From NCBI GenBank assembly GCA_029565675.1, contig JAKQNP010000003.1, positions 1,294 to 65,293 of the forward strand: a stretch of 64,000 nt of DNA, given 5' to 3'. The DNA is from a bacterium (GTDB lineage Bacteria > Zhuqueibacterota > Zhuqueibacteria > Residuimicrobiales > Oceaniaggregativiventaceae). Positions within the stretch are counted from its first letter, which is position 1. The number at the start of each line of letters is the position of its first letter. Made by a program: the position numbers and the translations under genes. This document shows positions 1 through 64,000 of this stretch, in pieces. The notes beneath the pieces are model-generated. The model was not told where the DNA came from. It saw only the letters and a program-made list of their open reading frames with translations, and searched no databases.

Positions 1-300
1 GGAAGAAGCTGCAGGTGCGGATGACGGAGTGCCATAAATCCCGATTAAACGTTTGTACTTGCTGTCCAAAATCCGCAATTCGACATTTTGGGGATCCTGG
101 GCGCGGATCTGATCGATTTTGACCTTGATTTCAGACAACTTGGCTGCCGCAGCTGCGTGATCGCTCATGTTTTCCACCGCACGAAGACCGGCAGAGGCCT
201 CCTTGGCCAATGCTTTGAGATCGGCACAATCCGCAGTTTGCCCAAGAGCGGAAAACAAAACCAGTGCGACAACAAGAATTGTGAGTTCCACCTTATGCAT
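1..300 (-). CDS. hypothetical secreted protein; 3' part lies outside the window
   Basis: Absent from the ORF track because it runs off the window edge. ATG at 300-298 with AGGAG at 314-310, 9 nt upstream. Translation MHKVELTILVVALVLFSALGQTADC... looks like a signal peptide. The frame stays open to position 1. Confidence 0.5.
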   Translation of the reverse strand, partial: MHKVELTILVVALVLFSALGQTADCADLKALAKEASAGLRAVENMSDHAAAAAKLSEIKVKIDQIRAQDPQNVELRILDSKYKRLIGIYGTPSSAPAASS

Positions 301-551
301 TGTACGGTTCTCCTGCAATGATTCGCGGTTAAAAACGGTTGTTTGTCGTTTCTGACGTTAATCGGTTTTGGTGAATTGTAGGCATTTTACCTTTTTCGCG
401 CAATCGATTTTTATCTCTGCGGCCATTTTTTTACCTTCGAGCCTTTGATAGCGTTTTATGGCAGAGAAAAACAAGAGCACAGCGATCGATCAGCCAAGGC
501 TCCCGGGCATCGATTGCATCTCTTTTCATCTGGTCAGGACTCAATTTGCAC

Positions 552-1925
552 CTACTCTTCAGGGTGGATCTCGGCGACAAAGCAGCCATATCGTTCAGCC
601 GGATCCGTGTCGTTGGTATAAAGGTGTTCGAGTTTATTATAGACGGCGATCAGAGCATCGCCCCAGATGGCGAGATCGGGCGACGAATTGTACTTGCGAT
701 CCTGAACCAGAACCGTGGTTTCGACGTTCTTGCTGTCGATTTGGATAGTCGAAAGGGCGATATCATGGTAAAAATAGTCGGTGCCCGGGTAATTCATGCT
801 CGATTTATAGACCAGCCAGAAGCGATCGCCGTATTGCACGCCTTTGGCATAGCGGTTGCGCACCTGATCGTTGATCAACATGCGGTCGTGAAAACTCTTG
901 CCGTCGAAAAAAACCGCATAAAGCGGTTCAACGTCCTCATTGCTGCGGCTAAAGGGCTGCAAATCGGAATAGAGGATGATCAATTCATCGCCGAACACCG
1001 AGATCGACGGACCATAGACCAGGCTGCTGCCGGATCCATCATCGATAAAGAAAGAATCGGCAAAGCATTTCGTGTCCGGATCGAATTGGCGAAGAACGAT
1101 CTGGGTTTTCCAGCTGTACACGCCTCCATCCGGATCGTCAACCTGATCGAGAGAAACCACCCACAGCTTATCACGCCAGCTCTGGATCCCTCCTTCCCAG
1201 GCCCGCGCTCCGGTTTGCGCGCCCTGGCTGCGCAGCAGAATATCGAATTCTTGGCTGTCAAAGTCATAGACGCCGATGCCCATCCGGTAATAGTTTTCGG
1301 CCAGTTCGATATCGTTCCAGGTGACATAGAGCTTGTCTTGATGTAAGGTCGCATCCTGGATGCCGATATAACTCCTGGTCGCCTCGACGAGCCGCTTTTG
1401 CTCGAGCAACTGGAATTGGCGATCATAGACCGACAGGTACAGACCCAACGATTGGCCGGCTCGCATATCCGATCCCATTTCAACCGAGTAGAGTTTATCC
1501 TGATAGATTTCGACCGCCGGGTAGAGCGATGCCGGTATAAACCCTTCGAGCGGTCGCTCGGCACAGAGCTGGGCTTTTTGCCAACTGCGCTCTTGGGATT
1601 CGGCGGTGGTCACGGTCTGGACCGGGCTGAGCCGCTGCGGTCTTTCTTCGAGGCGCACCCGAATTTGGTAACGGGTGTCCGGTTGCAGGAAGATCAGCGA
1701 GTAGGGGCGTTCGAAAACCTGCGCACAGCTTTGCCAGTGATGCTCGCCTGCCCGGCGATAAAAAACAGTGCTCGCTGCAGAAGAAGGATCCCAATTCAGC
1801 AACACCTGGTCGCTGTGGACCTTTTCGATTTTCAATTGCACATCGCCATAACTCGAGCCGGGGGTTTGCACTGGGCTGCAATTAAAAATCGACAGCAATA
1901 GAAAGAAAACCAGCAAATTCTTCAT
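552..1925 (-). CDS. secreted protein with fibronectin-III-like segment, function unknown
   Basis: Track ORF 552..2027. Start moved to the ATG at 1925, which has GGAGGAGAG just upstream. N-terminus MKNLLVFFLLLSIFNCSP is signal/lipoprotein-like. The segment VLLNWDPSS...TRYQIRVRL is FN3-like. The rest matches no family I recognise. Confidence 0.65.
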   Translation of the reverse strand: MKNLLVFFLLLSIFNCSPVQTPGSSYGDVQLKIEKVHSDQVLLNWDPSSAASTVFYRRAGEHHWQSCAQVFERPYSLIFLQPDTRYQIRVRLEERPQRLSPVQTVTTAESQERSWQKAQLCAERPLEGFIPASLYPAVEIYQDKLYSVEMGSDMRAGQSLGLYLSVYDRQFQLLEQKRLVEATRSYIGIQDATLHQDKLYVTWNDIELAENYYRMGIGVYDFDSQEFDILLRSQGAQTGARAWEGGIQSWRDKLWVVSLDQVDDPDGGVYSWKTQIVLRQFDPDTKCFADSFFIDDGSGSSLVYGPSISVFGDELIILYSDLQPFSRSNEDVEPLYAVFFDGKSFHDRMLINDQVRNRYAKGVQYGDRFWLVYKSSMNYPGTDYFYHDIALSTIQIDSKNVETTVLVQDRKYNSSPDLAIWGDALIAVYNKLEHLYTNDTDPAERYGCFVAEIHPEE

Positions 1926-1987
1926 CTCTCCTCCAATATGATGGATAACAGTGGCAGTATGGTCCTTATTAAGACACCAACCTAAAC

Positions 1988-2013
1988 CCGGATTCGGTAC
2001 GCAGCACCGGATC
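1988..2013. repeat. degenerate, inverted copy of the 29-bp palindrome family
   Basis: ccggattcggtacgcagcaccggatc, in the intergenic gap between the genes ending at 1925 and 2217. Confidence 0.7.
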
Positions 2014-2216
2014 TCACAGAAAATCAATCTGATAGCAATTCATGAAGGTTGAAAGTAGCCTTTTCGTGAACGCATCAAGAATAAGCGACTGAATGTTTTT
2101 TGATTCGGTTAACACCGAACCTGGGATAAACATCAGCTTGATTTATTAACATAAACGATATGTAAATGCAAATCCAACTCGTATCGACATCACCCAAAAA
2201 TTTGTTATTTTGCGAT

Positions 2217-2912
2217 TTAAAACCCATAGACAAAGGCAAACCAGAACAGCCGATCCAAATGCGCATCGGCAGTGAGGGAATAATGCCACGAGACGGCGAC
2301 ATGGTCATCGACTGCTTTGGTGGCCGATAAAAGCAGATAACTCACTGCATTTTTGATCGGCGGGTCCAGCCATTTGCTGGAATAGGTCCCATATGCGAAA
2401 ACAAGCCGGACATCTGCGCCGACCAGGGCAGTGTTGAACGAGGCTTCGAGCCAATAATCCGATCTGTTGCGGCTGTTGCGGGTGCTCTTTTGCCTGGGTA
2501 CATAGGCTGCAGAGAATCCCGCCAAACCGAACTCGAATTCGCCATAGAGTTCAGTTTCATATTTTGCATCTTCATTAAAACTCGCGAACCAATCATAAGT
2601 ATAAAAAGTCAATCCAACTGCTGCCGTCGCGGGTCCTATCGGCGAACCGAACTCGAGGTAGGGTTGATTTTCAATCATGGCGTCATCAGCAGAACCGACA
2701 CTCGAGTACCACAATCCAACGGCAAGAGGCTTTATTGACAATTCTGCGGTTCCCTGCAAAGCCGGCCCGCTGAATTGTTGAATTCCGCGCCAGCAATAGG
2801 TTGTCACCAGGGTCGCGTCACCGGAAAATTCGATCTGCGCGATAGCACTTGCTGAGATCACGATAAACAAGCAAAAAAACAAAGGCATCCGCGCCATCTT
2901 GTTGGGTACCAT
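2217..2912 (-). CDS. outer-membrane beta-barrel protein, TorF/Gcw_chp-like
   Basis: Signal peptide ending ...SASAIAQ. Alternating beta-strand pattern. TTYCWRGIQQ resembles the Y-x-[FW]-R-G motif of the Gcw_chp family. C-terminal aromatic ...FVYGF. The true start may be the ATG at 2897. Confidence 0.6.
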   Translation of the reverse strand: MVPNKMARMPLFFCLFIVISASAIAQIEFSGDATLVTTYCWRGIQQFSGPALQGTAELSIKPLAVGLWYSSVGSADDAMIENQPYLEFGSPIGPATAAVGLTFYTYDWFASFNEDAKYETELYGEFEFGLAGFSAAYVPRQKSTRNSRNRSDYWLEASFNTALVGADVRLVFAYGTYSSKWLDPPIKNAVSYLLLSATKAVDDHVAVSWHYSLTADAHLDRLFWFAFVYGF

Positions 2913-3122
2913 GGGGTCGGACCAGATTAAAATGCTGATTAATAATTTTTTAGGATATTTTTTCTTTCAAAAAGAAGGCTTAGCAGCCATTTTTATACCA
3001 TAAAAAAGACTTTATAGCCTAACTGTTGAGCAAAAGTCTGAAGAAAGGGCTCTTGGCCAACAGCCAATGATTCGGACCAATTGGAATTTTGTCTATTATC
3101 GTCTTTTCGCTATCCCCAGTTG

Positions 3123-5246
3123 CTATTTTGGTCCGACCCACAGTTCGATGATATCCGCCGTCTCCAGCCGCGGCAGCAGGATGCGATTATCCGTCGAGTC
3201 TACCTTTAACTCTTTCTGCAATGCACAGCTGTAGGCGCGGCGAATCGGTTGCGAGTCGCAAATCCGGATATAAAGATCGGTCACCCTAGTCTGCTGAACA
3301 AACGGCCGATGCGGTCCGGCACTATAGTTGACCAGATGCAGAATCTGTTTATTTCCCTGCCCTCGCCAGCTGATCTCCAGATGAGAAGGCGACGGATCGA
3401 TGACGATGCCCTCTCCCGTATGCTGCCTGATTATGGAAGAGAACAACTGGCGATATTCCGGCACATGGTAAAACCGATACATTTGGCTGAAAGAGCCCGC
3501 CAGATAATAACACGTGCCTTTGCCAAAGGAATTACGGGTAAGGAAGGGGCGCTCCGGCGGCAGCAATTCGACATATCTGCCGGTCAATTCGCCCAAAGCT
3601 TTTGCCAGCACTTGCACGCCTTCGCGGACCCGCACCCGAGCACCGTGCAAAGGTAACGGCCACAGCACCAGCGAATCGACCCCCGCGAAATGAGCGGTCG
3701 GCTCGAGACGGAAATAATTCCAGTTGTTGTGTCGCAAATACATCGTGTCAAGAGAAACACCAAAGAGATCAGTCAATGCAAAATCAGGCAGTCGTTTACC
3801 GCGCTCATCATAAGCGGAAACGTCCAACTCGGCGATCAACGTCCCCCCCTGTTCAACCCATTGGCGCAGCGCCTGCGCCATGGCTTGGCTCATCGCCCCC
3901 TGAGCCGGAATTATGATCGTTTTGTATTGCTGCCAATCGGCCGTTTCCGGCTGCAGATCCGTGATCAGATCAAAGGGAATCTGGCTCTCGATCAGCATAT
4001 CCATCACGCCCTGCAGCGCTTTTTCCGCGTTCAGAATCGATTCGGCTTTTGCCGAGCCGTCTGCGGGAGTTTTGGAATCAGGCGCATAGAATCGCGCACT
4101 GGCAAAGCTGTAAACAACCGCCACCTGGGCCAAGGAGTGCGTATTCGACAAAAGAGCCTCGTTATCGCGATAGAATCGCAAGATCTCGCCGGCGGCGCGC
4201 CCTCCCGGAGTTTGCAGCAGCGCAGTGGAACCATGCAGACCATACCAGATGTTGGCCCCATTGGCAATAGTCGAAGCGATGCACAACCTGGTCTCCAGCG
4301 GTGAATGCAGCCACCAATTCCATGGTTTGTGGTCTGCGGCCATAAAAATGACCCGTGGCTTTTCCGGCGCAACCGCTTCCAGGATTTTTGCTGCAAAAGA
4401 GGGTTTCCACAGAAATTCGTCTTGTGCCGGACCATACGGCATAAACCCGCCTTCGGTGCCGACAATATCGTTGTAGGCCAATGCCTGGTCCAGATTGACG
4501 CACAAATCACGAATATGCAAAATCGGCAGATTGATGTAAAAAACTTTATCCGGATAGCGCTCTTTCCAGTTCGCATAAGCTTTGCCCAAAAAAGCATCGC
4601 GAGAATCGGCATTGAATTGCCAGAACTGCTCGGCAGTGCCATCTTTTTTATCGACGCCAAAACGATTCTTGAAGGCCGATTGGCAATGCGAACAAAAACA
4701 GCCCTCGTCCCGCAAAACCGGCCCATCAAGGAAAATACCGTCAACATCCAGGTCAGAGATCTGCTCGAGCAGCCTAAAAAACTCATCCCGCCACGGACTG
4801 TTGATGCATACCGAAGGATAGGTATCATAAAAGAAGGTCACGTTTCCCTGTCGATCGCGCTGCGACCATTCGTGGCGGCGATCGAATAAAGAAGGTCCAA
4901 GGACGTGCACATTCCAATAGAGAATGACCCGGATTCCCCTCGCATGTGCCTCGCGCACATATTCCTGCAAAATTTCGCGGTGCTTTTCCGGGCTGTAGAT
5001 GGAAGAATAGAGATCAGCCATCGGATGGAAAAGCTGCTCGACATTGAATCCCATCTCTTGCCAGACATCGATCACCGCCAGATTATCCGCCTCAAAGTCG
5101 CACTGCAGGGCAGCGATGCGCATCGGCCGCTCATACCAGTGAGCCATGGGCAGGACAAGGGGATCATCTGCTCTCTTATCGCTTGCAAACAACGAACCGC
5201 AGAGCAAGGACGACAAAACAATGACGTGTAAAAAAGTTCTATGCAT
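3123..5246 (-). CDS. glycoside-hydrolase-like TIM-barrel protein (GHL6-type) with GH42-type trimerisation-like domain
   Basis: Track ORF 3123..5402. Start moved to the ATG at 5246, giving signal peptide MHRTFLHVIVLSSLLCGSLFA. Motifs DGIFLDGP and CFCSHCQSAFKNRFG are typical of GHL6-like proteins. The central VAVVYSF...KTIIIPAQG...GGTLIAE pattern matches the GH42 middle domain. Confidence 0.65.
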   Translation of the reverse strand: MHRTFLHVIVLSSLLCGSLFASDKRADDPLVLPMAHWYERPMRIAALQCDFEADNLAVIDVWQEMGFNVEQLFHPMADLYSSIYSPEKHREILQEYVREAHARGIRVILYWNVHVLGPSLFDRRHEWSQRDRQGNVTFFYDTYPSVCINSPWRDEFFRLLEQISDLDVDGIFLDGPVLRDEGCFCSHCQSAFKNRFGVDKKDGTAEQFWQFNADSRDAFLGKAYANWKERYPDKVFYINLPILHIRDLCVNLDQALAYNDIVGTEGGFMPYGPAQDEFLWKPSFAAKILEAVAPEKPRVIFMAADHKPWNWWLHSPLETRLCIASTIANGANIWYGLHGSTALLQTPGGRAAGEILRFYRDNEALLSNTHSLAQVAVVYSFASARFYAPDSKTPADGSAKAESILNAEKALQGVMDMLIESQIPFDLITDLQPETADWQQYKTIIIPAQGAMSQAMAQALRQWVEQGGTLIAELDVSAYDERGKRLPDFALTDLFGVSLDTMYLRHNNWNYFRLEPTAHFAGVDSLVLWPLPLHGARVRVREGVQVLAKALGELTGRYVELLPPERPFLTRNSFGKGTCYYLAGSFSQMYRFYHVPEYRQLFSSIIRQHTGEGIVIDPSPSHLEISWRGQGNKQILHLVNYSAGPHRPFVQQTRVTDLYIRICDSQPIRRAYSCALQKELKVDSTDNRILLPRLETADIIELWVGPK

Positions 5247-5612
5247 GGCTACCTCGCTTTCAGGCTCGACCTTACCGCTAAAAAAGGACATCGACTGGCA
5301 CCGTTCAATACGATCTTTGACTGGCATTGCCGACAGCTGACCGGCGTCAATCAAACAATTGCGCGGTTTCATCCCTGCTGCAATAAACAAAGCGCGCAGC
5401 AAAAAACCAAATGAAAATCCTGGTTTTTTCCAAGTTCACAAAACTCCCAAGGCCCACTGCAAAACAACGCTTTTTTCTTGCATCGCAGTGAAAATTTTCG
5501 TTAACTGAAAGGCGTTCCGTTTGGGAAGCGCACTGTAGTGGTGCCCAAAATGACCCTGCAGAACCAGACAGCTGTCACCTCGACCACAAGAGAACCACAA
5601 AAGGAGGATTAA

Positions 5613-7694
5613 ATGCGTCATCTCGTCATCGCTCTGTTGCTGTGCCTTTTTAGCCTGGCCGCAGCGGCCGAATCACGACCTATCGCTCTCTTTGATATGA
5701 ATGGCGACTGGGAAGCCGCGGGCGATTTGCCCTGGCAAGCGTTGATCCTCAGCCTGCAGGGACATGCCAACGCAAAACAGGCGGAGCTCTATCTCACCTA
5801 TCCGCCGGACTATAAGCACCCCAATGTCCAGGGTATTCTCGACTATTATCTGCAGCGCCACCAGTTGCAGCCGACCCCTTTGCGATCCGTGGAAGAGGCC
5901 TTGCAGCGTTTTCATGCTGCAGTCAGCGGCGTGGTCGTCTGGGACCCACAGGTTCTGCCGTCGCTTATGGTTGCGTTTACTGTTTCGGGTTTGGAAAACG
6001 CGCTGGTGGTAACCGAAGCGCAACTGCCGCTGGTCAAGAAATACAAACTGCCGATTGTCGCCGATTTTCGCGGCAAATTTCAGGGGCAAAGCGACCGAGA
6101 CATTTTCCAATGGGCCTATGACCAGTATTTCAGTCGCTGCAACAAGGATATTCTGGTCTATCTGGGTGAATGGTGCACCGGACTCAACAATCGTCCGGGT
6201 ATGCGGCCGGGTATCGCCGATTTTGGCATTCTGCACCGCTGTTTTTTCACCGATCTTTCCGCCAGCCCCGCGGATGCCGATGAGTTTCAACTGGCCGACC
6301 GCATCATGGCGGAGATGAACGATTATGCCTATGTCTTTGGCTGGCATTCCTATTGCAAGGACCAAGAACCCGAACACCTGACGCTGGTATCGAAAAACGC
6401 CCTGGTGATCGCGGAAGGGCTGGCCACCTTTCCAAACTTGAGCTTTCACGCTCGCTTGCCGGTGGCTGGTGATTTCGATTTCAAACAAAAAGCATTGTTT
6501 AACCCTGATCCCGAGGTTGAAGACAAGGTCTATATCGCTCTGATCCAAAGCGACGGTATGGGGATCGGTTCCTGGGGGCGCAGCGGCCGCGGCAGTATTC
6601 CGTATGGTTGGGAAACCAATATGGAATGGATCGATTTTGCCCCGGCACTGCTGCAATACTATTACGAAACCGCCACCGAACAGGACCACTTTATCGGCAG
6701 TCTCAGCGGTCCTGGCTACCTCTATCCCAAGGCCTATCCTCCTGACAAACTGCCCGGTGTCTTGCAGCGCGCCGACGCATATATGCGGCGATGTGATCTG
6801 CACGTCTTTGGTATCATGGATTTTTCGGAAGGCGACGGCCGGGTTGGACAGGTCGATTTGCCCAAAAAGATTGTCGATGCCTATTATGAAAATATGGCCC
6901 AACCGCTCGGATTCATCAACGGCTATGGACCGGCAAACACCTACGACTGTCGGGATGGGCGACCGCTGATCTCCTATACCTATTATGTCGACATTCGAAA
7001 AACCGAGGAACAAGTCGCCGAAGATTTTCGCGAACTGGCACGTCTCAATCCGCAGCGTCCGTTTTATGTGCCGGTGCATGTGCGGGAAAACAATGATGTG
7101 GAACGCATGAGCAAAATCATGCGCTTGTTAGGACCAGAGTTTAAGGTGGTGCCGCCGGAAGAGCTGATGATTCTGGCTGGTAAAAAGCCCAACTTTACAA
7201 ACCGCTATCTCGATCACCATCCCGACTATTCCGGCACCTGGCGGTTGGATGCCCAGGCGAGCCAGAACGCCATGTCGACGGTTGTTGAACTGGAAATCGA
7301 TCAGCGCGGCAGCGATCTGCGTTACACCACGACAGCCTGGCACAGCCGTTTTATCCACCACCGCAAACTGCGCACCGACCGCCAATTGAAAATCGGCGGC
7401 CCGGCGGTCTGGGGCGCCGATGAACGAACTCGGCGCATGGGTTTTCTCGCCGCCTGGTCAGATTCGGTTTGGACACGTGCAGAATGGAGTGCTGACGGTC
7501 AAATTCTGCGACTGATAACTGAAGTCGAATTGCAGATTCAGCAAGGCACGGCGCGAACAACTTTCATTGCCGATCACCAGCTTTCCGACGGCGGCATGAC
7601 CCTGACGATCAACGAGTACCGACTGAGCCGCGACAGCGATGAACCGGTCACCGTTTTTGTCTATCGCCGGCAATTGGAACAGCTGCCGAAATAG
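5613..7694 (+). CDS. GxGYxYP-family putative glycoside hydrolase, secreted
   Basis: AAGGAGG RBS 6 nt upstream of the ATG. Signal peptide MRHLVIALLLCLFSLAAAAE. The family motif is present literally as SGPGYLYP. Confidence 0.75.
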   Translation: MRHLVIALLLCLFSLAAAAESRPIALFDMNGDWEAAGDLPWQALILSLQGHANAKQAELYLTYPPDYKHPNVQGILDYYLQRHQLQPTPLRSVEEALQRFHAAVSGVVVWDPQVLPSLMVAFTVSGLENALVVTEAQLPLVKKYKLPIVADFRGKFQGQSDRDIFQWAYDQYFSRCNKDILVYLGEWCTGLNNRPGMRPGIADFGILHRCFFTDLSASPADADEFQLADRIMAEMNDYAYVFGWHSYCKDQEPEHLTLVSKNALVIAEGLATFPNLSFHARLPVAGDFDFKQKALFNPDPEVEDKVYIALIQSDGMGIGSWGRSGRGSIPYGWETNMEWIDFAPALLQYYYETATEQDHFIGSLSGPGYLYPKAYPPDKLPGVLQRADAYMRRCDLHVFGIMDFSEGDGRVGQVDLPKKIVDAYYENMAQPLGFINGYGPANTYDCRDGRPLISYTYYVDIRKTEEQVAEDFRELARLNPQRPFYVPVHVRENNDVERMSKIMRLLGPEFKVVPPEELMILAGKKPNFTNRYLDHHPDYSGTWRLDAQASQNAMSTVVELEIDQRGSDLRYTTTAWHSRFIHHRKLRTDRQLKIGGPAVWGADERTRRMGFLAAWSDSVWTRAEWSADGQILRLITEVELQIQQGTARTTFIADHQLSDGGMTLTINEYRLSRDSDEPVTVFVYRRQLEQLPK

Positions 7695-7860
7695 TTGAAA
7701 ATTCAAGTTTTTCGGAACAGGCACTTGTCAGCAGTCAGCGGAAAGCATCAACACGGATCTGTCGGTCGGCTTCTGAATCAGGCCTTTGGGGGGGCGGATA
7801 ACCGACGGCAACGCTGATCCTGTGCCAGAAATCGTCGTCGACTGTTGGAGTATTCTTTGT

Positions 7861-7894
7861 CGCGAATGTCCGGTCTGTTGACCGGACATTCGCG
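7861..7894. promoter_or_regulatory. perfect 15-bp inverted repeat with a 4-nt spacer (operator or terminator hairpin)
   Basis: cgcgaatgtccggtc-tgtt-gaccggacattcgcg read directly. It lies 167 nt after the stop at 7694 and 115 nt before the ATG at 8009. It is followed only by tatttg, a weak U-tract. Confidence 0.5.
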
Positions 7895-8008
7895 TATTTG
7901 GGGTATCGATTTCGCTTGCAATCCTTGCGTCTGTTTTTTACTATTAAGGATGATATTCGAGCCATCACCAACGCGGTCAGGGAGATAACCAAGCCAGGGA
8001 GACACCTC

Positions 8009-9463
8009 ATGCTATTGAAACATTTTTTTCTAAAAAAAATCGCCCACAGTTCATATATCTTGGCCGGCAACAAAACCTGCGCCGTAATCGACCCCCAGCG
8101 GGATGTCGATATTTATATCAGCGAAGCACGTGCGATGGGTGTAGACATTACCCACATCCTGCAAACTCATCTGCATGCTGATTTCATCTCCGGCCATATG
8201 GATTTGGCAGAAAAAACCGGCGCCAAAATTTATGTGGCCAAATCCGCTCGCTGTACATTTGATCATGTTGGTTTATCTGAGGGCGACACCATCGTTCTGG
8301 AAAACATGCAGTTGAACGTGCTGGAAACACCCGGGCATACGCCGGAACACATCTGCTATGTGGTGCACGATACCAATCGCGGCGAGACGCCGGTCGGCGT
8401 TTTTGTCGGAGACACGCTGTTTATCGGCGACGTCGGCAGGCCCGATCTATTCCCCGATGTTGCCGTTGAACTGGCCGGCAAACTCTTCCATAGTCTGCAC
8501 GACAAATTGCTCAAGCTGCCCGATTATTGTGAAGTCTATCCGGCGCATGGAGCGGGCTCTCTGTGCGGCCGGGCCATGGGCGCCAAATGGCAGAGCACCA
8601 TCGGCTACGAGCGCCGATACAATTCCGCATTGCAAATCCACGACAAAGCCAAGTTCATCAAATCCCTTACTGAGGATATGCCCCCGGCACCGGACCATTT
8701 CAGCCGCTGCAGCGACATCAATCGTCGTGGGCCGGCTAAATTAGCCGATTTGCCCGAGATGTCCGAGCTGAATGCGGCTGAATTCAATAAGCAGCTGCAA
8801 AATCCCGATGTGGAAGTGCTGGATTGCCGCAGCTATCACGCCTTCGGCAGTCAGCATCTTCAAGGGGCATGGCATCTCGACCTCAATGGCAATTTCCCGA
8901 CTTTTACAGGCTGGGTCATGGCACCGAACAAAAATATACTGTTGGTCGCCGATGAATATAAAAAAGCTCTGGAAGCAAAGGTGTGGGCCTCTCGCGTCGG
9001 CATCGATCAAATCGTAGGCTATCTGGATGGCGGCATGGCCGCCTGGGCGGTGGCTGGTCTGCCAACTCGACACATCCGGCAAATGTCGGCCGCGGATTTA
9101 CATGATATGATCAGCGGCACAGCGAAATTTGTCCTGGTGGACGTCCGCGCACCCCTCGAGTTCGAAGATAACCACATCAAGGGCGCCATCAACATTCCGG
9201 TAGCCGACCTCCGCACTCGCCACAACGAGTTGCACAAGGAAAAGCCGACCATCCTCATCTGCAGCTCGGGAAATCGGTCGAGCCTTGCCAGCAGCATCCT
9301 AAGCCGTCACGGCTTTCAAAACCTTTTCAATGTCGCCGGTGGAATGAGCGGCTACAGCGCTGCCGGTTTTACACGACAATGCCATGTTTGCGAAAATCCT
9401 CATGGCTCCCGCTTCTTCAGCCGAATCGATGAGGTCAAAAAACACTGGGATTCAACCGAATAG
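8009..9463 (+). CDS. MBL-fold metallo-hydrolase (persulfide-dioxygenase-like) fused to two rhodanese-homology domains
   Basis: Track ORF 7898..9463. Start moved to the ATG at 8009, preceded by GGGAGA. Metal motif THLHADFISGH. The first rhodanese-like domain lacks the active Cys (LLVADEYKK). The second has the CSSGNRS active-site loop. Confidence 0.85.
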   Translation: MLLKHFFLKKIAHSSYILAGNKTCAVIDPQRDVDIYISEARAMGVDITHILQTHLHADFISGHMDLAEKTGAKIYVAKSARCTFDHVGLSEGDTIVLENMQLNVLETPGHTPEHICYVVHDTNRGETPVGVFVGDTLFIGDVGRPDLFPDVAVELAGKLFHSLHDKLLKLPDYCEVYPAHGAGSLCGRAMGAKWQSTIGYERRYNSALQIHDKAKFIKSLTEDMPPAPDHFSRCSDINRRGPAKLADLPEMSELNAAEFNKQLQNPDVEVLDCRSYHAFGSQHLQGAWHLDLNGNFPTFTGWVMAPNKNILLVADEYKKALEAKVWASRVGIDQIVGYLDGGMAAWAVAGLPTRHIRQMSAADLHDMISGTAKFVLVDVRAPLEFEDNHIKGAINIPVADLRTRHNELHKEKPTILICSSGNRSSLASSILSRHGFQNLFNVAGGMSGYSAAGFTRQCHVCENPHGSRFFSRIDEVKKHWDSTE

Positions 9464-9478
9464 ACAAAGGATGGTGAC

Positions 9479-9997
9479 ATGAATTATTTGACTGAACTGC
9501 GCTGGTCTCCCTACCTGGTTGGAGCGGGAATCGGCATTCTGAGCTGGTTCAGCTTTCTCTTTGCCAAGCAGCCGATCAGCTGCTCCACATCGTTTGCCCG
9601 CACCAGCGGCATGATCGAACGGGTTTTGCGCGGCAAAAAGGTTCAGGAAAAAGCCTATTACCAAAAATTCAAGCTGATTGTCGACTGGCAGTGGATGCTG
9701 GTCGTGGGTATCGTCATCGGATCGTTCCTCTCGGCACTGCTTTCCGGCGATCTGCATCTGCAGTGGGTGCCCGACTTGTGGCAATCGGCCTTTGGCGGCA
9801 ATCCGCTGCTGCGTATGATCGCCGCTATGATCGGCGGAATTTTCCTCGGATTTGGTGCCCGTTGGGCCAACGGTTGCACCAGCGGACACGGCATCAGCGG
9901 TACGCTGCAGCTGGCGGTCTCCAGCTGGATTTCCGCCATCTGCTTTTTCATCGGTGGTATTCTGGCTGCATATTTTATCTATCACATCATTGCCTGA
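9479..9997 (+). CDS. YeeE/YedE-family sulfur-compound transport membrane protein
   Basis: Polytopic membrane protein with the conserved GCTSGHGISG loop. It starts 16 nt after the upstream stop. Confidence 0.8.
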   Translation: MNYLTELRWSPYLVGAGIGILSWFSFLFAKQPISCSTSFARTSGMIERVLRGKKVQEKAYYQKFKLIVDWQWMLVVGIVIGSFLSALLSGDLHLQWVPDLWQSAFGGNPLLRMIAAMIGGIFLGFGARWANGCTSGHGISGTLQLAVSSWISAICFFIGGILAAYFIYHIIA

Positions 9998-10010
9998 GGT
10001 TGAGGAAAAG

Positions 10011-10580
10011 ATGGAAAAACGACCCACAAACAACCACAAGAAATCGAACAAAACCAACCTGATCCAGGGATTGATCTTTGGTATCCTGTTCGGTTTTCTT
10101 TTGCAAAAAGGCGGAGCGACAAAATATGACATTATTGCCGGTCAGCTTTTGCTCACCGATTTTACTGTCGTCAAGATCATGCTTTCTGCTGTTGTGACCG
10201 GCATGATCGGCATCTATGCGATGAAAGCCATGGGCTGGGTAAAGCTGGATATCAAGCCAGGAGGTTGGAGCATCAATGTCATCGGTGGAATGATCTTCGG
10301 TGCCGGCTTTGCCCTATTGGGGTATTGCCCGGGTACCATCGCCGGAGCCATTGGCAACGGCTATCTGGATGCGGCAATCGGCGGATTGATCGGCATATGG
10401 CTCGGCACCGCGCTTTTTGCCGAACTCTATCCCCGACTCGATCGCGGCATCTTGAAAAAAGGTTATTTTGGCAGCACCACTCTTCCACAGCTTTTCAAAG
10501 TGAATGATTGGCTGGTTGTCCTGCCTGTCAGCGCTCTGATTGCCCTTTTGCTGTGGTGGATGGAAAGAGCGGGACTTTGA
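10011..10580 (+). CDS. YeeE/YedE-family membrane protein, second subunit
   Basis: Track ORF 9852..10580. Start moved to the ATG at 10011 (MEKRPTN..), just after the upstream stop. GYCPGT loop and four or more hydrophobic helices. Confidence 0.8.
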   Translation: MEKRPTNNHKKSNKTNLIQGLIFGILFGFLLQKGGATKYDIIAGQLLLTDFTVVKIMLSAVVTGMIGIYAMKAMGWVKLDIKPGGWSINVIGGMIFGAGFALLGYCPGTIAGAIGNGYLDAAIGGLIGIWLGTALFAELYPRLDRGILKKGYFGSTTLPQLFKVNDWLVVLPVSALIALLLWWMERAGL

Positions 10581-10746
10581 GGCGGCGATTGGGAAAATCG
10601 ATCACCGAGACACCGAATCGCGACAAGCTGCCGTTTCTTACCACAAGGCAGCCCCACCGGCTGGTGCGGTGCCTTTTGAATCTTCAGATCATCTGCAGCC
10701 GACTCTTGCAGATTGACGAACAAGCCGCTGATCCGCTCAGCAAAAA

Positions 10747-12279
10747 ATGGGTTGCAAGATGAACAGCGATCAATTAAGTGACCATTTTCTTGAATTGATA
10801 CGCCGCACATCGGCGTGTCTGCCGCATGATGTGGAAGCGGTGATCAAAAGCAATCGTTTTAAAGAAGAACACGGTTCACGCGCCGAATTCGCCCTGCAGA
10901 TGATCCTGCGCGACATCGACCTGGCCAAACATCTCTCACTGCCGATCTGCCAGGATACCGGCACCCTCAATTTTTACATCCGTATCCCGGCCGGAATCGA
11001 CCAATTGCAGATTCAGGCGGCGGCCGAGCAGGCGGTGGCCAAGGCCACCGAAAAAGGCTATCTGCGCCAAAATTCAGTGGACAGCCTGAGCGGCAAAAAC
11101 AGCGGCAACAATCTCGGACCCGGCAGTCCACTTTTCCACTTTCAGCAAGTCCGGGGTGATGTGATCGATGTGCGCCTCATCTTAAAGGGCGGTGGTTGTG
11201 AAAACATGGGAGCGCAATACAAACTGCCGGGTTCTTTCACTGGCAAGAAAGTTGGCCGCGACCTGCAAGGCGTGCATGCCTGTGTGATGGATGCGCTGGT
11301 CCAGACGCAGGGCAACGGCTGCAGTCCGGGATTCCTCGGCGTCTGCATCGGCGGCGACCGCGCTTCCGGCTATGAAACGGCCAAGGCGCAATTTCTGCGA
11401 CCGATCGACGATGTCAATCCCATCCCCGACTTGGCCGCATTGGAATCCCGCATCGTCCGCGACGCCAACGAGCTGGAAATCGGCCCCATGGGATTCAGCG
11501 GGAAATTCACATTGGGCGCTTGTAAAATCGCTGCTCTGAACCGTTTGCCTGCCTGTTATTTCGTCACCATCGCCTATATGTGCTGGGCGTTTCGGCGACG
11601 TGGATTCATCCTGACCTCCCATGGCCGTATCGCCGAATGGCTATACCAATCTCCTGGTGAGTTCGATTGCTCCTCCGAAATGCCGGCTGAACTCGAGTCT
11701 GATCCCAAGCAAGTAATAAAATTACATACTCCCCTCACCGAGGCAAGTGTGCGGACACTCGAGGTCGGCGATGTCGTGTTGTTCAACGGCACCCTGTTTA
11801 CCGGACGCGATGCGGTGCACCGCTATCTCTATGACGGCGGCGAGCTCGATGCGATTCGCAACGGCGTCATCTACCACTGCGGGCCGGTGGTGCTCGGAAA
11901 AGAGGGTGACTACAAAGTCGTGGCCGCCGGTCCCACCACCTCGGTGCGTGAAGAGCCGTATATGGCGGCGATCATTGAAAAATTCGGCATCAGAGCCGTG
12001 ATCGGCAAAGGCGGCATGGGCGAACAAACCCGCCGGGCCTGCCGGGAGCACGGCGCGGTCTATCTGCATGCCGTCGGCGGTGCGGCGCAAATCTATGCCC
12101 GCTGCGTGATAAAAGTGGTCGGTGTGCATCTGGAACAATTCGGCAGTCCTGAAGCGGTGTGGGAATTGCAGGTGCAGGATTTCCCCCTGGTGGTGACCAT
12201 CGATGCCCATGGCAACTCGATGCACACCGAAGTCGAGGCGCATTCGAAGGAACTGCTGAACCAAATCCTGCATAGATAA
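10747..12279 (+). CDS. class I (Fe-S, tartrate/fumarate-type) fumarate hydratase, fused alpha and beta domains
   Basis: PICQDTGT cluster-ligand motif in the N-terminal half. The C-terminal half has IGKGGMG typical of the beta domain. The alternative ATG at 10759 is possible. Confidence 0.85.
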   Translation: MGCKMNSDQLSDHFLELIRRTSACLPHDVEAVIKSNRFKEEHGSRAEFALQMILRDIDLAKHLSLPICQDTGTLNFYIRIPAGIDQLQIQAAAEQAVAKATEKGYLRQNSVDSLSGKNSGNNLGPGSPLFHFQQVRGDVIDVRLILKGGGCENMGAQYKLPGSFTGKKVGRDLQGVHACVMDALVQTQGNGCSPGFLGVCIGGDRASGYETAKAQFLRPIDDVNPIPDLAALESRIVRDANELEIGPMGFSGKFTLGACKIAALNRLPACYFVTIAYMCWAFRRRGFILTSHGRIAEWLYQSPGEFDCSSEMPAELESDPKQVIKLHTPLTEASVRTLEVGDVVLFNGTLFTGRDAVHRYLYDGGELDAIRNGVIYHCGPVVLGKEGDYKVVAAGPTTSVREEPYMAAIIEKFGIRAVIGKGGMGEQTRRACREHGAVYLHAVGGAAQIYARCVIKVVGVHLEQFGSPEAVWELQVQDFPLVVTIDAHGNSMHTEVEAHSKELLNQILHR

Positions 12280-12464
12280 ATGGCGATGTGAACAGCGGAT
12301 CAGGCGAAATCGCCCTGAACAACCATTGCCTGAATTTTACCGCTCTTTTGCTTTTGGCACCTGGCGTTCTTTATCGACATCATCAACAACCAATCGTTCG
12401 ACTTGGCGTGCCCCCATGGGGGCAAGGAATGCTGTGATCAATATCAACTGTCCGGAGGAATCCG

Positions 12465-13424
12465 ATGAAAAATCCCATTTCGATGCTGCGAGTCCTGCCA
12501 ATCCTCGCCTTATTCATGGCTTGTGCGACCACATCCATGAACATCCCGGTGACCAAACCGGCCAAAATCAATCTGGCGGGAATCAACAAAATCGCGGTCG
12601 GCGATATTACCGGCCCGGGATCGATGAATTTGACCGACGAGCTGATCGCCCAATTGTTCAACAGCAACCGATATGAGATTTTGGATCGTCAGCATCTCGA
12701 TCGCATCTTCCAGGAACATCGCTTGTCTTTGTCGGGGACGATCGACGAAAGCACTGCCGCGGAATTGGGCAAGCTCTTCGGCAGCGCGGCGCTGATTTTT
12801 GGTCGAGTCAGTCAGCACAATTACACAGAAGAGATGACCAAAAAAGATCACAAAGATGAGAAATCGGGGAAAACCCATCGGACCTATGAGAGGAAAGGAA
12901 AAGCAAACGTGGCCGTCACCTTGCAGGTCACCGATCTGCGCACCGGGAAAATAGTCGCGGTTCGCAACCTGCAGAAGGAAGTCAGCAAAACCACCAGCGC
13001 CACAGACCACACTCCGGAAAAAATCGATCAAGAAGCCTTGTTGCACGAAGCCAGGACCAGTGTGCTGACAAGTTTTATGCAGGATATCGCACCGTATACG
13101 GAAATCGAAAAAATATCGTTCATTTCCGACAAAAATATTCCCCAACTGAAAGCGGGAATCGATATGGCCAAGGCCGGCAATTGGCAACAGGCGGTAAAAT
13201 ATTTCAAAGAGGCCACCATTGCCTATCCTTCCAGCCCCAAAGCGTTCTATAACCTTGGCATTGCACAGATGTGGTCCTATAATTTCGAACAAGCCGAAGC
13301 TGCCTTGAATAAAGCCTATGAACTCGAAGCAAAAAGCATCTACCTCAAAGAGATCAATCGATGCAAAAGATTGAAAGCGGAGCAGGAAAGACTGGCTGAA
13401 CAGATGAGAGAAGCTGGAATTTGA
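12465..13424 (+). CDS. CsgG-like lipoprotein with C-terminal TPR
   Basis: Lipobox ...ALFMAC. ILDRQHLDRIFQEHRLSLSG...AALIFGRV resembles the CsgG/LpoB-type fold. C-terminal TPR-like AVKYFKEATIAYPSSPKAFYNLGIAQ. Confidence 0.65.
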   Translation: MKNPISMLRVLPILALFMACATTSMNIPVTKPAKINLAGINKIAVGDITGPGSMNLTDELIAQLFNSNRYEILDRQHLDRIFQEHRLSLSGTIDESTAAELGKLFGSAALIFGRVSQHNYTEEMTKKDHKDEKSGKTHRTYERKGKANVAVTLQVTDLRTGKIVAVRNLQKEVSKTTSATDHTPEKIDQEALLHEARTSVLTSFMQDIAPYTEIEKISFISDKNIPQLKAGIDMAKAGNWQQAVKYFKEATIAYPSSPKAFYNLGIAQMWSYNFEQAEAALNKAYELEAKSIYLKEINRCKRLKAEQERLAEQMREAGI

Positions 13425-13570
13425 GGCCAAAAACAGCGGCTGCCGCCGCATGGCAAGGTCAAACCAACTGACGGTGGTCATTTACAAAAGCACTGCTGGA
13501 ATTGCAGCACCGCCAAGTCGGAATCGACGAGACGCAGCGTTAAATCATTCAACTGTATGCGTTTTCACCC

Positions 13571-13604
13571 AATAAAAAAGGGAGCCAGCCACTGCTGGTC
13601 TCCC
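13571..13604 (-). terminator. intrinsic terminator (hairpin plus U-tract on the minus strand)
   Basis: The minus strand reads GGGAGACCAGC-agtg-GCTGGCTCCC followed by TTTTTTATT. On the plus strand only TTTGAC follows the hairpin. Confidence 0.6.
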
Positions 13605-13950
13605 TTTGACAGCCGTCTATGCATAGCGAGGAATCCCGAGCACTCCAGTAAACTCGCATGCCTCCTTGAATAGTGTCAATCAGCCGAGTTCTACCTCCTC
13701 TAACTCATCCTATCCTCAATTTTGGCTTTACCCATTGCAGAATCTGATGCAAAGATGGTATCTACCTATTTAGCAATCGGTAAAATATGATCAACAATCC
13801 GCAATAATTTGCCTTGACATTGGATCATCTGCTTGTCGTTCTCACTCTCCACTTGGCGATCCGGTCTGCGATTGCAATCAATCCACAACTTGTTCCGGAA
13901 TTTTATTCAACTCCCCTGCCGCCTTTGTAGAACCAGCCCTGCAGTCAATC

Positions 13951-15660
13951 CTAAACCGCTCGATAAGGCAGGTAAGCAGGTGTCCACATGGCGGCATGGA
14001 TCTGTTCAAGCAGTTCCGCATCGCTTGCCAATCGGCCGAGGCCACTATCGCGCGCTTGAATGGCGACAGCCAGCGCCACCTGCGCCGAAACCGCGCGGAT
14101 CTTGTCAATCGCCGGCAGCATATGTCCAGCCTTGAGATCGGCTGCAGGAACCTGGTCGCTGAGTGCCCGAGAGGCGGCCATGAACATCTCGTCGGTCACC
14201 TTGTGGGTCTGACAGATCAGCGCGCCCACTCCCACACCCGGAAAAACGTAGAGATTGTTGCACTGCGAAATAAAGTGGTCTTTGCCGCCGATCCGGACTG
14301 GTTTGAAAGGGCTGCCGGTGGCCAACAGCGCACGGCCGTTCAACAAATTCAGGGCAAATTCCGGAGTGCATTCGGCCTTGACAGTCGGATTGGAGAGCGG
14401 CATGATCAGCGGCCGGTCGCTGTTTTCGCCCATGGCACGGATAACCGACTCGTCGAACGCGCCGCTCTGCCCGGTAACGCCGATCAGCACCGTTGCGCCG
14501 GCATTGCGAATCACATCGAGCAGCCCGATGCGATTGGGATTGTCCAGCTTCCACCCGGCGACCTGCTGGCGCGATTTGACAAACAGCTGCTGTTCCTCGG
14601 CAACCGGCATGCCCTCCACCAGCAGACCGTTGATGTCGACGCCGTAAATCCGGTCACGCGCCTGCTGATCGCTCAGGCCGTCGAGCATCAGGCCGGTATG
14701 GATCTGCCGGCCGATGCCGGTGCCGGCCTGGCCCTGGCCAAAGAGCACCACCACCTGGTCGCGCAGCCGCTCTTTCTTGATCTTCATCGCCGACAACAAC
14801 ACCGCCATGGCAGTGGCGCCGGTGCCCTGAATGTCGTCATTAAAGGAAAGAATGCGTTCCCGGTAGCGCTCGAGCAAGCGAAAAGCGTTGTTTTTGCCGA
14901 AATCTTCCCATTGCAGCAGAACCCCCGGAAAGCGGCGATGCACGGCGGTGACGAATTTTTCCACCACCTCATCATAGGCCTGGCCGGTCAGGCGCTTTTT
15001 GCGCACACCGATGTAGAGCGGATCGTCGAGCAGATCGGCGTTGTTGGTGCCGACGTCGAGCAGGATGGGCAGACAAAAAGCGGGATGCAGGCCAGCGGCG
15101 GCCACATAGAGGCTGATCTTGCCGATGGGAATGCCCATGCCGCCGGCGCCGAGATCGCCGAGTCCCAGGATGCGCTCACCGTCGGTGACCACGATAAGCG
15201 ACACATTGCTGAACGGCGCACAGGCCAACATATCGTCGACGCGATCGATTTCGGTACAGCTGATATAAAGGCCGCGCGGACGGCGGAAGATGTGGCTGAA
15301 CTGCTGGCACGCCTTGCCCACCGTCGGGGTGTAGACGATGGGCAGCATTTCCGCCAGATGGTCGAGAATGAGGGCATAATAAAGCGTCTCGTTGCGGTCC
15401 TGCAGATCGCCGAGATAGATATATTTGTCCAAATCATCGTTTTTGGCGCTGAAGCGCTCGTAATTGCGCTTTTTCTGCACCTCCAGATTGCTCACCCTTT
15501 CCGGGAAAAGGCCGCCCAGCTCGAAAGCGATTCGTTCTTCGCGGGTAAACGCGGTGCCCTTGTTGTAGATCGGATGGCCGATGAGCGAGTGGCCCTTAAA
15601 GGGCACTTTGATATATTCCTGATCAGAGGCTGAATCCCGGCTGCGGGTATAGGCGATCAT
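13951..15660 (-). CDS. maeA: NAD-dependent malic enzyme
   Basis: 569 aa. Motifs VYTPTVG, GDLGAGGMGIPIGK and FNDDIQGTGA match the malic-enzyme family in the length class of E. coli MaeA. Confidence 0.9.
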   Translation of the reverse strand: MIAYTRSRDSASDQEYIKVPFKGHSLIGHPIYNKGTAFTREERIAFELGGLFPERVSNLEVQKKRNYERFSAKNDDLDKYIYLGDLQDRNETLYYALILDHLAEMLPIVYTPTVGKACQQFSHIFRRPRGLYISCTEIDRVDDMLACAPFSNVSLIVVTDGERILGLGDLGAGGMGIPIGKISLYVAAAGLHPAFCLPILLDVGTNNADLLDDPLYIGVRKKRLTGQAYDEVVEKFVTAVHRRFPGVLLQWEDFGKNNAFRLLERYRERILSFNDDIQGTGATAMAVLLSAMKIKKERLRDQVVVLFGQGQAGTGIGRQIHTGLMLDGLSDQQARDRIYGVDINGLLVEGMPVAEEQQLFVKSRQQVAGWKLDNPNRIGLLDVIRNAGATVLIGVTGQSGAFDESVIRAMGENSDRPLIMPLSNPTVKAECTPEFALNLLNGRALLATGSPFKPVRIGGKDHFISQCNNLYVFPGVGVGALICQTHKVTDEMFMAASRALSDQVPAADLKAGHMLPAIDKIRAVSAQVALAVAIQARDSGLGRLASDAELLEQIHAAMWTPAYLPYRAV

Positions 15661-15760
15661 CGCGCTCTCCTTATCAAACTCGGTTGGGGGGATAAAAAAG
15701 GTGTTTGTTTAATGAAAGGTAAGAAATAATGGTGAAATAGAAAAAGAATATTCGATTTTT

Positions 15761-16119
15761 CTCGTTCCCAGGCTCCGCCGGCAAATCAAATCACAATATC
15801 GGTGATAGATAAAGGTTGTAACTTTCGCACTTGGCACTTTGAACTTTTCACTTTCTCTACTTCGCCTCCGGCTCTGCCTTGCGCACCTTTTTGGCACATC
15901 CAGCGCATTGGAACAGAAATGCGGCTTTTTTGAGATTGGATGCTTCCGTGGGCGCAAGGCAGGAGCCTCCGTCGGCTTCGCGCGCCTCGGCCGCAAGAGA
16001 AGCGGCCTGCGGGGTCGCGCTCCGCTGAATTTTATGGTTTCCGTTTTGCGGTTCTGTCGTTTTATTTGGTGCGACAGGTTTGCCTCGCTTACCTCGTTCC
16101 AAGGCTCCGCCTGAGAACG
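15761..16119. repeat. segment bounded by 19-nt direct repeats that contain degenerate GTTCCCAGG/CCTGGGAAC-type hairpin halves
   Basis: ctcgttcccaggctccgcc at 15761-15779 and ctcgttccaaggctccgcc at 16093-16111 match at 18 of 19 positions. The interior carries an AAAGT-rich tract at about 15816-15853 that resembles 23674-23714 in reverse orientation. Confidence 0.6.
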
Positions 16120-16225
16120 CAGCTGGCCTGCTCTGCCGACAAAGCGAACACCGACCAGGGTGATCGATAACAAATATTTTACTCTAATCCTGGATCCTAT
16201 TCCAATAGAATTCTGGCAAATACAT

Positions 16226-16545
16226 CGCGTCCCTAACGGGACGCTGGGAGAATGGCATGTTCGCTTGCTATAAATATGCCGTCCCTAACGGGACGGTTTG
16301 GGTCTCCTCTTGCGGGTGCGCTAATGTTTCGCCACCGCGGGGCTTGTCCCTGCGGAGCGGTGATTGTTAGCCAGATTCGCGCCCCTTCTCCCCCTTTTTT
16401 TTTGGTGGGGGTGGTGGGGCGGTGTTTTTTTGGCTGTCAATCATCATCCCGCAGGGACAAGCCCTGCGGTGATGGGACTGTGCTCGGTTCACTGTCTGGC
16501 TGTCAATCCCCATCCCACGGGGACAAGCCCCGTGGGGATGGGCCG
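16226..16545. repeat. about 320-bp mosaic of GC-rich stem-loops (REP/BIME-like), copy A
   Basis: Successive hairpins: GCGTCCC-taac-GGGACGC, CCGTCCC-taac-GGGACGG, CCGCGGGG-cttgt-CCCTGCGG, a C-rich/T9/G-rich hairpin, CCGCAGGG-acaag-CCCTGCGG and CCACGGGG-acaag-CCCCGTGG. About 95% identical over the first ~270 nt to 22982-23102 plus 23341-23552. Confidence 0.85.
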
Positions 16546-16623
16546 CCTTTCAAGGTGTTGCAGCGAGACACTTGGATCGAAACGCAAGCGTAGCCTTAGG
16601 CAAAACAAAAAGAGACTGGATTC

Positions 16624-18168
16624 CTACAGCGCCTCAAGATTCGCCAGGTACACCTCTGCCTGTTGAAGAATTTTGGCGCGTTCCTGATCAGAAAATCGAT
16701 CCAGGATACGCAGCATCATGCCGATGCGGGGATTGTTCGACAGCTTTTTACGATGCCGAGCATAAAACGCCCAGTAAAAGCTGTTGAACGGACAGGCGCG
16801 ATCGCCGTATTTTTTTTTGGGATCGTAATGACAACCGACACAGTAATCGCTCATCTTCTGAATATATTGAGCGGAAGAGACATAGGGCTTGGTGGCGATG
16901 CGGCCTCCATCCGCGAACTGGCTCATGCCGCGGGTGTTGGTGATTTCCACCCATTGAATCGCATCGATGTAAATGCCCATGTACCAGGCATCAACCTCGT
17001 CGGGATGAACACCCGCCAGCAGAGCGAAATTGCCCGTAATCATCAAGCGCTGGATGTGATGCGCATAGGCATAGCGCAGCGACTGGCCGATGCAGCAGCG
17101 CAGACACTGCATCCGGGTTTCACCATCCCAGTAATAATGCGGCAGTTTGCGGTTGTGATCAAAGTAATTCATCTTTGCATAATCAGGCATCTGCGCCCAA
17201 TAGACGCCGCGCATAAACTCCCGCCAGCCGATCACCTGGCGCACAAAAGCCTCGATCTGCGCCAGGGAAACGCCGGTTTTATTTTGCTCCCAGACGCGCA
17301 GCGCCGCTTCAACCGTTTCCATAGGGTGCAGCATCTTGGTGTTCAGCGCAAAAGAGAGTCGGGCATGAAACAGGGACCAATGCTGTTTGCTCATGGCGTC
17401 TTCGTATCGGCCAAAAAAGGGCAAACCATTCATGATAAAAAAGTCCAGCAGATCCAGAGCCTGTTGGCGGTTGACCGGCCAGATCAGGATGTCATCTTCA
17501 ATCATGCCGAAAGTCCTGACCTGCTGCTTCACCAGCAGCCGCCGCAGATCGCGGACCTCATTCCGAAAGAGAAGCGGTTCGGGCACGGCCACTTTGCCAT
17601 CATAGGGCCGGCGATTTTCCCGGTCGAAATTCCAGGCGCCTCCCGCCGGTTTACCATTTTCAAGCAAAATGTTCCATTTTTTTCGCATCATTCGGTAAAA
17701 CGATTCGAGCAAATATTGCTTTTTGCCCTCGAAAAATTCGGCCACAGCGCTCCGGGAGGTGAGAAAATGCTCTGTATCGACCGCCTCAGAGGGGATCGCA
17801 AGCGACGACACAAACTGCCGCAACTGTTGATCCAAACGGTATTCATCCGGCAGCTGGTACTCGAATCGCTCGATTTTTTCTTGTTGAATGATCTTTTCGA
17901 GATTGGCTGTCAAAGACTGGGCATTGTCCGGATCGTCCAGTTTGATATAGTTAAGCCGGTGTCCGTTTTCCTGCAGCCGGCGGGCGAACTCGCGCATGGC
18001 GGCAAAAAAGGCCAGGACTTTCTGAATATGATGCATCACATAGTCTGTTTCCTGGCGCATTTCCATCATCACATAAACCGTTTTTTCGTCGACGGTTTTA
18101 AACCAGGAATGACCTGAATTCAGCTGATCGCCGAGGATAAGGCGCAGGGTTTTGGTTTTGTTGGGCAT
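16624..18168 (-). CDS. FeS-BCP type cryptochrome/(6-4) photolyase family protein
   Basis: 514 aa. N-terminal LRLILGDQL pattern of the photolyase-related (COG3046-like) family. C-terminal Cys set RCCIG...DYCVGCHYD...RACPFN is consistent with the [4Fe-4S] ligands of PhrB/CryB-type enzymes. Confidence 0.85.
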   Translation of the reverse strand: MPNKTKTLRLILGDQLNSGHSWFKTVDEKTVYVMMEMRQETDYVMHHIQKVLAFFAAMREFARRLQENGHRLNYIKLDDPDNAQSLTANLEKIIQQEKIERFEYQLPDEYRLDQQLRQFVSSLAIPSEAVDTEHFLTSRSAVAEFFEGKKQYLLESFYRMMRKKWNILLENGKPAGGAWNFDRENRRPYDGKVAVPEPLLFRNEVRDLRRLLVKQQVRTFGMIEDDILIWPVNRQQALDLLDFFIMNGLPFFGRYEDAMSKQHWSLFHARLSFALNTKMLHPMETVEAALRVWEQNKTGVSLAQIEAFVRQVIGWREFMRGVYWAQMPDYAKMNYFDHNRKLPHYYWDGETRMQCLRCCIGQSLRYAYAHHIQRLMITGNFALLAGVHPDEVDAWYMGIYIDAIQWVEITNTRGMSQFADGGRIATKPYVSSAQYIQKMSDYCVGCHYDPKKKYGDRACPFNSFYWAFYARHRKKLSNNPRIGMMLRILDRFSDQERAKILQQAEVYLANLEAL

Positions 18169-18688
18169 CTTTGCTAAAAATCCTGTTTGCCGTTAACAGC
18201 CTTTTGGGGGCACGCATTGTCAACCATTCGTCGCCGACTCACGCAGACGGAAGAAGCCGTTCATCAGGAAAGAATTGCGTTCCGCGGCAAGCCCGGTCCC
18301 GTGCCCCACTGGGTTCAAGCTGAAAGTAACCTAGCCAATCCGGATCATAAAAACAACCAGAATAACTCAACAGCAAACCGGCAATCGATGTCCCGACAAA
18401 ACAACGGGGCGGAGAAAACTAAAGGACTATTTGCGGTTGTTTCAGTGTTATGTAAAGATTGGTTGTGCTGATTTTCAAACGCTTCCGCAACCCTGAAAGC
18501 TTCGCATCCTCATCACAGCCGTTTTGAAAGCTGGCATCCGCAATCCCGGCAACGCGGCCCTGTCGAATCGACAACCGGAGTCGGGAAAAACCATAAACGG
18601 AATATTCTGCAAGGCCGGCAGCTGCGATGCATCCGTGGAATTACAAAAAAACCTCTTGTTCAGCGCAAACCTGGAAGGATACTTGCTG

Positions 18689-19624
18689 ATGACAGCCGAC
18701 AGGCCCAACCTTTTCGCCCTCATGCGGGCGCCCTTTTTTTCCTCTATCTTTGCCCCCCTGTTGGCCGGGACTCTCCTGGCCGTGCTCAGCCGGGGTGAAT
18801 TCAGCCTCGCCGGATTCGCCGCCATGCTGGTGATGGGCGTGGGTCTGCATGCGGCAACCAACGTCTATAACGATATCTACGATACCTTGCAGGGCACCGA
18901 CCGCATCAATCTGCACCGCAACGATTTCAGCGGCGGCAGCGGATTTTTGATCGCGCACCCCGAGCTGCTTCCGAGAATGTACCGGATCGCCCGCAACAGC
19001 CTCCTCGTCGCCGCGGCGGCCGCTGTCGCACTCATAGCCTTCAGCGAACCCCGTTTCTGGCCCTGGCTGATCGGACTCTACCTGCTCTCCGCCTTTTTCA
19101 GCAAATATTATACGGCCGCCCCGATCAAGCTTTCTTACCGCGGTCTCGGCGAGGTCTCTGTCTGGTTCGCCTTCGGTCCCATGGCGATCCTGGTCGCGGC
19201 CATCAGCCAGAATACGCTCTTCCATCCCTATGTCGTAGCCGCCATGCCCATCACCGGGCTCAGCACCTCCTCCATCCTCTGGATGGGACAGATGATCGAT
19301 CTGCAGGCCGACAGCAGCGCGGGCAAGCACGGGATGGTGGCGCGCATCGGCAGTCAGCGCGGACGCTGGGGCTTTTTGCTGATCCATCTGCTCCTGATCG
19401 CCAATATACTGGTGCTTGGGCTTTGGGTCTTGCCGCATGGCTGGCCCATCCTGGCGGCGCTCATCCCCTATCTCCTGCTGCTGCCACGAACCTGGAAAAC
19501 AGTCAATCGGTTTCATGATCAGCCCGATCATCTAAAAGCAGCCGCAGCCTCGAATGTGCAGATTCATCTGCTGATGTCCGCGCTGCTGGTGCTCGGCCTG
19601 GGCACAATTCTTGTGCTCAAATAA
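18689..19624 (+). CDS. UbiA-superfamily prenyltransferase, MenA-like
   Basis: Track ORF 18524..19624. Start moved to the ATG at 18689, preceded by GGAAGGA. Asp-rich motif NDIYDTLQGTD fits the MenA pattern N-D-x-x-D-x-x-x-G-x-D. About 8-9 transmembrane helices. Confidence 0.75.
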   Translation: MTADRPNLFALMRAPFFSSIFAPLLAGTLLAVLSRGEFSLAGFAAMLVMGVGLHAATNVYNDIYDTLQGTDRINLHRNDFSGGSGFLIAHPELLPRMYRIARNSLLVAAAAAVALIAFSEPRFWPWLIGLYLLSAFFSKYYTAAPIKLSYRGLGEVSVWFAFGPMAILVAAISQNTLFHPYVVAAMPITGLSTSSILWMGQMIDLQADSSAGKHGMVARIGSQRGRWGFLLIHLLLIANILVLGLWVLPHGWPILAALIPYLLLLPRTWKTVNRFHDQPDHLKAAAASNVQIHLLMSALLVLGLGTILVLK

Positions 19625-19629
19625 ACCGG

Positions 19630-20646
19630 GTGCAGACAGCCATGTTCAAACGGTTTCGATCCATCCTCCATCCGGAAGGCTTTCATGGCCGAGCGCAAAG
19701 AGCGCCTTTTTTTGAAGGCTGGTACTACAAGCTGGTCGACGCCTCAGAGCAGCACTGTCTGGCTCTCATCCCCGGCATTGCACTCTCAGCCGATCCGCGG
19801 CAGAGTCATGCTTTCATCCAGATTCTGGTCGGCGTCGGCGGCCAATCCTTTTATCACCGCTTTGCGCCAGGGCAGTTCAGCGCGGAGATGCTGCGCCTCG
19901 ACCAGCGCATCGGGCCCAACTCTTTTTCCCGCAGCGGCATAAACCTGAATCTCGACATCCCGGGCTGTCGCTTGCATGGCAGCCTGCGGTTCGGGCCGTT
20001 CACATCCTGGCCTGTGAGCTGGCGCAACCCTGGCATCATGGGGTGGTATGCCTGGGTGCCTTTTATGCAATGTTATCACGCTGTGGTCAGCCTGGATCAT
20101 GATCTTTGCGGGGAGCTAAATCTGAGCGGTGAGCACATCGATTTCCGCGGCGGCCGCGGCTATATCGAAAAGGATTGGGGATACTCCTTCCCCAACGCCT
20201 ACATCTGGCTGCAGAGCAATCACTTCGATGCGCCAGGGACGAGCCTGATGGCCTCGGTGGCTGTCATTCCCTGGTTGCGCGGAGCCTTTCCGGGCTTCAT
20301 CATCGGACTCTATCATCAAAGCACGCTGTACAGGTTTGCCACCTATACCGGCGCCGTCATCAAGAAACTGGAAATCGGCGAACAGGAAATCGTCCTGCAA
20401 ATTGAGGACCGGAAACACCGGCTCTCGTTGTGGGCGCTGCGGGCCAAAGGCGGACTGCTGCAGGCCCCCACTTCCGAGGGGATGACAGGCCGAATCGGCG
20501 AGACGCTCGGCGGACGTGTTGAGGTGCGGCTGGAATCGATCGCAGATGGATGCACCATTTTGCAGCAGTGGGGCCGCCATGCCGGCATCGATGCTGCCGG
20601 AGAACTGGCGCGGTTGCTGCAGCTCTTTCGCCAGGCCTCGGACTAG
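19630..20646 (+). CDS. tocopherol-cyclase-family protein
   Basis: PFFEGWYYK near the N-terminus and YIEKDWGYSFPNAYIWLQSNHF match the hallmark blocks of VTE1/slr1737-type cyclases. GTG at 19630 or ATG at 19642. It starts 6-18 nt after the prenyltransferase stop. Confidence 0.75.
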   Translation: MQTAMFKRFRSILHPEGFHGRAQRAPFFEGWYYKLVDASEQHCLALIPGIALSADPRQSHAFIQILVGVGGQSFYHRFAPGQFSAEMLRLDQRIGPNSFSRSGINLNLDIPGCRLHGSLRFGPFTSWPVSWRNPGIMGWYAWVPFMQCYHAVVSLDHDLCGELNLSGEHIDFRGGRGYIEKDWGYSFPNAYIWLQSNHFDAPGTSLMASVAVIPWLRGAFPGFIIGLYHQSTLYRFATYTGAVIKKLEIGEQEIVLQIEDRKHRLSLWALRAKGGLLQAPTSEGMTGRIGETLGGRVEVRLESIADGCTILQQWGRHAGIDAAGELARLLQLFRQASD

Positions 20647-22070
20647 CCCTTTGCGATGCGTCCGATCATGCCGTTGAAAATGAAATGATGAAAGGGCAGC
20701 ACCGAATACCAATAGAGCCGGCCCTTGAGTCCCCACGGCCGGAAGGTGGCCGTCTGATGCAGGATGTTATCCGCATCGATTCTGAATTCAAGCCAGGCTT
20801 CGCCGGGCAGTTTCATCTCTGCATAGAGCAGCAACCGCTTTTCTGCGCGGCTGGCGAGGATCACCCGCCAGAAATCGAGCGCATCGCCGGTGTTCAGTTC
20901 GGTGCGGTTGGTGCGACCGCGCCGCAATCCCACGCCCCCCTGCAGCTTGTCGACAAATCCCCGCAAATTCCACAGCCAGTCGGCATAGTACCAGCCGTTC
21001 TCTCCCCCGATGGACCAGATCCGGTTCAGCGTGTGCGTCGCATCCTGCACAGCCTTCTTGCGCTCATCCCGGTAGCAGCCATTGACCGGGACCTGAATAT
21101 ACTGCGATACGCCCTTGCCGAGCACGTCGCTGGTCAGGGCATCCTTCCAGCTCGAAACCACCTGGTTCTGTTCGATCTTGTCAAAGGTGAGGGCGATGGC
21201 CTGGTCATAGGGAATGAGCTTGATCCCGAGTTGGTCGGCAAGCTTGTTCGGCCGGCAGATCACCTCCACTTTCATGCTGTTGACCAGATTGACGGCCAGG
21301 GCGTAAGAGGTCGATGTGATGAAATAGAGCCAGTAGGAAGAGAGTCTGGGCGTCATCACCGGCACGACACCGATCCACCGTTTCAGTCCCCGCACGCGGG
21401 CAAAGCGCAACAGCATCTCCTTGTAGGTCAGAATGTCGGGTCCGCCGATATCAAAGCTTTGATGAAACGTGTTCTCGCGCAGCAAAACGCCATGCAGGAA
21501 TTCGATGACATTGCTTGAGGCGATCGGCTGGGTTTTGGTGTGCAGCCAGCGCGGGGCCACCATGATGGGCAACTTTTCGACCAGATCGCGGATGATCTCG
21601 AACGAGGCGCTGCCCGAGCCGATGATGATCCCTGCGCGCAGAGTGGTCAGAGCGAAATGCCCGGAAGAGAGGATCTCCTCGACCTGTTTGCGCGACTTTA
21701 AATGGCGGGAAAGCCGCTCATCGTTGACGATGCCGCTGAGATAGACCACTTGTTTGATGGAGGTCTTTTCCATTCGCGCGACAAAATTGCGGGCGGATTG
21801 AGCCTCGAGCGCTGCAAAATCCGCGGTCGAGCGCGCCATGGAGTGAATGAGATAATAGGCAGCGTCAATATCCGTGGGAATGGATTCCAGCGATACCGGA
21901 TCGAGAAAATCGGCCTGAACCACCTCCAGCAAGGGCGAAACCGTCTGTTGGCCGAGGGTGAACCGCTCAACATCGCGGACGCAGCAGACGACATGGTGGC
22001 CGCTCTCGAGCGGCACAGGGAGCAGGTGTTTTGCGATATAGCCGGTGGCGCCGGTGAGCAGTATTTTCAT
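20643..22070 (-). CDS. NAD(P)-binding SDR/NmrA-like protein fused to a DUF2867-like domain
   Basis: Track ORF 20643..22094 begins at TTG. The ATG at 22070 gives MKILLTGATGYIAKHL, a Rossmann motif. The C-terminal half resembles DUF2867. Its stop overlaps the convergent upstream stop in CTAG. Confidence 0.75.
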   Translation of the reverse strand: MKILLTGATGYIAKHLLPVPLESGHHVVCCVRDVERFTLGQQTVSPLLEVVQADFLDPVSLESIPTDIDAAYYLIHSMARSTADFAALEAQSARNFVARMEKTSIKQVVYLSGIVNDERLSRHLKSRKQVEEILSSGHFALTTLRAGIIIGSGSASFEIIRDLVEKLPIMVAPRWLHTKTQPIASSNVIEFLHGVLLRENTFHQSFDIGGPDILTYKEMLLRFARVRGLKRWIGVVPVMTPRLSSYWLYFITSTSYALAVNLVNSMKVEVICRPNKLADQLGIKLIPYDQAIALTFDKIEQNQVVSSWKDALTSDVLGKGVSQYIQVPVNGCYRDERKKAVQDATHTLNRIWSIGGENGWYYADWLWNLRGFVDKLQGGVGLRRGRTNRTELNTGDALDFWRVILASRAEKRLLLYAEMKLPGEAWLEFRIDADNILHQTATFRPWGLKGRLYWYSVLPFHHFIFNGMIGRIAKG

Positions 22071-22169
22071 AGTCACTCGATTTCGTTTGCGCAAATCTTT
22101 CTGTCGTTCGCTTTGAGGGCTGGATTGTATTTTTTAATGCGCTATCTGGCCGCTCTTCAGAATTCTGCT

Positions 22170-22356
22170 TGTCATATCGCGTCCCTAAAGGGACGCGGGA
22201 CCAATCAGAGGATCGTTTGCTATAAATATCGTGTCCCTAACGGGACAAAGACAGAATCAGGCGATCGTTTGCCATAAATATCGCGTCCCTAAAGGGATGC
22301 TATGGGATTAAACTAGACTCTAGCTATAAATATTTCGTCCCTGACGAAACGGACGA
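22170..22356. repeat. tandem array of about four units of about 52 bp, each TTGCTATAAATAT plus a GTCCC-taaN-GGGAC hairpin
   Basis: Hairpin units lie near 22178-22197, 22219-22247, 22271-22300 and 22323-22355. The units share gatcgtttgc[tc]ataaatatcg[tc]gtccctaa[ac]ggga. Confidence 0.85.
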
Positions 22357-22429
22357 TTTTTCGTCATTATTTTACTCAAAACCTTCCAATTTTTTCCCGG
22401 TCAGTAGCGCGTAGCCCGCCATCGATGTT

Positions 22430-22891
22430 CTATGGCTCAGATTCCACTATCCAGTGTGTGGCTCTGGCACGAGCCAGGCGGGCACCGGAGGGGTCGCGCA
22501 CCTCGGCTTTGAATTGCAGCAGACGATCCTTGCGCTCTGCCAATTGTGCTTGCACCACCATAAAGTCTAGATCCGGAGTCACCGGCCGGCCGTAGGTCAT
22601 TTCCAGATGCCGGGTTACATTTGGCGGAGCGACCAGCATGCTCAGGGGACCGATGGTGTTGTCCACCGCCGCTGCGATCATCCCGCCTTGCACGGTGCGA
22701 TAGGGATTGAGATAGTCCTGCAGAATTGGAAAACGCACGATCATTGTCTTTGCCTCGAGATCGACATCGACCACTTCACCTTGCATGAGGTGGAGCACCG
22801 GCGGCGGCACCAGAAACTCGTTCATCCGCTCGCCGTAGCGTTGCCGAAACAGATCCATCACTTTTTTCATCGCATTTTTGTCGGCTGTCAT
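22430..22891 (-). CDS. PaaI/YdiI-type hotdog-fold thioesterase
   Basis: 153 aa. VQGGMIAAAVDNTIGP is typical of the PaaI-family 4HBT fold. Confidence 0.8.
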   Translation of the reverse strand: MTADKNAMKKVMDLFRQRYGERMNEFLVPPPVLHLMQGEVVDVDLEAKTMIVRFPILQDYLNPYRTVQGGMIAAAVDNTIGPLSMLVAPPNVTRHLEMTYGRPVTPDLDFMVVQAQLAERKDRLLQFKAEVRDPSGARLARARATHWIVESEP

Positions 22892-22981
22892 GTGCTGCTC
22901 CCTGCAAAAACCGCAATGATTGAAATCATCATCGGATTGTCTGGTTTTTTTGCCGCTTTGCCAAGATTGTGCTTTTTATAT

Positions 22982-23552
22982 TGCGTCCCGAACGGGACGC
23001 TGGGAGAATGGCATGCTCGCTTGCTAGAAATATGCCGTCCCTGACGGGACGGGTTGGGTCTCCTCTTGCGGGTGCGCTAATGTTTCGCCACCGCGGGGCT
23101 TGAAGAGTTGAAAGCTATAAAGTTGGAAGCAAAAAGACTAATCCAGACGAGCGCGATCGCAAAGTCCGCCGCTATTGCGGATAAAGCAGCGCTAAACCAT
23201 GCGTACGAGGCAAGCCCCGCTGGTATGCAACAATTTTCTGTCGCCCCCTGCGGGGGCTCTGATGGAGTGTGGGGCCATCCCGTTTCCACGGGCTGACGCC
23301 CGTGGCCAAGATCTGCCGCCCACTGCGTGGGCTGGAAATTTTTCGCCACCGCGGGGCTTGTCCCCGCGGAGCGGTGATTGTTAGCCAGATTCGCGCCCCT
23401 TCTCCCCCTTTTTTTTGGTGGGGGTGGTGGGGCGGCATTTTTTTGGCTGTCAATCATCATCCCGCAGGGACAAGCCCTGCGGGGATGGGGATGTGCTCGG
23501 TATGCCTTTGGCTTTCAATCCCCATCTCGCGGGGGCAAGCTCCATGGGGATG
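22982..23552. repeat. copy B of the stem-loop mosaic, interrupted by a 238-bp insert
   Basis: 22982-23102 matches 16226-16346 with 6 mismatches in 121 nt. 23341-23552 matches 16327-16545. The 20-mer tttcgccaccgcggggcttg occurs at both junctions (23083-23102 and 23341-23360) but only once in copy A (16327-16346). Confidence 0.85.
23103..23340. mobile_element. 238-bp hairpin-rich insert inside a repeat (MITE-like or recombination product)
   Basis: Bounded by the 20-bp direct duplication. It contains its own small hairpins (GCCCCC-tgc-GGGGGC, CCCGT-ttcc-ACGGG, CCCAC-tgc-GTGGG). It encodes no transposase. Confidence 0.45.
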
Positions 23553-23571
23553 AAAAGACGATCCTCACAAA

Positions 23572-23612
23572 ATCCAGCAGAGCGCGATCGCAAAGTCCGC
23601 CGCTATTGCGGA
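23572..23612. repeat. 41-nt direct repeat, second copy of 23141-23181
   Basis: atccag..gagcgcgatcgcaaagtccgccgctattgcgga is present at 23141-23181 and 23572-23612. The copies differ only at 2-3 positions after atccag. Confidence 0.8.
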
Positions 23613-23825
23613 CGAGGAAGCGCGCGAAGGCTCCCGGAACCGCGGATTGTCGATAAACGGATCAGGGTTTTGAGTTTGAAAGTCAAAAGTAAAAAGTTAA
23701 AAGTTCAAAGTTTTGATGAGACCAAAAAGATATTTTGCTTAAACGCCAAAGCCGTCATTGCGCTCGATATCGATAAGACGTGTGCGGTCTGCCTAGTGTT
23801 TTGAAAGATTTGATATTCACGATGG

Positions 23826-24113
23826 TTACCGGTTTTTCCAGGAATTTGGTCTTTGACGCAAGTTCATGATCGCAATGATCAGAATTTTATCGTCTCGTTT
23901 CTGGTAGATCACACCATAGGGAAATCTGTTCGTGAGGCAGCGACGGGTTCGCTTGGAGAGAGGTGTCCAGGCATCAGGATAGTGGAGGATGCGTTGCAGT
24001 GTGCGTTTGATTTCCAATGCAAACTCAAAGCCGAGTCCGGGACTGAGCCGATTATAATAATTGATCGCATCGTTCAGTTCTTTTTCAGCCGGCTCGAGGA
24101 ATTCAAGTTTCAT
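23826..24113 (-). CDS. RelE/ParE-family type II toxin
   Basis: 95 aa. The pattern LEFLEPAEKELNDAINYY...YPDAW...RRCLTNRFPYGVIYQKRDDKILIIAIMNLRQRP is typical of ParE/RelE-fold toxins. It overlaps the upstream gene by 4 nt. Confidence 0.8.
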   Translation of the reverse strand: MKLEFLEPAEKELNDAINYYNRLSPGLGFEFALEIKRTLQRILHYPDAWTPLSKRTRRCLTNRFPYGVIYQKRDDKILIIAIMNLRQRPNSWKNR

Positions 24114-24352
24114 TCTCTTTGTCTTTTTTCTTTGTCACCGATTTTGTCAAAAACCATTTGCGCAGGAATCGATTTGATCTGTTGATTTTCATAGGCATCA
24201 ATACGTTCTTCTACCTCTTTTTCCCAGAGAATATCAAGGGAATGATCGGGTGAAACAATAAAACTGGACAACAATTTCTCTACGAGCTCGGCCCGCTCGA
24301 CCGGGTGCAGGTCGAGTGCCTCTCTCAGGATTTGTTCGGATTTTTTAGCCAT
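24110..24352 (-). CDS. putative addiction-module antitoxin
   Basis: 80 aa. LHPVERAELVEKLLSS...WEKEVEERI matches the 'putative addiction module component' family pattern. It is translationally coupled to the toxin. Confidence 0.7.
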   Translation of the reverse strand: MAKKSEQILREALDLHPVERAELVEKLLSSFIVSPDHSLDILWEKEVEERIDAYENQQIKSIPAQMVFDKIGDKEKRQRE

Positions 24353-24536
24353 GCAAATGTTCCTCTATTCATGTGCTTTCATCACAGTATAAACCCATTT
24401 AGAGAGAAAAGCAAGACGAGAATTGGTAAAAAGCGACAAGCCTTTGGCTTTTAAAGCCATAATCCTTGCTGTTCGCAAACAATTTGTAGATTGTAATCGT
24501 TAGTTCTTTTGCTTTTTGCCAAATTGATTTTTTGTG

Positions 24537-24561
24537 GGATTCGGTGCTGCGCACCGAATCC
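24537..24561. repeat. perfect 11-bp stem / 3-nt loop palindrome; best copy of a ~29-bp repeat family
   Basis: GGATTCGGTGC-tgc-GCACCGAATCC, 6 nt downstream of the permease stop at 24567. Related copies lie at 1988-2013, 28906-28936 and 35352-35378. Confidence 0.85.
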
Positions 24562-24566
24562 GGATT

Positions 24567-25379
24567 TCATTTAATCGCCCCGGCCGACAGGCCTTTGATA
24601 AAAGTTCGCTGGACCAGCAAAAACAGCACCAGGGGCGGCAGGCTGAACAAAACCGCTGCAGCCGACATCTGGTTCCAGACGTCCAAATATTCACCGACGA
24701 ACAAACCGATGCCCACCGGAATCGTTTGGGTCGCGTCGGACGAAGTGAGGATCAAGGCGAAAAAGAATTCGTTCCATGAACCGAGAAAAGCAAAAATCGC
24801 AGTGGCGCCGAGGCCAGGCAAGGCCAGGGGCAGCAACACTCTAAAGAGCGCTTCCAATCGTGAACAGCCGTCGATCAGCGCGGCGTCCTCGACCTCCTGG
24901 GGAATGGTGCGGAAAAAGCCGTACAACAGCCAGATCACAAAAGGCAACTGCACGGCGCTGTGAACGAGAATCAGACCGACATGGGTATCGAACAACCGGA
25001 GATCGCGGATCAGCTCAAAGAACGGAATGATAATCGATGATCCGGGCAGCATTTGCGACAAAAGCATCACCAGAAGAAAAAGATGCTTGCCGCGAAAAAC
25101 AAAGCGGCTCAGAGCAAAAGCGGCCAGACTGCCGATCACCAAAGTCAAAACAGTGGTGGCCGATGCGGTGATCAGGCTGCTCAAGGTGTATCGCGCAAAG
25201 GGCAGAAAGTTGAACATGTCTACATAAGCTTGCAGCGACATTTCCGGTGCAATCCAGCGCGGTGGTAGGTGCGCGGTCTCGATCATGGTCTTCAGAGAGG
25301 TATCGAACATCCACAAGATGGGCAGCAACACCCCAAATGCGACCAGGCTCATCAGGAGGATCAAACCGAATTTTTTCAT
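24567..25379 (-). CDS. carbohydrate ABC transporter permease (MalG-like)
   Basis: Six hydrophobic helices. The EAA-type loop DAALIDGCSRLEALFRVLLPLALPG is present. It overlaps the upstream permease by 4 nt. Confidence 0.9.
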   Translation of the reverse strand: MKKFGLILLMSLVAFGVLLPILWMFDTSLKTMIETAHLPPRWIAPEMSLQAYVDMFNFLPFARYTLSSLITASATTVLTLVIGSLAAFALSRFVFRGKHLFLLVMLLSQMLPGSSIIIPFFELIRDLRLFDTHVGLILVHSAVQLPFVIWLLYGFFRTIPQEVEDAALIDGCSRLEALFRVLLPLALPGLGATAIFAFLGSWNEFFFALILTSSDATQTIPVGIGLFVGEYLDVWNQMSAAAVLFSLPPLVLFLLVQRTFIKGLSAGAIK

Positions 25380-26248
25380 AGCGATTCCCTCCTCGAATAA
25401 ACCTTGAGATAGAGGAGCGACAATCCGAACAGAACCATAAAGATCAGAATGCTCAATGCCGAGCCCTTGCCGAGGTTGAACTGCACGAACGAATATTCCC
25501 GCACCAGCACGGGCAGCACCATGGAGGCTTGAATCGGGCCGCCGCGGGTCATGACAAAGACCATGTTGAAGTCGTTAAAGCTCCAGATCAGTCCCAGCAG
25601 CAACAGCACGCCGGTCACCGTGCGCAGATTGGGCAGGGTGATGTGAAACAGTTTGTCGAGCGATTTGGCACCGTCGACGTCCGCCGCTTCATACTGCTCC
25701 ACCGGAATCGCCTGCAAGCCGGCAAAAAACATCACCATGGCAAACGGAAAGAATTGCCAGACACGGGCGATGATGACGCACAACAACGCCGTATCCGCGC
25801 TGCCCAACCAGGTGATGTTATCGCTGATCAGGCCCAACTGCTTGAGCCAATGATTGATCAGGCCGCTTTGATCGTTCAGAATCCATTTCCAGGCAAATCC
25901 CGCCACCACAGGAGAGATCACCCACGGGATGGTATAGATCAACTTGAACACAGAAGTGATTCTGCCGATCTTGATATTCAACAGCAAGGCGGCAAACAGG
26001 CCAAAAACCATCGACAAAATCGTGCCCAGCCCGGCGTAGAGGATCGAATTTTTCAGCGACAGCCAAAAAACCTCGTCTTGCATAACCCGAACAAAATTTT
26101 TCAACCCGACCCATTGTCCGACGCCGTGAATCAAGCTGACCTGGCGAAAAGCGTTGGCCAAGTTCAGCACCAGCGGATAAACCAGCACAAAGAGCGTAAA
26201 AACCAGAGCCGGCAAAAGCAACAAAATCGGGGTGATTCTTCTTCTCAT
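25376..26248 (-). CDS. carbohydrate ABC transporter permease (MalF-like)
   Basis: Track ORF 25376..26293. The ATG at 26248 overlaps the binding-protein stop as ATGA. EAA loop YEAADVDGAKSLDKLFHITLPNL. Confidence 0.9.
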   Translation of the reverse strand: MRRRITPILLLLPALVFTLFVLVYPLVLNLANAFRQVSLIHGVGQWVGLKNFVRVMQDEVFWLSLKNSILYAGLGTILSMVFGLFAALLLNIKIGRITSVFKLIYTIPWVISPVVAGFAWKWILNDQSGLINHWLKQLGLISDNITWLGSADTALLCVIIARVWQFFPFAMVMFFAGLQAIPVEQYEAADVDGAKSLDKLFHITLPNLRTVTGVLLLLGLIWSFNDFNMVFVMTRGGPIQASMVLPVLVREYSFVQFNLGKGSALSILIFMVLFGLSLLYLKVYSRRESL

Positions 26249-27525
26249 TGTTCCTCCAATGCCTCGCGCGCTTTTTCCGCTGCTTCGTTCCATGCCTGCC
26301 TGGGATCCATCTCACCTGCAATCGCTTTCAACCCATAGGGGGCGATGACGTTGCGCACGATCCAGATCATCTGCGGATGCGGCGGCCATGGACGGGCAAT
26401 CGTGAGTTCATGTTGGTAAAGAGGCAGGTCCGGAATTTGTTGCGCCCGTTCGCTGTTCAAAGCCTCGTGAGTGACCGCCAGTGCACCAAAGTCCTGTTCG
26501 ATCCAGGCCATATCCGCCTCTGGATTGCGGATGAACTTGGTGTATTCCCAGGCTTCTTGCAGATGTTTGGAATCCATGTTGATCGCTTCCATGACCATGT
26601 CCTGCAGGGTGGGCAGACTGTCCGCTTGGGCCAGCAGATGATCCGGCACCGGAATCGCCACGGTGTAGAGGTCTTTACCCGGCGATTTTACACCCACCAA
26701 CCAACGAAACCAGGGGCCTTCGATGCTCATGCCGACCTTGTTGTTCGAAAAGAGATCGTTGATCTCGGAATGTGTATAGGCCAAAAAACCGGGGGTGATC
26801 GAACCGTCGATCTGATGCATGTCGACAAACAGCTGGAGAGCTGAAAAAGCCGCCTCGCTGTCGAACAACACCTCGGTCAAATCGTCGGAGAGAAAATCTG
26901 CGCCGGCTTTAAAGATAAAAGGAGCCAGGCGATAGGCAAACCCGCCGCGATCGCCGCCCATGATCACAAGACCCCATTGGTCGACTTCGCCGTCCCCATC
27001 GGTATCGCGAGTCAGTTCTTTTGCCACCCGGCGAAACTCCGACCAGGTGCGCGGTGGTTGCAGTCCATAGCGATCGAACAAATCGCGGTTGCAGCTCAAA
27101 ACAAAAGCAATGGCCGAGTTGGGCAGGCCGTAATAATGTCCCTTGTAGCAGGTTGCATCGATGGCATACGGTTCATACCAGCTCTTCACTTCTGCAAAAT
27201 CAGGGAATTGATCGATGGGATAGAAAAAACCGTTTTCGCCAAATTCAGCGGCGTAATTGGCATGCACCCGCATGACGTCCGGGCCGGTGCCGCAGACGAA
27301 ATTGGTATAGAGCAGCTCGCGGATCATGTTCCAGCTTTTTAAACTGACTTCTACTCGCACATTCGGATGCAGCTGCATGAACTGTTCAGTGCGGTCGCGC
27401 AGCCAGCCATTCATATCACCTGACCCGCCGAAAGCCCAGTAGCGCAGGGTGATGGTACCTTCAGATTTGCTGCACGACAACCACAAGAATGCTGCCACCA
27501 ACAGCACAGCGAACATCTTTTTCAT
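26245..27525 (-). CDS. ABC transporter sugar-binding lipoprotein (family 1 solute-binding protein)
   Basis: Track ORF 26245..27543. The ATG at 27525 has GGAG 6 nt upstream. Lipobox FLWLSC. The sequence is typical of CUT1 binding proteins. Confidence 0.85.
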   Translation of the reverse strand: MKKMFAVLLVAAFLWLSCSKSEGTITLRYWAFGGSGDMNGWLRDRTEQFMQLHPNVRVEVSLKSWNMIRELLYTNFVCGTGPDVMRVHANYAAEFGENGFFYPIDQFPDFAEVKSWYEPYAIDATCYKGHYYGLPNSAIAFVLSCNRDLFDRYGLQPPRTWSEFRRVAKELTRDTDGDGEVDQWGLVIMGGDRGGFAYRLAPFIFKAGADFLSDDLTEVLFDSEAAFSALQLFVDMHQIDGSITPGFLAYTHSEINDLFSNNKVGMSIEGPWFRWLVGVKSPGKDLYTVAIPVPDHLLAQADSLPTLQDMVMEAINMDSKHLQEAWEYTKFIRNPEADMAWIEQDFGALAVTHEALNSERAQQIPDLPLYQHELTIARPWPPHPQMIWIVRNVIAPYGLKAIAGEMDPRQAWNEAAEKAREALEEQ

Positions 27526-27712
27526 GCGCAACTCCATTTTCATCCAAATCCAATACTTTCAAATCAAGAGTCTCTCAGTTCGAAGTGCTGAGTCTCTTCC
27601 GATGTGTCCCACGAAGATAATGGCTAATAACCCGAAAAAGGTGTAACCTCAGAGATCAAACCCGAGATGCTCTTCAAATCCGAAATCCGACCTTCGAAAT
27701 CCAAAATGCTTT

Positions 27713-28798
27713 TTATTGTCGGGCTGCCTGGACAAAGGCGATAAAATTCTCCGGCGGTGTGCCGGGCAAAACACCATCGGCAGTCGATACGATATGCGGA
27801 AATCCGCGGGTCTCCTCGATAATGCGGCGGGTGGCTTGTTCCACCTGTTCCGGAGTGCCGTCGCGCAGCAGGGTCAGACTCAGATTGCCTTTGCTGCAAA
27901 TTCGGCGATCAAGAGCTTGTCGCGATTCTCGCAGGTCGTTATCTCCTTCCGGCGGCGGCGCCACGGTCTCGATCACATCGGCTCCCAGGCTGTTCATGGT
28001 GCCGTCAAGAAACCACTGGCGGGTATCTCCGCAGTTGTGATACCAGAATAAGCCGCCCAGTTCATGGGTGCGAAAAGCCAACGCCTGAATATAGGGCAAA
28101 TCCATCTCTCTGAACAGCTCCGGCGATGTCATTTCCAGGCCGTAGCTGGAATCGCTCATAAAATCGATTCCCTCCTCGATCGCGATGTGGACAATGAAGA
28201 GAGAAGCGCGGAACAAGGCGTTCATACTCTGGCGAAAAGCCGCGGGATAATCATTCCAGTGGAAAAAGATCTCTTGCGGGTTGATCTGACTGCACAGCCA
28301 GGACGGATGGGGATGGCCGAGCACGATAACCCCGTCCTCTCCCACTCGCCGGCGGAATTCGCGGAAATAGGTGCGGATTTCCCCCTCGCGATCGGTGATC
28401 TGTTCGCACACCTGCACAACCCGCTGGTGATCTGCTTCGCTTTGCACCGGACAAGCCGTCTCTTCGTTCCATTGGCTGTCGCCCCTGGGTTTGCGATAAA
28501 CCCATTCCCCATCGGGCAAATCGATGACCCGTACCTCGGTTTTTTCGTCCGAGCGATCCGGATCACTTCGCCAGGGAAAAAGCAGAGACTCAAAGTCGGT
28601 CATGAACATCGGTTCGTAATCGAGTCGCCTTGCCAGGGTGATTTCGTCGGCAAAAGGATCACCGGCGATTGGTTCACCGAGCAACTGCAGAGCGCTGCAG
28701 ATTTCCTGGTGGTCGGGCAAAAAGGGCGAAACCACCTGCCGGTGGTGCTGTGGATCACGAACATAATGCAGAAATCGTTGTCGTGGAGATAAGGGCAT
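27713..28798 (-). CDS. uroporphyrinogen-decarboxylase (URO-D) fold family protein, function unknown
   Basis: Track ORF 27713..28879. Start moved to the ATG at 28798 (MPLSPRQRF). The C-terminal block KGNLSLTLLRDGTPEQVEQATRRIIEETRGFPHIVSTADGVLPGTPPENFIAFV is typical of the URO-D/MtaA-like TIM barrel. Confidence 0.7.
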   Translation of the reverse strand: MPLSPRQRFLHYVRDPQHHRQVVSPFLPDHQEICSALQLLGEPIAGDPFADEITLARRLDYEPMFMTDFESLLFPWRSDPDRSDEKTEVRVIDLPDGEWVYRKPRGDSQWNEETACPVQSEADHQRVVQVCEQITDREGEIRTYFREFRRRVGEDGVIVLGHPHPSWLCSQINPQEIFFHWNDYPAAFRQSMNALFRASLFIVHIAIEEGIDFMSDSSYGLEMTSPELFREMDLPYIQALAFRTHELGGLFWYHNCGDTRQWFLDGTMNSLGADVIETVAPPPEGDNDLRESRQALDRRICSKGNLSLTLLRDGTPEQVEQATRRIIEETRGFPHIVSTADGVLPGTPPENFIAFVQAARQ

Positions 28799-28905
28799 TG
28801 CTCCGCTCCGTTCTGATTCAGGTGTCCATTCTGCCGCATTCCGGCGCCAAGAATGGCGCAAACCAAACAGACCAGTCAATTGTTCAAGTGTTCAAAAGCT
28901 TTTAA

Positions 28906-28936
28906 TCCGGATTCCGTGCTGCGCACCAGAGCCGGG
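28906..28936. repeat. degenerate copy of the 29-bp palindrome family
   Basis: tccggattccgtgctgcgcaccagagccggg, between the GRE stop (29124) and the URO-D-like gene start (28798). Confidence 0.7.
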
Positions 28937-29123
28937 CAATAGACCATTTGCGGCTGATTTTTCGACAGCGGTTTTTCGTCTGACGACGCGGATGACAGGC
29001 CTTGACAGTGAACATCCGCATGCAGCAGGGCAAGCGATGAGCATGGTTCCGGACTCGCTGTAGGACTCGGAACACAGGATCCACGGCAGCCGGCTGAATT
29101 GATTGCCAGCAGTTGTTCGCCGG

Positions 29124-31370
29124 CTATTCCTGCAGAATTCGATCCACAACCATGCGGCGGAACTCGGGTGACAGGCTGCCGAAGTAGGCGCTGAATCCGG
29201 TGACGCGCACCACCAAATCGGGATATCGGTTGGGATCTTTATCGGCAGCGAGGATTTTTTGCTTGTCCACAATGTTCAAATTGATTTGGGTGCCACCGAG
29301 TTCAAAATGGGTGCGAATATAGCCGACGATCAGCTGTACGCCGTTTTCCAGGCGCACAGTCCCGGGATCCAGTTCGATCTGCAGCGGAGCCGTGTTGCCG
29401 TACCCCGGTTGCACCACGGCCACGATGTTCGCCAGGGCGGTAGGGGCGCCGTCCTTGCGGAATCCGGGATCGGGATTGGGCCCGTGCGAAATGGGCGCTT
29501 TGGCGAACCTGCCGTTTGGGGTAGCGCCCACATCCAGGCCGTAGAGAATATTGGCTGCCCAGGAAAAGATGCCGGGAATCATGTTGAAACCATGAGGTGT
29601 CGGTTTTTCCTTGACCAGGTCGGTGAAGAGCTGAGCGATGCGGATGCCCCAGTCATCGGCAGGGGTGCCGCCATGGCCATAGCGCGGCACACTGCGCATC
29701 ATCAGCCGCACTCTTTCGCCTTCACCGCCCGACCAATTTGCATCCAACGTCTCTTTCAGTTTTTTCCAGCTCAGCCGCTTTTCGCGGTCAAGGCGCTGTT
29801 CCAGGGCAGCAAAAGAATCGGCGACCGTGGCGAGTCCGGCAGCGTCGAGGCAGAGGTTGTAAAACTCTACTCCGCCGTGGCTTGCGTCGCGACCGCGTTC
29901 GATCGGACCATGGCAGAGCAAGTCCAGGTGCAATTCAGGAAAATCGTTATACATATGATCGAGATGAAAATCCATGCACTCGGCGGTCGCCTGCACGGCG
30001 CAGCGCAGATGTTTTTCATAGCATGCAAACAGGTTTTCAGCGCTGGGCTCGACATTTTCGTCGCTTAAAAAATCGTTCAGCGCCGTTTCAAAGACGGCAG
30101 CCAGATTGATCTTGACGCAGTCGTTCATCGTATACTCACGGCCTGGAATGGCGCACCAGTGGCAGCCAGAGTAGATGCGCTGCCGACCGAGTTCGATCGG
30201 ATACCCGTTGCGGGTGAATCCTTCGCTGGTGTTGTCGACGCCGAGAAATTTCGGCATTCCGGCGTGGTCGGCGAACTGAATTTCCACTCCGCGGCGCAAC
30301 AATTCCTCACTGCTGTTTTTTCCGACGCTGACGCCGATATTGGCCGGAATTTTCAAGCGATGCGCTGCCTCGAGCACGAGAAAAGAGAGCTCATTGGTCT
30401 GATCGACGCCGTTTTCGTCCGGACCGCCGAGCTGCATGTAGCTGGTATCCATCACCAGATAACTCGCAAGATGAAAGACTGCTTCTTCATCGGTCAACAT
30501 ATTTTTAAATTTGTCGCGCTGGTAAAAGGGATAGAGAAGCTGGTCGATGCGGCCGAGCGAACCGCCCATGTTGTACATCTTGCCGATGATCTGATACCAC
30601 AAAACCCACTGTAAACCTTCGCGAAAGGTTGCGGGTGGATCGGTCACCAGTTTGCGGTTAATCGCAGCGATCTCGATAAGATTTTGCCGCAACTGCGGAT
30701 TTTCTTCTTGTGCAGCCATGCGCGCGGCTTCGTCTCCGTGCCGACCGATCCAGTTCTGAATACCGAGCACCGTAGCTTCGAGCCCATCGTACAAGGCCTG
30801 CGCTTCATCGTCGACATTGATGGTGCGAAAGCGATGGATCTTGTCGAGTATTCCCCCCCAGCCCAGCGTCAATCCGATCGAGAGATCCTGACAAAAATGT
30901 TGAACTGCGCCGATGCCGGGAATCAATTTGTATTTTTTGATCTGCGGTTCAAGATGCGGATAAGCACAATCGGGATTCCAGGCTGGATTGCGATAGGACA
31001 TAAAATTTACCCGATAGGCGCCGGCAAGGGAGCTCATCGGATCGATATAAGTGGGGTGCAGTTCGAGCAGCCGGCGGAAATTGCTGCCGACAGCCCGCGG
31101 TCCAAATACCCCGCCGCTTGGATGGTTGCTTTGAATAGAATATTCCTTGAGCAAAATATCGGTTATCGGCACTCCCGAGCCGCTGATCGTCTGAATAGGC
31201 AAACGCGATTCCGGCTCCGGCAAGACCAATCCATGGTCATCGAAATCCATCGAGCCGATCGCTTCCCATTTTTCCTGGGTGTGTTTCAACTTGGTTTGAT
31301 ACAGCGAGGCGATGCGTTCGTCGAAAGTCAGGACTGTTCTGTGGCATTCCACTTCGCTAAGCTGGTGCAT
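29124..31370 (-). CDS. glycyl radical enzyme (PFL2-like), substrate unknown
   Basis: 748 aa. C-terminal glycyl-radical motif VVRVTGFSAYF, with the Gly725 codon at 29196-29198. Candidate thiyl loop SGCHWCAIPG at 30153-30167. It starts 13 nt after the activase stop. Confidence 0.9.
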   Translation of the reverse strand: MHQLSEVECHRTVLTFDERIASLYQTKLKHTQEKWEAIGSMDFDDHGLVLPEPESRLPIQTISGSGVPITDILLKEYSIQSNHPSGGVFGPRAVGSNFRRLLELHPTYIDPMSSLAGAYRVNFMSYRNPAWNPDCAYPHLEPQIKKYKLIPGIGAVQHFCQDLSIGLTLGWGGILDKIHRFRTINVDDEAQALYDGLEATVLGIQNWIGRHGDEAARMAAQEENPQLRQNLIEIAAINRKLVTDPPATFREGLQWVLWYQIIGKMYNMGGSLGRIDQLLYPFYQRDKFKNMLTDEEAVFHLASYLVMDTSYMQLGGPDENGVDQTNELSFLVLEAAHRLKIPANIGVSVGKNSSEELLRRGVEIQFADHAGMPKFLGVDNTSEGFTRNGYPIELGRQRIYSGCHWCAIPGREYTMNDCVKINLAAVFETALNDFLSDENVEPSAENLFACYEKHLRCAVQATAECMDFHLDHMYNDFPELHLDLLCHGPIERGRDASHGGVEFYNLCLDAAGLATVADSFAALEQRLDREKRLSWKKLKETLDANWSGGEGERVRLMMRSVPRYGHGGTPADDWGIRIAQLFTDLVKEKPTPHGFNMIPGIFSWAANILYGLDVGATPNGRFAKAPISHGPNPDPGFRKDGAPTALANIVAVVQPGYGNTAPLQIELDPGTVRLENGVQLIVGYIRTHFELGGTQINLNIVDKQKILAADKDPNRYPDLVVRVTGFSAYFGSLSPEFRRMVVDRILQE

Positions 31371-31382
31371 CTGCAGTGCCTT

Positions 31383-32291
31383 TCACAAAAAGTATTCTCG
31401 TTCTACCCGTTTGCGCAGTTCCTGCAACTGTGAAAGCGGCATCAACGGCAAAGCAGCCGCTCGATAAGCGCGTCCCAAAGATTTGTATTTGTCGCCGGCC
31501 AGCCGATGAAAAGCCAGCCATTCCCAACGCAGTTCGGCGGCAATTCCCGCCCGTGTGCGCATCTGTTTCAATTCAGTGACGAAACCGGCCAGGGCCAGAA
31601 GTTCTTCGCCATCATTGACCGTCGGAATCACAGGTGTGCGAAACTCGATCGGTAGTTCCTGTTGTGCCAATAGACGCGCATTTTGCAGGATCCGTTCGTT
31701 GGGCCTGCCGACGGCGGCCCGATGGCGATCAGAATCGAGGAGTTTGAGATCCATCAGGATCAAATCTGTATAGGGCAAAATGGTTTCAATCTGCCGCCAG
31801 GGAACGTCGCCGCAGGTTTCCACTGCGGTGTGGATGGCGTGTTCCTTGCAGGACTGGAGAATGGCACGGGAAAAAGCCGCCTGCATCAAAGGCTCGCCGC
31901 CGGAAAGGGTCACCCCGCCGCCGCGGCTGTAAAAGGCTTGATCCCGCAACACTTCCTGCATAACCTCTTCCACAGACAGAGTCAGGCCGGCGATTTCGAG
32001 AGCACCGCTGAAACATTCCTGCACGCATTTGCCGCAAGCTGTGCAGTTTTGCCGCTGCAGAATGTGTTGGTCAGTTTCCATGAGATGAACGCCATTGGGA
32101 CAGCATTGCAGGCAGGCGCCACAACCAATACATTTATCAGGATTGTAGAGCAACTCTGATGAAACAGAGATCCCTTCAGGATTATGGCACCAAAAACAGG
32201 AAAGCGGACATCCTTTGAGAAAAACCGTGGTGCGTATGCCGGGACCGTCGTGAATCGAAAACCGTTGGATGTGAAAAATTTTTCCCGTCAC
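31383..32291 (-). CDS. glycyl-radical enzyme activating protein (radical SAM)
   Basis: N-terminal CPLSCFWC (CX3CX2C) at 32187-32210. Two ferredoxin-like clusters, CIGCGACLQCCP and CTACGKCVQEC. DGPGIRT motif. Confidence 0.9.
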   Translation of the reverse strand: MTGKIFHIQRFSIHDGPGIRTTVFLKGCPLSCFWCHNPEGISVSSELLYNPDKCIGCGACLQCCPNGVHLMETDQHILQRQNCTACGKCVQECFSGALEIAGLTLSVEEVMQEVLRDQAFYSRGGGVTLSGGEPLMQAAFSRAILQSCKEHAIHTAVETCGDVPWRQIETILPYTDLILMDLKLLDSDRHRAAVGRPNERILQNARLLAQQELPIEFRTPVIPTVNDGEELLALAGFVTELKQMRTRAGIAAELRWEWLAFHRLAGDKYKSLGRAYRAAALPLMPLSQLQELRKRVEREYFL

Positions 32292-32393
32292 CCAAAAACT
32301 CCGGTATGAAAGATACTGGGCAGCTAATAAAATCCCGTTCAGTGCGGTGTTCCGAGTTGCGCGGCCCGGAAGCAGAATAAAAACATTCAGATT

Positions 32394-32421
32394 ATTATAA
32401 CAAAATTTATCACAAACACAA
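32394..32421 (-). promoter_or_regulatory. candidate sigma70-type promoter for the activase-GRE operon
   Basis: The minus strand reads TTGTGT, a 16-nt spacer, then TATAAT, about 100 nt upstream of the activase start. The promoter consensus of this lineage is unknown. Confidence 0.3.
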
Positions 32422-32459
32422 GAGAAATGAGTAGTGAAAATTCTGCCCTTAGCTTCTTA

Positions 32460-33950
32460 TCAGTGCGGATTGGTCTGAACCTTGTCAGGGGGAGGAGCAC
32501 CCTGAATTAATTTATTGGCCATTCGCAGCGCACGGTCGGCGTAATCAAAGGTGCGCCGGGTCAGGGCCCGCCGGCGTTCTGCGGCATCGCTGCCGAGCCG
32601 GGCTTCGAATTCGCTCTGGCTTTTCAGTGCATCTTCCTCTAAAACTCGCCAGGCGTTGCGCACAAACGGCAGACGGGCAAAATAGTCTTGATCCACCCGG
32701 TCGCACAACCGCGAGAAAACGAAATAACTGAAATCCGCTCCGCGAGATCGGCGCAAGCTATCGCCGCTGAAATGCAGTTCCAGGGCTTCTCGAGGATCGT
32801 TCATGGTATAGGCGGCCGGCAGGCTGTCCAGATGCACCGTCCAGGGAATGAAGGCTTGTACATCAGGGCGCCGCGGAGCGATCCAGATGACCGCACCGAG
32901 ATCATCCGGCACCTGTCGTCGCAACTGGGCGATCAACCCATACTGAGTCGTGTGGTTGCAGATGGGATGGCCGTTGAGCTCGTGCGGATTGCCGAGGCGG
33001 TAGGACTGGCTGGAGTCGAGGTCAGTGTCTTCATAATGGTCGCGCAAAACCCGCATCAGATCACCCGGCGTCAATAGCTTTTTCGGCCGAAAAGAAAAAG
33101 GCAACGGTTCCTGTCGACCAACGGGTTCAGCAGCGAGCAGGTTGACCGCCGACCACATGCGCAGATGGTTTGTTGGTGTGGCCAGAGCTCTGGGATCGGA
33201 ATAGGCATAGGAAAAATGGAACAGACCGTCCTTTTCAGAATCATACCAGCCCCGCTGTTCGGCATAGTCCATCAAATCCGATGAACCGAGAAAATGGGTG
33301 GTATCGCTTAAATCGATATAACCCAATGTATAGTGGTTCGGAATCACCGCCACGTGATCGTTCGGTACACGCGCGGCCGCCCAGTGTTTTCCCTGCACGA
33401 CCGCCAACATCCAGCCCTCATCGCGATCGGCGATGATGTAGGTGCGACCTGAGGAGTCATAGCCATAGGTTTCGATCCAGTGGCCGGCCAACTGAACCGC
33501 ATGTCTGGCACTGTGCGCCCGTTCGGCCAGCAAACGGCGCAACCAAAAGGAAATTCCGCCGTTTTCAATTTCCCCGTCTGTTTCGCGCGATGGACAGGCG
33601 TTCGAAACAATCGAGACGGCATGACAATTGACATAGCTGTCGGAGAACAACATGCCGGGCATTTGCAGCCACAAATAGCCGGCCGTCGTTGGATCAGGAG
33701 CAACCAAACCGCCCTTGAGCAACCGAATCGGTTCATCGGTTATCTCCTGGATTGCAGGTTGAAGATGGAGAATCACCACCTGCTCGCCGGAATCGTCCTC
33801 GTTGTGCGCGAGCAAGACCGCACCATCTGCTGTTGTGTTGCGGCCGGCCACTATCGAAAAACAGCCGGAAGTTTGAGCAACGAGCGATTGTGCAAGGCCG
33901 ACGAAAAAAAAGATGGCCAAGGAAAAAAAGAATAAAATCTGTCTGCGCAT
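32460..33950 (-). CDS. peptidase family C69 dipeptidase, secreted
   Basis: Track ORF 32460..33965. The ATG at 33950 gives a signal peptide. The mature N-terminus CFSIVAGRNTTADGAVLLAHNEDD carries the C69 nucleophile Cys context. Confidence 0.85.
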   Translation of the reverse strand: MRRQILFFFSLAIFFFVGLAQSLVAQTSGCFSIVAGRNTTADGAVLLAHNEDDSGEQVVILHLQPAIQEITDEPIRLLKGGLVAPDPTTAGYLWLQMPGMLFSDSYVNCHAVSIVSNACPSRETDGEIENGGISFWLRRLLAERAHSARHAVQLAGHWIETYGYDSSGRTYIIADRDEGWMLAVVQGKHWAAARVPNDHVAVIPNHYTLGYIDLSDTTHFLGSSDLMDYAEQRGWYDSEKDGLFHFSYAYSDPRALATPTNHLRMWSAVNLLAAEPVGRQEPLPFSFRPKKLLTPGDLMRVLRDHYEDTDLDSSQSYRLGNPHELNGHPICNHTTQYGLIAQLRRQVPDDLGAVIWIAPRRPDVQAFIPWTVHLDSLPAAYTMNDPREALELHFSGDSLRRSRGADFSYFVFSRLCDRVDQDYFARLPFVRNAWRVLEEDALKSQSEFEARLGSDAAERRRALTRRTFDYADRALRMANKLIQGAPPPDKVQTNPH

Positions 33951-34036
33951 ATTTCGACCCTCCAAAAAGGGAACCGTTTGTCCAGAAATCTAAACTTTCC
34001 GTCGGAAAAAGCAAACAGGAGTTATGCGCTGCCGCC

Positions 34037-35044
34037 TCAATCCTTGGTCTTTGGCGGTCTATTGTATCCCTTTTCACCATACGGCGACAATTTGTTCAAC
34101 CACAACTCTTCCAACAGCTTGAGTTCTTCTTCAGCCCGCGACCGATCCCCGTCGATCACCTCTATCTTGTCGAGAATCTCGAAATCGAATTGATCCTCTC
34201 CCAGGCGATTGAAATCGGCTTGCAGTTCTGCATTGGGAAACGAGTTGAAACGCAATTGCGCTCGCACGCGATTGAGAATGGCGTTTAGATTGGGGTAGCT
34301 GCCGATCAACACCTTGCCGTTCTGGCGGTTGCGCACACAGTAGATTCCCATTGGTATCTTCATCTCTTTGTACGATCGTTTGAGTGCAGATCGATCGGTC
34401 ATCTCTGTATCCTTTCCTGCTTGAGCAGCGTAATCGCTTGCTGAACTCTCTTTGCTCTCTTTTTGTTCGGGTGGCTGGGGTTGGCCGTCGACCAGCCAAT
34501 AGCTGCCATCTCTCCGTGCCATCAAACCCTCATCGATCAACAGACGGCGCAAAGTGCAATAGTCGTCAGAATAGATCCCCAATCTGCGGTTGATCTCCTC
34601 CTCGGAATAGCTGCGCTCGGGATGAAATTCTTGCAGCAAACTCTGCAGCACAATGAGCCGCTTTTTCTTCTGCACCGGGATTTTGTGCAATCGGCCATCC
34701 GGCATAAACGTGTTGAGTACGGCAGAGCGAAAGTGCGCCATTCTTTTGGCCTGGATCTCTTCATCCCCGCTTTCGCCCGCCAGCAGATCTTGCAAAGAGG
34801 TTCGCATCGCCGCGCTGTTGAGCTGATAAACTGTATAGTACTGTTCACGCTTGGCAATCACCAAACCCGCTTTGGCCAACTTTTTGAGGTGAAAAGAAAC
34901 AGTCGAAACCGCCAAACCAAGGCGTTTGGCGATCTCCTCACCATATTGTTCGCCTTCGGCCAGCGTCCGAAGAATCCGCAACCGCGAGAGGTCAGCCAAT
35001 GCTTTGAACAGTTCGATCGAGCGATTGATTTCCACGCACACCAC
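34037..35044 (-). CDS. ArsR-type wHTH / DUF2087 / GIY-YIG nuclease-domain fusion protein
   Basis: Residues 1-95 are ArsR-like (LADLSRLRILRTL...STVSFHLKKLAKAGL). Residues 105-185 are DUF2087-like. Residues 228-335 have GIY-x10-LIG, a conserved Arg, FEILD and ELWLNKL...GYN, as in I-TevI-type GIY-YIG domains. The start could be the GTG at 35035, downstream of AGGTGG. Confidence 0.75.
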   Translation of the reverse strand: MVCVEINRSIELFKALADLSRLRILRTLAEGEQYGEEIAKRLGLAVSTVSFHLKKLAKAGLVIAKREQYYTVYQLNSAAMRTSLQDLLAGESGDEEIQAKRMAHFRSAVLNTFMPDGRLHKIPVQKKKRLIVLQSLLQEFHPERSYSEEEINRRLGIYSDDYCTLRRLLIDEGLMARRDGSYWLVDGQPQPPEQKESKESSASDYAAQAGKDTEMTDRSALKRSYKEMKIPMGIYCVRNRQNGKVLIGSYPNLNAILNRVRAQLRFNSFPNAELQADFNRLGEDQFDFEILDKIEVIDGDRSRAEEELKLLEELWLNKLSPYGEKGYNRPPKTKD

Positions 35045-35053
35045 CTTTTTTTA

Positions 35054-35125
35054 TTCGATTAATATCGAAACAAATATCGGCATTTTTGGGTAAAATGTCA
35101 ATCTTTTTCGATATCATTCGAATAT
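35054..35125. promoter_or_regulatory. cluster of TTCGATAT(T)-type boxes upstream of the ArsR-fusion gene (candidate operator)
   Basis: TTCGAT-taat-ATCGAA inverted repeat at 35054-35069. AATATCGG at 35073-35080. TTCGATATC at 35107-35115. TTCGAATAT at 35117-35125. Confidence 0.35.
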
Positions 35126-35351
35126 TTTTTGCGCCGGTATCAGAATAAGGAAACCAGGAATTTTAACAGCAAAGAGCCTTCATGGGCCGTGCGCCCGGTT
35201 TTTTGATCGCACGAGTTGAGAAGAGCTGCGATGGCAACCGAATCGCTGCACACCGGTTGTATGGTGTTGGGTGCAAGAAATTGCGCCGATCGACTTGTCG
35301 GTGGACTTTGAGTCACAATCAGGCTGTAATAGGCATCCAGGCTTTCTTCAA

Positions 35352-35378
35352 GATCCGGTGCTGCGCACCGAATCCGGG
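35352..35378. repeat. near-perfect copy of the 29-bp palindrome family
   Basis: gatccggtgctgcgcaccgaatccggg has one arm mismatch. It lies in the intergenic gap between the ArsR-fusion gene and clpP. Confidence 0.8.
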
Positions 35379-35641
35379 TTTTCCTCATGCTTGATAGATG
35401 GTGATGCATGACTGTTACACTCGAGGAGGGGAAAACGTTCATTTGATTCGCATCGATTGGCTGCCAAAAGAACTGGCAGCCAATTCGAACGCATTTTCGA
35501 TTTGTTCAGGAACAAGCGTGTCGGCGCGGGATTTCTCGGAAGGGTGGTTAGACGACGGTCAGCAGCAAAGCACAGCAGCGATCATCGATCCGCTTGCGAT
35601 AGCGGATAGGGCGACAGCGGCGTCCTAGGTGGACACTGCAA

Positions 35642-36214
35642 TCAGTCGACCTCCTTGACTGAGGTCACAATCTTGCCGACCAAACCATAGTCGCGGGCTT
35701 CTTCGGCACTCATCCAAAAATTGCGATCGGTGTCCTGGGCGATTTTTTCAATCGGTTGGCCGGTCTGCTCGGCGAGAATGCGGTTGAGGCGTTCGCGAAT
35801 CTTGACGATCTCCAGCGCTTCGATGCCGATATCCGATGCCTGTCCCATAACTCCGCCGCTGGGCTGATGCAGAAGAAAACGGGTGTTGGGCAGACAGAAT
35901 CGATTTTCCAACTTTGGAGCTGAATAGATCAGCGCTGCGGCGCTGGCAACCCAGCCCGTTCCGACCACCCGCACCGGTGCATCCAGGAAACGGATCAGAT
36001 CGAACAACGTATCGGCCGACTCCACATGACCGCCCGGCGAGTTGATGATCAATTTAATGGGCTCTTTGGATTCCTGCGCCAACACCAACATTTTTTCGGT
36101 GATCTCCTCAGCGAGCTCCTGGTTGATTTCGCCAAAAAGCAATATCGTTCGCATGTTCAGCATTTTTTTGGCGGTAAAATCGCTGAAAAACTCTTCTGGT
36201 TTTAAGACCGACAT
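35642..36214 (-). CDS. clpP: ATP-dependent Clp protease proteolytic subunit, Ser-His-Asn variant
   Basis: 190 aa with AAGGAAGGA RBS. It aligns without gaps to E. coli ClpP from the HQP motif onward. Ser91 (GWVASAAA) and His116 (LHQPSGG) are conserved. The Asp171-equivalent is Asn165 (codon 35720-35722, DTDRNFWMS). Confidence 0.9.
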   Translation of the reverse strand: MSVLKPEEFFSDFTAKKMLNMRTILLFGEINQELAEEITEKMLVLAQESKEPIKLIINSPGGHVESADTLFDLIRFLDAPVRVVGTGWVASAAALIYSAPKLENRFCLPNTRFLLHQPSGGVMGQASDIGIEALEIVKIRERLNRILAEQTGQPIEKIAQDTDRNFWMSAEEARDYGLVGKIVTSVKEVD

Positions 36215-36484
36215 CTCTATCCTTCCTTAATCTGGGGGTTGATGGTCTGTCCGCAAGAGCAACTCGAACAGAAAGCGTTTTTTAAATATCAGCTTGGGCA
36301 AATCGTGCATCCACCTTGGGCGGAAACAAGTGTGCCAATATAAGCATAAATCGTCTCAACTGCAAGTGTTTGCAGGTGTCCATCAAGCGATCTGCAGACC
36401 GACTGCTGATTTCGGCCCAAATCAGTTCTTCGCCCAAGATGCAGCAAACAGAACCTTTGGACCATTTGGCCGTCGACGGTTGAG

Positions 36485-36916
36485 TCAGTGCGATGCCGGT
36501 GTCGGCGGCAGGGTATCGTTCGGACTCAGCAAGGCAATGACTTTTTGCGCAATGGCGATATCAGCCGAAGCCAGATCCATCTCGAGCAGTTGTGGTGGGG
36601 TTACCCAGCGCACAGCCTGGTGTTCGGACAAATTCAACGTTCCCGACTGCACTTCGGCCAGGTAAGCCATTAAAAGATAGGATCGGCCGTCGACATCAAA
36701 AGGCTCTTCACCGATCTTTGCCGACACCTGCACCGACAGACTCAATTCTTCCCGGATCTCACGCACCAAAGCTTTTTGAGGCGATTCATCAATGCGCTTT
36801 TTGCCGCCGGGGAACTCCCATTTACCCGCCATGGCGCCATTGCCCCGCTGGGCCACCAGAACCCGGCCGTCTGCAACGATTGCTGCAGCAACCACGATTT
36901 GTGTGTTCGTGTCCAT
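36485..36916 (-). CDS. NUDIX hydrolase, MutT-like
   Basis: Track ORF 36485..36961. Start moved to the ATG at 36916. Nudix box GGKKRIDESPQKALVREIREELSL. Confidence 0.85.
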   Translation of the reverse strand: MDTNTQIVVAAAIVADGRVLVAQRGNGAMAGKWEFPGGKKRIDESPQKALVREIREELSLSVQVSAKIGEEPFDVDGRSYLLMAYLAEVQSGTLNLSEHQAVRWVTPPQLLEMDLASADIAIAQKVIALLSPNDTLPPTPASH

Positions 36917-37210
36917 TGCACCTGCTGAATGGGTTCTCTGAGCAGAATCCAGTCGAAACACCTTGCGCTCTATTTGCCGGGCGCCCTTTGGCTATCGGCT
37001 GTGGTGTAAAGATAAAACCTCTGCTGCAGTAAAACAAACAGTAAAATTGCGGCAGAACCTTTAAAAACCAAAGAGTCGCTTGCTTTTTGTTGTTTGTCAG
37101 TTTATTTTTTGTAGATTTGTGCAATAAGCCCAGTTGCATCATCTTCTCACGTCGCCGAGCTGTGAGCTTACCGGTTGACCATCCTGTCGCAGAGGATTCC
37201 TTTGCCCTTA

Positions 37211-39043
37211 ATGCAAAACCAAATAACCCGAATCGAGCTTCTGGCGCCGGCACGCACAGCAGCTATCGGCCGATTGGCCATCGACTGCGGTGCAGATGCA
37301 GTCTATATCGGTGCGCCCAGGTTCGGTGCCCGGGTGCAAGCTGGCAATTCGCTGCGCGATATCGCCGATCTCGTCCAATACGCCCATCGCAGCTGGGCAA
37401 GGGTCTATGTCACCCTCAACACCCTGTTGTTCGACGAGGAAATCCCGCAGGCGGTGACGCTGAGCCAAGAACTGGCACAGATCGGCGTCGACGCTCTGAT
37501 CATCCAGGATGTCGGGCTGCTGGAGAGCGATTTGCCGCCGATCCCGCTCATCGCCAGCACTCAAATGCACAACCACACTCCCGAACGGGTGCGCTTCTTG
37601 CAGGATGTCGGTTTTACACGCGTCATCCTTGCCAGAGAATGCACATTAACGGAAATAAAAGCCATCCGCAGCCGTTGTGAGATCGAGTTGGAATGCTTCA
37701 TCCACGGTGCCCTTTGTGTCAGTTACAGCGGTCAATGCTATCTGAGCCACGTTCTGGGCGGACGCAGCGGCAATCGCGGTGAATGCGCCCAGCCATGCCG
37801 TCTGCCCTATCATCTCTGCGACCGAAACGGCCGCGTCTTGTTGCGCGACCGCCATTTGCTGTCGCTTAAGGATCTGAACCTGACCGAGCACCTCGGAGAC
37901 TTGCTCGACGCCGGTATCACCTCCTTTAAGATCGAAGGCCGTTTAAAGGAGGCCGATTACGTCAAGAATATCGTTCTGCATTATCGCCGCCATCTGGACC
38001 AGCTTCTGGAATCACGCGCGATGCGACCGGCAGCATCAGGAGCGATCCACAGCGACCTGGCGCCGGATCCGCATAAAACCTTTAATCGCGGCTACAGCGA
38101 CTATTTTATCCGGGGCCGACGCGCCGATCTCGCATCGTTCGAATCGCCCAAATCGATCGGCGTGCCTCTCGGTCGGGTTAACACTGTGCATGGCTCATCT
38201 TTTACCATCGATTCCGACGAGCCCATACAGCCCGGAGATGGCGTTTCTTTCTTTGACGGCCGCGGGGTCTTGAGCGGATTTCGCGTCCATCTGGTCGACG
38301 GCCGCCGAATCACTCCACATAAAAAAATCCAATTGTTACCAGGCCAGGAACTCTTTCGCAATTACCATGCAGTCTTTAGCGAACGTTTACAGCGTTCTGA
38401 ATGTAAAAGATCGATTTTGATCGATTTGCGGTTGGTTCAAACCGACGGATTTCTGACCCTGGCGGCGCAAGACAGCGACGGAAACCATGTGGTTGTCAGA
38501 CGACCGCAAATCGATCCGCCGGCAGAGAAACCAGATGCCATGCTGCAAAGGTTGAAGCAGCAATTGTTGCGCCTTGGAGAGACCGAATTTACCTGCTGTG
38601 AGCTGCGCACCGATCTGCAAGTCATTCCTTTTTTACCTGCAGCGGCCATGAATGCTCTTCGGCGAGAGGTTATCGAAGCTTTGCGATTGGAACGCTTGCG
38701 CAACCGGCCACAGATGGTGTATCAGGCAGGCGACCAGAAAGTCCCTTTTCCGGTAAAGCATCTGACCTATACAGCAAATGTCCTCAACCGGCGCGCACAG
38801 GAATTCTATCGTCGACACGGCGTCGATTCGATAGAGCCGGCAGCGGAAAGCGGCATCGATTTGCAAGGCAGGCCGGCGATGGTCACACGTTATTGCTTGA
38901 AACACGAACTCGGCTGGTGTCCCCACCAAAATCCCGATATCGTTCCGGCCGAACCGTTGTTCCTGGTCACCCAATCCGGCCGCAAATTGCGGCTCGATTT
39001 TGATTGTCATGCCTGTGTGATGCGGATCATCGTCGAGCCGTAA
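37211..39043 (+). CDS. U32-family protein (YdcP/RlhA-like architecture)
   Basis: Track ORF 37175..39043. Start moved to the ATG at 37211. U32 signature ECFIHGALCVSYSGQCYLS. The long C-terminal extension resembles that of the ~650-aa YdcP class. Confidence 0.85.
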   Translation: MQNQITRIELLAPARTAAIGRLAIDCGADAVYIGAPRFGARVQAGNSLRDIADLVQYAHRSWARVYVTLNTLLFDEEIPQAVTLSQELAQIGVDALIIQDVGLLESDLPPIPLIASTQMHNHTPERVRFLQDVGFTRVILARECTLTEIKAIRSRCEIELECFIHGALCVSYSGQCYLSHVLGGRSGNRGECAQPCRLPYHLCDRNGRVLLRDRHLLSLKDLNLTEHLGDLLDAGITSFKIEGRLKEADYVKNIVLHYRRHLDQLLESRAMRPAASGAIHSDLAPDPHKTFNRGYSDYFIRGRRADLASFESPKSIGVPLGRVNTVHGSSFTIDSDEPIQPGDGVSFFDGRGVLSGFRVHLVDGRRITPHKKIQLLPGQELFRNYHAVFSERLQRSECKRSILIDLRLVQTDGFLTLAAQDSDGNHVVVRRPQIDPPAEKPDAMLQRLKQQLLRLGETEFTCCELRTDLQVIPFLPAAAMNALRREVIEALRLERLRNRPQMVYQAGDQKVPFPVKHLTYTANVLNRRAQEFYRRHGVDSIEPAAESGIDLQGRPAMVTRYCLKHELGWCPHQNPDIVPAEPLFLVTQSGRKLRLDFDCHACVMRIIVEP

Positions 39044-39244
39044 ATACAGAGCCTATGCCAAGCTGTAAAAAGAGCTGGGATCACGTTTCTCTGCAAGTTT
39101 TTTACGGATTGATTTGTATACACGATTGTTTTATATTGACAAATCAAGAGTGGAATTGCACCGTTGGCGCAAAAAGTCGATGACAACACGGATACCGCCT
39201 GGTGCGCAGAATCCAAGTTGAACCCGATCGATTGGAGCAAAGAG

Positions 39245-40555
39245 ATGAGCAAACCAGCGATGCCCGGATTTCATCCTTCCACCCGTCTTTTTCGTTTTAC
39301 GGTGCTCTTTTTTGTCGCCATGCTGACCTTTGGCAGTTATTTTGCCTATGATATTATCGGGGCCATCGCTCCTACTCTGATCGAGCAGCTCGGAGCCTCG
39401 CGAGGTACAGTCGGCTCATTCTACACCATTTACAGCATAGCCGCCATTCTTTCAGTGCTGATCGGCGGTTTTCTCATCGATATCCTCGGCACCCGGCGTG
39501 CGAGTTTGATTTTCTCGAGCCTGGTTTTCGTCGGAGCGGCTCTGGTGGCCATGGCCGACAGCTTGCCGCTTCTCTATGCCGGCCGCTTCATTTTCGGAGG
39601 GGGATCTGAGCCGTTGGTGGTGGCGCAGAGCGCCATCCTGGCTCGATGGTTCAAAGGCAAAGAGCTGGCGCTGTCTTTCGGCATCGCCCTGACTGTCAGC
39701 CGTTTGGGCACGCTATTCAGCTTCAACACCGGCGAATTGATTGCTGCGCGTTTCGGCGGTTATCGCGCCGCGCTTTTGGCGGCCGCTGTTTTTTGTGCTC
39801 TCTCTTTATTGGCGAATATCGTCTATTTCTTTATGGATCGCTATGGCGCCCGCAAACTCGCACTGGAGGAAGGCGAAAGCGAGGAAAAAATAGTCCTCAA
39901 AGACGTCAAGTCCTTTAGCCCGTCATTCTGGTACATCGCCATGCTGTGTTTGTTGTTCTATTCAGCAATATTTCCTTTTACCGCCCTCTCTACCGATCTT
40001 TTTGTCGATAAATGGGGTATCCAGCGGGTAGCCGAGACGACCGGCGGATTTTTCCGCAGCGTTTTCGGCAACTTTATGCACATGTTCAGCACTGCCGGCG
40101 GAATTTCATCGATCATCATCTTTGCCTCAATGGTCTGTGCACCATTTGCCGGGCAGTTTGTCGACCGATTCGGCAAACGCGCTTCACTGATGATCATCGG
40201 CTCGCTGTTGATGATCCCGGCCCACCTTCTTCTCGCCTTTACCCACATCTACCCGGCATGGCCGATGATCGTGCTCGGCGTCGCCTTTGTGCTGGTGCCG
40301 GCGGCCATGTGGCCTTCTGTCCCGTTGATCGTGCGCAAACAAGCGGTGGGAACCGCTTTCGGATTGATCACCTTCATTCAGAATATCGGACTGGCGCTTT
40401 TTCCTTTTCTCAACGGCAAACTCCGCGACTTGACCGAGACCTATACCTCCAGCATGGTGATGTTCGCTGCTCTGGGCGTTCTCGGACTGATCTTTGCCCT
40501 GTTGCTGTTGCGCGCCGATCGCCGTGAAGGCGGTATTTTGGAGCGCGGCCGTTAA
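39245..40555 (+). CDS. MFS transporter
   Basis: Track ORF 39164..40555. The ATG at 39245 follows GGAGCAAAGAG. About 12 transmembrane helices. Motif A-like GGFLIDILGTRRA. Confidence 0.8.
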   Translation: MSKPAMPGFHPSTRLFRFTVLFFVAMLTFGSYFAYDIIGAIAPTLIEQLGASRGTVGSFYTIYSIAAILSVLIGGFLIDILGTRRASLIFSSLVFVGAALVAMADSLPLLYAGRFIFGGGSEPLVVAQSAILARWFKGKELALSFGIALTVSRLGTLFSFNTGELIAARFGGYRAALLAAAVFCALSLLANIVYFFMDRYGARKLALEEGESEEKIVLKDVKSFSPSFWYIAMLCLLFYSAIFPFTALSTDLFVDKWGIQRVAETTGGFFRSVFGNFMHMFSTAGGISSIIIFASMVCAPFAGQFVDRFGKRASLMIIGSLLMIPAHLLLAFTHIYPAWPMIVLGVAFVLVPAAMWPSVPLIVRKQAVGTAFGLITFIQNIGLALFPFLNGKLRDLTETYTSSMVMFAALGVLGLIFALLLLRADRREGGILERGR

Positions 40556-40627
40556 ACGCGAAGAGACTTTTCCCCTGTGTCGTTCTGTTGGTTGACCCGG
40601 ATGGATGAGCTGACAGAAAGTATGGCT

Positions 40628-41869
40628 TTATTGTGGGTCGGTCAAAGAATATCTGACCATGAGCAACGCCGACACCGCAAACAATGCGGCAACAATAAAG
40701 ACCGCTTGAAGATTGCCCTGAACAAAAACCAGGCCGAGCAAAAGAGGTCCAAGAGTCTGGCCAACGCGCAAGGCCATGCCATTGAATGACATAAAAGCGG
40801 CGCGATAGTTCAGAGGTGCCAAACCGACCAGCAGGGTCTGGATAATTGGAATGTTCAGTCCATGCCCTGCGCCAAACAGGATTGCTGCAAAAGCAATCCC
40901 TGCCCACCCTCTGCTTACCGAAAACAACAACAGAGAAACCGCATAAGATGCAAATCCCGTCATGATCAACCGACGTTTGCTGATGCATCTGCTCAATCTG
41001 CCGACCTGGGTTGAACTGAGGGCAGTCGACACGGACATAACAGCCGTAATCAGTCCGATAGTCAAGGTCGAAGCTTGAAAACAATCCGACAACAACAGAG
41101 GCAGATAGGTAAGAAACGCACCATAAAGAATGATAAAAATGAAGGTGTTGATCAAAAAAAGAATGGCAGCCTGGCGGGATAACGTCTGGAACACACTGCG
41201 GAAGTAGCTCGTGATTTGCTGTTGGCTCTTTGGTTCTGGATTTTGCAGTTGTGTGACCATCCATGCTGCCAGCGGCACAGCGACCAGGGGCAGCAAAAAG
41301 GGGAAATTCCAGCCCAGCAGCGCCAGAGCGCCACCAATCGCCGGATAGGTCGCAGTGCCGATACTGAGCACACTGGCATTGTATCCCATCGCCGCAGTGC
41401 GCTGCGGTTCGCGGTAGATATCGCCGATCAAGGTGGAATTGAGGGATCCGAGCGCTGCTGCACCGATGCCCTGGGCAAAACGCAGGATCAACAAGTGCAT
41501 AAAAGAAGCTGCAAAAAAGCAGGAACTGCCGCCAAGAGCAAACAAAAAGAGAGAAACCGTCAGAATGCGCTTGCGTCCCCAGCGATCGGCCAGCATACCC
41601 AGAACAGGCGCGAGAAAAACTCCAGGCAGGGTAAAACAGACAACGAGGTAACCGATCTGTTGCGAGGAGAGAGAAAAGTGCTCAACAATCAGCGGGAAAG
41701 CGGGTGTGACAGAAGAAACCCCCATTACAGCAATGAGCGTAACTGAAAAAATGATCAGCAGATTCGGGTCGCGCAGCAGCGATCGAGCATTGTCAGTTTC
41801 ATCCTTCCCAGCGGTTGCGCATGCTGAACCCTTGATGGTGTGCCCTTTTTTTTTAGCCAAGAGCCACAT
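40628..41869 (-). CDS. MFS transporter
   Basis: About 12 transmembrane helices. Motif [15 protein letters not shown]. Confidence 0.8.
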
Positions 41870-42671
41870 CCAGAGTCATCATAACCGCAAATCCGAGCAT
41901 GGCACCCATCGTGGAGATATCGGTGTTCTTGTCCTGTTGTGATTCGGGAATGATGTCTTCGACCACCACAAAAATCATGGCGCCGGCCGCAAAAGCCAAG
42001 GCATAGGGAAGAATCGGCCGCGCAATGATGACCGCTGCGGCGCCTAAAACACCGGCGATCGGTTCCACCACTCCCGACATCTGACCATACCAGAAACTTT
42101 TAAACCGGCCGAGGCCTTCTCGGCGCAAAGGCACGGAAACGGCTGCTCCTTCCGGAAAATTTTGAATCCCGATACCCAGAGCGAGCGCAACGGCACCGGC
42201 AAGCGTCGCAGCCGGCATCCCGGCGCTGACGGCACCGAAAGCGACGCCGACCGCCAGGCCCTCGGGAAAATTGTGCAGGGTAATCGCCAGCACCAATAGG
42301 ATGCTCTTGTGCCAACGGGTGGGCAAACCCTCTGCTTCTTCGCTTGGCAGACCGACATGCAGATGCGGCAGGATGCGGTCGATAAGCCGTAAAAAAACGC
42401 CGCCGAGAAGGAAACCGATCACTGCGGGGATCCAGGGTGCTTGACCTGCCTCTTCAGCCATTTGGATCGCCGGCGCCAGCAGGGACCAGAAACTGGCAGC
42501 AATCATCACTCCAGCGGCAAATCCGAGCATACCGTCGAGTACTTTGCGATTGATCGATTTGAAACCAAAAACGACTGCCGAACCCGCAGCGGTCATAAAC
42601 CAGGTAAAGCAGGTCGCCAGCAGAGCCTGAAAAATCGGGTCACGGCCGACAAACCAATCGACGATTGCCAT
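41853..42671 (-). CDS. ZIP-family divalent metal transporter (ZupT-like)
   Basis: Track ORF 41853..42704. Start moved to the ATG at 42671. Signature [13 protein letters not shown] and a second NFPEGAAV repeat. Confidence 0.85.
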
Positions 42672-42873
42672 CTGCACTCCTGTAGGATTAAGGATACCGA
42701 ACAAAAACGGTCTGTTACACCGATCGGATATCCTTTTTGGCTTTCCGGGCTTTCGCCCGGCAAGCAGTGATTTTTGAACTAATTGAGTCTAGTGACTCTA
42801 ACCTTGCCGGAATGGAAAAAGCTGCTGAATCAAGAAAAACTATCAAATCATTCCAGCGGAAGCAAGCAAAATT

Positions 42874-43947
42874 TCAATGTCGGCGCAAAATCAACAATGA
42901 GATATCGTCCGACTGAGGTTCGTCACCGCTGAAAGCTTTCACTTCCGCCAGCAGTCCGGTTGCCGTTTCTGCGGCGTTCAGACCGGGGTGTGCAGCAAGC
43001 CATTTAAGCAAACGCTCCTGACTCCAGAATTCGTTTTGGTCATTGCGCCCCTCAGTCAAACCATCTGAATAGAGAAACAACACATCGCCGCTCTGGCAAT
43101 CGATTTGGTGCAGCCGGTAATCCGTTGCGGGATTGAGTCCCAGCGCGGGCTCACCTTTTTCGGTTTCTTGAATTTTTCGGCCAGAAATAAATAGCGCCGG
43201 GAAATGGCCGGCATTGATATAGTGCACGCGACCGTGGGTTGAATCGAATTCGACATAAAACATGGAAATAAATCGACTCGGCAAGCCGTCCCGGCACAGG
43301 ATGACGTTGACCTCTTTGCACAGTTGCGCGGGTTTGGCAAAATGCGGAAATAAAGCCCGGAGAGTGGACTGCAGTTTGGCCGACAACAGGGCAGCTCCCA
43401 ATCCTTTGCCCGCCACATCCGCCAGCACAGCACCACGGCGTCCGCGATCGGATATCAGATCGACCAGATCTCCCCCCACATCATTGGCTGGCTTGGAGAT
43501 CAAGTAGATATCCCAACCGGGAATGTCCGGCGAACTGGCCGGCAGCAGCGCGCTCTGTACACTGTGCCCGATGCGCAGCTCGTCTTTGGCCAACAATTTA
43601 TCTTTGAGCTCGAGAATCAGTATCAACAGGAGCAACAAAAATCCGCGGTTTTCGATGACAACTCCGGATTGGTTGATCCTGACCTGCATAAACTGCAAGA
43701 CCAGAGCAATGATCAACAAAATCCGCCGACCAGGGGACAATTTGCGCAGCAGACTTTTGAAAAGATAATGGAAACGATGAACCGTGCGGCGAAACCAGCC
43801 CATCTTTCCGATCCGTTGACGTGTCTGGGCATCGACATAAAAATAGTATATATCGCGCATATCGCGCATCAATCTTTTTTTGACCGATGAAAGCCCCAGA
43901 CATTCGACGAGGTTGTCAATTGCGTTCGACATCTCGCACCACCTCAA
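42874..43947 (-). CDS. membrane-anchored PP2C/SpoIIE-family protein phosphatase
   Basis: N-terminal transmembrane helices, then GGDLVDLI, DVAGKG and LYSDGLTE motifs of the SpoIIE/RsbU-type PPM domain. Confidence 0.8.
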   Translation of the reverse strand: MRWCEMSNAIDNLVECLGLSSVKKRLMRDMRDIYYFYVDAQTRQRIGKMGWFRRTVHRFHYLFKSLLRKLSPGRRILLIIALVLQFMQVRINQSGVVIENRGFLLLLLILILELKDKLLAKDELRIGHSVQSALLPASSPDIPGWDIYLISKPANDVGGDLVDLISDRGRRGAVLADVAGKGLGAALLSAKLQSTLRALFPHFAKPAQLCKEVNVILCRDGLPSRFISMFYVEFDSTHGRVHYINAGHFPALFISGRKIQETEKGEPALGLNPATDYRLHQIDCQSGDVLFLYSDGLTEGRNDQNEFWSQERLLKWLAAHPGLNAAETATGLLAEVKAFSGDEPQSDDISLLILRRH

Positions 43948-43971
43948 CTTTGTTCATTTGGTCAAAAAGTT

Positions 43972-45537
43972 TCACCTTTCTGCTGCAACCGGTCGGACCA
44001 CGATTTCGAATTCTCCAACCCGCAACGGTTTATCGCGGTCCAGCTTCAGAGCAACGGTCTGCAGCATAAGGACATTCTTTCCCTCGACGAGGCAGTCATT
44101 TTCAAGCCGAGTCTCTCCGATCAGCACAGAGCGGCCTTTAACAGTTTGCCGACTGACTTGCCATTGGTTACCGGTGAGATTACCCAAACCGCAGTCATTC
44201 AACCGCGCAGTTAGATCGTCATCGGGCAGAGCGTCGATCACAGCCAGCCGCAAAATGGCTTCAGCTGAATCCTGAATGGTACAGCAACGAAACGGCAATT
44301 CGATCCAATCGCCCAATTTGCGCAACGGCAGGCGCTGAAAAGCGAATCCCAGGTCGAAAGTCTGCAGTTCGTTGGGCTGATAGATCAGGCTGCGAGTATT
44401 GAGAAAATGCATCGGCAGTTTCATCTCCGGAACTGTCGACAGCCAGTCGCGCAACAGCGGATAGTCATCGCTGAAAGTGTCGGCGTAATAGTTGTAGAAC
44501 ATCATGCCGTCGATGCCCTGGGCAAAATAGTTGTGCGCAATGGCGCGGATCTTGGCACCATCGAGTTCTTGATTCTCGCCGAGCAGGGAAGGCTCGCCGT
44601 ATTCAAAAACCTGAAAAGGAGATACATTTCCCAATGTCAGCGGCACCAGCAAACAGCGCGAGCGGTCAGTCCATTGTTTCCAGCGCTGCAGCGGAATGTT
44701 CCAGTCGGCATAGTACCATTCGCCGGGGCACACCAAATCGATGATCTGATCAGCAATCCATCGATCCACTTGCATCCCTTCGCGAAAGCAAAAGTCGATA
44801 TCCCAGGGGACAATCGCCGACAGCAGTTTTGTGCGATTGTTCTGGTTGAGCAATCGGCGAACCTGGTGCACATATTCGGTCAGATAGGGAGCTTTTTCGC
44901 ACTTCGGCTGAGACAAGAACGGTGCCGTGCGGCCGAAATCGAGTTGAATACCATCCACATCGTAGCGCTCGATGATCTCTTGCAGGATGGCAAAGCGATA
45001 GTCGCGCACGCCATCGATGCTAAAATCCATCTGTCGCAAAGCTCCGATCGATTTCCAATCGCGTGCACCGGTATCGCGACCCAATGACCATTCGACATGC
45101 TGCCGCTCCCATGGAGTCCAATGCTTCGGCGTGCCGTGGTGGTCATTCATGCGCACGTTGGCCAAAACGGTTATCCCCGCCGCATGCAGCTGGTCGATCA
45201 TCTCCTGCAAAGGATCGATCCCCTGTTCGAACAAGGCATCGAATGCGGAACCAGTCTGAAAATGACCAATGGCACTGCGATAATTGCACAATCCGTTGGC
45301 GGAGACGTCCAATGCGATGATATCAGGTTTAGCAGAGATCAGGGTTTGCGCGATCTGTTGCAGTTCAGCCCGGGTGCTGCACCGACGAACACTGCCAAAA
45401 TCCTCGGTAATCATCAGCAGATAGCGGGAGTCGACCGGTCGAGAACGCAATTTTTCAATCACAGGATGCTGAAACAACTTTCCGCAAGCCAGAGAACCAC
45501 AGCAGAGAGCAACGAGAACGCATCGATACAGTGTCAT
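43972..45537 (-). CDS. secreted glycoside-hydrolase-like TIM-barrel protein (GHL-type), specificity unknown
   Basis: Track ORF 43972..45585. The ATG at 45537 is preceded by GAAGGA. Signal/lipobox LVALCCGSLAC. DGIQLDFGR and a VRMNDHHG-type beta-strand/loop pattern suggest a TIM barrel. The family assignment is tentative. Confidence 0.6.
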   Translation of the reverse strand: MTLYRCVLVALCCGSLACGKLFQHPVIEKLRSRPVDSRYLLMITEDFGSVRRCSTRAELQQIAQTLISAKPDIIALDVSANGLCNYRSAIGHFQTGSAFDALFEQGIDPLQEMIDQLHAAGITVLANVRMNDHHGTPKHWTPWERQHVEWSLGRDTGARDWKSIGALRQMDFSIDGVRDYRFAILQEIIERYDVDGIQLDFGRTAPFLSQPKCEKAPYLTEYVHQVRRLLNQNNRTKLLSAIVPWDIDFCFREGMQVDRWIADQIIDLVCPGEWYYADWNIPLQRWKQWTDRSRCLLVPLTLGNVSPFQVFEYGEPSLLGENQELDGAKIRAIAHNYFAQGIDGMMFYNYYADTFSDDYPLLRDWLSTVPEMKLPMHFLNTRSLIYQPNELQTFDLGFAFQRLPLRKLGDWIELPFRCCTIQDSAEAILRLAVIDALPDDDLTARLNDCGLGNLTGNQWQVSRQTVKGRSVLIGETRLENDCLVEGKNVLMLQTVALKLDRDKPLRVGEFEIVVRPVAAER

Positions 45538-45644
45538 CGGAAGATATCCTTCAACCTTGGGTTTTGGATTCCATTTGACCTTCACGCTTCTTTTGGCGCC
45601 AGGCAGGGCGATAATTGCAGCCCTTGAACTCCAGCAAAGCCCTA

Positions 45645-46526
45645 TCAGAACATCAGTTGTTCCCGCCAGACAGCCAGAAGCAAGATCGCTACACCGCAGC
45701 TGATGCCAAGAAGGGTGTAACGATTGACCGACTCGCGAAAAACCAATTGGGTCAGCACAACTCCGCCGACCAGAGACATGCCCTGGATCAAGGGAAAAAC
45801 CATCGCCGACGGCAAACTCATGGCCTTTTGCATCATCAGCAGTCCGGCAACGCTGACAAAACCGGCAGCAAATCCAACACTCCTCTCACTGCGATTGGGC
45901 CAAAAGGGTTGGTGCAACACCAATGATAGAAGCACAATTGCCAGACCGCCGGCCCAATAAAAGATCAAAGCCAATTCTGCCGAAAAATTGTCGCCGAAAT
46001 AGGAATATTTAAGCTTGTTGCCGAACAGAAACAACCCGTTTAAAGTCCATAGACAGACCAAAAACAGCGCAAAACGCGGCGAGAGACGTTTACCGCCGTG
46101 CTGCAGACCTCGCATTCCCACATTAAACAACAGCAGCATGATCACGAACAGCAACAGGACAAAGGCATCGAGTTTGACCAGATGCTCCTGTAACAGGATT
46201 GCTGAAGCAAGAATCGGCAAGAGCAGTGAAAGGTTGATCACTGTCCAGCTGATATAGGCGGGGCCCAGGCGGTTGACCTGGTTGATGAGGATGATACCGC
46301 CAGCATGCATGCAGCCCATCGCGATTCCTAAAACCCATAATGGAGCTGCAGACCAGGCTGAGGTTTGAAATCCGTTGCTGAGCAAGGCAAGTGTTCCTGC
46401 CACCAGGACAAAGGCAAATGCAAAAGGAATGGCGCGGCACTGCCGACGTTCGGCCGTTTTATAGACGATAGCGAGCAACGAAAAGCAACCACCAGCAGCC
46501 AGAGAGAGAAGCACGAGCAAAGACAT
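45645..46526 (-). CDS. 10-TM membrane protein, DMT/RhaT-like putative sugar transporter
   Basis: 293 aa, almost entirely hydrophobic helices in two similar halves. It sits between glycan-processing genes. Confidence 0.6.
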   Translation of the reverse strand: MSLLVLLSLAAGGCFSLLAIVYKTAERRQCRAIPFAFAFVLVAGTLALLSNGFQTSAWSAAPLWVLGIAMGCMHAGGIILINQVNRLGPAYISWTVINLSLLLPILASAILLQEHLVKLDAFVLLLFVIMLLLFNVGMRGLQHGGKRLSPRFALFLVCLWTLNGLFLFGNKLKYSYFGDNFSAELALIFYWAGGLAIVLLSLVLHQPFWPNRSERSVGFAAGFVSVAGLLMMQKAMSLPSAMVFPLIQGMSLVGGVVLTQLVFRESVNRYTLLGISCGVAILLLAVWREQLMF

Positions 46527-46540
46527 ATCACCGGATCCTT

Positions 46541-47833
46541 TCAGCGGTTCAGCAGCATATCGAGACGATGGACGACCTGGATCATCGAGCGGACAGTGTG
46601 ATAGTTGATCTTCCAGGCATGGCCGAGAGCATCGTCAATGAGGTTCCCCTGCCGGTCGAGGCGTTCGAACCACTCTCCCCCACCAGCCCAACAGATGAAT
46701 TTGTCAAATACGAAATGATACACCTGTACAAAAGCGCGCCAGTAGCGTTCATCGCCGAACAACAAACAGGCATCGAGCATGCCAACAAGCACTTCTGCCT
46801 GTTGCCAGAACTGTTTTTCGGTATCGTTGGGCGGACCGTTAAAAGGTCCATCGACGCAAACACCGCCATATTGCCAATCGATGCCGTTTTCACAACAGTG
46901 ATCCGCAATTTTGCGGATCACGTCGAGATAGGGCATGGCAGGTTTGTCAAGAATTTCCAGGGCATGCAACAGAAGCCACGAAAATTCGACATTATGGCCA
47001 TACGACGTCGTATCCAACGGACGCGCCACGCCGTCAGCAGGTGCAGCATCTCGTCCCCATTCGGTTTCAAAGAGAATGGCTGCAAGCGGAGTGAAATCGA
47101 GGCTGAACTGCATATAACCGACTCGATATTCAGGATGCAGCATTCGTTCGAGGATGAGGCTGATCACCTCGAGCAGGCGCCGGCGGTGGCTGGGGTGGTG
47201 GGTCATTTCATAAAGCCGGGTCAAGGCTTCCATCATGTGCATATGCACATCAAAACCTTTGCGATCACCGCCGAATCTGCCAGGTCGCTCGGGCTGCCAG
47301 TCCTCCTGCATAATCTCGTAATATCCGCCGAAACGAGTGTCGCTCATGTTTTTTTGAATAGCAGCATAGGTATCCAGAGCAGCCTGGCGGCCTCGCGCAT
47401 CACCTGATGCGAGATAGTATTCGCTCATCGCATAGATGGCGAAGCACTGTCCGTACCCGATCTTGCTTCGGTTCAACGGATTGCCCTGGCGGTCGGCGAT
47501 CCAGATCCATCCTTCATTCTTCTGGTCCTGGTAGTGATTGAGAATAAAGTCCGCTCCACTTCGAGCCAGCTGCAAACATTTGCCATCTGCTGAATATCCC
47601 GCGCGATGAGCAGCGGCAAAGGTGTAGAGAGAGCGAATCTGCATCAAAAAAGTCTTGTCGGTTTCACCGGTCGCCTGGCCGTTTCGATCATAATAGGTCA
47701 AAAAACCGCCGTACTGCTGATCGATGGCGCGTTCGATCCAAAAGGGCAAAAGAGTCTGGCGCAGATAATCGTCGGTTTGGCAGCGGATTTTTTGAATTTC
47801 GTCTCGATCAAACAAGGATTTCATCCTGGTCAA
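46541..47833 (-). CDS. N-acylglucosamine 2-epimerase (AGE) superfamily epimerase/isomerase
   Basis: 430 aa. FWIERAIDQQYGGFLTYYDRNG and repeated (alpha/alpha)6-barrel blocks are typical of AGE/cellobiose-2-epimerase/mannose-isomerase proteins. Confidence 0.8.
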   Translation of the reverse strand: MTRMKSLFDRDEIQKIRCQTDDYLRQTLLPFWIERAIDQQYGGFLTYYDRNGQATGETDKTFLMQIRSLYTFAAAHRAGYSADGKCLQLARSGADFILNHYQDQKNEGWIWIADRQGNPLNRSKIGYGQCFAIYAMSEYYLASGDARGRQAALDTYAAIQKNMSDTRFGGYYEIMQEDWQPERPGRFGGDRKGFDVHMHMMEALTRLYEMTHHPSHRRRLLEVISLILERMLHPEYRVGYMQFSLDFTPLAAILFETEWGRDAAPADGVARPLDTTSYGHNVEFSWLLLHALEILDKPAMPYLDVIRKIADHCCENGIDWQYGGVCVDGPFNGPPNDTEKQFWQQAEVLVGMLDACLLFGDERYWRAFVQVYHFVFDKFICWAGGGEWFERLDRQGNLIDDALGHAWKINYHTVRSMIQVVHRLDMLLNR

Positions 47834-47886
47834 CCTCTAGAGGGGACAACAGAATCGAATCGGGGTCGATATGATACATTCGCCAC

Positions 47887-48312
47887 CTACCTGTCGCAGT
47901 GATCGGAATCAGGCCAAAATGGGCGGCTAATTTGTCGTGCAAAAGATCGTCCGCGTTGATGATCACTCAGGGTGGTGCCCAGCAGAGCAATCGACATGAA
48001 CGATGCCAGAGAAAGTCGGAAAAAATGATCGATTCTTGGAGCCGGCAGAGCAAGGATCAGCAGGATAAACGCCAAAGGTGTCCAACGCTGAGCGAAATTG
48101 AGGGTATTCATGAAACGGTCCGGAGCAAAAAAATGAAAAGAAAAAAATAGCCACGATGCGGAAAAAGGAACCCATCGTATTCGGTTTTTCAAATCCTTTC
48201 GATGGGTCAGCAAAACCATGAAGAGCCAAGCAACAACAAGAAAAAACAATGTCCATTCAGGTTTCTCCACAGACTTGGCATCGTCACTTGATGAGCAATT
48301 TTTGTTACCCAC
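47887..48312 (-). CDS. possible small membrane protein
   Basis: GTG-initiated ORF filling the gap between two minus-strand genes. It has three or four hydrophobic segments and no recognisable family. Confidence 0.3.
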   Translation of the reverse strand: MGNKNCSSSDDAKSVEKPEWTLFFLVVAWLFMVLLTHRKDLKNRIRWVPFSASWLFFSFHFFAPDRFMNTLNFAQRWTPLAFILLILALPAPRIDHFFRLSLASFMSIALLGTTLSDHQRGRSFARQISRPFWPDSDHCDR

Positions 48313-48315
48313 TTT

Positions 48316-50523
48316 TCAAAGCTTTCGCACAAAAAGGTCGACTTGACCGTATTCCGCCGCAAAGGTAAACTCTCTGTCCGTTGCAGTTGAACGAACGTGA
48401 TAGAGATCATACGGCAGGGAGATGGTTCGCCTTCCCGGGCTTTCGGCAACAGTCGCCACGACATCCCGGCTGGCCATCACCAGGTCGGGTTCGCTGCTCC
48501 ACAACTGCGCGCCGCTGCGTACGGCCAACCATCGCAAAACATGGGCCGGTAGCGGCGCTGATCCCAGATAAACCGAATGATAACCTTGCACCGTCTTGCA
48601 GGCAAATGCCGCCAAGCCGTTGTCTTGCCAGACACCCCAAATATCGGCATCGTTATCCTGGACGGCAAATCGCGGCCACCGTTGTTCATCGACCCCAAAT
48701 ACCATCTGACCTTTCCAGTCACTGGCGGTAATGGTGGTCTGGATCAACATGGAACCCGGTTCGTCGAGAACTTGGAAATGAAAACCGGTCAAAGCTTGCA
48801 TCCGTTCAAGATCGATACGGTCAGGCCGCAGCAAAGCAGGCGCATAATACCAGACCACGGTGATGCCGCTGTTTTCTGCGAGCCGGTGCAGTCTCTTGAC
48901 TTGCTCATCCTGCAGATAGAAAAGATTGACCATCAGCCACAGTTTGTGGCGTTTGAGATCTTTAGACTGCAAATCGAAATGATAGAGAAAATCGACAGGC
49001 GCGCCGATTCGGTGCAAGGCTCGAGCCTGAGAATCCATAAACCAGCGCATAAAGTAATCGAGGTTTTCACCGCCCTTGGTAAAAGGCATGTCAGCACGCC
49101 AATGGCGGGTGGCGGCAAAGGTTTTTGCATCATAGACCGCTGCTATTTCAGCCACAGAATCGAGCTGCATGGCAGAGCGGCTCTCACCCCATTGCTGGAA
49201 CGCCCGCACCAGCTCGATCAATCGCGGATCACTGTACCAACTTTTACCCGAACGCAACACCGGGCCAAAATCAAAAAGCCACCCACCTGCTCCCTTTGCC
49301 AAAACCTGAGCCAGATCGCGTTCGACGATTTTGAGGGATCCATCAACCTCGGTGCACCCGTCTCCGCCGATCATGCAGAACTCTCTGTCCACATCCTGGG
49401 CGCCGCTGCCATCAGGATTCACCGGCGGCGGTTCGATGAAAGTGCTGGCATCGAGTTCGGCAAAATAGAGCTTGCCGTGTCGGCGCAGCGATTCCAGCAG
49501 CACCCGGTAACCCCCATCACCGGCGATGCCTCGTGCGCGACCAAGCGCATTGCCAGCGCCATCCACCACATCGTGTTCCCACCACTGTCGATCCGTCAGG
49601 TTGGTCGTTTGATACGAATAGGGACTGGCAATAAAATCGATATCTGCACTTGACAATATCTTTTCCGGCGCCAGGTGTCCGCCTTCCTGCATCCAAACAT
49701 TTTCCAACTGATAGCCATAGAAAGCGCCGCATAACACTCTTCTACCCGTCACCTCTTTTGCCTGCCGTGCAAAACTCAGCAGGACATCGGCGGTATAGTC
49801 ATGGAATCGCCAATAATAGTCGATCACCTCTTGTTCATGTTGCGGGTCGCGCAACAGGCCAAACGTACTCTGCGTTCTTGCCTGCAGGTCAGGAGCAGGA
49901 CCGATTTTCTCCGCCAGAGCGGGATTAAAATCAGGCAGAAAGGCGGAGAGGGAATAATGCCATTCGCCGTAGATCCCGCCTCCGAGTTGGTAGCCGATCA
50001 CTCTGTTGGCCAATGAAGAATTTTCGATAAATTGCAAAAATGAGCCAAAAAGCAGCTGCATCTCTGCGAGATAGCGATCAGAACCCAGAGAGGGTTCGCT
50101 CGATTGAATTCCCCACAACCAGCCGCCGTGCGGGTTGCGCCGTACCGGCCGATAGGGTTGGACAGGCAATGCGGTTTGTACCAACTCTTGCGGATAGCGT
50201 TCCTTCCACCACAGGGGCACATCGAAAAGCACGCGCGGCAAAAAATAGGCTTCAGAGTGATTCTCGAGCAGCTGAGCAAATACCGACTCGATGCTCTGCC
50301 ACTCGTAACAGCCTGGCCGCAGCCACCCCTCATTCAGACCGAGTATTGGATGCAAGATCTGTAGGCCCGCCTGTTTGAAATAGCGAACAGCAGCCGGCAG
50401 GTCCCAACTCCAGGCGAGCAACGGAAAGCGTTCCACGCCGTTGACGATCAATCGGGGTGCGCCTGCGCGAATCGCAATTTGGGCTACTGCCTTGGATTCG
50501 TCCTGCAATCGATCCACAAACAT
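48316..50523 (-). CDS. putative glycoside hydrolase with GH42-like domain order
   Basis: 735 aa and cytoplasmic, with no signal peptide. An N-terminal TIM-barrel-like region is followed by IAAVYDAKTF...KLWLMVNLFYL...GITVVWYYAP, which resembles the GH42 middle domain. Confidence 0.55.
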   Translation of the reverse strand: MFVDRLQDESKAVAQIAIRAGAPRLIVNGVERFPLLAWSWDLPAAVRYFKQAGLQILHPILGLNEGWLRPGCYEWQSIESVFAQLLENHSEAYFLPRVLFDVPLWWKERYPQELVQTALPVQPYRPVRRNPHGGWLWGIQSSEPSLGSDRYLAEMQLLFGSFLQFIENSSLANRVIGYQLGGGIYGEWHYSLSAFLPDFNPALAEKIGPAPDLQARTQSTFGLLRDPQHEQEVIDYYWRFHDYTADVLLSFARQAKEVTGRRVLCGAFYGYQLENVWMQEGGHLAPEKILSSADIDFIASPYSYQTTNLTDRQWWEHDVVDGAGNALGRARGIAGDGGYRVLLESLRRHGKLYFAELDASTFIEPPPVNPDGSGAQDVDREFCMIGGDGCTEVDGSLKIVERDLAQVLAKGAGGWLFDFGPVLRSGKSWYSDPRLIELVRAFQQWGESRSAMQLDSVAEIAAVYDAKTFAATRHWRADMPFTKGGENLDYFMRWFMDSQARALHRIGAPVDFLYHFDLQSKDLKRHKLWLMVNLFYLQDEQVKRLHRLAENSGITVVWYYAPALLRPDRIDLERMQALTGFHFQVLDEPGSMLIQTTITASDWKGQMVFGVDEQRWPRFAVQDNDADIWGVWQDNGLAAFACKTVQGYHSVYLGSAPLPAHVLRWLAVRSGAQLWSSEPDLVMASRDVVATVAESPGRRTISLPYDLYHVRSTATDREFTFAAEYGQVDLFVRKL

Positions 50524-50955
50524 ATTCCTTTTCTTTGCCCCGGAAAGACGACTTGACGTTTTCTATCCCGCGAATGTTGGTGGAAAGCGGGTTTTCGCCG
50601 GCTATTTTCATACCGAGTTTCAAAGGAACAACCTGAAAATCCCGACCAGGAAGATGGAGCGGGGTTTTGCTGTTCTCGGTATCGCCACAAAGGCGAGGAC
50701 GGTATTCTTTTAAAAATCGGCGGCCCTTGTTTCACAACCGCCGGATGTTTCAGATAGTCAGCGGCAGTTTCAACAGACCGGCAGGGGCGACGCTCGGTAC
50801 TCATACGTAAAATGAAATAATTTGTTGCGGTTTGATAACACCGCAAAAACATTTATCTCTGAGGTTGTTCGCGATCACTGTCCAATAACTGAATATGTTA
50901 TAGCGCTGGCGATAAATCCGGCCGGCGCAGGACCTGGTCGGGCCTGCCACCTGCT

Positions 50956-53826
50956 CTATCGGGTGGACAAAACTTGTTCCGAGAATGAGGTTTGCATTTC
51001 ATTGGTCCACTCCAGTGCCAGGCCGTGCAAGTGTGTTCCCTCTGCCAGCGCAAAAGCGATCGGTTGTTTTTGTACATTCAAACGCACCCATAACCATTCC
51101 GCATCGGATTCGATTCGCCAGTCTGCCTGCACCCAGGCTCGTCGCGTGCGATAGTCCGGTTGCTGGTCGAGAGGGTTTTCGGCATCCATTGCCACGATCA
51201 AATCCGTATACCCATTGGCCAGTTTGATTTCGAGAGCGGCGTTCATTGGGCCATAAACCTCGCCATCAGGAGTCAGAAGGGGTAATCTGTGGGCGCTGAC
51301 GACAGACGGCTGACTGCCGAACGGCTCGATTACATCGATAAACAGCGAAGAAAGCGGTGCTGTATCCGCAGTGCGCTGCACCAACAAAGTGGATAATTCG
51401 CCCTCACCGCGATCGAAACCATAGGCAAACCAGGTATCGGCTACCCCCGCAGCGGCGCCGGCGGTTAAATCGATGATTTGCAGGCCGACTTTGCTTTTTG
51501 CCGGCAAATAGCCATAGGGATCAGCCAGTTGCCACTGCGCACTCCAACCCTGTTGCGGTTGGGGGTCGAGGCGGAAATTGCGCATCTCGCTTGTGGTATC
51601 GAAATCAGCGGTTTCAACCAGTTTTAACCCGCGGGTCGTCAGCTCGCCCGGGGCACCATGGAAGAATTTCGTGTGATCGCGACCGCCGATGGCGCGAAAC
51701 AAGTCGACGAGATAGGCAGTCGAATCGGCAAGATCGATCAGTGCAAGAGTCCGCTCGTATTGATCCATCTTGACGGTTTGCACCAATTGAGTTCCGCTGG
51801 CACGGATCACCTGAGCCTGATCGCCGACACCCCACAGAGTGGTCTGACCTTTGACGTGGCGTTTAAGTGGATTGAGCTGTTGGTGCATCGGTTCGGTCTC
51901 CGGCTGACCGATTTTGGCCACCTGATCGAGGCGATCGACCACAAGGGTATTGTGCGCAGCCGTGCGGCGATACCATAGTGCCTTTTTGGAAAACCATCCA
52001 CCATATTGTACCGGCGGATAGCCAAAACCTGGCAAGACATCGAGGCCGTGGCTGAACAGGCCAATATTCATTCCATCGGCATGGCAGTGATTGCCGCCGA
52101 TATCATAATCAAGCCACGCCACCGGGCTCAGGCTGTGCGTTGAGGAGCGAAGAAGCGCCACACACCAATCGGCTTTATTTGTCGATGCAACGCAAATATC
52201 GGTTCCCGCCGCCTCTATCACTTGTTTGACTCGTTGTTGAAATGCCGAGTGATCGGCCGTAAAGATGTCATAGGGCAAGCCTTCCAGCGAATGGTCGTTG
52301 GCTCGATAGAGGACCTGTATGAACGCGGTGTCGCCGGTCGATTGAAAGAGTTTTTCAAAGAGAGAAAAAGAAGAAGAAAACGGCGATTGCCAGATCGAGC
52401 CGGCACCGGGATCGCGGGAGAACAAGACGCCGGCATATTGTTCGTTCTTCTCACCCAGCCGTCCATCGTCGCCGATGCGAGGATAGTAGGATTGATCGAT
52501 CCAGGTATCGATATGAAAACGAAACATGTCGGCAAGATTCGCGTGCTTTTGCAATGATCGGGAGAGAAAATCATCGTCCAGACGGCTGAAACGGGAAAGA
52601 AAATCGGCCACCGCGCGCGGCGATAAGGCCGCATAGCCGGCGAGCCCCTTCTCACCGCTCAAGCCATTCACAGCTGTCGCACGCTCCAGCATACCATCAA
52701 TTCGCTGCAGTATCTCCTCCCGTTGTTTCGGCCAGGCCAGAACGGTATGCGCGGCAATCAAGGTCAGATCCGTTTGCGGGAAATTGCTGGTGATCTTGAA
52801 GGTGTCGCGAAACATTTGTCGCAGTATCCGGTCTTCAATGTTCGCGCGAATGTCTGCCAGATTGTTCTTGCGGTTGATCAGATGGTGTTGCACGGCTTTT
52901 TGGCCAAGAAAGGAAACCAACGAAGAATCCTGCTCCATTCCATCGTATATCTGATCATAGGCCATAATCAACAGGCGCGACTCGACACATGCATCATGCC
53001 AGATCGACACAAAGCCGTTCTGGTTAACGGTATCCTGCTTTTCATAGACCAGGCCCTGGTAGCGGTAGTCAAATGAAGGGTAAAGGTCCGCCACCCGATC
53101 CAGCAGAATCGCTGCTTTATGAGCATAGCGGGGATCGCCGCTCAGCACATAGGCAGCAGATAGATTGTGAATTCCCTCGACGATCAGTTTTTTCCATTGA
53201 CCATACAAAAGATAGGCACCGACAAAGCGCCAGCGATTGCCGTTTTGGACAAATCCATCACCGTCATCGACACCAAAAGTGTGCAGGGGATCAAGAGGAT
53301 CCGGGTGGTCGATGTTGTAAAGCAACGCACGGTCGGCTGAATCCGCATGAAAAACGCCATGCCGATCCAGACCGCTGCGATAAAAAGCCTGGAAATCATT
53401 GGTCGGAAACAAACTTTGACAATGCGGGCATTGCACTTTCCAGGGATGGGCAAAGGGATCGATTATCCAGGCATACATCCGCACATCTTTGCCACAGGCC
53501 GGACAAAAACCATCCGACCACACCATATGCGATCTGAATGGCTCAGGACCAAACATCAGATTCCACAGATCATCGTCCGAAAAACTCAGCCACGGCTCAG
53601 CCTTTTGCACCGCGTTTGTCTTGATCCGGCCAGCCCATTCATCCCGGTTTGCCTGCTCCTGTACCTGCTGCAGGACATCGGGAGAAAAGAAAACCGACTG
53701 CCTTTTTTGCGATGCAGGTATTTCGGTTTGTGGGCCGCATGCTGTGCCGAAGGTGATGCCGATCAGGGCAACAGCAAAAAAAAGCCAACTGAGCTTTTGA
53801 CGAAAAATAGGAATAGTTAAAAACAA
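50956..53826 (-). CDS. heparinase II/III-like polysaccharide lyase family protein, lipoprotein
   Basis: 956 aa. Lipobox FGTAC. The block GGNHCHADGMNIGLFSHGLDVLPGFGYP is characteristic of the heparinase II/III C-terminal domain. The N-terminal part has a CPACG...CPHCQ Cys4 pattern. Confidence 0.7.
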   Translation of the reverse strand: MFLTIPIFRQKLSWLFFAVALIGITFGTACGPQTEIPASQKRQSVFFSPDVLQQVQEQANRDEWAGRIKTNAVQKAEPWLSFSDDDLWNLMFGPEPFRSHMVWSDGFCPACGKDVRMYAWIIDPFAHPWKVQCPHCQSLFPTNDFQAFYRSGLDRHGVFHADSADRALLYNIDHPDPLDPLHTFGVDDGDGFVQNGNRWRFVGAYLLYGQWKKLIVEGIHNLSAAYVLSGDPRYAHKAAILLDRVADLYPSFDYRYQGLVYEKQDTVNQNGFVSIWHDACVESRLLIMAYDQIYDGMEQDSSLVSFLGQKAVQHHLINRKNNLADIRANIEDRILRQMFRDTFKITSNFPQTDLTLIAAHTVLAWPKQREEILQRIDGMLERATAVNGLSGEKGLAGYAALSPRAVADFLSRFSRLDDDFLSRSLQKHANLADMFRFHIDTWIDQSYYPRIGDDGRLGEKNEQYAGVLFSRDPGAGSIWQSPFSSSFSLFEKLFQSTGDTAFIQVLYRANDHSLEGLPYDIFTADHSAFQQRVKQVIEAAGTDICVASTNKADWCVALLRSSTHSLSPVAWLDYDIGGNHCHADGMNIGLFSHGLDVLPGFGYPPVQYGGWFSKKALWYRRTAAHNTLVVDRLDQVAKIGQPETEPMHQQLNPLKRHVKGQTTLWGVGDQAQVIRASGTQLVQTVKMDQYERTLALIDLADSTAYLVDLFRAIGGRDHTKFFHGAPGELTTRGLKLVETADFDTTSEMRNFRLDPQPQQGWSAQWQLADPYGYLPAKSKVGLQIIDLTAGAAAGVADTWFAYGFDRGEGELSTLLVQRTADTAPLSSLFIDVIEPFGSQPSVVSAHRLPLLTPDGEVYGPMNAALEIKLANGYTDLIVAMDAENPLDQQPDYRTRRAWVQADWRIESDAEWLWVRLNVQKQPIAFALAEGTHLHGLALEWTNEMQTSFSEQVLSTR

Positions 53827-53894
53827 GGCAAATCTCCTTCCGGCACGTCTGCGTGCCTGTCTTTCTTAACTGCAAAGTACGCCCATCCTGCCGA

Positions 53895-54824
53895 TCACCT
53901 AACATCGGCATTGGGTTGATTTTCCAAATCGAAGAAAGCAGCCAAAGCGCTGCGGATGGTTGGCCATTTGAATTGAAAATGAGCTTCCTGCAAACGTTTG
54001 GGAACCACCCGAGCGCTGCCGAGGATCATCTCATCCCCCATGGATCCTAAAGCCAAACGCAGAAATGGTGCGGGAACGGCAAAGAAAGCGGGGCGATTGA
54101 GGGCAGAAGCCAAAGACCGGGTGAACTCTTTGTTTGTTACCGGTTCCGGCGCCACAACGTTGAACGGACCGACAGCCGCATCGGCATGGAGAAGAAAACT
54201 CAAAGCGCGCACCAAGTCATCCAAAGTGACCCAGCTCATATAACTGCGGCCCGACCCCAACCGTCCACCCAGGCCCGCCCGAAAAATGGGTCCAAGCTTG
54301 CCCAAAAAACCGCCTTGTGGTGTCAGCACCAAGCCAAAGCGCGTGTGAACACAACGGATACCGGCACCGACGGCAGAATCAGCGGCTGCTTCCCACTCCT
54401 TGCAGACTGTGGCTAAAAAACCATCCCCCGGAGGACTCTGTTCATCGAGGATCTCATCGCCGCGATTGCCATAATACCCGGTCGCTGAAGCAACAAGCAA
54501 GACTTTCGGAGGGGGTGACATTTCTGCCAGGATGGAGCTGAGAAAACAAGTGCTCTGTACCCGGCTGGTGAGAATCCGCTCGCGTTTCTGCCGTGTCCAA
54601 ATTCCAAATATCGGCTCACCGCCCAGGTGCACCACGGCATCCACATCCTGAAAACGTTGCAGGTCAATTCTTTTTTCATTCGGAGACCAATAGATGTGCC
54701 GGTCGCCTGCCTGTGCTGCGTTGCGCACCAGGTGCCTGACAATTATCCCTTGCCGGGACAATGCTTCGCCAAGAGCAGAACCGATCAAACCGCTTGCGCC
54801 TGAGAGTGCGACCGTGTTTATCAT
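53895..54824 (-). CDS. TIGR01777/YfcH-like epimerase-family protein (SDR fold plus DUF1731)
   Basis: GASGLIGSAL Rossmann motif. The C-terminal RVVPKRLQEAHFQFKWPTIRSAL is typical of DUF1731. Confidence 0.85.
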   Translation of the reverse strand: MINTVALSGASGLIGSALGEALSRQGIIVRHLVRNAAQAGDRHIYWSPNEKRIDLQRFQDVDAVVHLGGEPIFGIWTRQKRERILTSRVQSTCFLSSILAEMSPPPKVLLVASATGYYGNRGDEILDEQSPPGDGFLATVCKEWEAAADSAVGAGIRCVHTRFGLVLTPQGGFLGKLGPIFRAGLGGRLGSGRSYMSWVTLDDLVRALSFLLHADAAVGPFNVVAPEPVTNKEFTRSLASALNRPAFFAVPAPFLRLALGSMGDEMILGSARVVPKRLQEAHFQFKWPTIRSALAAFFDLENQPNADVR

Positions 54825-54968
54825 CGTTTTTTTGTGTGGGCTCGGTTAATGCAAATTCGATGAGGTTCAGCAATGGTAAATTCTGCCTAAACTAACAAAA
54901 TAAAAGCAGCGGTGCAACAACAATTCAAAATAGGCAGTTTTTGCTCTCTGATTTGTGGAGTTTTGTAT

Positions 54969-54997
54969 TTGCAGAATAGCTTTGATTTGAGTATACT
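54969..54997 (+). promoter_or_regulatory. candidate sigma70-type promoter
   Basis: TTGCAG, a 17-nt spacer, then TATACT. An AAGGAG RBS (55008-55013) and the ATG at 55020 follow. Confidence 0.4.
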
Positions 54998-55019
54998 TGA
55001 TAAATTTAAGGAGCCCACC

Positions 55020-55814
55020 ATGATCGACAGTGAATGGATAATCGACGGACACGTACATATCTACCCCAATTTCGATCCCATCCGCCTTTTTGCAGCTGCA
55101 CAGCACAATCTCTTGCGTCATTGCACCTTGGAAAATTATCAAATGGCTTTGTTGCTGACCGAAAGGGCGGACTGCAATTTTTTCTCGCGGTTGAGCGTCC
55201 GACCTGCGCTGCCTGGCGGATGGAGCGTGGAGCCGACTGCCGAAAAAGAGGTGCTGCGCCTGATTTCGCCGCAAGGCCAACCTCTGTTGCTGTTCGCCGG
55301 TCGTCAAATTGTCAGCAAAGAAGGGCTGGAGATCTGTTCGCTTGCCTCATCATTTTTTGTTGCGGATCGACAGTTCGCGGCTGCGGAGGCAGTCCAGCAG
55401 ATTCGCGAAAATGGCGGTTTGGCCGCTTTGAATTGGGCGCCCGGGAAATGGTTTGGCAAACGCGGCAAAACAGTGGACCAGCTGTTCACTGCTTTTTCGG
55501 CAGCCGATCTCATGATCAGCGACACCACCATGCGACCGATCTTTTGGCCGACCCCCTACAAAATGCAGCAAGCGCAAAAAAAAGGTCGCCTTGTGATTGC
55601 CGGATCCGATCCTCTCCCCTTTTTCGGCGAGGAAAGCTGGGTCGGCCGATACGCTTTCTGCATCAAATGGCCCGGACAAACCGAGCACCCCGGCGCAGCC
55701 CTTCGAGAGATGCTGCGTTCAACAGAGATTAAGCGTGTGGGCCGTCGAAGCGGCATCACCGAATTTGCCCATCGGCAAATCCGCATCATGCGGGAGAAGA
55801 AAGAACGAAGTTGA
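55020..55814 (+). CDS. hypothetical protein with N-terminal DGHVH metal-hydrolase-like motif
   Basis: Track ORF 54912..55814. The ATG at 55020 follows AAGGAG. WIIDGHVHIYP resembles the HxH start of amidohydrolase/PHP-type folds. The rest is unrecognised. Confidence 0.55.
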   Translation: MIDSEWIIDGHVHIYPNFDPIRLFAAAQHNLLRHCTLENYQMALLLTERADCNFFSRLSVRPALPGGWSVEPTAEKEVLRLISPQGQPLLLFAGRQIVSKEGLEICSLASSFFVADRQFAAAEAVQQIRENGGLAALNWAPGKWFGKRGKTVDQLFTAFSAADLMISDTTMRPIFWPTPYKMQQAQKKGRLVIAGSDPLPFFGEESWVGRYAFCIKWPGQTEHPGAALREMLRSTEIKRVGRRSGITEFAHRQIRIMREKKERS

Positions 55815-57145
55815 TCACCATCCGCCGGAAATTCAAACGCATCTTTCACGCCCTCACGTTTCGCAACTATCGCCTCTTCTTCAGCGGTCAGGCGGTCTCG
55901 ATTCTCGGCACGTGGATGCAGCGCCTGGCGATGAGCTGGTTGGTTTATCGCCTCAGCGACTCGGCCTTTCTCCTCGGTTTGGTCGAATTCACCGGACAAT
56001 TCCCGGCCTTGTTGTTGACCCCGATAGCCGGTGTTTTACTCGATCGCTGGAATGCCCGCTCAGTTCTCTTGTACAGCCAATCAGCCGCGCTGGTGCAAGC
56101 CTCGATTCTTGCTGTGCTCACCCTTTCCGGAAAAATTGAAATCCATTGGATTATTCTCCTCAGCATTGCCTGGGGTGTGATTGTGGCGTTTGATTCGCCA
56201 GCCCGGCAAACTTTTGTCATCGATTTGGTGCCGAGCCGAGAGAAACTGGGCAATGCCATTGCGCTGAACTCAACCCTGTTCAACAGCGCCCGCATGATCG
56301 GACCCTCGCTGGCCGGAATTCTGATCGCTCTGGTCGGTGAAGGATGGTGTTTCTTGATCAATGCGCTCTCTTATTTGGCCATCCTCGTCGCCCTGGGAAT
56401 GTTGCGCCTCCCTGCACGTCCCAAACCGACCTCTACTACCGGGGTCTGGCAAGGCTTTCTCGAGGGCATGCAATATGCCTCTGCCAACCAGGCAATCCGC
56501 TGGATCCTCTGCACGCTCAGCATTACCGGATTTGCGGGTCTCTCGTACACAGTGCTGTTGCCGATTTTTGCCCGCGACATCCTGCACGGAGGACCGGAAA
56601 CCCTCGGGTTTCTCATGGGTGGGGCAGGCGTGGGCGCGTTGTTCGCTGCTCTTTCTCTGGCATCAAAAGAGTCGGTTATCGGGCTGAATCGAACGATGGC
56701 ACGCGCGGCTCTGATCGGCAGCACGGCGCTCCTTTCTATGGTTGTGATTCGTAATTTTTGGTTGACACTTTTGGTAATGCCGTTCGTCGGCTATGGCCTG
56801 ATCGCCCAATTTATCTCCGGCAACACGCTGTTGCAGGTTTTGGCCGACAACGACAAACGCGGCCGCGTCATCAGCCTTTACAGTTTGACTTTCAACGGCG
56901 TGACCCCGATCGGCAGCTTGTTGGCCGGGACTCTCGCCCACTGGATCGGAGCTCCCCTGGCCTTGATGATAGGCGGCACGATCTGTCTCATCGCTGCAGG
57001 TGCTTTTAAAGCCAAACAGGCCAATCTTGAACGGTTGATCCGTCCTGTCTGCGAAAGCATAGAGACAGAAAGCCAACACGCCGTCATTCCTGCCGACCAA
57101 GGGTGCAAAACCAGAACACCCGACAGCATATCCTCGCAACAATGA
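55811..57145 (+). CDS. MFS transporter, EntS/MFS_3-like exporter
   Basis: The TTG start overlaps the upstream TGA as TTGA. N-terminus FRNYRLFFSGQAVSILGTWMQRLAMSWLV is typical of this subfamily. About 12 transmembrane helices. Confidence 0.85.
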   Translation: MITIRRKFKRIFHALTFRNYRLFFSGQAVSILGTWMQRLAMSWLVYRLSDSAFLLGLVEFTGQFPALLLTPIAGVLLDRWNARSVLLYSQSAALVQASILAVLTLSGKIEIHWIILLSIAWGVIVAFDSPARQTFVIDLVPSREKLGNAIALNSTLFNSARMIGPSLAGILIALVGEGWCFLINALSYLAILVALGMLRLPARPKPTSTTGVWQGFLEGMQYASANQAIRWILCTLSITGFAGLSYTVLLPIFARDILHGGPETLGFLMGGAGVGALFAALSLASKESVIGLNRTMARAALIGSTALLSMVVIRNFWLTLLVMPFVGYGLIAQFISGNTLLQVLADNDKRGRVISLYSLTFNGVTPIGSLLAGTLAHWIGAPLALMIGGTICLIAAGAFKAKQANLERLIRPVCESIETESQHAVIPADQGCKTRTPDSISSQQ

Positions 57146-57435
57146 CGTCTGAAATGCCATGAACCAATCATCCATCACCCGCTTGCCGTGCATTCAAGCG
57201 CTTCCCATAGCGCTCTTGGCTTGGGCGGTTTTTGCCCACCGGCCAGAAATAGGCGCACCGCCAAACCTGAATTCCCATTCTATTTCCCCCTTAATGACAA
57301 CTGCATAGACGATTCTGGACTTGTATCTTTTGAATATTTTTTGCATATTAAAGAATGGCCGGACCGAATGCGGATTGGCGCGGAACCACAATGGATCAAT
57401 TTTCCACCCAGGGGATGAATGCAGGACGGAACAGA

Positions 57436-60400
57436 ATGAAATTGACTCATGATCAAATCATTCACTTCGCTGGACCTGCAGTTTTCGAAACAGGTCAGCG
57501 GCTCTATAAACAGAACTGCGTCAAGCTTACCCATGTTGAACTCGATCATTTCGATGCTGTGGTTCAGGACTTCCAGGTCAGAATTCGCCAAACGCCTGCG
57601 GGATTGTTCGCTCTGTGCACATGCCCCAGTTGGGGTAACTGTGAACACAGCGTCGCTGCACTGCTGGCCGCAGAGGACTATTATGAAAAAAACCGCGAAA
57701 ATCTGGTACAAAGGCGGATTCATCCATCGTGGCATACTTTTTTCACCGATCTGATCGAAAAAAACAGACAAAATCGACCCAACCCGACGCAACCTGCGCA
57801 CTGGAAAATTATCTATACGATAAAACTCGAATTGGATGGTTGGTCGATTTTGCCACAAAAAGCCTATATCAAGCGCAACGGCGAATTCGGACGTGTTGCC
57901 CCCATTGGTCAATTCGACACTGACAACAGCGATGTAGACTATCAAGAGAATGATCTCTTTGTAATCTCCTATCTGACCCGCCTCAACCTCAAAGAGCAAT
58001 TCTCCAAATGGCAAACGCCGTCCTATTACTATGATTATCGACCAGCCTACTATCCTTATGGCATCGCGATCGGCCATCTCTTTTCCCGTCTGTTGAACAG
58101 CCCTCTCTACATGGATGATGAAGGCTTGGTCGGTGAAGCCATCACCATCGCGCAAGAACCTGCGCGCATCGAATTCAACTACACGACTGTGGACGATTTT
58201 CTCGAAATCGTACCAGAGATCACCTATGGAACCGAACGCTGTCGTTTGGGACCGGAACTGTCGATTCTGACCGAAAATCCCATCTGGATTCTCGAGAAAA
58301 ATCGGCTTTTCCATATAGAAAACCTCAACAATGCAGATGCTCTGATGCCTTTTGCCCAGGAACGGCTCAAAATCCGCATTCCGCGAACCGAATTTACCGA
58401 TTTTGTCACTCAGGCGTTTCCCTCTCTAGCCGAGTTTTTGCCCCTGAGTCTACCGGACATCTATCGCGTTGTCACGATCGACCATCTTAACGATAAAAAA
58501 TTGATTTTCAGCGATAACGAGACACATCTGGCCGTGAAACTGCAGTTGGGATATGATGGCCAATGGGTCGATTATAACGACCCACAATCTCAAAAGATTG
58601 TGCCAGGAGAAGATGAGAAATCCCTGATTCGCGTGATTCGCCAAAAGCAGCAAGAAGACGAAATCGCCAATCAGTTGATGGCTACTGGGTTGAAAAGAGA
58701 GACCGATGCATTTCATCTCCCGCTCAATCGGGCGATGAATTGGATGTCAACCAATCTGCCGGAAATGGTTGCCCGCAATTTTGCGGTGGAAGGGCTCGAC
58801 CATTTGCGCAAATTTCATATTCGCACAGCCGATCCCCATGTCAAGATGCAGGTCAGCACTGAAATCGATTGGTTTGATTTAAATCTGGAGATTTCAATCG
58901 AGGGGATCCCGCTATCGCTGCTCGCCTTGCGGCGGGCGTTTCGGCAAAACCAGCCCTATCTCAAGTTGCACGACGGCAGTCTGGCAATTCTGCCGGTCAG
59001 TTGGATGAAACGCTATGCGCATTTGTTCAATTTTGCCCAAGTTGAACAAGATCGCATCCGACTGCAACAACACCATCTCACTCTGATCGATATTCTATTC
59101 GACGAGGCGGACATTTCCACGGCCGACCACGCCTTTGAGATTCGCCGTGATATTTTGCGAAATTTTTCCCGGATCGAACCTCACCCGCTGCCGCCGTCAA
59201 TGGAAGAGGTCTTGCGCCCATATCAGAAATCGGGATATGATTGGTTGAATTTTCTGAAAACTTTTCAATTCGGCGGTTGTCTGGCGGATGACATGGGCCT
59301 TGGCAAAACCGTGCAAACATTGGCGCTGCTGCTCAACGAAAAAAACAGCAGCAAAAAGAGGCTCACCAGCCTGATCATCTGCCCCACGTCGGTGGTTTTC
59401 AACTGGCAACAAGAGGTGAACAAATTCGCCCCGTCATTGGAAGTGCTGGCTCATGTCGGACTCGATCGCGCCGCCGACACCGATAGTTTTCAGCAGTATG
59501 ATATCATCCTGAGCACCTATGGGATCATGCGCCGCGACATCGCATCGCTGCGCAATTTTTCTTTTCACTTTATCATTCTGGATGAATCACAAAAGATCAA
59601 AAATGCCAATTCACAAACCGCCAAAGCGGCCCGGCTGCTGAACGGTCGCTATCGCCTGGCTCTTACAGGCACGCCAATCGAAAACAACACGCAGGAGCTA
59701 TGGTCACAATTCGCTTTTCTCAACCCAGGCCTTTTGGGCTCTTTAACCTATTTTAAAAGAAACTTTGTTCATCCCATCGAAAAAGAGGAGGATCAGGAGA
59801 CCGTCGGACTTTTGCAAAAAATGGTCTTTCCGTTTATCCTTCGGCGCAGCAAAGAAAATGTTGCCATGGATCTGCCGCCCAAAACAGAACAGACCGTTTT
59901 GTGCGCCATGAATCAGCGACAAACCCAAATGTACAACTTATGGCGGGATCACTATCGCGCCCTTTTGCTCAAAAAAATCGACGAACAGGGAATGGATAAA
60001 GCGCGCATCAACATTCTCGAGGGGCTGGTGCGTCTCCGACAAATCGCTTGCCATCCCTATCTGATCGATCCACAGATACATGAAGACTCGGGAAAATACG
60101 AACACTTGAAAGAGTTTGTGGAAGAGATCCTGGCGGAAAATCATAAAATTTTGATTTTTTCGCAATTTGTCAAAATGCTCAAACTGATCCGCAGCTATTT
60201 CGATAAAGAGGGCATCACCTACGAATATCTGGACGGGCATACGGTCAATCGAGAGCGGGTCATTCGGCGTTTTCAGGAAAACCGCTCAATCCAAACCTTT
60301 TTGATAAGCCTCAAGGCCGGCGGTACCGGACTCAACTTGACCGCAGCTGATTATGTCATTCTCTATGATCCCTGGTGGAATCCGGCGGTTGAAATGCAGG

Positions 60401-60594
60401 CGATGGATCGAGCCCATCGCATCGGTCAGGACAAAAATGTCTTCGTCTATCGACTGATCACCAAGGATTCAGTGGAAGAAAAAATGCTTCTCTTACAGGA
60501 AAAAAAGAAAAAGCTGGTTTCCAACCTGATTGTAACGGACAAGAGCTTTTTCAAATCGCTCAGCCGCAACGATATTGAAACACTTTTCAGCTAA
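57436..60594 (+). CDS. SWIM zinc-finger / SNF2-family helicase
   Basis: Track ORF 57355..60594. Start moved to the ATG at 57436. SWIM motif CTCPSWGNCEHSVAALL. SNF2 motifs LADDMGLGKT, ILDESQKIKN and LTGTPIENN. Helicase-C block GGTGLNLTAADYVILYDPWWNPAVEMQAMDRAHRIGQ. Confidence 0.9.
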   Translation: MKLTHDQIIHFAGPAVFETGQRLYKQNCVKLTHVELDHFDAVVQDFQVRIRQTPAGLFALCTCPSWGNCEHSVAALLAAEDYYEKNRENLVQRRIHPSWHTFFTDLIEKNRQNRPNPTQPAHWKIIYTIKLELDGWSILPQKAYIKRNGEFGRVAPIGQFDTDNSDVDYQENDLFVISYLTRLNLKEQFSKWQTPSYYYDYRPAYYPYGIAIGHLFSRLLNSPLYMDDEGLVGEAITIAQEPARIEFNYTTVDDFLEIVPEITYGTERCRLGPELSILTENPIWILEKNRLFHIENLNNADALMPFAQERLKIRIPRTEFTDFVTQAFPSLAEFLPLSLPDIYRVVTIDHLNDKKLIFSDNETHLAVKLQLGYDGQWVDYNDPQSQKIVPGEDEKSLIRVIRQKQQEDEIANQLMATGLKRETDAFHLPLNRAMNWMSTNLPEMVARNFAVEGLDHLRKFHIRTADPHVKMQVSTEIDWFDLNLEISIEGIPLSLLALRRAFRQNQPYLKLHDGSLAILPVSWMKRYAHLFNFAQVEQDRIRLQQHHLTLIDILFDEADISTADHAFEIRRDILRNFSRIEPHPLPPSMEEVLRPYQKSGYDWLNFLKTFQFGGCLADDMGLGKTVQTLALLLNEKNSSKKRLTSLIICPTSVVFNWQQEVNKFAPSLEVLAHVGLDRAADTDSFQQYDIILSTYGIMRRDIASLRNFSFHFIILDESQKIKNANSQTAKAARLLNGRYRLALTGTPIENNTQELWSQFAFLNPGLLGSLTYFKRNFVHPIEKEEDQETVGLLQKMVFPFILRRSKENVAMDLPPKTEQTVLCAMNQRQTQMYNLWRDHYRALLLKKIDEQGMDKARINILEGLVRLRQIACHPYLIDPQIHEDSGKYEHLKEFVEEILAENHKILIFSQFVKMLKLIRSYFDKEGITYEYLDGHTVNRERVIRRFQENRSIQTFLISLKAGGTGLNLTAADYVILYDPWWNPAVEMQAMDRAHRIGQDKNVFVYRLITKDSVEEKMLLLQEKKKKLVSNLIVTDKSFFKSLSRNDIETLFS

Positions 60595-60772
60595 GCTCTC
60601 GATCCCGCATTGATGTCAGCTGGTCACCGGACAGCAAGCGGCCTTCGAGATCGTTGGCGTTTTCTCACAAGATGGAAAATGGCAGCCGGGAAATCGCGCT
60701 GGACAAAATGTGGTTCCATCACCTGAAGAAATACAAATCAGCAAGCTTCTTGCTGCTGTCAGGGAGACTGCC

Positions 60773-62251
60773 ATGCGAAAGGAACTGACCATGTTATCCG
60801 ATTCCACCGTCCCCGCGGATATGCCGGCCGACGAGTTTCGCCGCGCCGGCCATGCCTTGATCGACTGGATTGCAGACTATTTGACCCATCTCGATCAGAT
60901 TCCGGTCTTGCCCGACGTGCAACCCGGAGAAATCCGCGATCGGCTGCCCAAATCAGCGCCGGCGACCGGCGAGCCGATCGACGAAATCTTGCGCGATATC
61001 GATCGCATCGTGATGCCGGGCATGACGCATTGGAATCACCCCAATTTTATGGCCTATTTTGCCATTTCCAGCAGCGGCCCGGCCATTCTCGGCGAACTCT
61101 TGAGCGCAGCCTTTAATGTAAACGGTATGCTCTGGAAGACCTGCCCGGCCTGTACGGAATTGGAGCAAACAGTGATGGATTGGTTGCGCCAGATGATCGG
61201 GCTGCCGGAATCGTTTTGGGGCATGATCACCGACAGCGCCTCCTCCAGTACCCTGCAAGCCATCGCAGCGGCACGCGAAATGGTCAAGGAACACCCGATT
61301 CGGCAAAAAGGCCTGTTCGGCGCTCCTCGTCTGCGCCTTTATACCTCTGAGCAAGCCCACTCATCAGTGGAAAAAGCCGCTATCGCCCTGGGGCTGGGGA
61401 TCGAAAGCGTACAGAAAATCGCAGTGGATCGCGACTATCGCCTCGATTGCCGACTGCTGGCGCAATCGATTGCGTCGGACCGAGAGACCGGCTGGCTGCC
61501 CTTTTGTACAGTGGCCACTGTCGGCACCACCTCAACCACTTCAATCGATCCCATACCCGAAATCGCTGATATCTGTGCAAGAGAAAAACTATGGTTGCAT
61601 GTCGATGCCGCCTATGGCGGATCACCGGCGATTTTGCCCGAATTCCGCCATGTGCTGAACGGTTGTGATCGGGCGGATTCCCTGCTCTTTAATCCGCATA
61701 AATGGCTGTTCGTGCCGATCGATTGTTCGGCGTTCTTTACCCGTCGGCCCGATATCCTCAAACAAGCCTTTTCTCTTGTGCCAGAATATCTTAAAACAGA
61801 TCAGGACCAGCAGGCGGAAAATCTGATGGATTATGGCGTTCAACTGGGACGCCGTTTTCGCGCTCTGAAATTGTGGTTTACGATCCGCTATTTCGGCCAG
61901 CAAGGACTGGGCGAACGGATCCGCTATGCGATCGATCTCGCCCAATCTCTGGCAAAAAAAATCGACCAACATCCGCATTTCGAACGCCTGGCCCCAACTC
62001 CCTATAGCACAATCTGTTTCCGCGCTCATCCGCCTGAAATACAAAACGAAAAGGAACTCGATCGCCTGAATCAACAACTGCTCGATACAGTCAACACCAC
62101 CCGTCAATTGTATCTGTCCCATACCAGGCTACATGGCCAGCTGACGCTGCGCATGGCCATCGGCAACCTGCACACCACCCGCGAACATGTCGATTGCGCC
62201 TGGAATCTGATTCAAGAATGCTGGAAATCCATTTATAAACAGGTGACCTGA
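60773..62251 (+). CDS. group II PLP-dependent decarboxylase, aromatic-L-amino-acid decarboxylase-like
   Basis: Track ORF 60710..62251. The ATG at 60773 has AGGGAG 6 nt upstream. HWNHPNFMAYFAISSSGPAILGELL and NPHKWLFVPIDCSAFF (PLP-lysine context) closely resemble DDC/TyrDC-type enzymes. Confidence 0.85.
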   Translation: MRKELTMLSDSTVPADMPADEFRRAGHALIDWIADYLTHLDQIPVLPDVQPGEIRDRLPKSAPATGEPIDEILRDIDRIVMPGMTHWNHPNFMAYFAISSSGPAILGELLSAAFNVNGMLWKTCPACTELEQTVMDWLRQMIGLPESFWGMITDSASSSTLQAIAAAREMVKEHPIRQKGLFGAPRLRLYTSEQAHSSVEKAAIALGLGIESVQKIAVDRDYRLDCRLLAQSIASDRETGWLPFCTVATVGTTSTTSIDPIPEIADICAREKLWLHVDAAYGGSPAILPEFRHVLNGCDRADSLLFNPHKWLFVPIDCSAFFTRRPDILKQAFSLVPEYLKTDQDQQAENLMDYGVQLGRRFRALKLWFTIRYFGQQGLGERIRYAIDLAQSLAKKIDQHPHFERLAPTPYSTICFRAHPPEIQNEKELDRLNQQLLDTVNTTRQLYLSHTRLHGQLTLRMAIGNLHTTREHVDCAWNLIQECWKSIYKQVT

Positions 62252-62253
62252 AC

Positions 62254-62814
62254 ATGTCAGAGCCCGTCACGTTTATAAACGGCGAAACTGTTGTTTTGCG
62301 GCCGGCCGAACCAGCCGATGCCGAATGGGTTTACTTCGGCAAGAACCACCCGCAAGTGCGCGATGCGCTGTTTCTCTATTTTCCTCTTACCCTGGATCAG
62401 ATCCGCAACGAACAGCAGAGCTGGAGCGAGAATCGAGAAACGATCCTGTTTACCATCTGCGTAAAAGAGACAAACTTGCCGGTCGGACAGACTGCACTGG
62501 TGCGTTGGGATGCAGTGAGCAGAGCCGCGGTTTTTTATCTGGCGATCTATAAGCCTGACCAGTGGTCTAAAGGCTATGGAGGCGAAACCGTAGAGCTGAT
62601 GTGCCGTTATGCTTTTGCAGAGCTGAACCTCAATCGGATTCAGCTGCATGTAAGCAGTGAAAACCCGGCGGCGATCCGCGCCTATCAAAAAGCCGGCTTT
62701 CGCGTCGAAGGGACTCTGCGCCAGGCCATGTATCACAATGGCCGTTATGTCGACTTTTTGGTCATGGGCTTGTTGCGTCAGGAATATCATTCCGCTGAGG
62801 AGACCGAACGATGA
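62254..62814 (+). CDS. GNAT-family N-acetyltransferase (RimJ/RimL-like)
   Basis: It starts 2 nt after the decarboxylase stop, with AGGTGA RBS. The acetyl-CoA-binding region QWSKGYGGETVELMCRYAF...NPAAIRAYQKAGF is present. Confidence 0.85.
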   Translation: MSEPVTFINGETVVLRPAEPADAEWVYFGKNHPQVRDALFLYFPLTLDQIRNEQQSWSENRETILFTICVKETNLPVGQTALVRWDAVSRAAVFYLAIYKPDQWSKGYGGETVELMCRYAFAELNLNRIQLHVSSENPAAIRAYQKAGFRVEGTLRQAMYHNGRYVDFLVMGLLRQEYHSAEETER

Positions 62815-63332
62815 ATCCGGTTCACCGCATCACTTTCTTGCTGATCGCTGTTGTCGCCGGGTGGGCGATGCTGAACGGTTGCGAGGAAAAATCTCACTCA
62901 ACTCCCTCACCGATGGACTTGTATCAATTTTCCAAACAAGGTGACTTGCGCTTTTTGAATGCCAGCGGCGATTCAATCGCCAGGATCGATATCGAGATCG
63001 CCGACAGCGAGAATAAAATCATCCTGGGATTGATGTTTCGCCGTTCCATGCGCGAAGATCAGGGAATGCTTTTTATCTTTGCCGAAGAAGATTACCGCGG
63101 ATTTTGGATGAAAAATACCTACTTTTCGCTCGACATGCTGTTCATCGACAGCCAGGGAATTATTCGCAACATCCATCGCAATACCCTGCCGCTCTCCGAA
63201 AACGTCTACCCTTCTGAAGTGCCGGTGCAATATGTCCTCGAAGTCGTGGCCGGCTATGCCAATCGCCATCTCATTCAGCCCGGCTTTCGCGTCGAGTGGG
63301 AAACTTATGTTGAGCAAAAACAATCAAACTGA
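62811..63332 (+). CDS. DUF192-domain lipoprotein
   Basis: ATGA overlap with the GNAT gene. Lipobox MLNGC. MLFIF...GFWMKNTYFSLDMLFID matches the DUF192 core. Confidence 0.8.
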   Translation: MNPVHRITFLLIAVVAGWAMLNGCEEKSHSTPSPMDLYQFSKQGDLRFLNASGDSIARIDIEIADSENKIILGLMFRRSMREDQGMLFIFAEEDYRGFWMKNTYFSLDMLFIDSQGIIRNIHRNTLPLSENVYPSEVPVQYVLEVVAGYANRHLIQPGFRVEWETYVEQKQSN

Positions 63333-63342
63333 GAGGATTTCG

Positions 63343-64000
63343 ATGCGCATCAAGACACTCCTTTTTTCCGCGCTGGTGCTGTTGAGTTGCAGCACTCCCC
63401 GCCTGGCAGAACATGCGTTCTTTGTTTCGCCTTTGGGCAACGATGAATGGTCCGGCCGCTCTGCCTCAACAAACGGCGATAAAACCGACGGCCCGTTTCT
63501 GACCCTGGAACGCGCGCGACAGGCAGTCCGGGACTTTATTGCTGCAGACGGCATTCCGGCAGGAGGCGTAACGGTCTATTTGCGCGGTGGAGAATACCGA
63601 CTCGAACGGTCGTTGCTTTTCGAGGAAGCGGACAGTGGAACGCCGGCTAGCCCGATCCTGTGGCGCAGCTTTCCAAAGGAAAGTGCGCGGATTACCGGTG
63701 CAAAACCGCTCGCCGGATTTGAGGCTGTTGCGGATTCGGCAATTTTGCAGCGCCTCTCCCCTTCGGCCAGACAATATGTGGTGCAAGCCGATCTGCGCCG
63801 GCAAGGCATAACTGAAACTGGACAACTGCTGCCGCTTGGCTTTGGTCGCGCAGAGCAGCCGATCGAATCGGAATTGATCATCGACGGGAAAGCGATGACT
63901 TTGGCGCGTTATCCCAACGAGGGGTGGCTGCAGATCGAATCGGTGCCGCAGACTGGAGCCAAGCTGCTGAATCCCGGCAACAAATATGAGTTGTTCAACA
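63343..64000 (+). CDS. secreted protein, probable right-handed beta-helix family; 3' part lies outside the window
   Basis: Absent from the track because there is no stop in the window. ATG at 63343 after GAGAGGA. Signal peptide MRIKTLLFSALVLLSCS. FFVSPLGNDEWSGR...GPFLTLERARQAV is a common N-terminal signature of parallel beta-helix glycanases. The frame is open to 64000. Confidence 0.6.
   Translation, partial: MRIKTLLFSALVLLSCSTPRLAEHAFFVSPLGNDEWSGRSASTNGDKTDGPFLTLERARQAVRDFIAADGIPAGGVTVYLRGGEYRLERSLLFEEADSGTPASPILWRSFPKESARITGAKPLAGFEAVADSAILQRLSPSARQYVVQADLRRQGITETGQLLPLGFGRAEQPIESELIIDGKAMTLARYPNEGWLQIESVPQTGAKLLNPGNKYELFN

Follow-up and report, generated by a model that had tools for sequence, protein, structure and literature searches.

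A six-gene locus joining a glycyl radical enzyme of the C-x-W branch to a CUT1-type importer and a URO-D-fold protein likely signals an undescribed anaerobic breakdown pathway for a sugar-like compound

What does a glycyl radical enzyme (GRE) do when it is encoded next to a sugar-type ABC importer and a protein of the URO-D fold? We found this combination in a window of 64,000 nt, the whole stretch of DNA that was analysed, and full-text literature searches returned no description of a GRE accompanied by a CUT1 importer and a URO-D protein, in agreement with the preliminary description, which had recognised no characterised GRE system in this partner set. We consider that the operon probably marks an undescribed anaerobic breakdown route for a sugar-like compound. 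In the specific form towards which we lean slightly, the six genes allow a neutral, sugar-like solute to be taken up and catabolised anaerobically through a C-x-W GRE, isomerisation by the URO-D-fold protein and phosphorylation. The elements of the locus are the following:

32292..32459, minus strand: leader and putative promoter region, 168 nt, AT-rich, separating the activase gene from the C69 peptidase gene upstream (sequence read)
31383..32291, minus strand: GRE-activating radical SAM enzyme, 302 aa, GTG start (PF04055, Fer4_12, Fer4)
29124..31370, minus strand: glycyl radical enzyme of the C-x-W clade, 748 aa (PF02901, 273.6 bits; PF01228, 49.8 bits)
28799..29123, minus strand: non-coding spacer of 325 nt that follows the GRE stop and precedes the URO-D start (sequence read)
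27713..28798, minus strand: URO-D/MtaA-fold TIM-barrel protein, 361 aa (PF01208, 74.4 bits)
26245..27543, minus strand: CUT1-type solute-binding lipoprotein, 432 aa, with signal peptide (PF01547, 96.8 bits; PF13416, 75.8 bits)
25376..26248, minus strand: ABC permease 1, MalF/UgpA-like (PF00528; UgpA and GlcT models sub-threshold)
24567..25379, minus strand: ABC permease 2, MalG/GlcU-like, 270 aa (PF00528; ATGA overlap with permease 1)
24537..24561, no strand assigned: palindromic hairpin, a perfect 11-bp stem 6 nt past the last stop (terminator-like scan, consensus match only)

The gene coordinates confirm that the locus is co-directional: between 32291 and 24567 the minus strand encodes, in this order, activase, GRE, URO-D-fold protein, binding lipoprotein and two permeases. 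Seven genes had been claimed for 24567-32421, yet we count six; an additional open reading frame at 28892-29272 (126 aa) was rejected, being without support and overlapping the 3' end of the GRE gene. Direct reading of the sequence also sets the gap between activase and GRE genes at 12 nt instead of 13, while both ATGA overlaps that join the binding-protein and permease genes are present as described (26248-26245 and 25379-25376). Permease 1 is likely to start at ATG 26248, in the overlap with the stop of the binding-protein gene, whereas its longest reading frame starts at 26293. For the URO-D gene the most likely start is ATG 28798, giving a 361-aa product identical to database protein P0121 and thereby leaving the 325-nt spacer after the GRE stop; most orthologous loci have far less sequence here, in the extreme case about 4 nt. 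An Rfam search gave no match in the spacer and detected no riboswitch in the leader, of which 32292-32421 is non-coding, the activase gene starting at GTG 32291. The hairpin likely ends the transcription unit, and the six genes appear to form one operon. The window was also said to be rich in secreted glycan-degrading enzymes. Such proteins do exist in it (GHL6/GH42M-like, GxGYxYP, GHL10, AGE-family and heparinase II/III-like), but all of them lie at least 12 kb from the operon.

The 748-aa protein is a GRE by its two domains and its C-terminal VVRVTGFSAYF, as initially proposed; the radical Gly725 lies within RVTGFSAYF and the catalytic Cys403 within the loop G-C-H-W-C. Its AF2 model (pLDDT 83.2) matches GRE folds at TM 0.70–0.79. 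Likewise, the activase carries the expected CPLSCFWC (CX3CX2C) and two ferredoxin-like 4Cys motifs; it scores 338.8 bits with TIGR02494 (cut-off 174) and reaches no equivalog cut-off in the profile search, and its orthologue adjoins the GRE gene in most related loci. That the GRE falls outside the characterised clades is a point on which profile scores, PDB comparisons, the loop motif and a neighbour-joining (NJ) tree all agree. All NCBIfam equivalogs score far below their cut-offs, the best being HpsG (220 bits versus 1000); the PFL2-3 subfamily model TIGR01774 gives 267 bits against 678 and the PFL model 82 bits against 994. Identity to PflB, YbiW and PflD of E. coli amounts to 19–25%. The solved GREs are about equidistant from it, with sequence scores of at most 183 bits, flat across families, and 15–24% identity over the shared fold, PflD being the top PDB sequence match. 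In the NJ tree, the C-x-W sequences all group together in a single deep clade (bootstrap 200/200) apart from all C-x-E enzymes, and the clade of this GRE is separate from PflD, YbiW and PflB. Sequence comparison thus places the enzyme in a large, unstudied, deep C-x-W branch of the GRE family.

The name of the branch reflects its active-site loop. In PDB alignments, C-H-W of this GRE is aligned to C-V-E of PflD, propanediol dehydratase (PD) and glycerol dehydratase (GDH), and the Trp is invariant among 31 family members and also in representatives at 27–34% identity. According to a 2026 review, every eliminase or isomerase GRE keeps C-x-E, and Cys-Cys occurs only in PFL/TdcE; our protein has neither motif. 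As the general-base Glu is missing, the radical step should not be a classical Glu-assisted ketyl 1,2-elimination. The enzyme could still be a conventional dehydratase, or a ring-opening isomerase of the PflD/YbiW type. Its substrate would then be a polyol or anhydro-alditol without phosphate, such as 1,5-anhydromannitol or 1,5-anhydroglucitol, with another acidic residue in place of Glu and the URO-D-like enzyme handling the reactive product. Asp417, Glu412 (in a conserved P-G-R-E-Y) or His404 could replace the missing Glu and make the protein an ordinary eliminase: the first two are conserved near the loop, His404 being Asn in some members. Moreover, His158 and Asp417 align with the diol-binding His164 and Asp447 of GDH, PflD and the propanediol and glycerol dehydratases are marginally the best matches in sequence and fold, and an importer with a downstream kinase resembles the layout of E. 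coli 'anhydroglycolysis'. Nevertheless, we regard this explanation as unlikely: the Glu that is universal in characterised eliminases and isomerases has given way to a bulky Trp that does not vary throughout a deep clade, this clade is split from PflD and YbiW in all replicates, and no FSA-type aldolase is conserved beside the cassette.

The importer suggests a sugar-like substrate. The predicted CUT1 binding lipoprotein was borne out by its SBP_bac_1 domain and an L-S-C lipobox (...FLWLSC), and it is followed by a pair of BPD_transp_1 permeases, as expected. The nearest PDB relatives of the binding protein are sugar-binding proteins (5ci5 first, 92 bits), and its orthologues in syntenic loci share 55–67% identity. 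Permease 2 gives sub-threshold scores of 151 bits with GlcU and 107 bits with MalG. Import of this ABC type implies that the substrate arrives unphosphorylated.

Gene neighbourhoods of related enzymes give further, mixed clues. A PfkB-family kinase, fused to a HAD domain, adjoins the cassette in many genomes (the fusion was found in 9 related loci), while none is encoded in the 64-kb window. Glycosidases of clade loci comprise GH38, GH29 and GH95, and elsewhere in the clade PfkB and two MIPS-like genes accompany a CUT2 transporter. In a locus of a KSB1 MAG (L018), where the transporter alone is co-localised and no URO-D gene lies within 10 kb, the permease genes are followed by a cupin D-lyxose/mannose isomerase (PF07385, 306.6 bits). 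In Bacteroidales loci, a small cupin gene stands directly after the GRE gene, together with a near-RhaT permease and an alpha-mannan PUL. Two lineages thus have a cupin where the URO-D protein would stand, and the lyxose isomerase, which is a bona fide one, comes from a single locus. Mannose, rhamnose, fucose and inositol-like compounds are all indicated, so that substrates may differ between lineages. The earlier model, in which a glycan-derived small molecule would be imported and undergo radical chemistry, fits these contexts of alpha-mannosidases, fucosidases, RhaT-like permease and sugar kinases.

Some of these clues would suit a GRE with L-rhamnose or L-fucose, or the ketose of either 6-deoxyhexose, as its substrate, offering a way around the isomerase-kinase-aldolase route, the adjacency to alpha-mannan PULs in Bacteroidales being incidental. 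A sister-locus permease, located beside a GH76/GH92 PUL, comes close to the RhaT equivalog (356.9 bits, cut-off 369), the regulator of such loci is RhaS/RhaR/ChbR-like, GH29 and GH95 fucosidase genes are found inside two main-family loci, and a RhaD-aldolase-like (Aldolase_II) gene precedes a distant C-x-W GRE. Draconibacterium, Carboxylicivirga and Puteibacter are cultured carriers. Yet no more than about 25 nt separate the GRE-cupin-RhaT genes from SusC/SusD-GH76-GH92 in three loci, and manno-configured sugars are indicated by GH38, the isomerase for lyxose/mannose, an RfaE-like kinase and a GmhA-like SIS protein. Since rhamnose and fucose have oxygen-independent polar pathways, there is also no obvious need of a radical enzyme for them, and we find this possibility doubtful, somewhat more so than a conventional dehydratase or isomerase.

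As for the URO-D-fold protein, the assignment made earlier is upheld by the PF01208 match, an AF2 model with pLDDT 91.7 and the PDB matches, which Foldseek ranks as MtaA, then HemE, then MetE. It shares the TIM-barrel fold of these zinc barrels, MtaA being the best match (E 3e-13, TM 0.64–0.67) at 16–17% identity. The profile scores are far under the cut-offs (hemE, 20.7 bits versus 303; MtaA/CmuA, 52 versus 235). Its H-x-C-G motif aligns to that of MtaA (4ay7) and is invariant among orthologues, and the putative Zn site consists of His254-x-Cys256, Glu277 and Asp341, with Asp at the place of the third Cys ligand of MtaA. The spacing presumably resembles that of His641/Cys643/Glu665/Cys726 in MetE. 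From these residues we regard the protein as a putative zinc-type enzyme. No isomerase with the URO-D fold is known, the nearest relatives being methyltransferases and a decarboxylase; the isomerase role that we consider most likely is suggested by the positional replacement with cupins.

The likeness to methylcobamide:CoM methyltransferases, best both structurally and by profile, together with the invariant zinc motif, might instead mean that O-methylated sugars or cyclitols lose their methyl group here, with the zinc protein as the methyltransferase and the GRE processing the ether or eliminating methanol radically. Cleavage of methyl ethers is difficult under anaerobic conditions, so that a radical enzyme would make sense. 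We nonetheless judge this quite improbable: a corrinoid protein, a second methyltransferase and a reductive activator are absent from every annotated locus, the MtaA/CmuA score and the Asp ligand argue against it, and none of the cupins that take the protein's place, including the lyxose isomerase, is a methyltransferase.

The order activase-GRE-UROD-SBP-permease-permease was found in about 17 independent loci of Bacteroidota/Ignavibacteriota-type MAGs, which makes the association of these genes far stronger than chance would give. The cassette also occurs on an 832-kb contig with unrelated flanks, and GRE orthologues of Chloroflexota MAGs, unclassified metagenome contigs and Actinomycetota MAGs likewise have transporter and URO-D genes nearby, the cassette being rearranged and the URO-D protein divergent in Actinomycetota; the co-localisation on which the preliminary description had made its proposal depend therefore holds. 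Even a 30%-identical GRE adjoins SBP_bac_1, two permeases, a KpsF-type SIS protein, an IolG-like dehydrogenase and two URO-D paralogues. That the genes are neighbours by chance or were co-transferred with no shared pathway, the GRE being for instance a housekeeping PFL-like enzyme, is hardly credible, for although a few orthologues (L014, L020 and L028) have no transporter, URO-D or activase gene within 10 kb, and a true hemE beside one GRE was set aside as a chance heme operon, the genes follow one another in identical order in loci with unrelated flanks, their reading frames overlapping or set close together; the association extends to that distant GRE, and it concerns an enzyme far below the PFL cut-off and devoid of Cys-Cys.

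In the catabolic pathway that we favour, the binding lipoprotein and the two permeases would import the solute with an ATPase encoded elsewhere, and the activase would place the radical on Gly725. The thiyl of Cys403 would then take a hydrogen from the substrate, which probably lies against the invariant Trp405 with its hydroxyls held by His158 and Asp417, three residues placed in the active site by alignment. A radical rearrangement might follow, e.g., isomerisation, ring opening or an elimination helped by another group. The zinc-type URO-D-fold enzyme would perform a polar preparatory or follow-up step, most likely an isomerisation of the aldose-ketose type, and a PfkB-family kinase would phosphorylate the product for entry into glycolysis. 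Candidate substrates are manno/lyxo-configured hexoses, 6-deoxyhexoses, or relatives lacking the carbonyl (anhydro-alditols, cyclitols, O-methyl sugars).

The individual parts have known counterparts. With CUT1 importers of the MalEFG/UgpBAE type the operon shares an SBP_bac_1 lipoprotein followed by translationally coupled MalF-like and MalG-like permeases, and also the absence of an ATPase gene, which is common in CUT1 operons; no equivalog is reached, the best being MalE at 38 bits. The URO-D-fold protein differs from MtaA in its setting, a sugar-transport/GRE operon with no corrinoid partner. B12-independent glycerol and 1,2-propanediol dehydratases share the fold (TM 0.77–0.79), the His and Asp equivalents and the activase type with two ferredoxin motifs, but in this GRE Glu435, His281 and Tyr640 of the glycerol enzyme are Trp, Gly and Phe, and the locus is linked to a sugar importer and devoid of microcompartment genes. 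A parallel in layout is the 'anhydroglycolysis' of E. coli, where the genes for a PFL-like GRE and its activase likewise accompany those for a dedicated sugar transporter; there, YbiW and PflD, working with PTS transporters, act directly on the carbohydrate ring and lead into sugar-phosphate metabolism, and both keep C-x-E, the Glu of which binds the C2-OH. Our system departs from it by about 25% GRE identity, the C-H-W loop, its separate clade, ABC-type import, the lack of an FSA-type aldolase and the presence of a URO-D-fold partner.

We found that the minus strand of the window between 24567 and 32291 carries six closely packed ORFs, each assigned with the backing of both Pfam and NCBIfam. 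They encode a radical SAM activase (AE), a glycyl radical enzyme (GRE), a URO-D-fold protein, a CUT1-type solute-binding protein (SBP) and two permeases. Listed from the 5' end of the operon, with the spacer and the upstream flank, they are:

31383-32291, minus strand: activase, with a GTG start, CPLSCFWC (CX3CX2C) and two ferredoxin-like Cys clusters
29124-31370, minus strand: GRE of 748 aa, C-terminal part ...DLVVRVTGFSAYF...
28799-29123, minus strand: non-coding spacer of 325 nt between the GRE stop and the URO-D ATG, read in the sequence
27713-28798, minus strand: URO-D-fold protein (Pfam/NCBIfam)
26245-27543, minus strand: SBP_bac_1 lipoprotein (Pfam/NCBIfam; lipobox read in the sequence)
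25376-26248, minus strand: BPD_transp_1 permease 1 (Pfam/NCBIfam)
24567-25379, minus strand: BPD_transp_1 permease 2 (Pfam/NCBIfam)
32460-33965: secreted C69-family dipeptidase, directly upstream of the operon
34037-35044, minus strand: ArsR-DUF2087 fusion protein, upstream of the operon

Direct reading of the junctions places 12 nt between the activase stop and the GRE start (13 nt in the preliminary description), and the ATGA (4-nt) overlaps reported for the SBP and permease genes are present at both junctions, SBP/permease 1 and permease 1/permease 2. Seven genes reaching to 32421 had been claimed; we count six. Nor does the 126-aa ORF at 28892-29272 qualify as a seventh gene, for a small subunit or otherwise: it lacks support and overlaps the 3' end of the GRE gene. 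Bases 32292-32421 are leader, not coding sequence. With these minor corrections the original observation is confirmed, Pfam and NCBIfam agreeing with its calls of the activase, the GRE, the URO-D-fold protein and the CUT1 binding protein and permeases, and its interpretation is supported.

The URO-D start at ATG 28798 is backed by an identical 361-aa database protein (P0121). At 325 nt the spacer that precedes it is much longer than in most orthologous loci, where it falls to as little as 4–12 nt, and it holds neither an Rfam match nor an obvious ORF. An Rfam search of 23500-36500 at E ≤ 1 found no riboswitch or leader RNA, its sole match being a spurious miRNA. In promoter and terminator scans, match frequency was not above that in shuffled sequence, and a perfect 11-bp hairpin 3' of the last gene was the only match judged noteworthy. 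The SBP_bac_1 binding protein and two BPD_transp_1 permeases of the MalF/MalG type identify the importer as CUT1; no ATPase gene was found within the operon.

The immediate neighbors are unrelated to the operon genes. The C69 dipeptidase gene recurs on a near-identical contig (L032:552-2042) and is absent from the other orthologous loci, while the 34037-35044 protein combines an N-terminal ArsR/SmtB HTH, a middle DUF2087 and a weak C-terminal match to a GIY-YIG-type group I intron endonuclease (31 bits). On the downstream side are small ORFs and a gene for a thioesterase-like protein. The window flanks were considered as a clue to the substrate and rejected: the putative glycan enzymes are at least 12 kb away and not mannan-, fucose- or rhamnose-specific. 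Elsewhere in the window (16624-20646), three adjoining genes encode a photolyase-related DPRP protein, a UbiA prenyltransferase and a tocopherol-cyclase-like protein, possibly a cluster for a prenylquinone or chromanol, in a seemingly anaerobic KSB1-like organism.

The window GRE is a genuine member of the PFL-like GRE superfamily. It matches PF02901 (273.6 bits) and PF01228 (49.8 bits), and its glycine radical motif, VVRVTGFSAYF, places the predicted glycyl radical on Gly725. Cys403 aligns with the catalytic Cys of PflD, of PD (9rco) and of GDH (Cys433), and is invariant in the family. The AF2 model (pLDDT 83.2, pTM 0.86) adopts the ten-stranded barrel fold, and Foldseek matches it to all solved GRE structures at TM 0.70–0.79 with no GRE family singled out. 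The adjoining activase scores 338.8 bits on TIGR02494, against a cut-off of 174.

Yet the enzyme belongs to none of the characterized classes of this superfamily. All NCBIfam equivalogs are missed by a wide margin (HpsG 220 bits vs. a cut-off of 1000, HypD 204 vs. 1100, CutC 175 vs. 1050), as is the broad PFL2-3 subfamily model (267 vs. 678 bits). In a PDB sequence search PflD, 1,2-propanediol dehydratase and glycerol dehydratase come out level at ~183 bits, with X-succinate synthases, HPAD and PFL below the eliminases (TutD 81.5 bits, MasD 113 bits). Two loop Cys residues are confined to PFL and TdcE (PMC13450708); the window GRE has a single catalytic Cys and reaches 81.9 bits on TIGR01255, vs. 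a cut-off of 994. The second Cys of its C-H-W-C stretch (+3) was considered as a PFL-like partner and rejected because the residue is not conserved, being S, Y, H, F or M in other members. As for the X-succinate synthases, the operon holds no genes for small FeS subunits, and the TutD and MasD scores are low. The arylacetate decarboxylase cut-offs are missed too (indoleacetate decarboxylase 144 vs. 1100 bits, HPAD large subunit 110 vs. 1150 bits), and the C-x-E motif is missing; HPAD itself uses Glu505 (PMC13450708).

The C-x-E motif of the Cys loop is retained by all C-O, C-N and C-S eliminases and by the new isomerases (2026 Drennan-group review, PMC13450708), a set that includes GD, PD, HypD, CutC, IslA/IseG, HpsG/HpfG, HplG, YbiW and PflD. 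The window loop instead reads G-C-H-W: alignments place Trp at Cys403+2, vs. Glu433 in PflD, Glu435 in GDH and the equivalent Glu in PD, and this Trp is invariant across the clade. With C-x-E and Cys-Cys both lacking, and decarboxylase and X-succinate synthase scores missed, the GRE therefore falls outside every characterized class. We regard it as unlikely that the protein is an ordinary eliminase, or a PflD-like isomerase, in which another residue substitutes for the missing base. Such an enzyme would accord with the rank of the eliminases in the PDB search and with the retention of GDH His164 and Asp447 as His158 and Asp417; it accords less well with the invariant Trp. GDH His281 and Tyr640 are replaced by Gly and Phe.

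We determined that C-x-W enzymes form a group of their own. Across 31 genomic and metagenomic relatives the loop follows G-C-[H/N]-W-x-x-[I/L]-P-G-x-E-[Y/F]-T-x-x-D, the Trp being present in all 31. When 1.84 billion representatives were searched exhaustively without a profile, 1007 matched at E ≤ 1e-30, and 38 full-length representatives of these were aligned. Every aligned sequence above ~240 bits with P-G-x-[E/Q]-aromatic...D, down to 27% identity, has Trp at C+2 (GC[HNQFPG]W), while the other representatives show C-x-E or variants (CVQ, CQH). A neighbor-joining tree was built from the aligned representatives, sister-family and Actinomycetota sequences and E. coli PflD, YbiW and PflB, to which the window GRE is 25.5, 24.6 and 18.7% identical, respectively. 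All C-x-W sequences form one clade in 200 of 200 bootstraps, apart from PflD, YbiW and all C-x-E representatives, in this distance tree with only three characterized enzymes, the remaining ones being set apart by motif and score. The placement of the GRE outside characterized clades, proposed as a check in the preliminary description, is thus upheld by the tree and by the missed family scores. The clade comprises more than 240 clusters at 90% identity among the matches listed and spans at least seven phyla from fens, soils, sediments, digesters and guts. A metagenome scan with the distant member P0408 returned three loci only, with CVE- or CGQ-type loops and no C-x-W. One representative protein of 1052 aa (P0365) is a natural fusion of an N-terminal activase radical SAM domain (CX3CX2C) with a full-length C-x-W GRE.

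A locus scan with one genome per species yielded 30 related loci, in MAGs of Bacteroidota/Ignavibacteriota, KSB1, Chloroflexota, Actinomycetota, Armatimonadota, Verrucomicrobiota and Gemmatimonadota from fens, Danish soils, digesters and sediments. Features of related loci that bear on the substrate or on the URO-D-fold partner are:

L006:16745-18634, and also in L004, L008, L010, L012, L013, L024, L027 and L030: conserved PfkB-HAD fusion
L045:1182-10490: distant C-x-W GRE (loop A-C-P-W-Y) and its neighbors, by gene context
L018:14223-14903: bona fide D-lyxose/mannose isomerase (PF07385, 306.6 bits)

The ~630-aa PfkB kinase-HAD fusion is encoded just downstream of the permeases in nine main-family loci, one of them actinomycetotal, and is absent from the window. 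Its PfkB part best matches the RfaE heptose-7-phosphate kinase domain (domain I; 109 bits, below cut-off), and the actinomycetotal locus also encodes a GmhA-like SIS protein. Other loci include a GH29 or GH95 fucosidase gene inside the cluster. In turn, a sister GRE subfamily (~45% identical, loop G-C-N-W-M) is common in Bacteroidales and Marinilabiliales, with Draconibacterium, Carboxylicivirga and Puteibacter as cultured carriers. The five sister loci examined (L033-L037, from Draconibacterium, Carboxylicivirga and uncultured Bacteroidales contigs) are organized as AraC-AE-GRE-small cupin-permease (e.g., L034:7908-22142). In three of them (L034, L035, L037) this module is followed after ~25 nt by SusC/SusD-LamG-GH76-GH92, an alpha-mannan PUL; in L033 GH92 comes directly after the permease, and L036 is without a permease and has GH92 ~9 kb off. 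The sister-locus permease scores 356.9 bits on the L-rhamnose/H+ symporter (RhaT) equivalog, cut-off 369, and a RhaD-aldolase-like gene adjoins a distant C-x-W GRE. At L045 the GRE has an inositol-3-phosphate-synthase-like gene on either side, and the flanks add a PfkB kinase at one end and a CUT2 sugar transporter at the opposite end; archaeal-type Pelota/eRF1 genes are found on this contig too.

All informative contexts combine carbohydrate uptake with sugar-phosphate entry, and the implied sugars differ among them: mannose/heptose type, 6-deoxyhexose and cyclitol. On balance we lean, by a small measure, toward a general scheme in which an imported neutral sugar-like solute undergoes radical rearrangement, isomerization and phosphorylation; for any single substrate our confidence is well below that. 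A 6-deoxyhexose route shares everything but the substrate with this scheme. The fucosidase genes and the RhaT- and RhaD-like neighbors speak for it, the mannan and heptose contexts point instead to manno-configured sugars, and we consider it somewhat less likely than an eliminase with a substitute base.

The URO-D-fold protein yields a model of pLDDT 91.7, nearest in structure to MtaA (E 3e-13, TM ~0.65, 16% identity), then to HemE and then to MetE. It is not HemE: it reaches 20.7 bits on TIGR01464, vs. a cut-off of 303, and its Pfam match covers the C-terminal half only; for comparison, PF01208 gives 387 bits with a true HemE. H254-x-C256-G aligns with the H-x-C-G zinc motif of MtaA and is invariant (a putative metal site), an invariant Glu lies 21 residues past it, and Asp341 stands at the position of MtaA's last Cys. 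This H/C...Glu...Asp pattern resembles the His/Cys/Glu/Cys site of MetE. The likeness to MtaA would agree with demethylation of an O-methyl sugar by an MtaA-like protein. However, the MtaA/CmuA family scores are missed (TIGR01463 52.1 vs. 235.4 bits, NF040654 41.5 vs. 400 bits), and no gene for a corrinoid- or cobalamin-binding protein was found in the operon or in any related locus with annotated genes, which argues against a classical methyl-transfer system; we hold demethylation to be improbable.

The most telling clue to the role of this partner is what takes its place in loci without a URO-D gene. In the Bacteroidales sister loci its slot after the GRE is taken by a 141-146-aa cupin, related to the uncharacterized PDB entry 3d0j and weakly to Cupin_2 and FdtA. 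In L018, a KSB1 MAG locus whose GRE is 63% identical to that of the window, the order is PfkB-EamA-SBP-...-AE-GRE-perm-perm-D-lyxose/mannose isomerase, with no URO-D gene within 10 kb. We read the cupin and the lyxose isomerase as non-orthologous replacements. Since an isomerase or cupin fills its slot, the URO-D-fold protein may itself perform metal-dependent sugar isomerization, which the replacements suggest and do not prove.

The order AE-GRE-UROD-SBP-perm-perm is identical in ~17 loci (tblastn and ORF clustering), so that the co-localization of partners, named as a test in the preliminary description, holds in other genomes. On an 832-kb contig the cassette is flanked by unrelated genes, an arginase and a kinase upstream and RND efflux downstream; therefore, the six genes behave as a self-contained module. 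Actinomycetota show the layout SBP-perm-perm-UROD(divergent)-GRE-AE, and in a Chloroflexi locus a cytoplasmic GH38 alpha-mannosidase precedes the activase, with the URO-D gene 2.3 kb downstream. A locus with a 30%-identical C-x-W GRE reads IolG-like dehydrogenase-KpsF-type SIS-SBP_bac_1-perm-perm-URO-D-AE-GRE-URO-D; as the partners are retained at this distance, the GRE/URO-D/CUT1 partnership is old. Chance adjacency of the genes would match three orthologues (L014, L020, L028) with none of the partners within 10 kb, but given the recurrent gene order it is very improbable.

Two loci carry further genes of related families. A Bacteroidota MAG encodes a second GRE of the ordinary C-x-E type (L003:4077-6434; 785 aa, loop G-C-V-E-T), placed 3.5 kb upstream of its C-x-W cassette. 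In an Opitutaceae MAG (L029:12592-14860) a true hemE (PF01208, 387 bits) directly follows the C-x-W GRE; it was considered as a functional partner and judged to be a chance heme operon, because a HemY-like amine oxidase gene comes after it.

In the import-rearrangement-isomerization scheme, the binding protein would capture a neutral sugar-like solute, which the permeases would import unphosphorylated. The activase would form the Gly725 radical, and the Cys403 thiyl would take hydrogen from a substrate packed on Trp405 and held by His158 and Asp417, leading to a radical rearrangement that would proceed without the classical Glu base. The URO-D-fold zinc enzyme would then isomerize the GRE product, or else ready the substrate, and a PfkB kinase would trap the product for glycolysis. 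A bolder version is tentative and, in our judgment, less likely than not: C-x-W enzymes may be a new mechanistic class of GREs acting on free unphosphorylated carbohydrates without a general-base Glu, with the reaction completed by the URO-D-fold partner as a hitherto undescribed sugar isomerase that depends on zinc. For instance, a sugar relative that lacks a carbonyl (cyclitol, anhydro-alditol or ether) might be ring-opened or cleaved at a C-C bond by radical chemistry, yielding a hexose or enediol.

GREs allow anaerobes chemistry that otherwise needs oxygen or B12, and newly assigned classes have each opened a pathway (choline to TMA, hydroxyproline, sulfonates, anhydro-sugars). The C-x-W clade is consistently tied to sugar transporters, kinases and glycosidases, and it breaks the C-x-E rule to which, in the 2026 review, all GREs active on carbohydrates or alcohols conform. 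Identification of the substrate would probably reveal a new radical sugar reaction together with a step so far missing from anaerobic carbon turnover, and the 'URO-D family' proteins found repeatedly next to sugar-transporter genes at these loci would gain their first assigned function. If the enzymes do constitute a new mechanistic class, they would represent an anaerobic route that is widespread across soils, peat, sediments and guts. With cultured sister carriers available (Draconibacterium, Carboxylicivirga, Puteibacter), the question can be tested directly.

The preliminary description did not recognize the partner set among characterized GRE systems, and our full-text literature search likewise found no description of the C-x-W clade or of a GRE/URO-D/sugar-importer set; the one paper that mentions both GRE and URO-D, a Desulfitobacterium proteome, has the two at loci unrelated to each other. 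The nearest functional analogue is the 'anhydroglycolysis' of E. coli YbiW/PflD, with its arrangement of transporter, GRE and activase, whereas in sequence and fold the window GRE is equally far from all eliminases.
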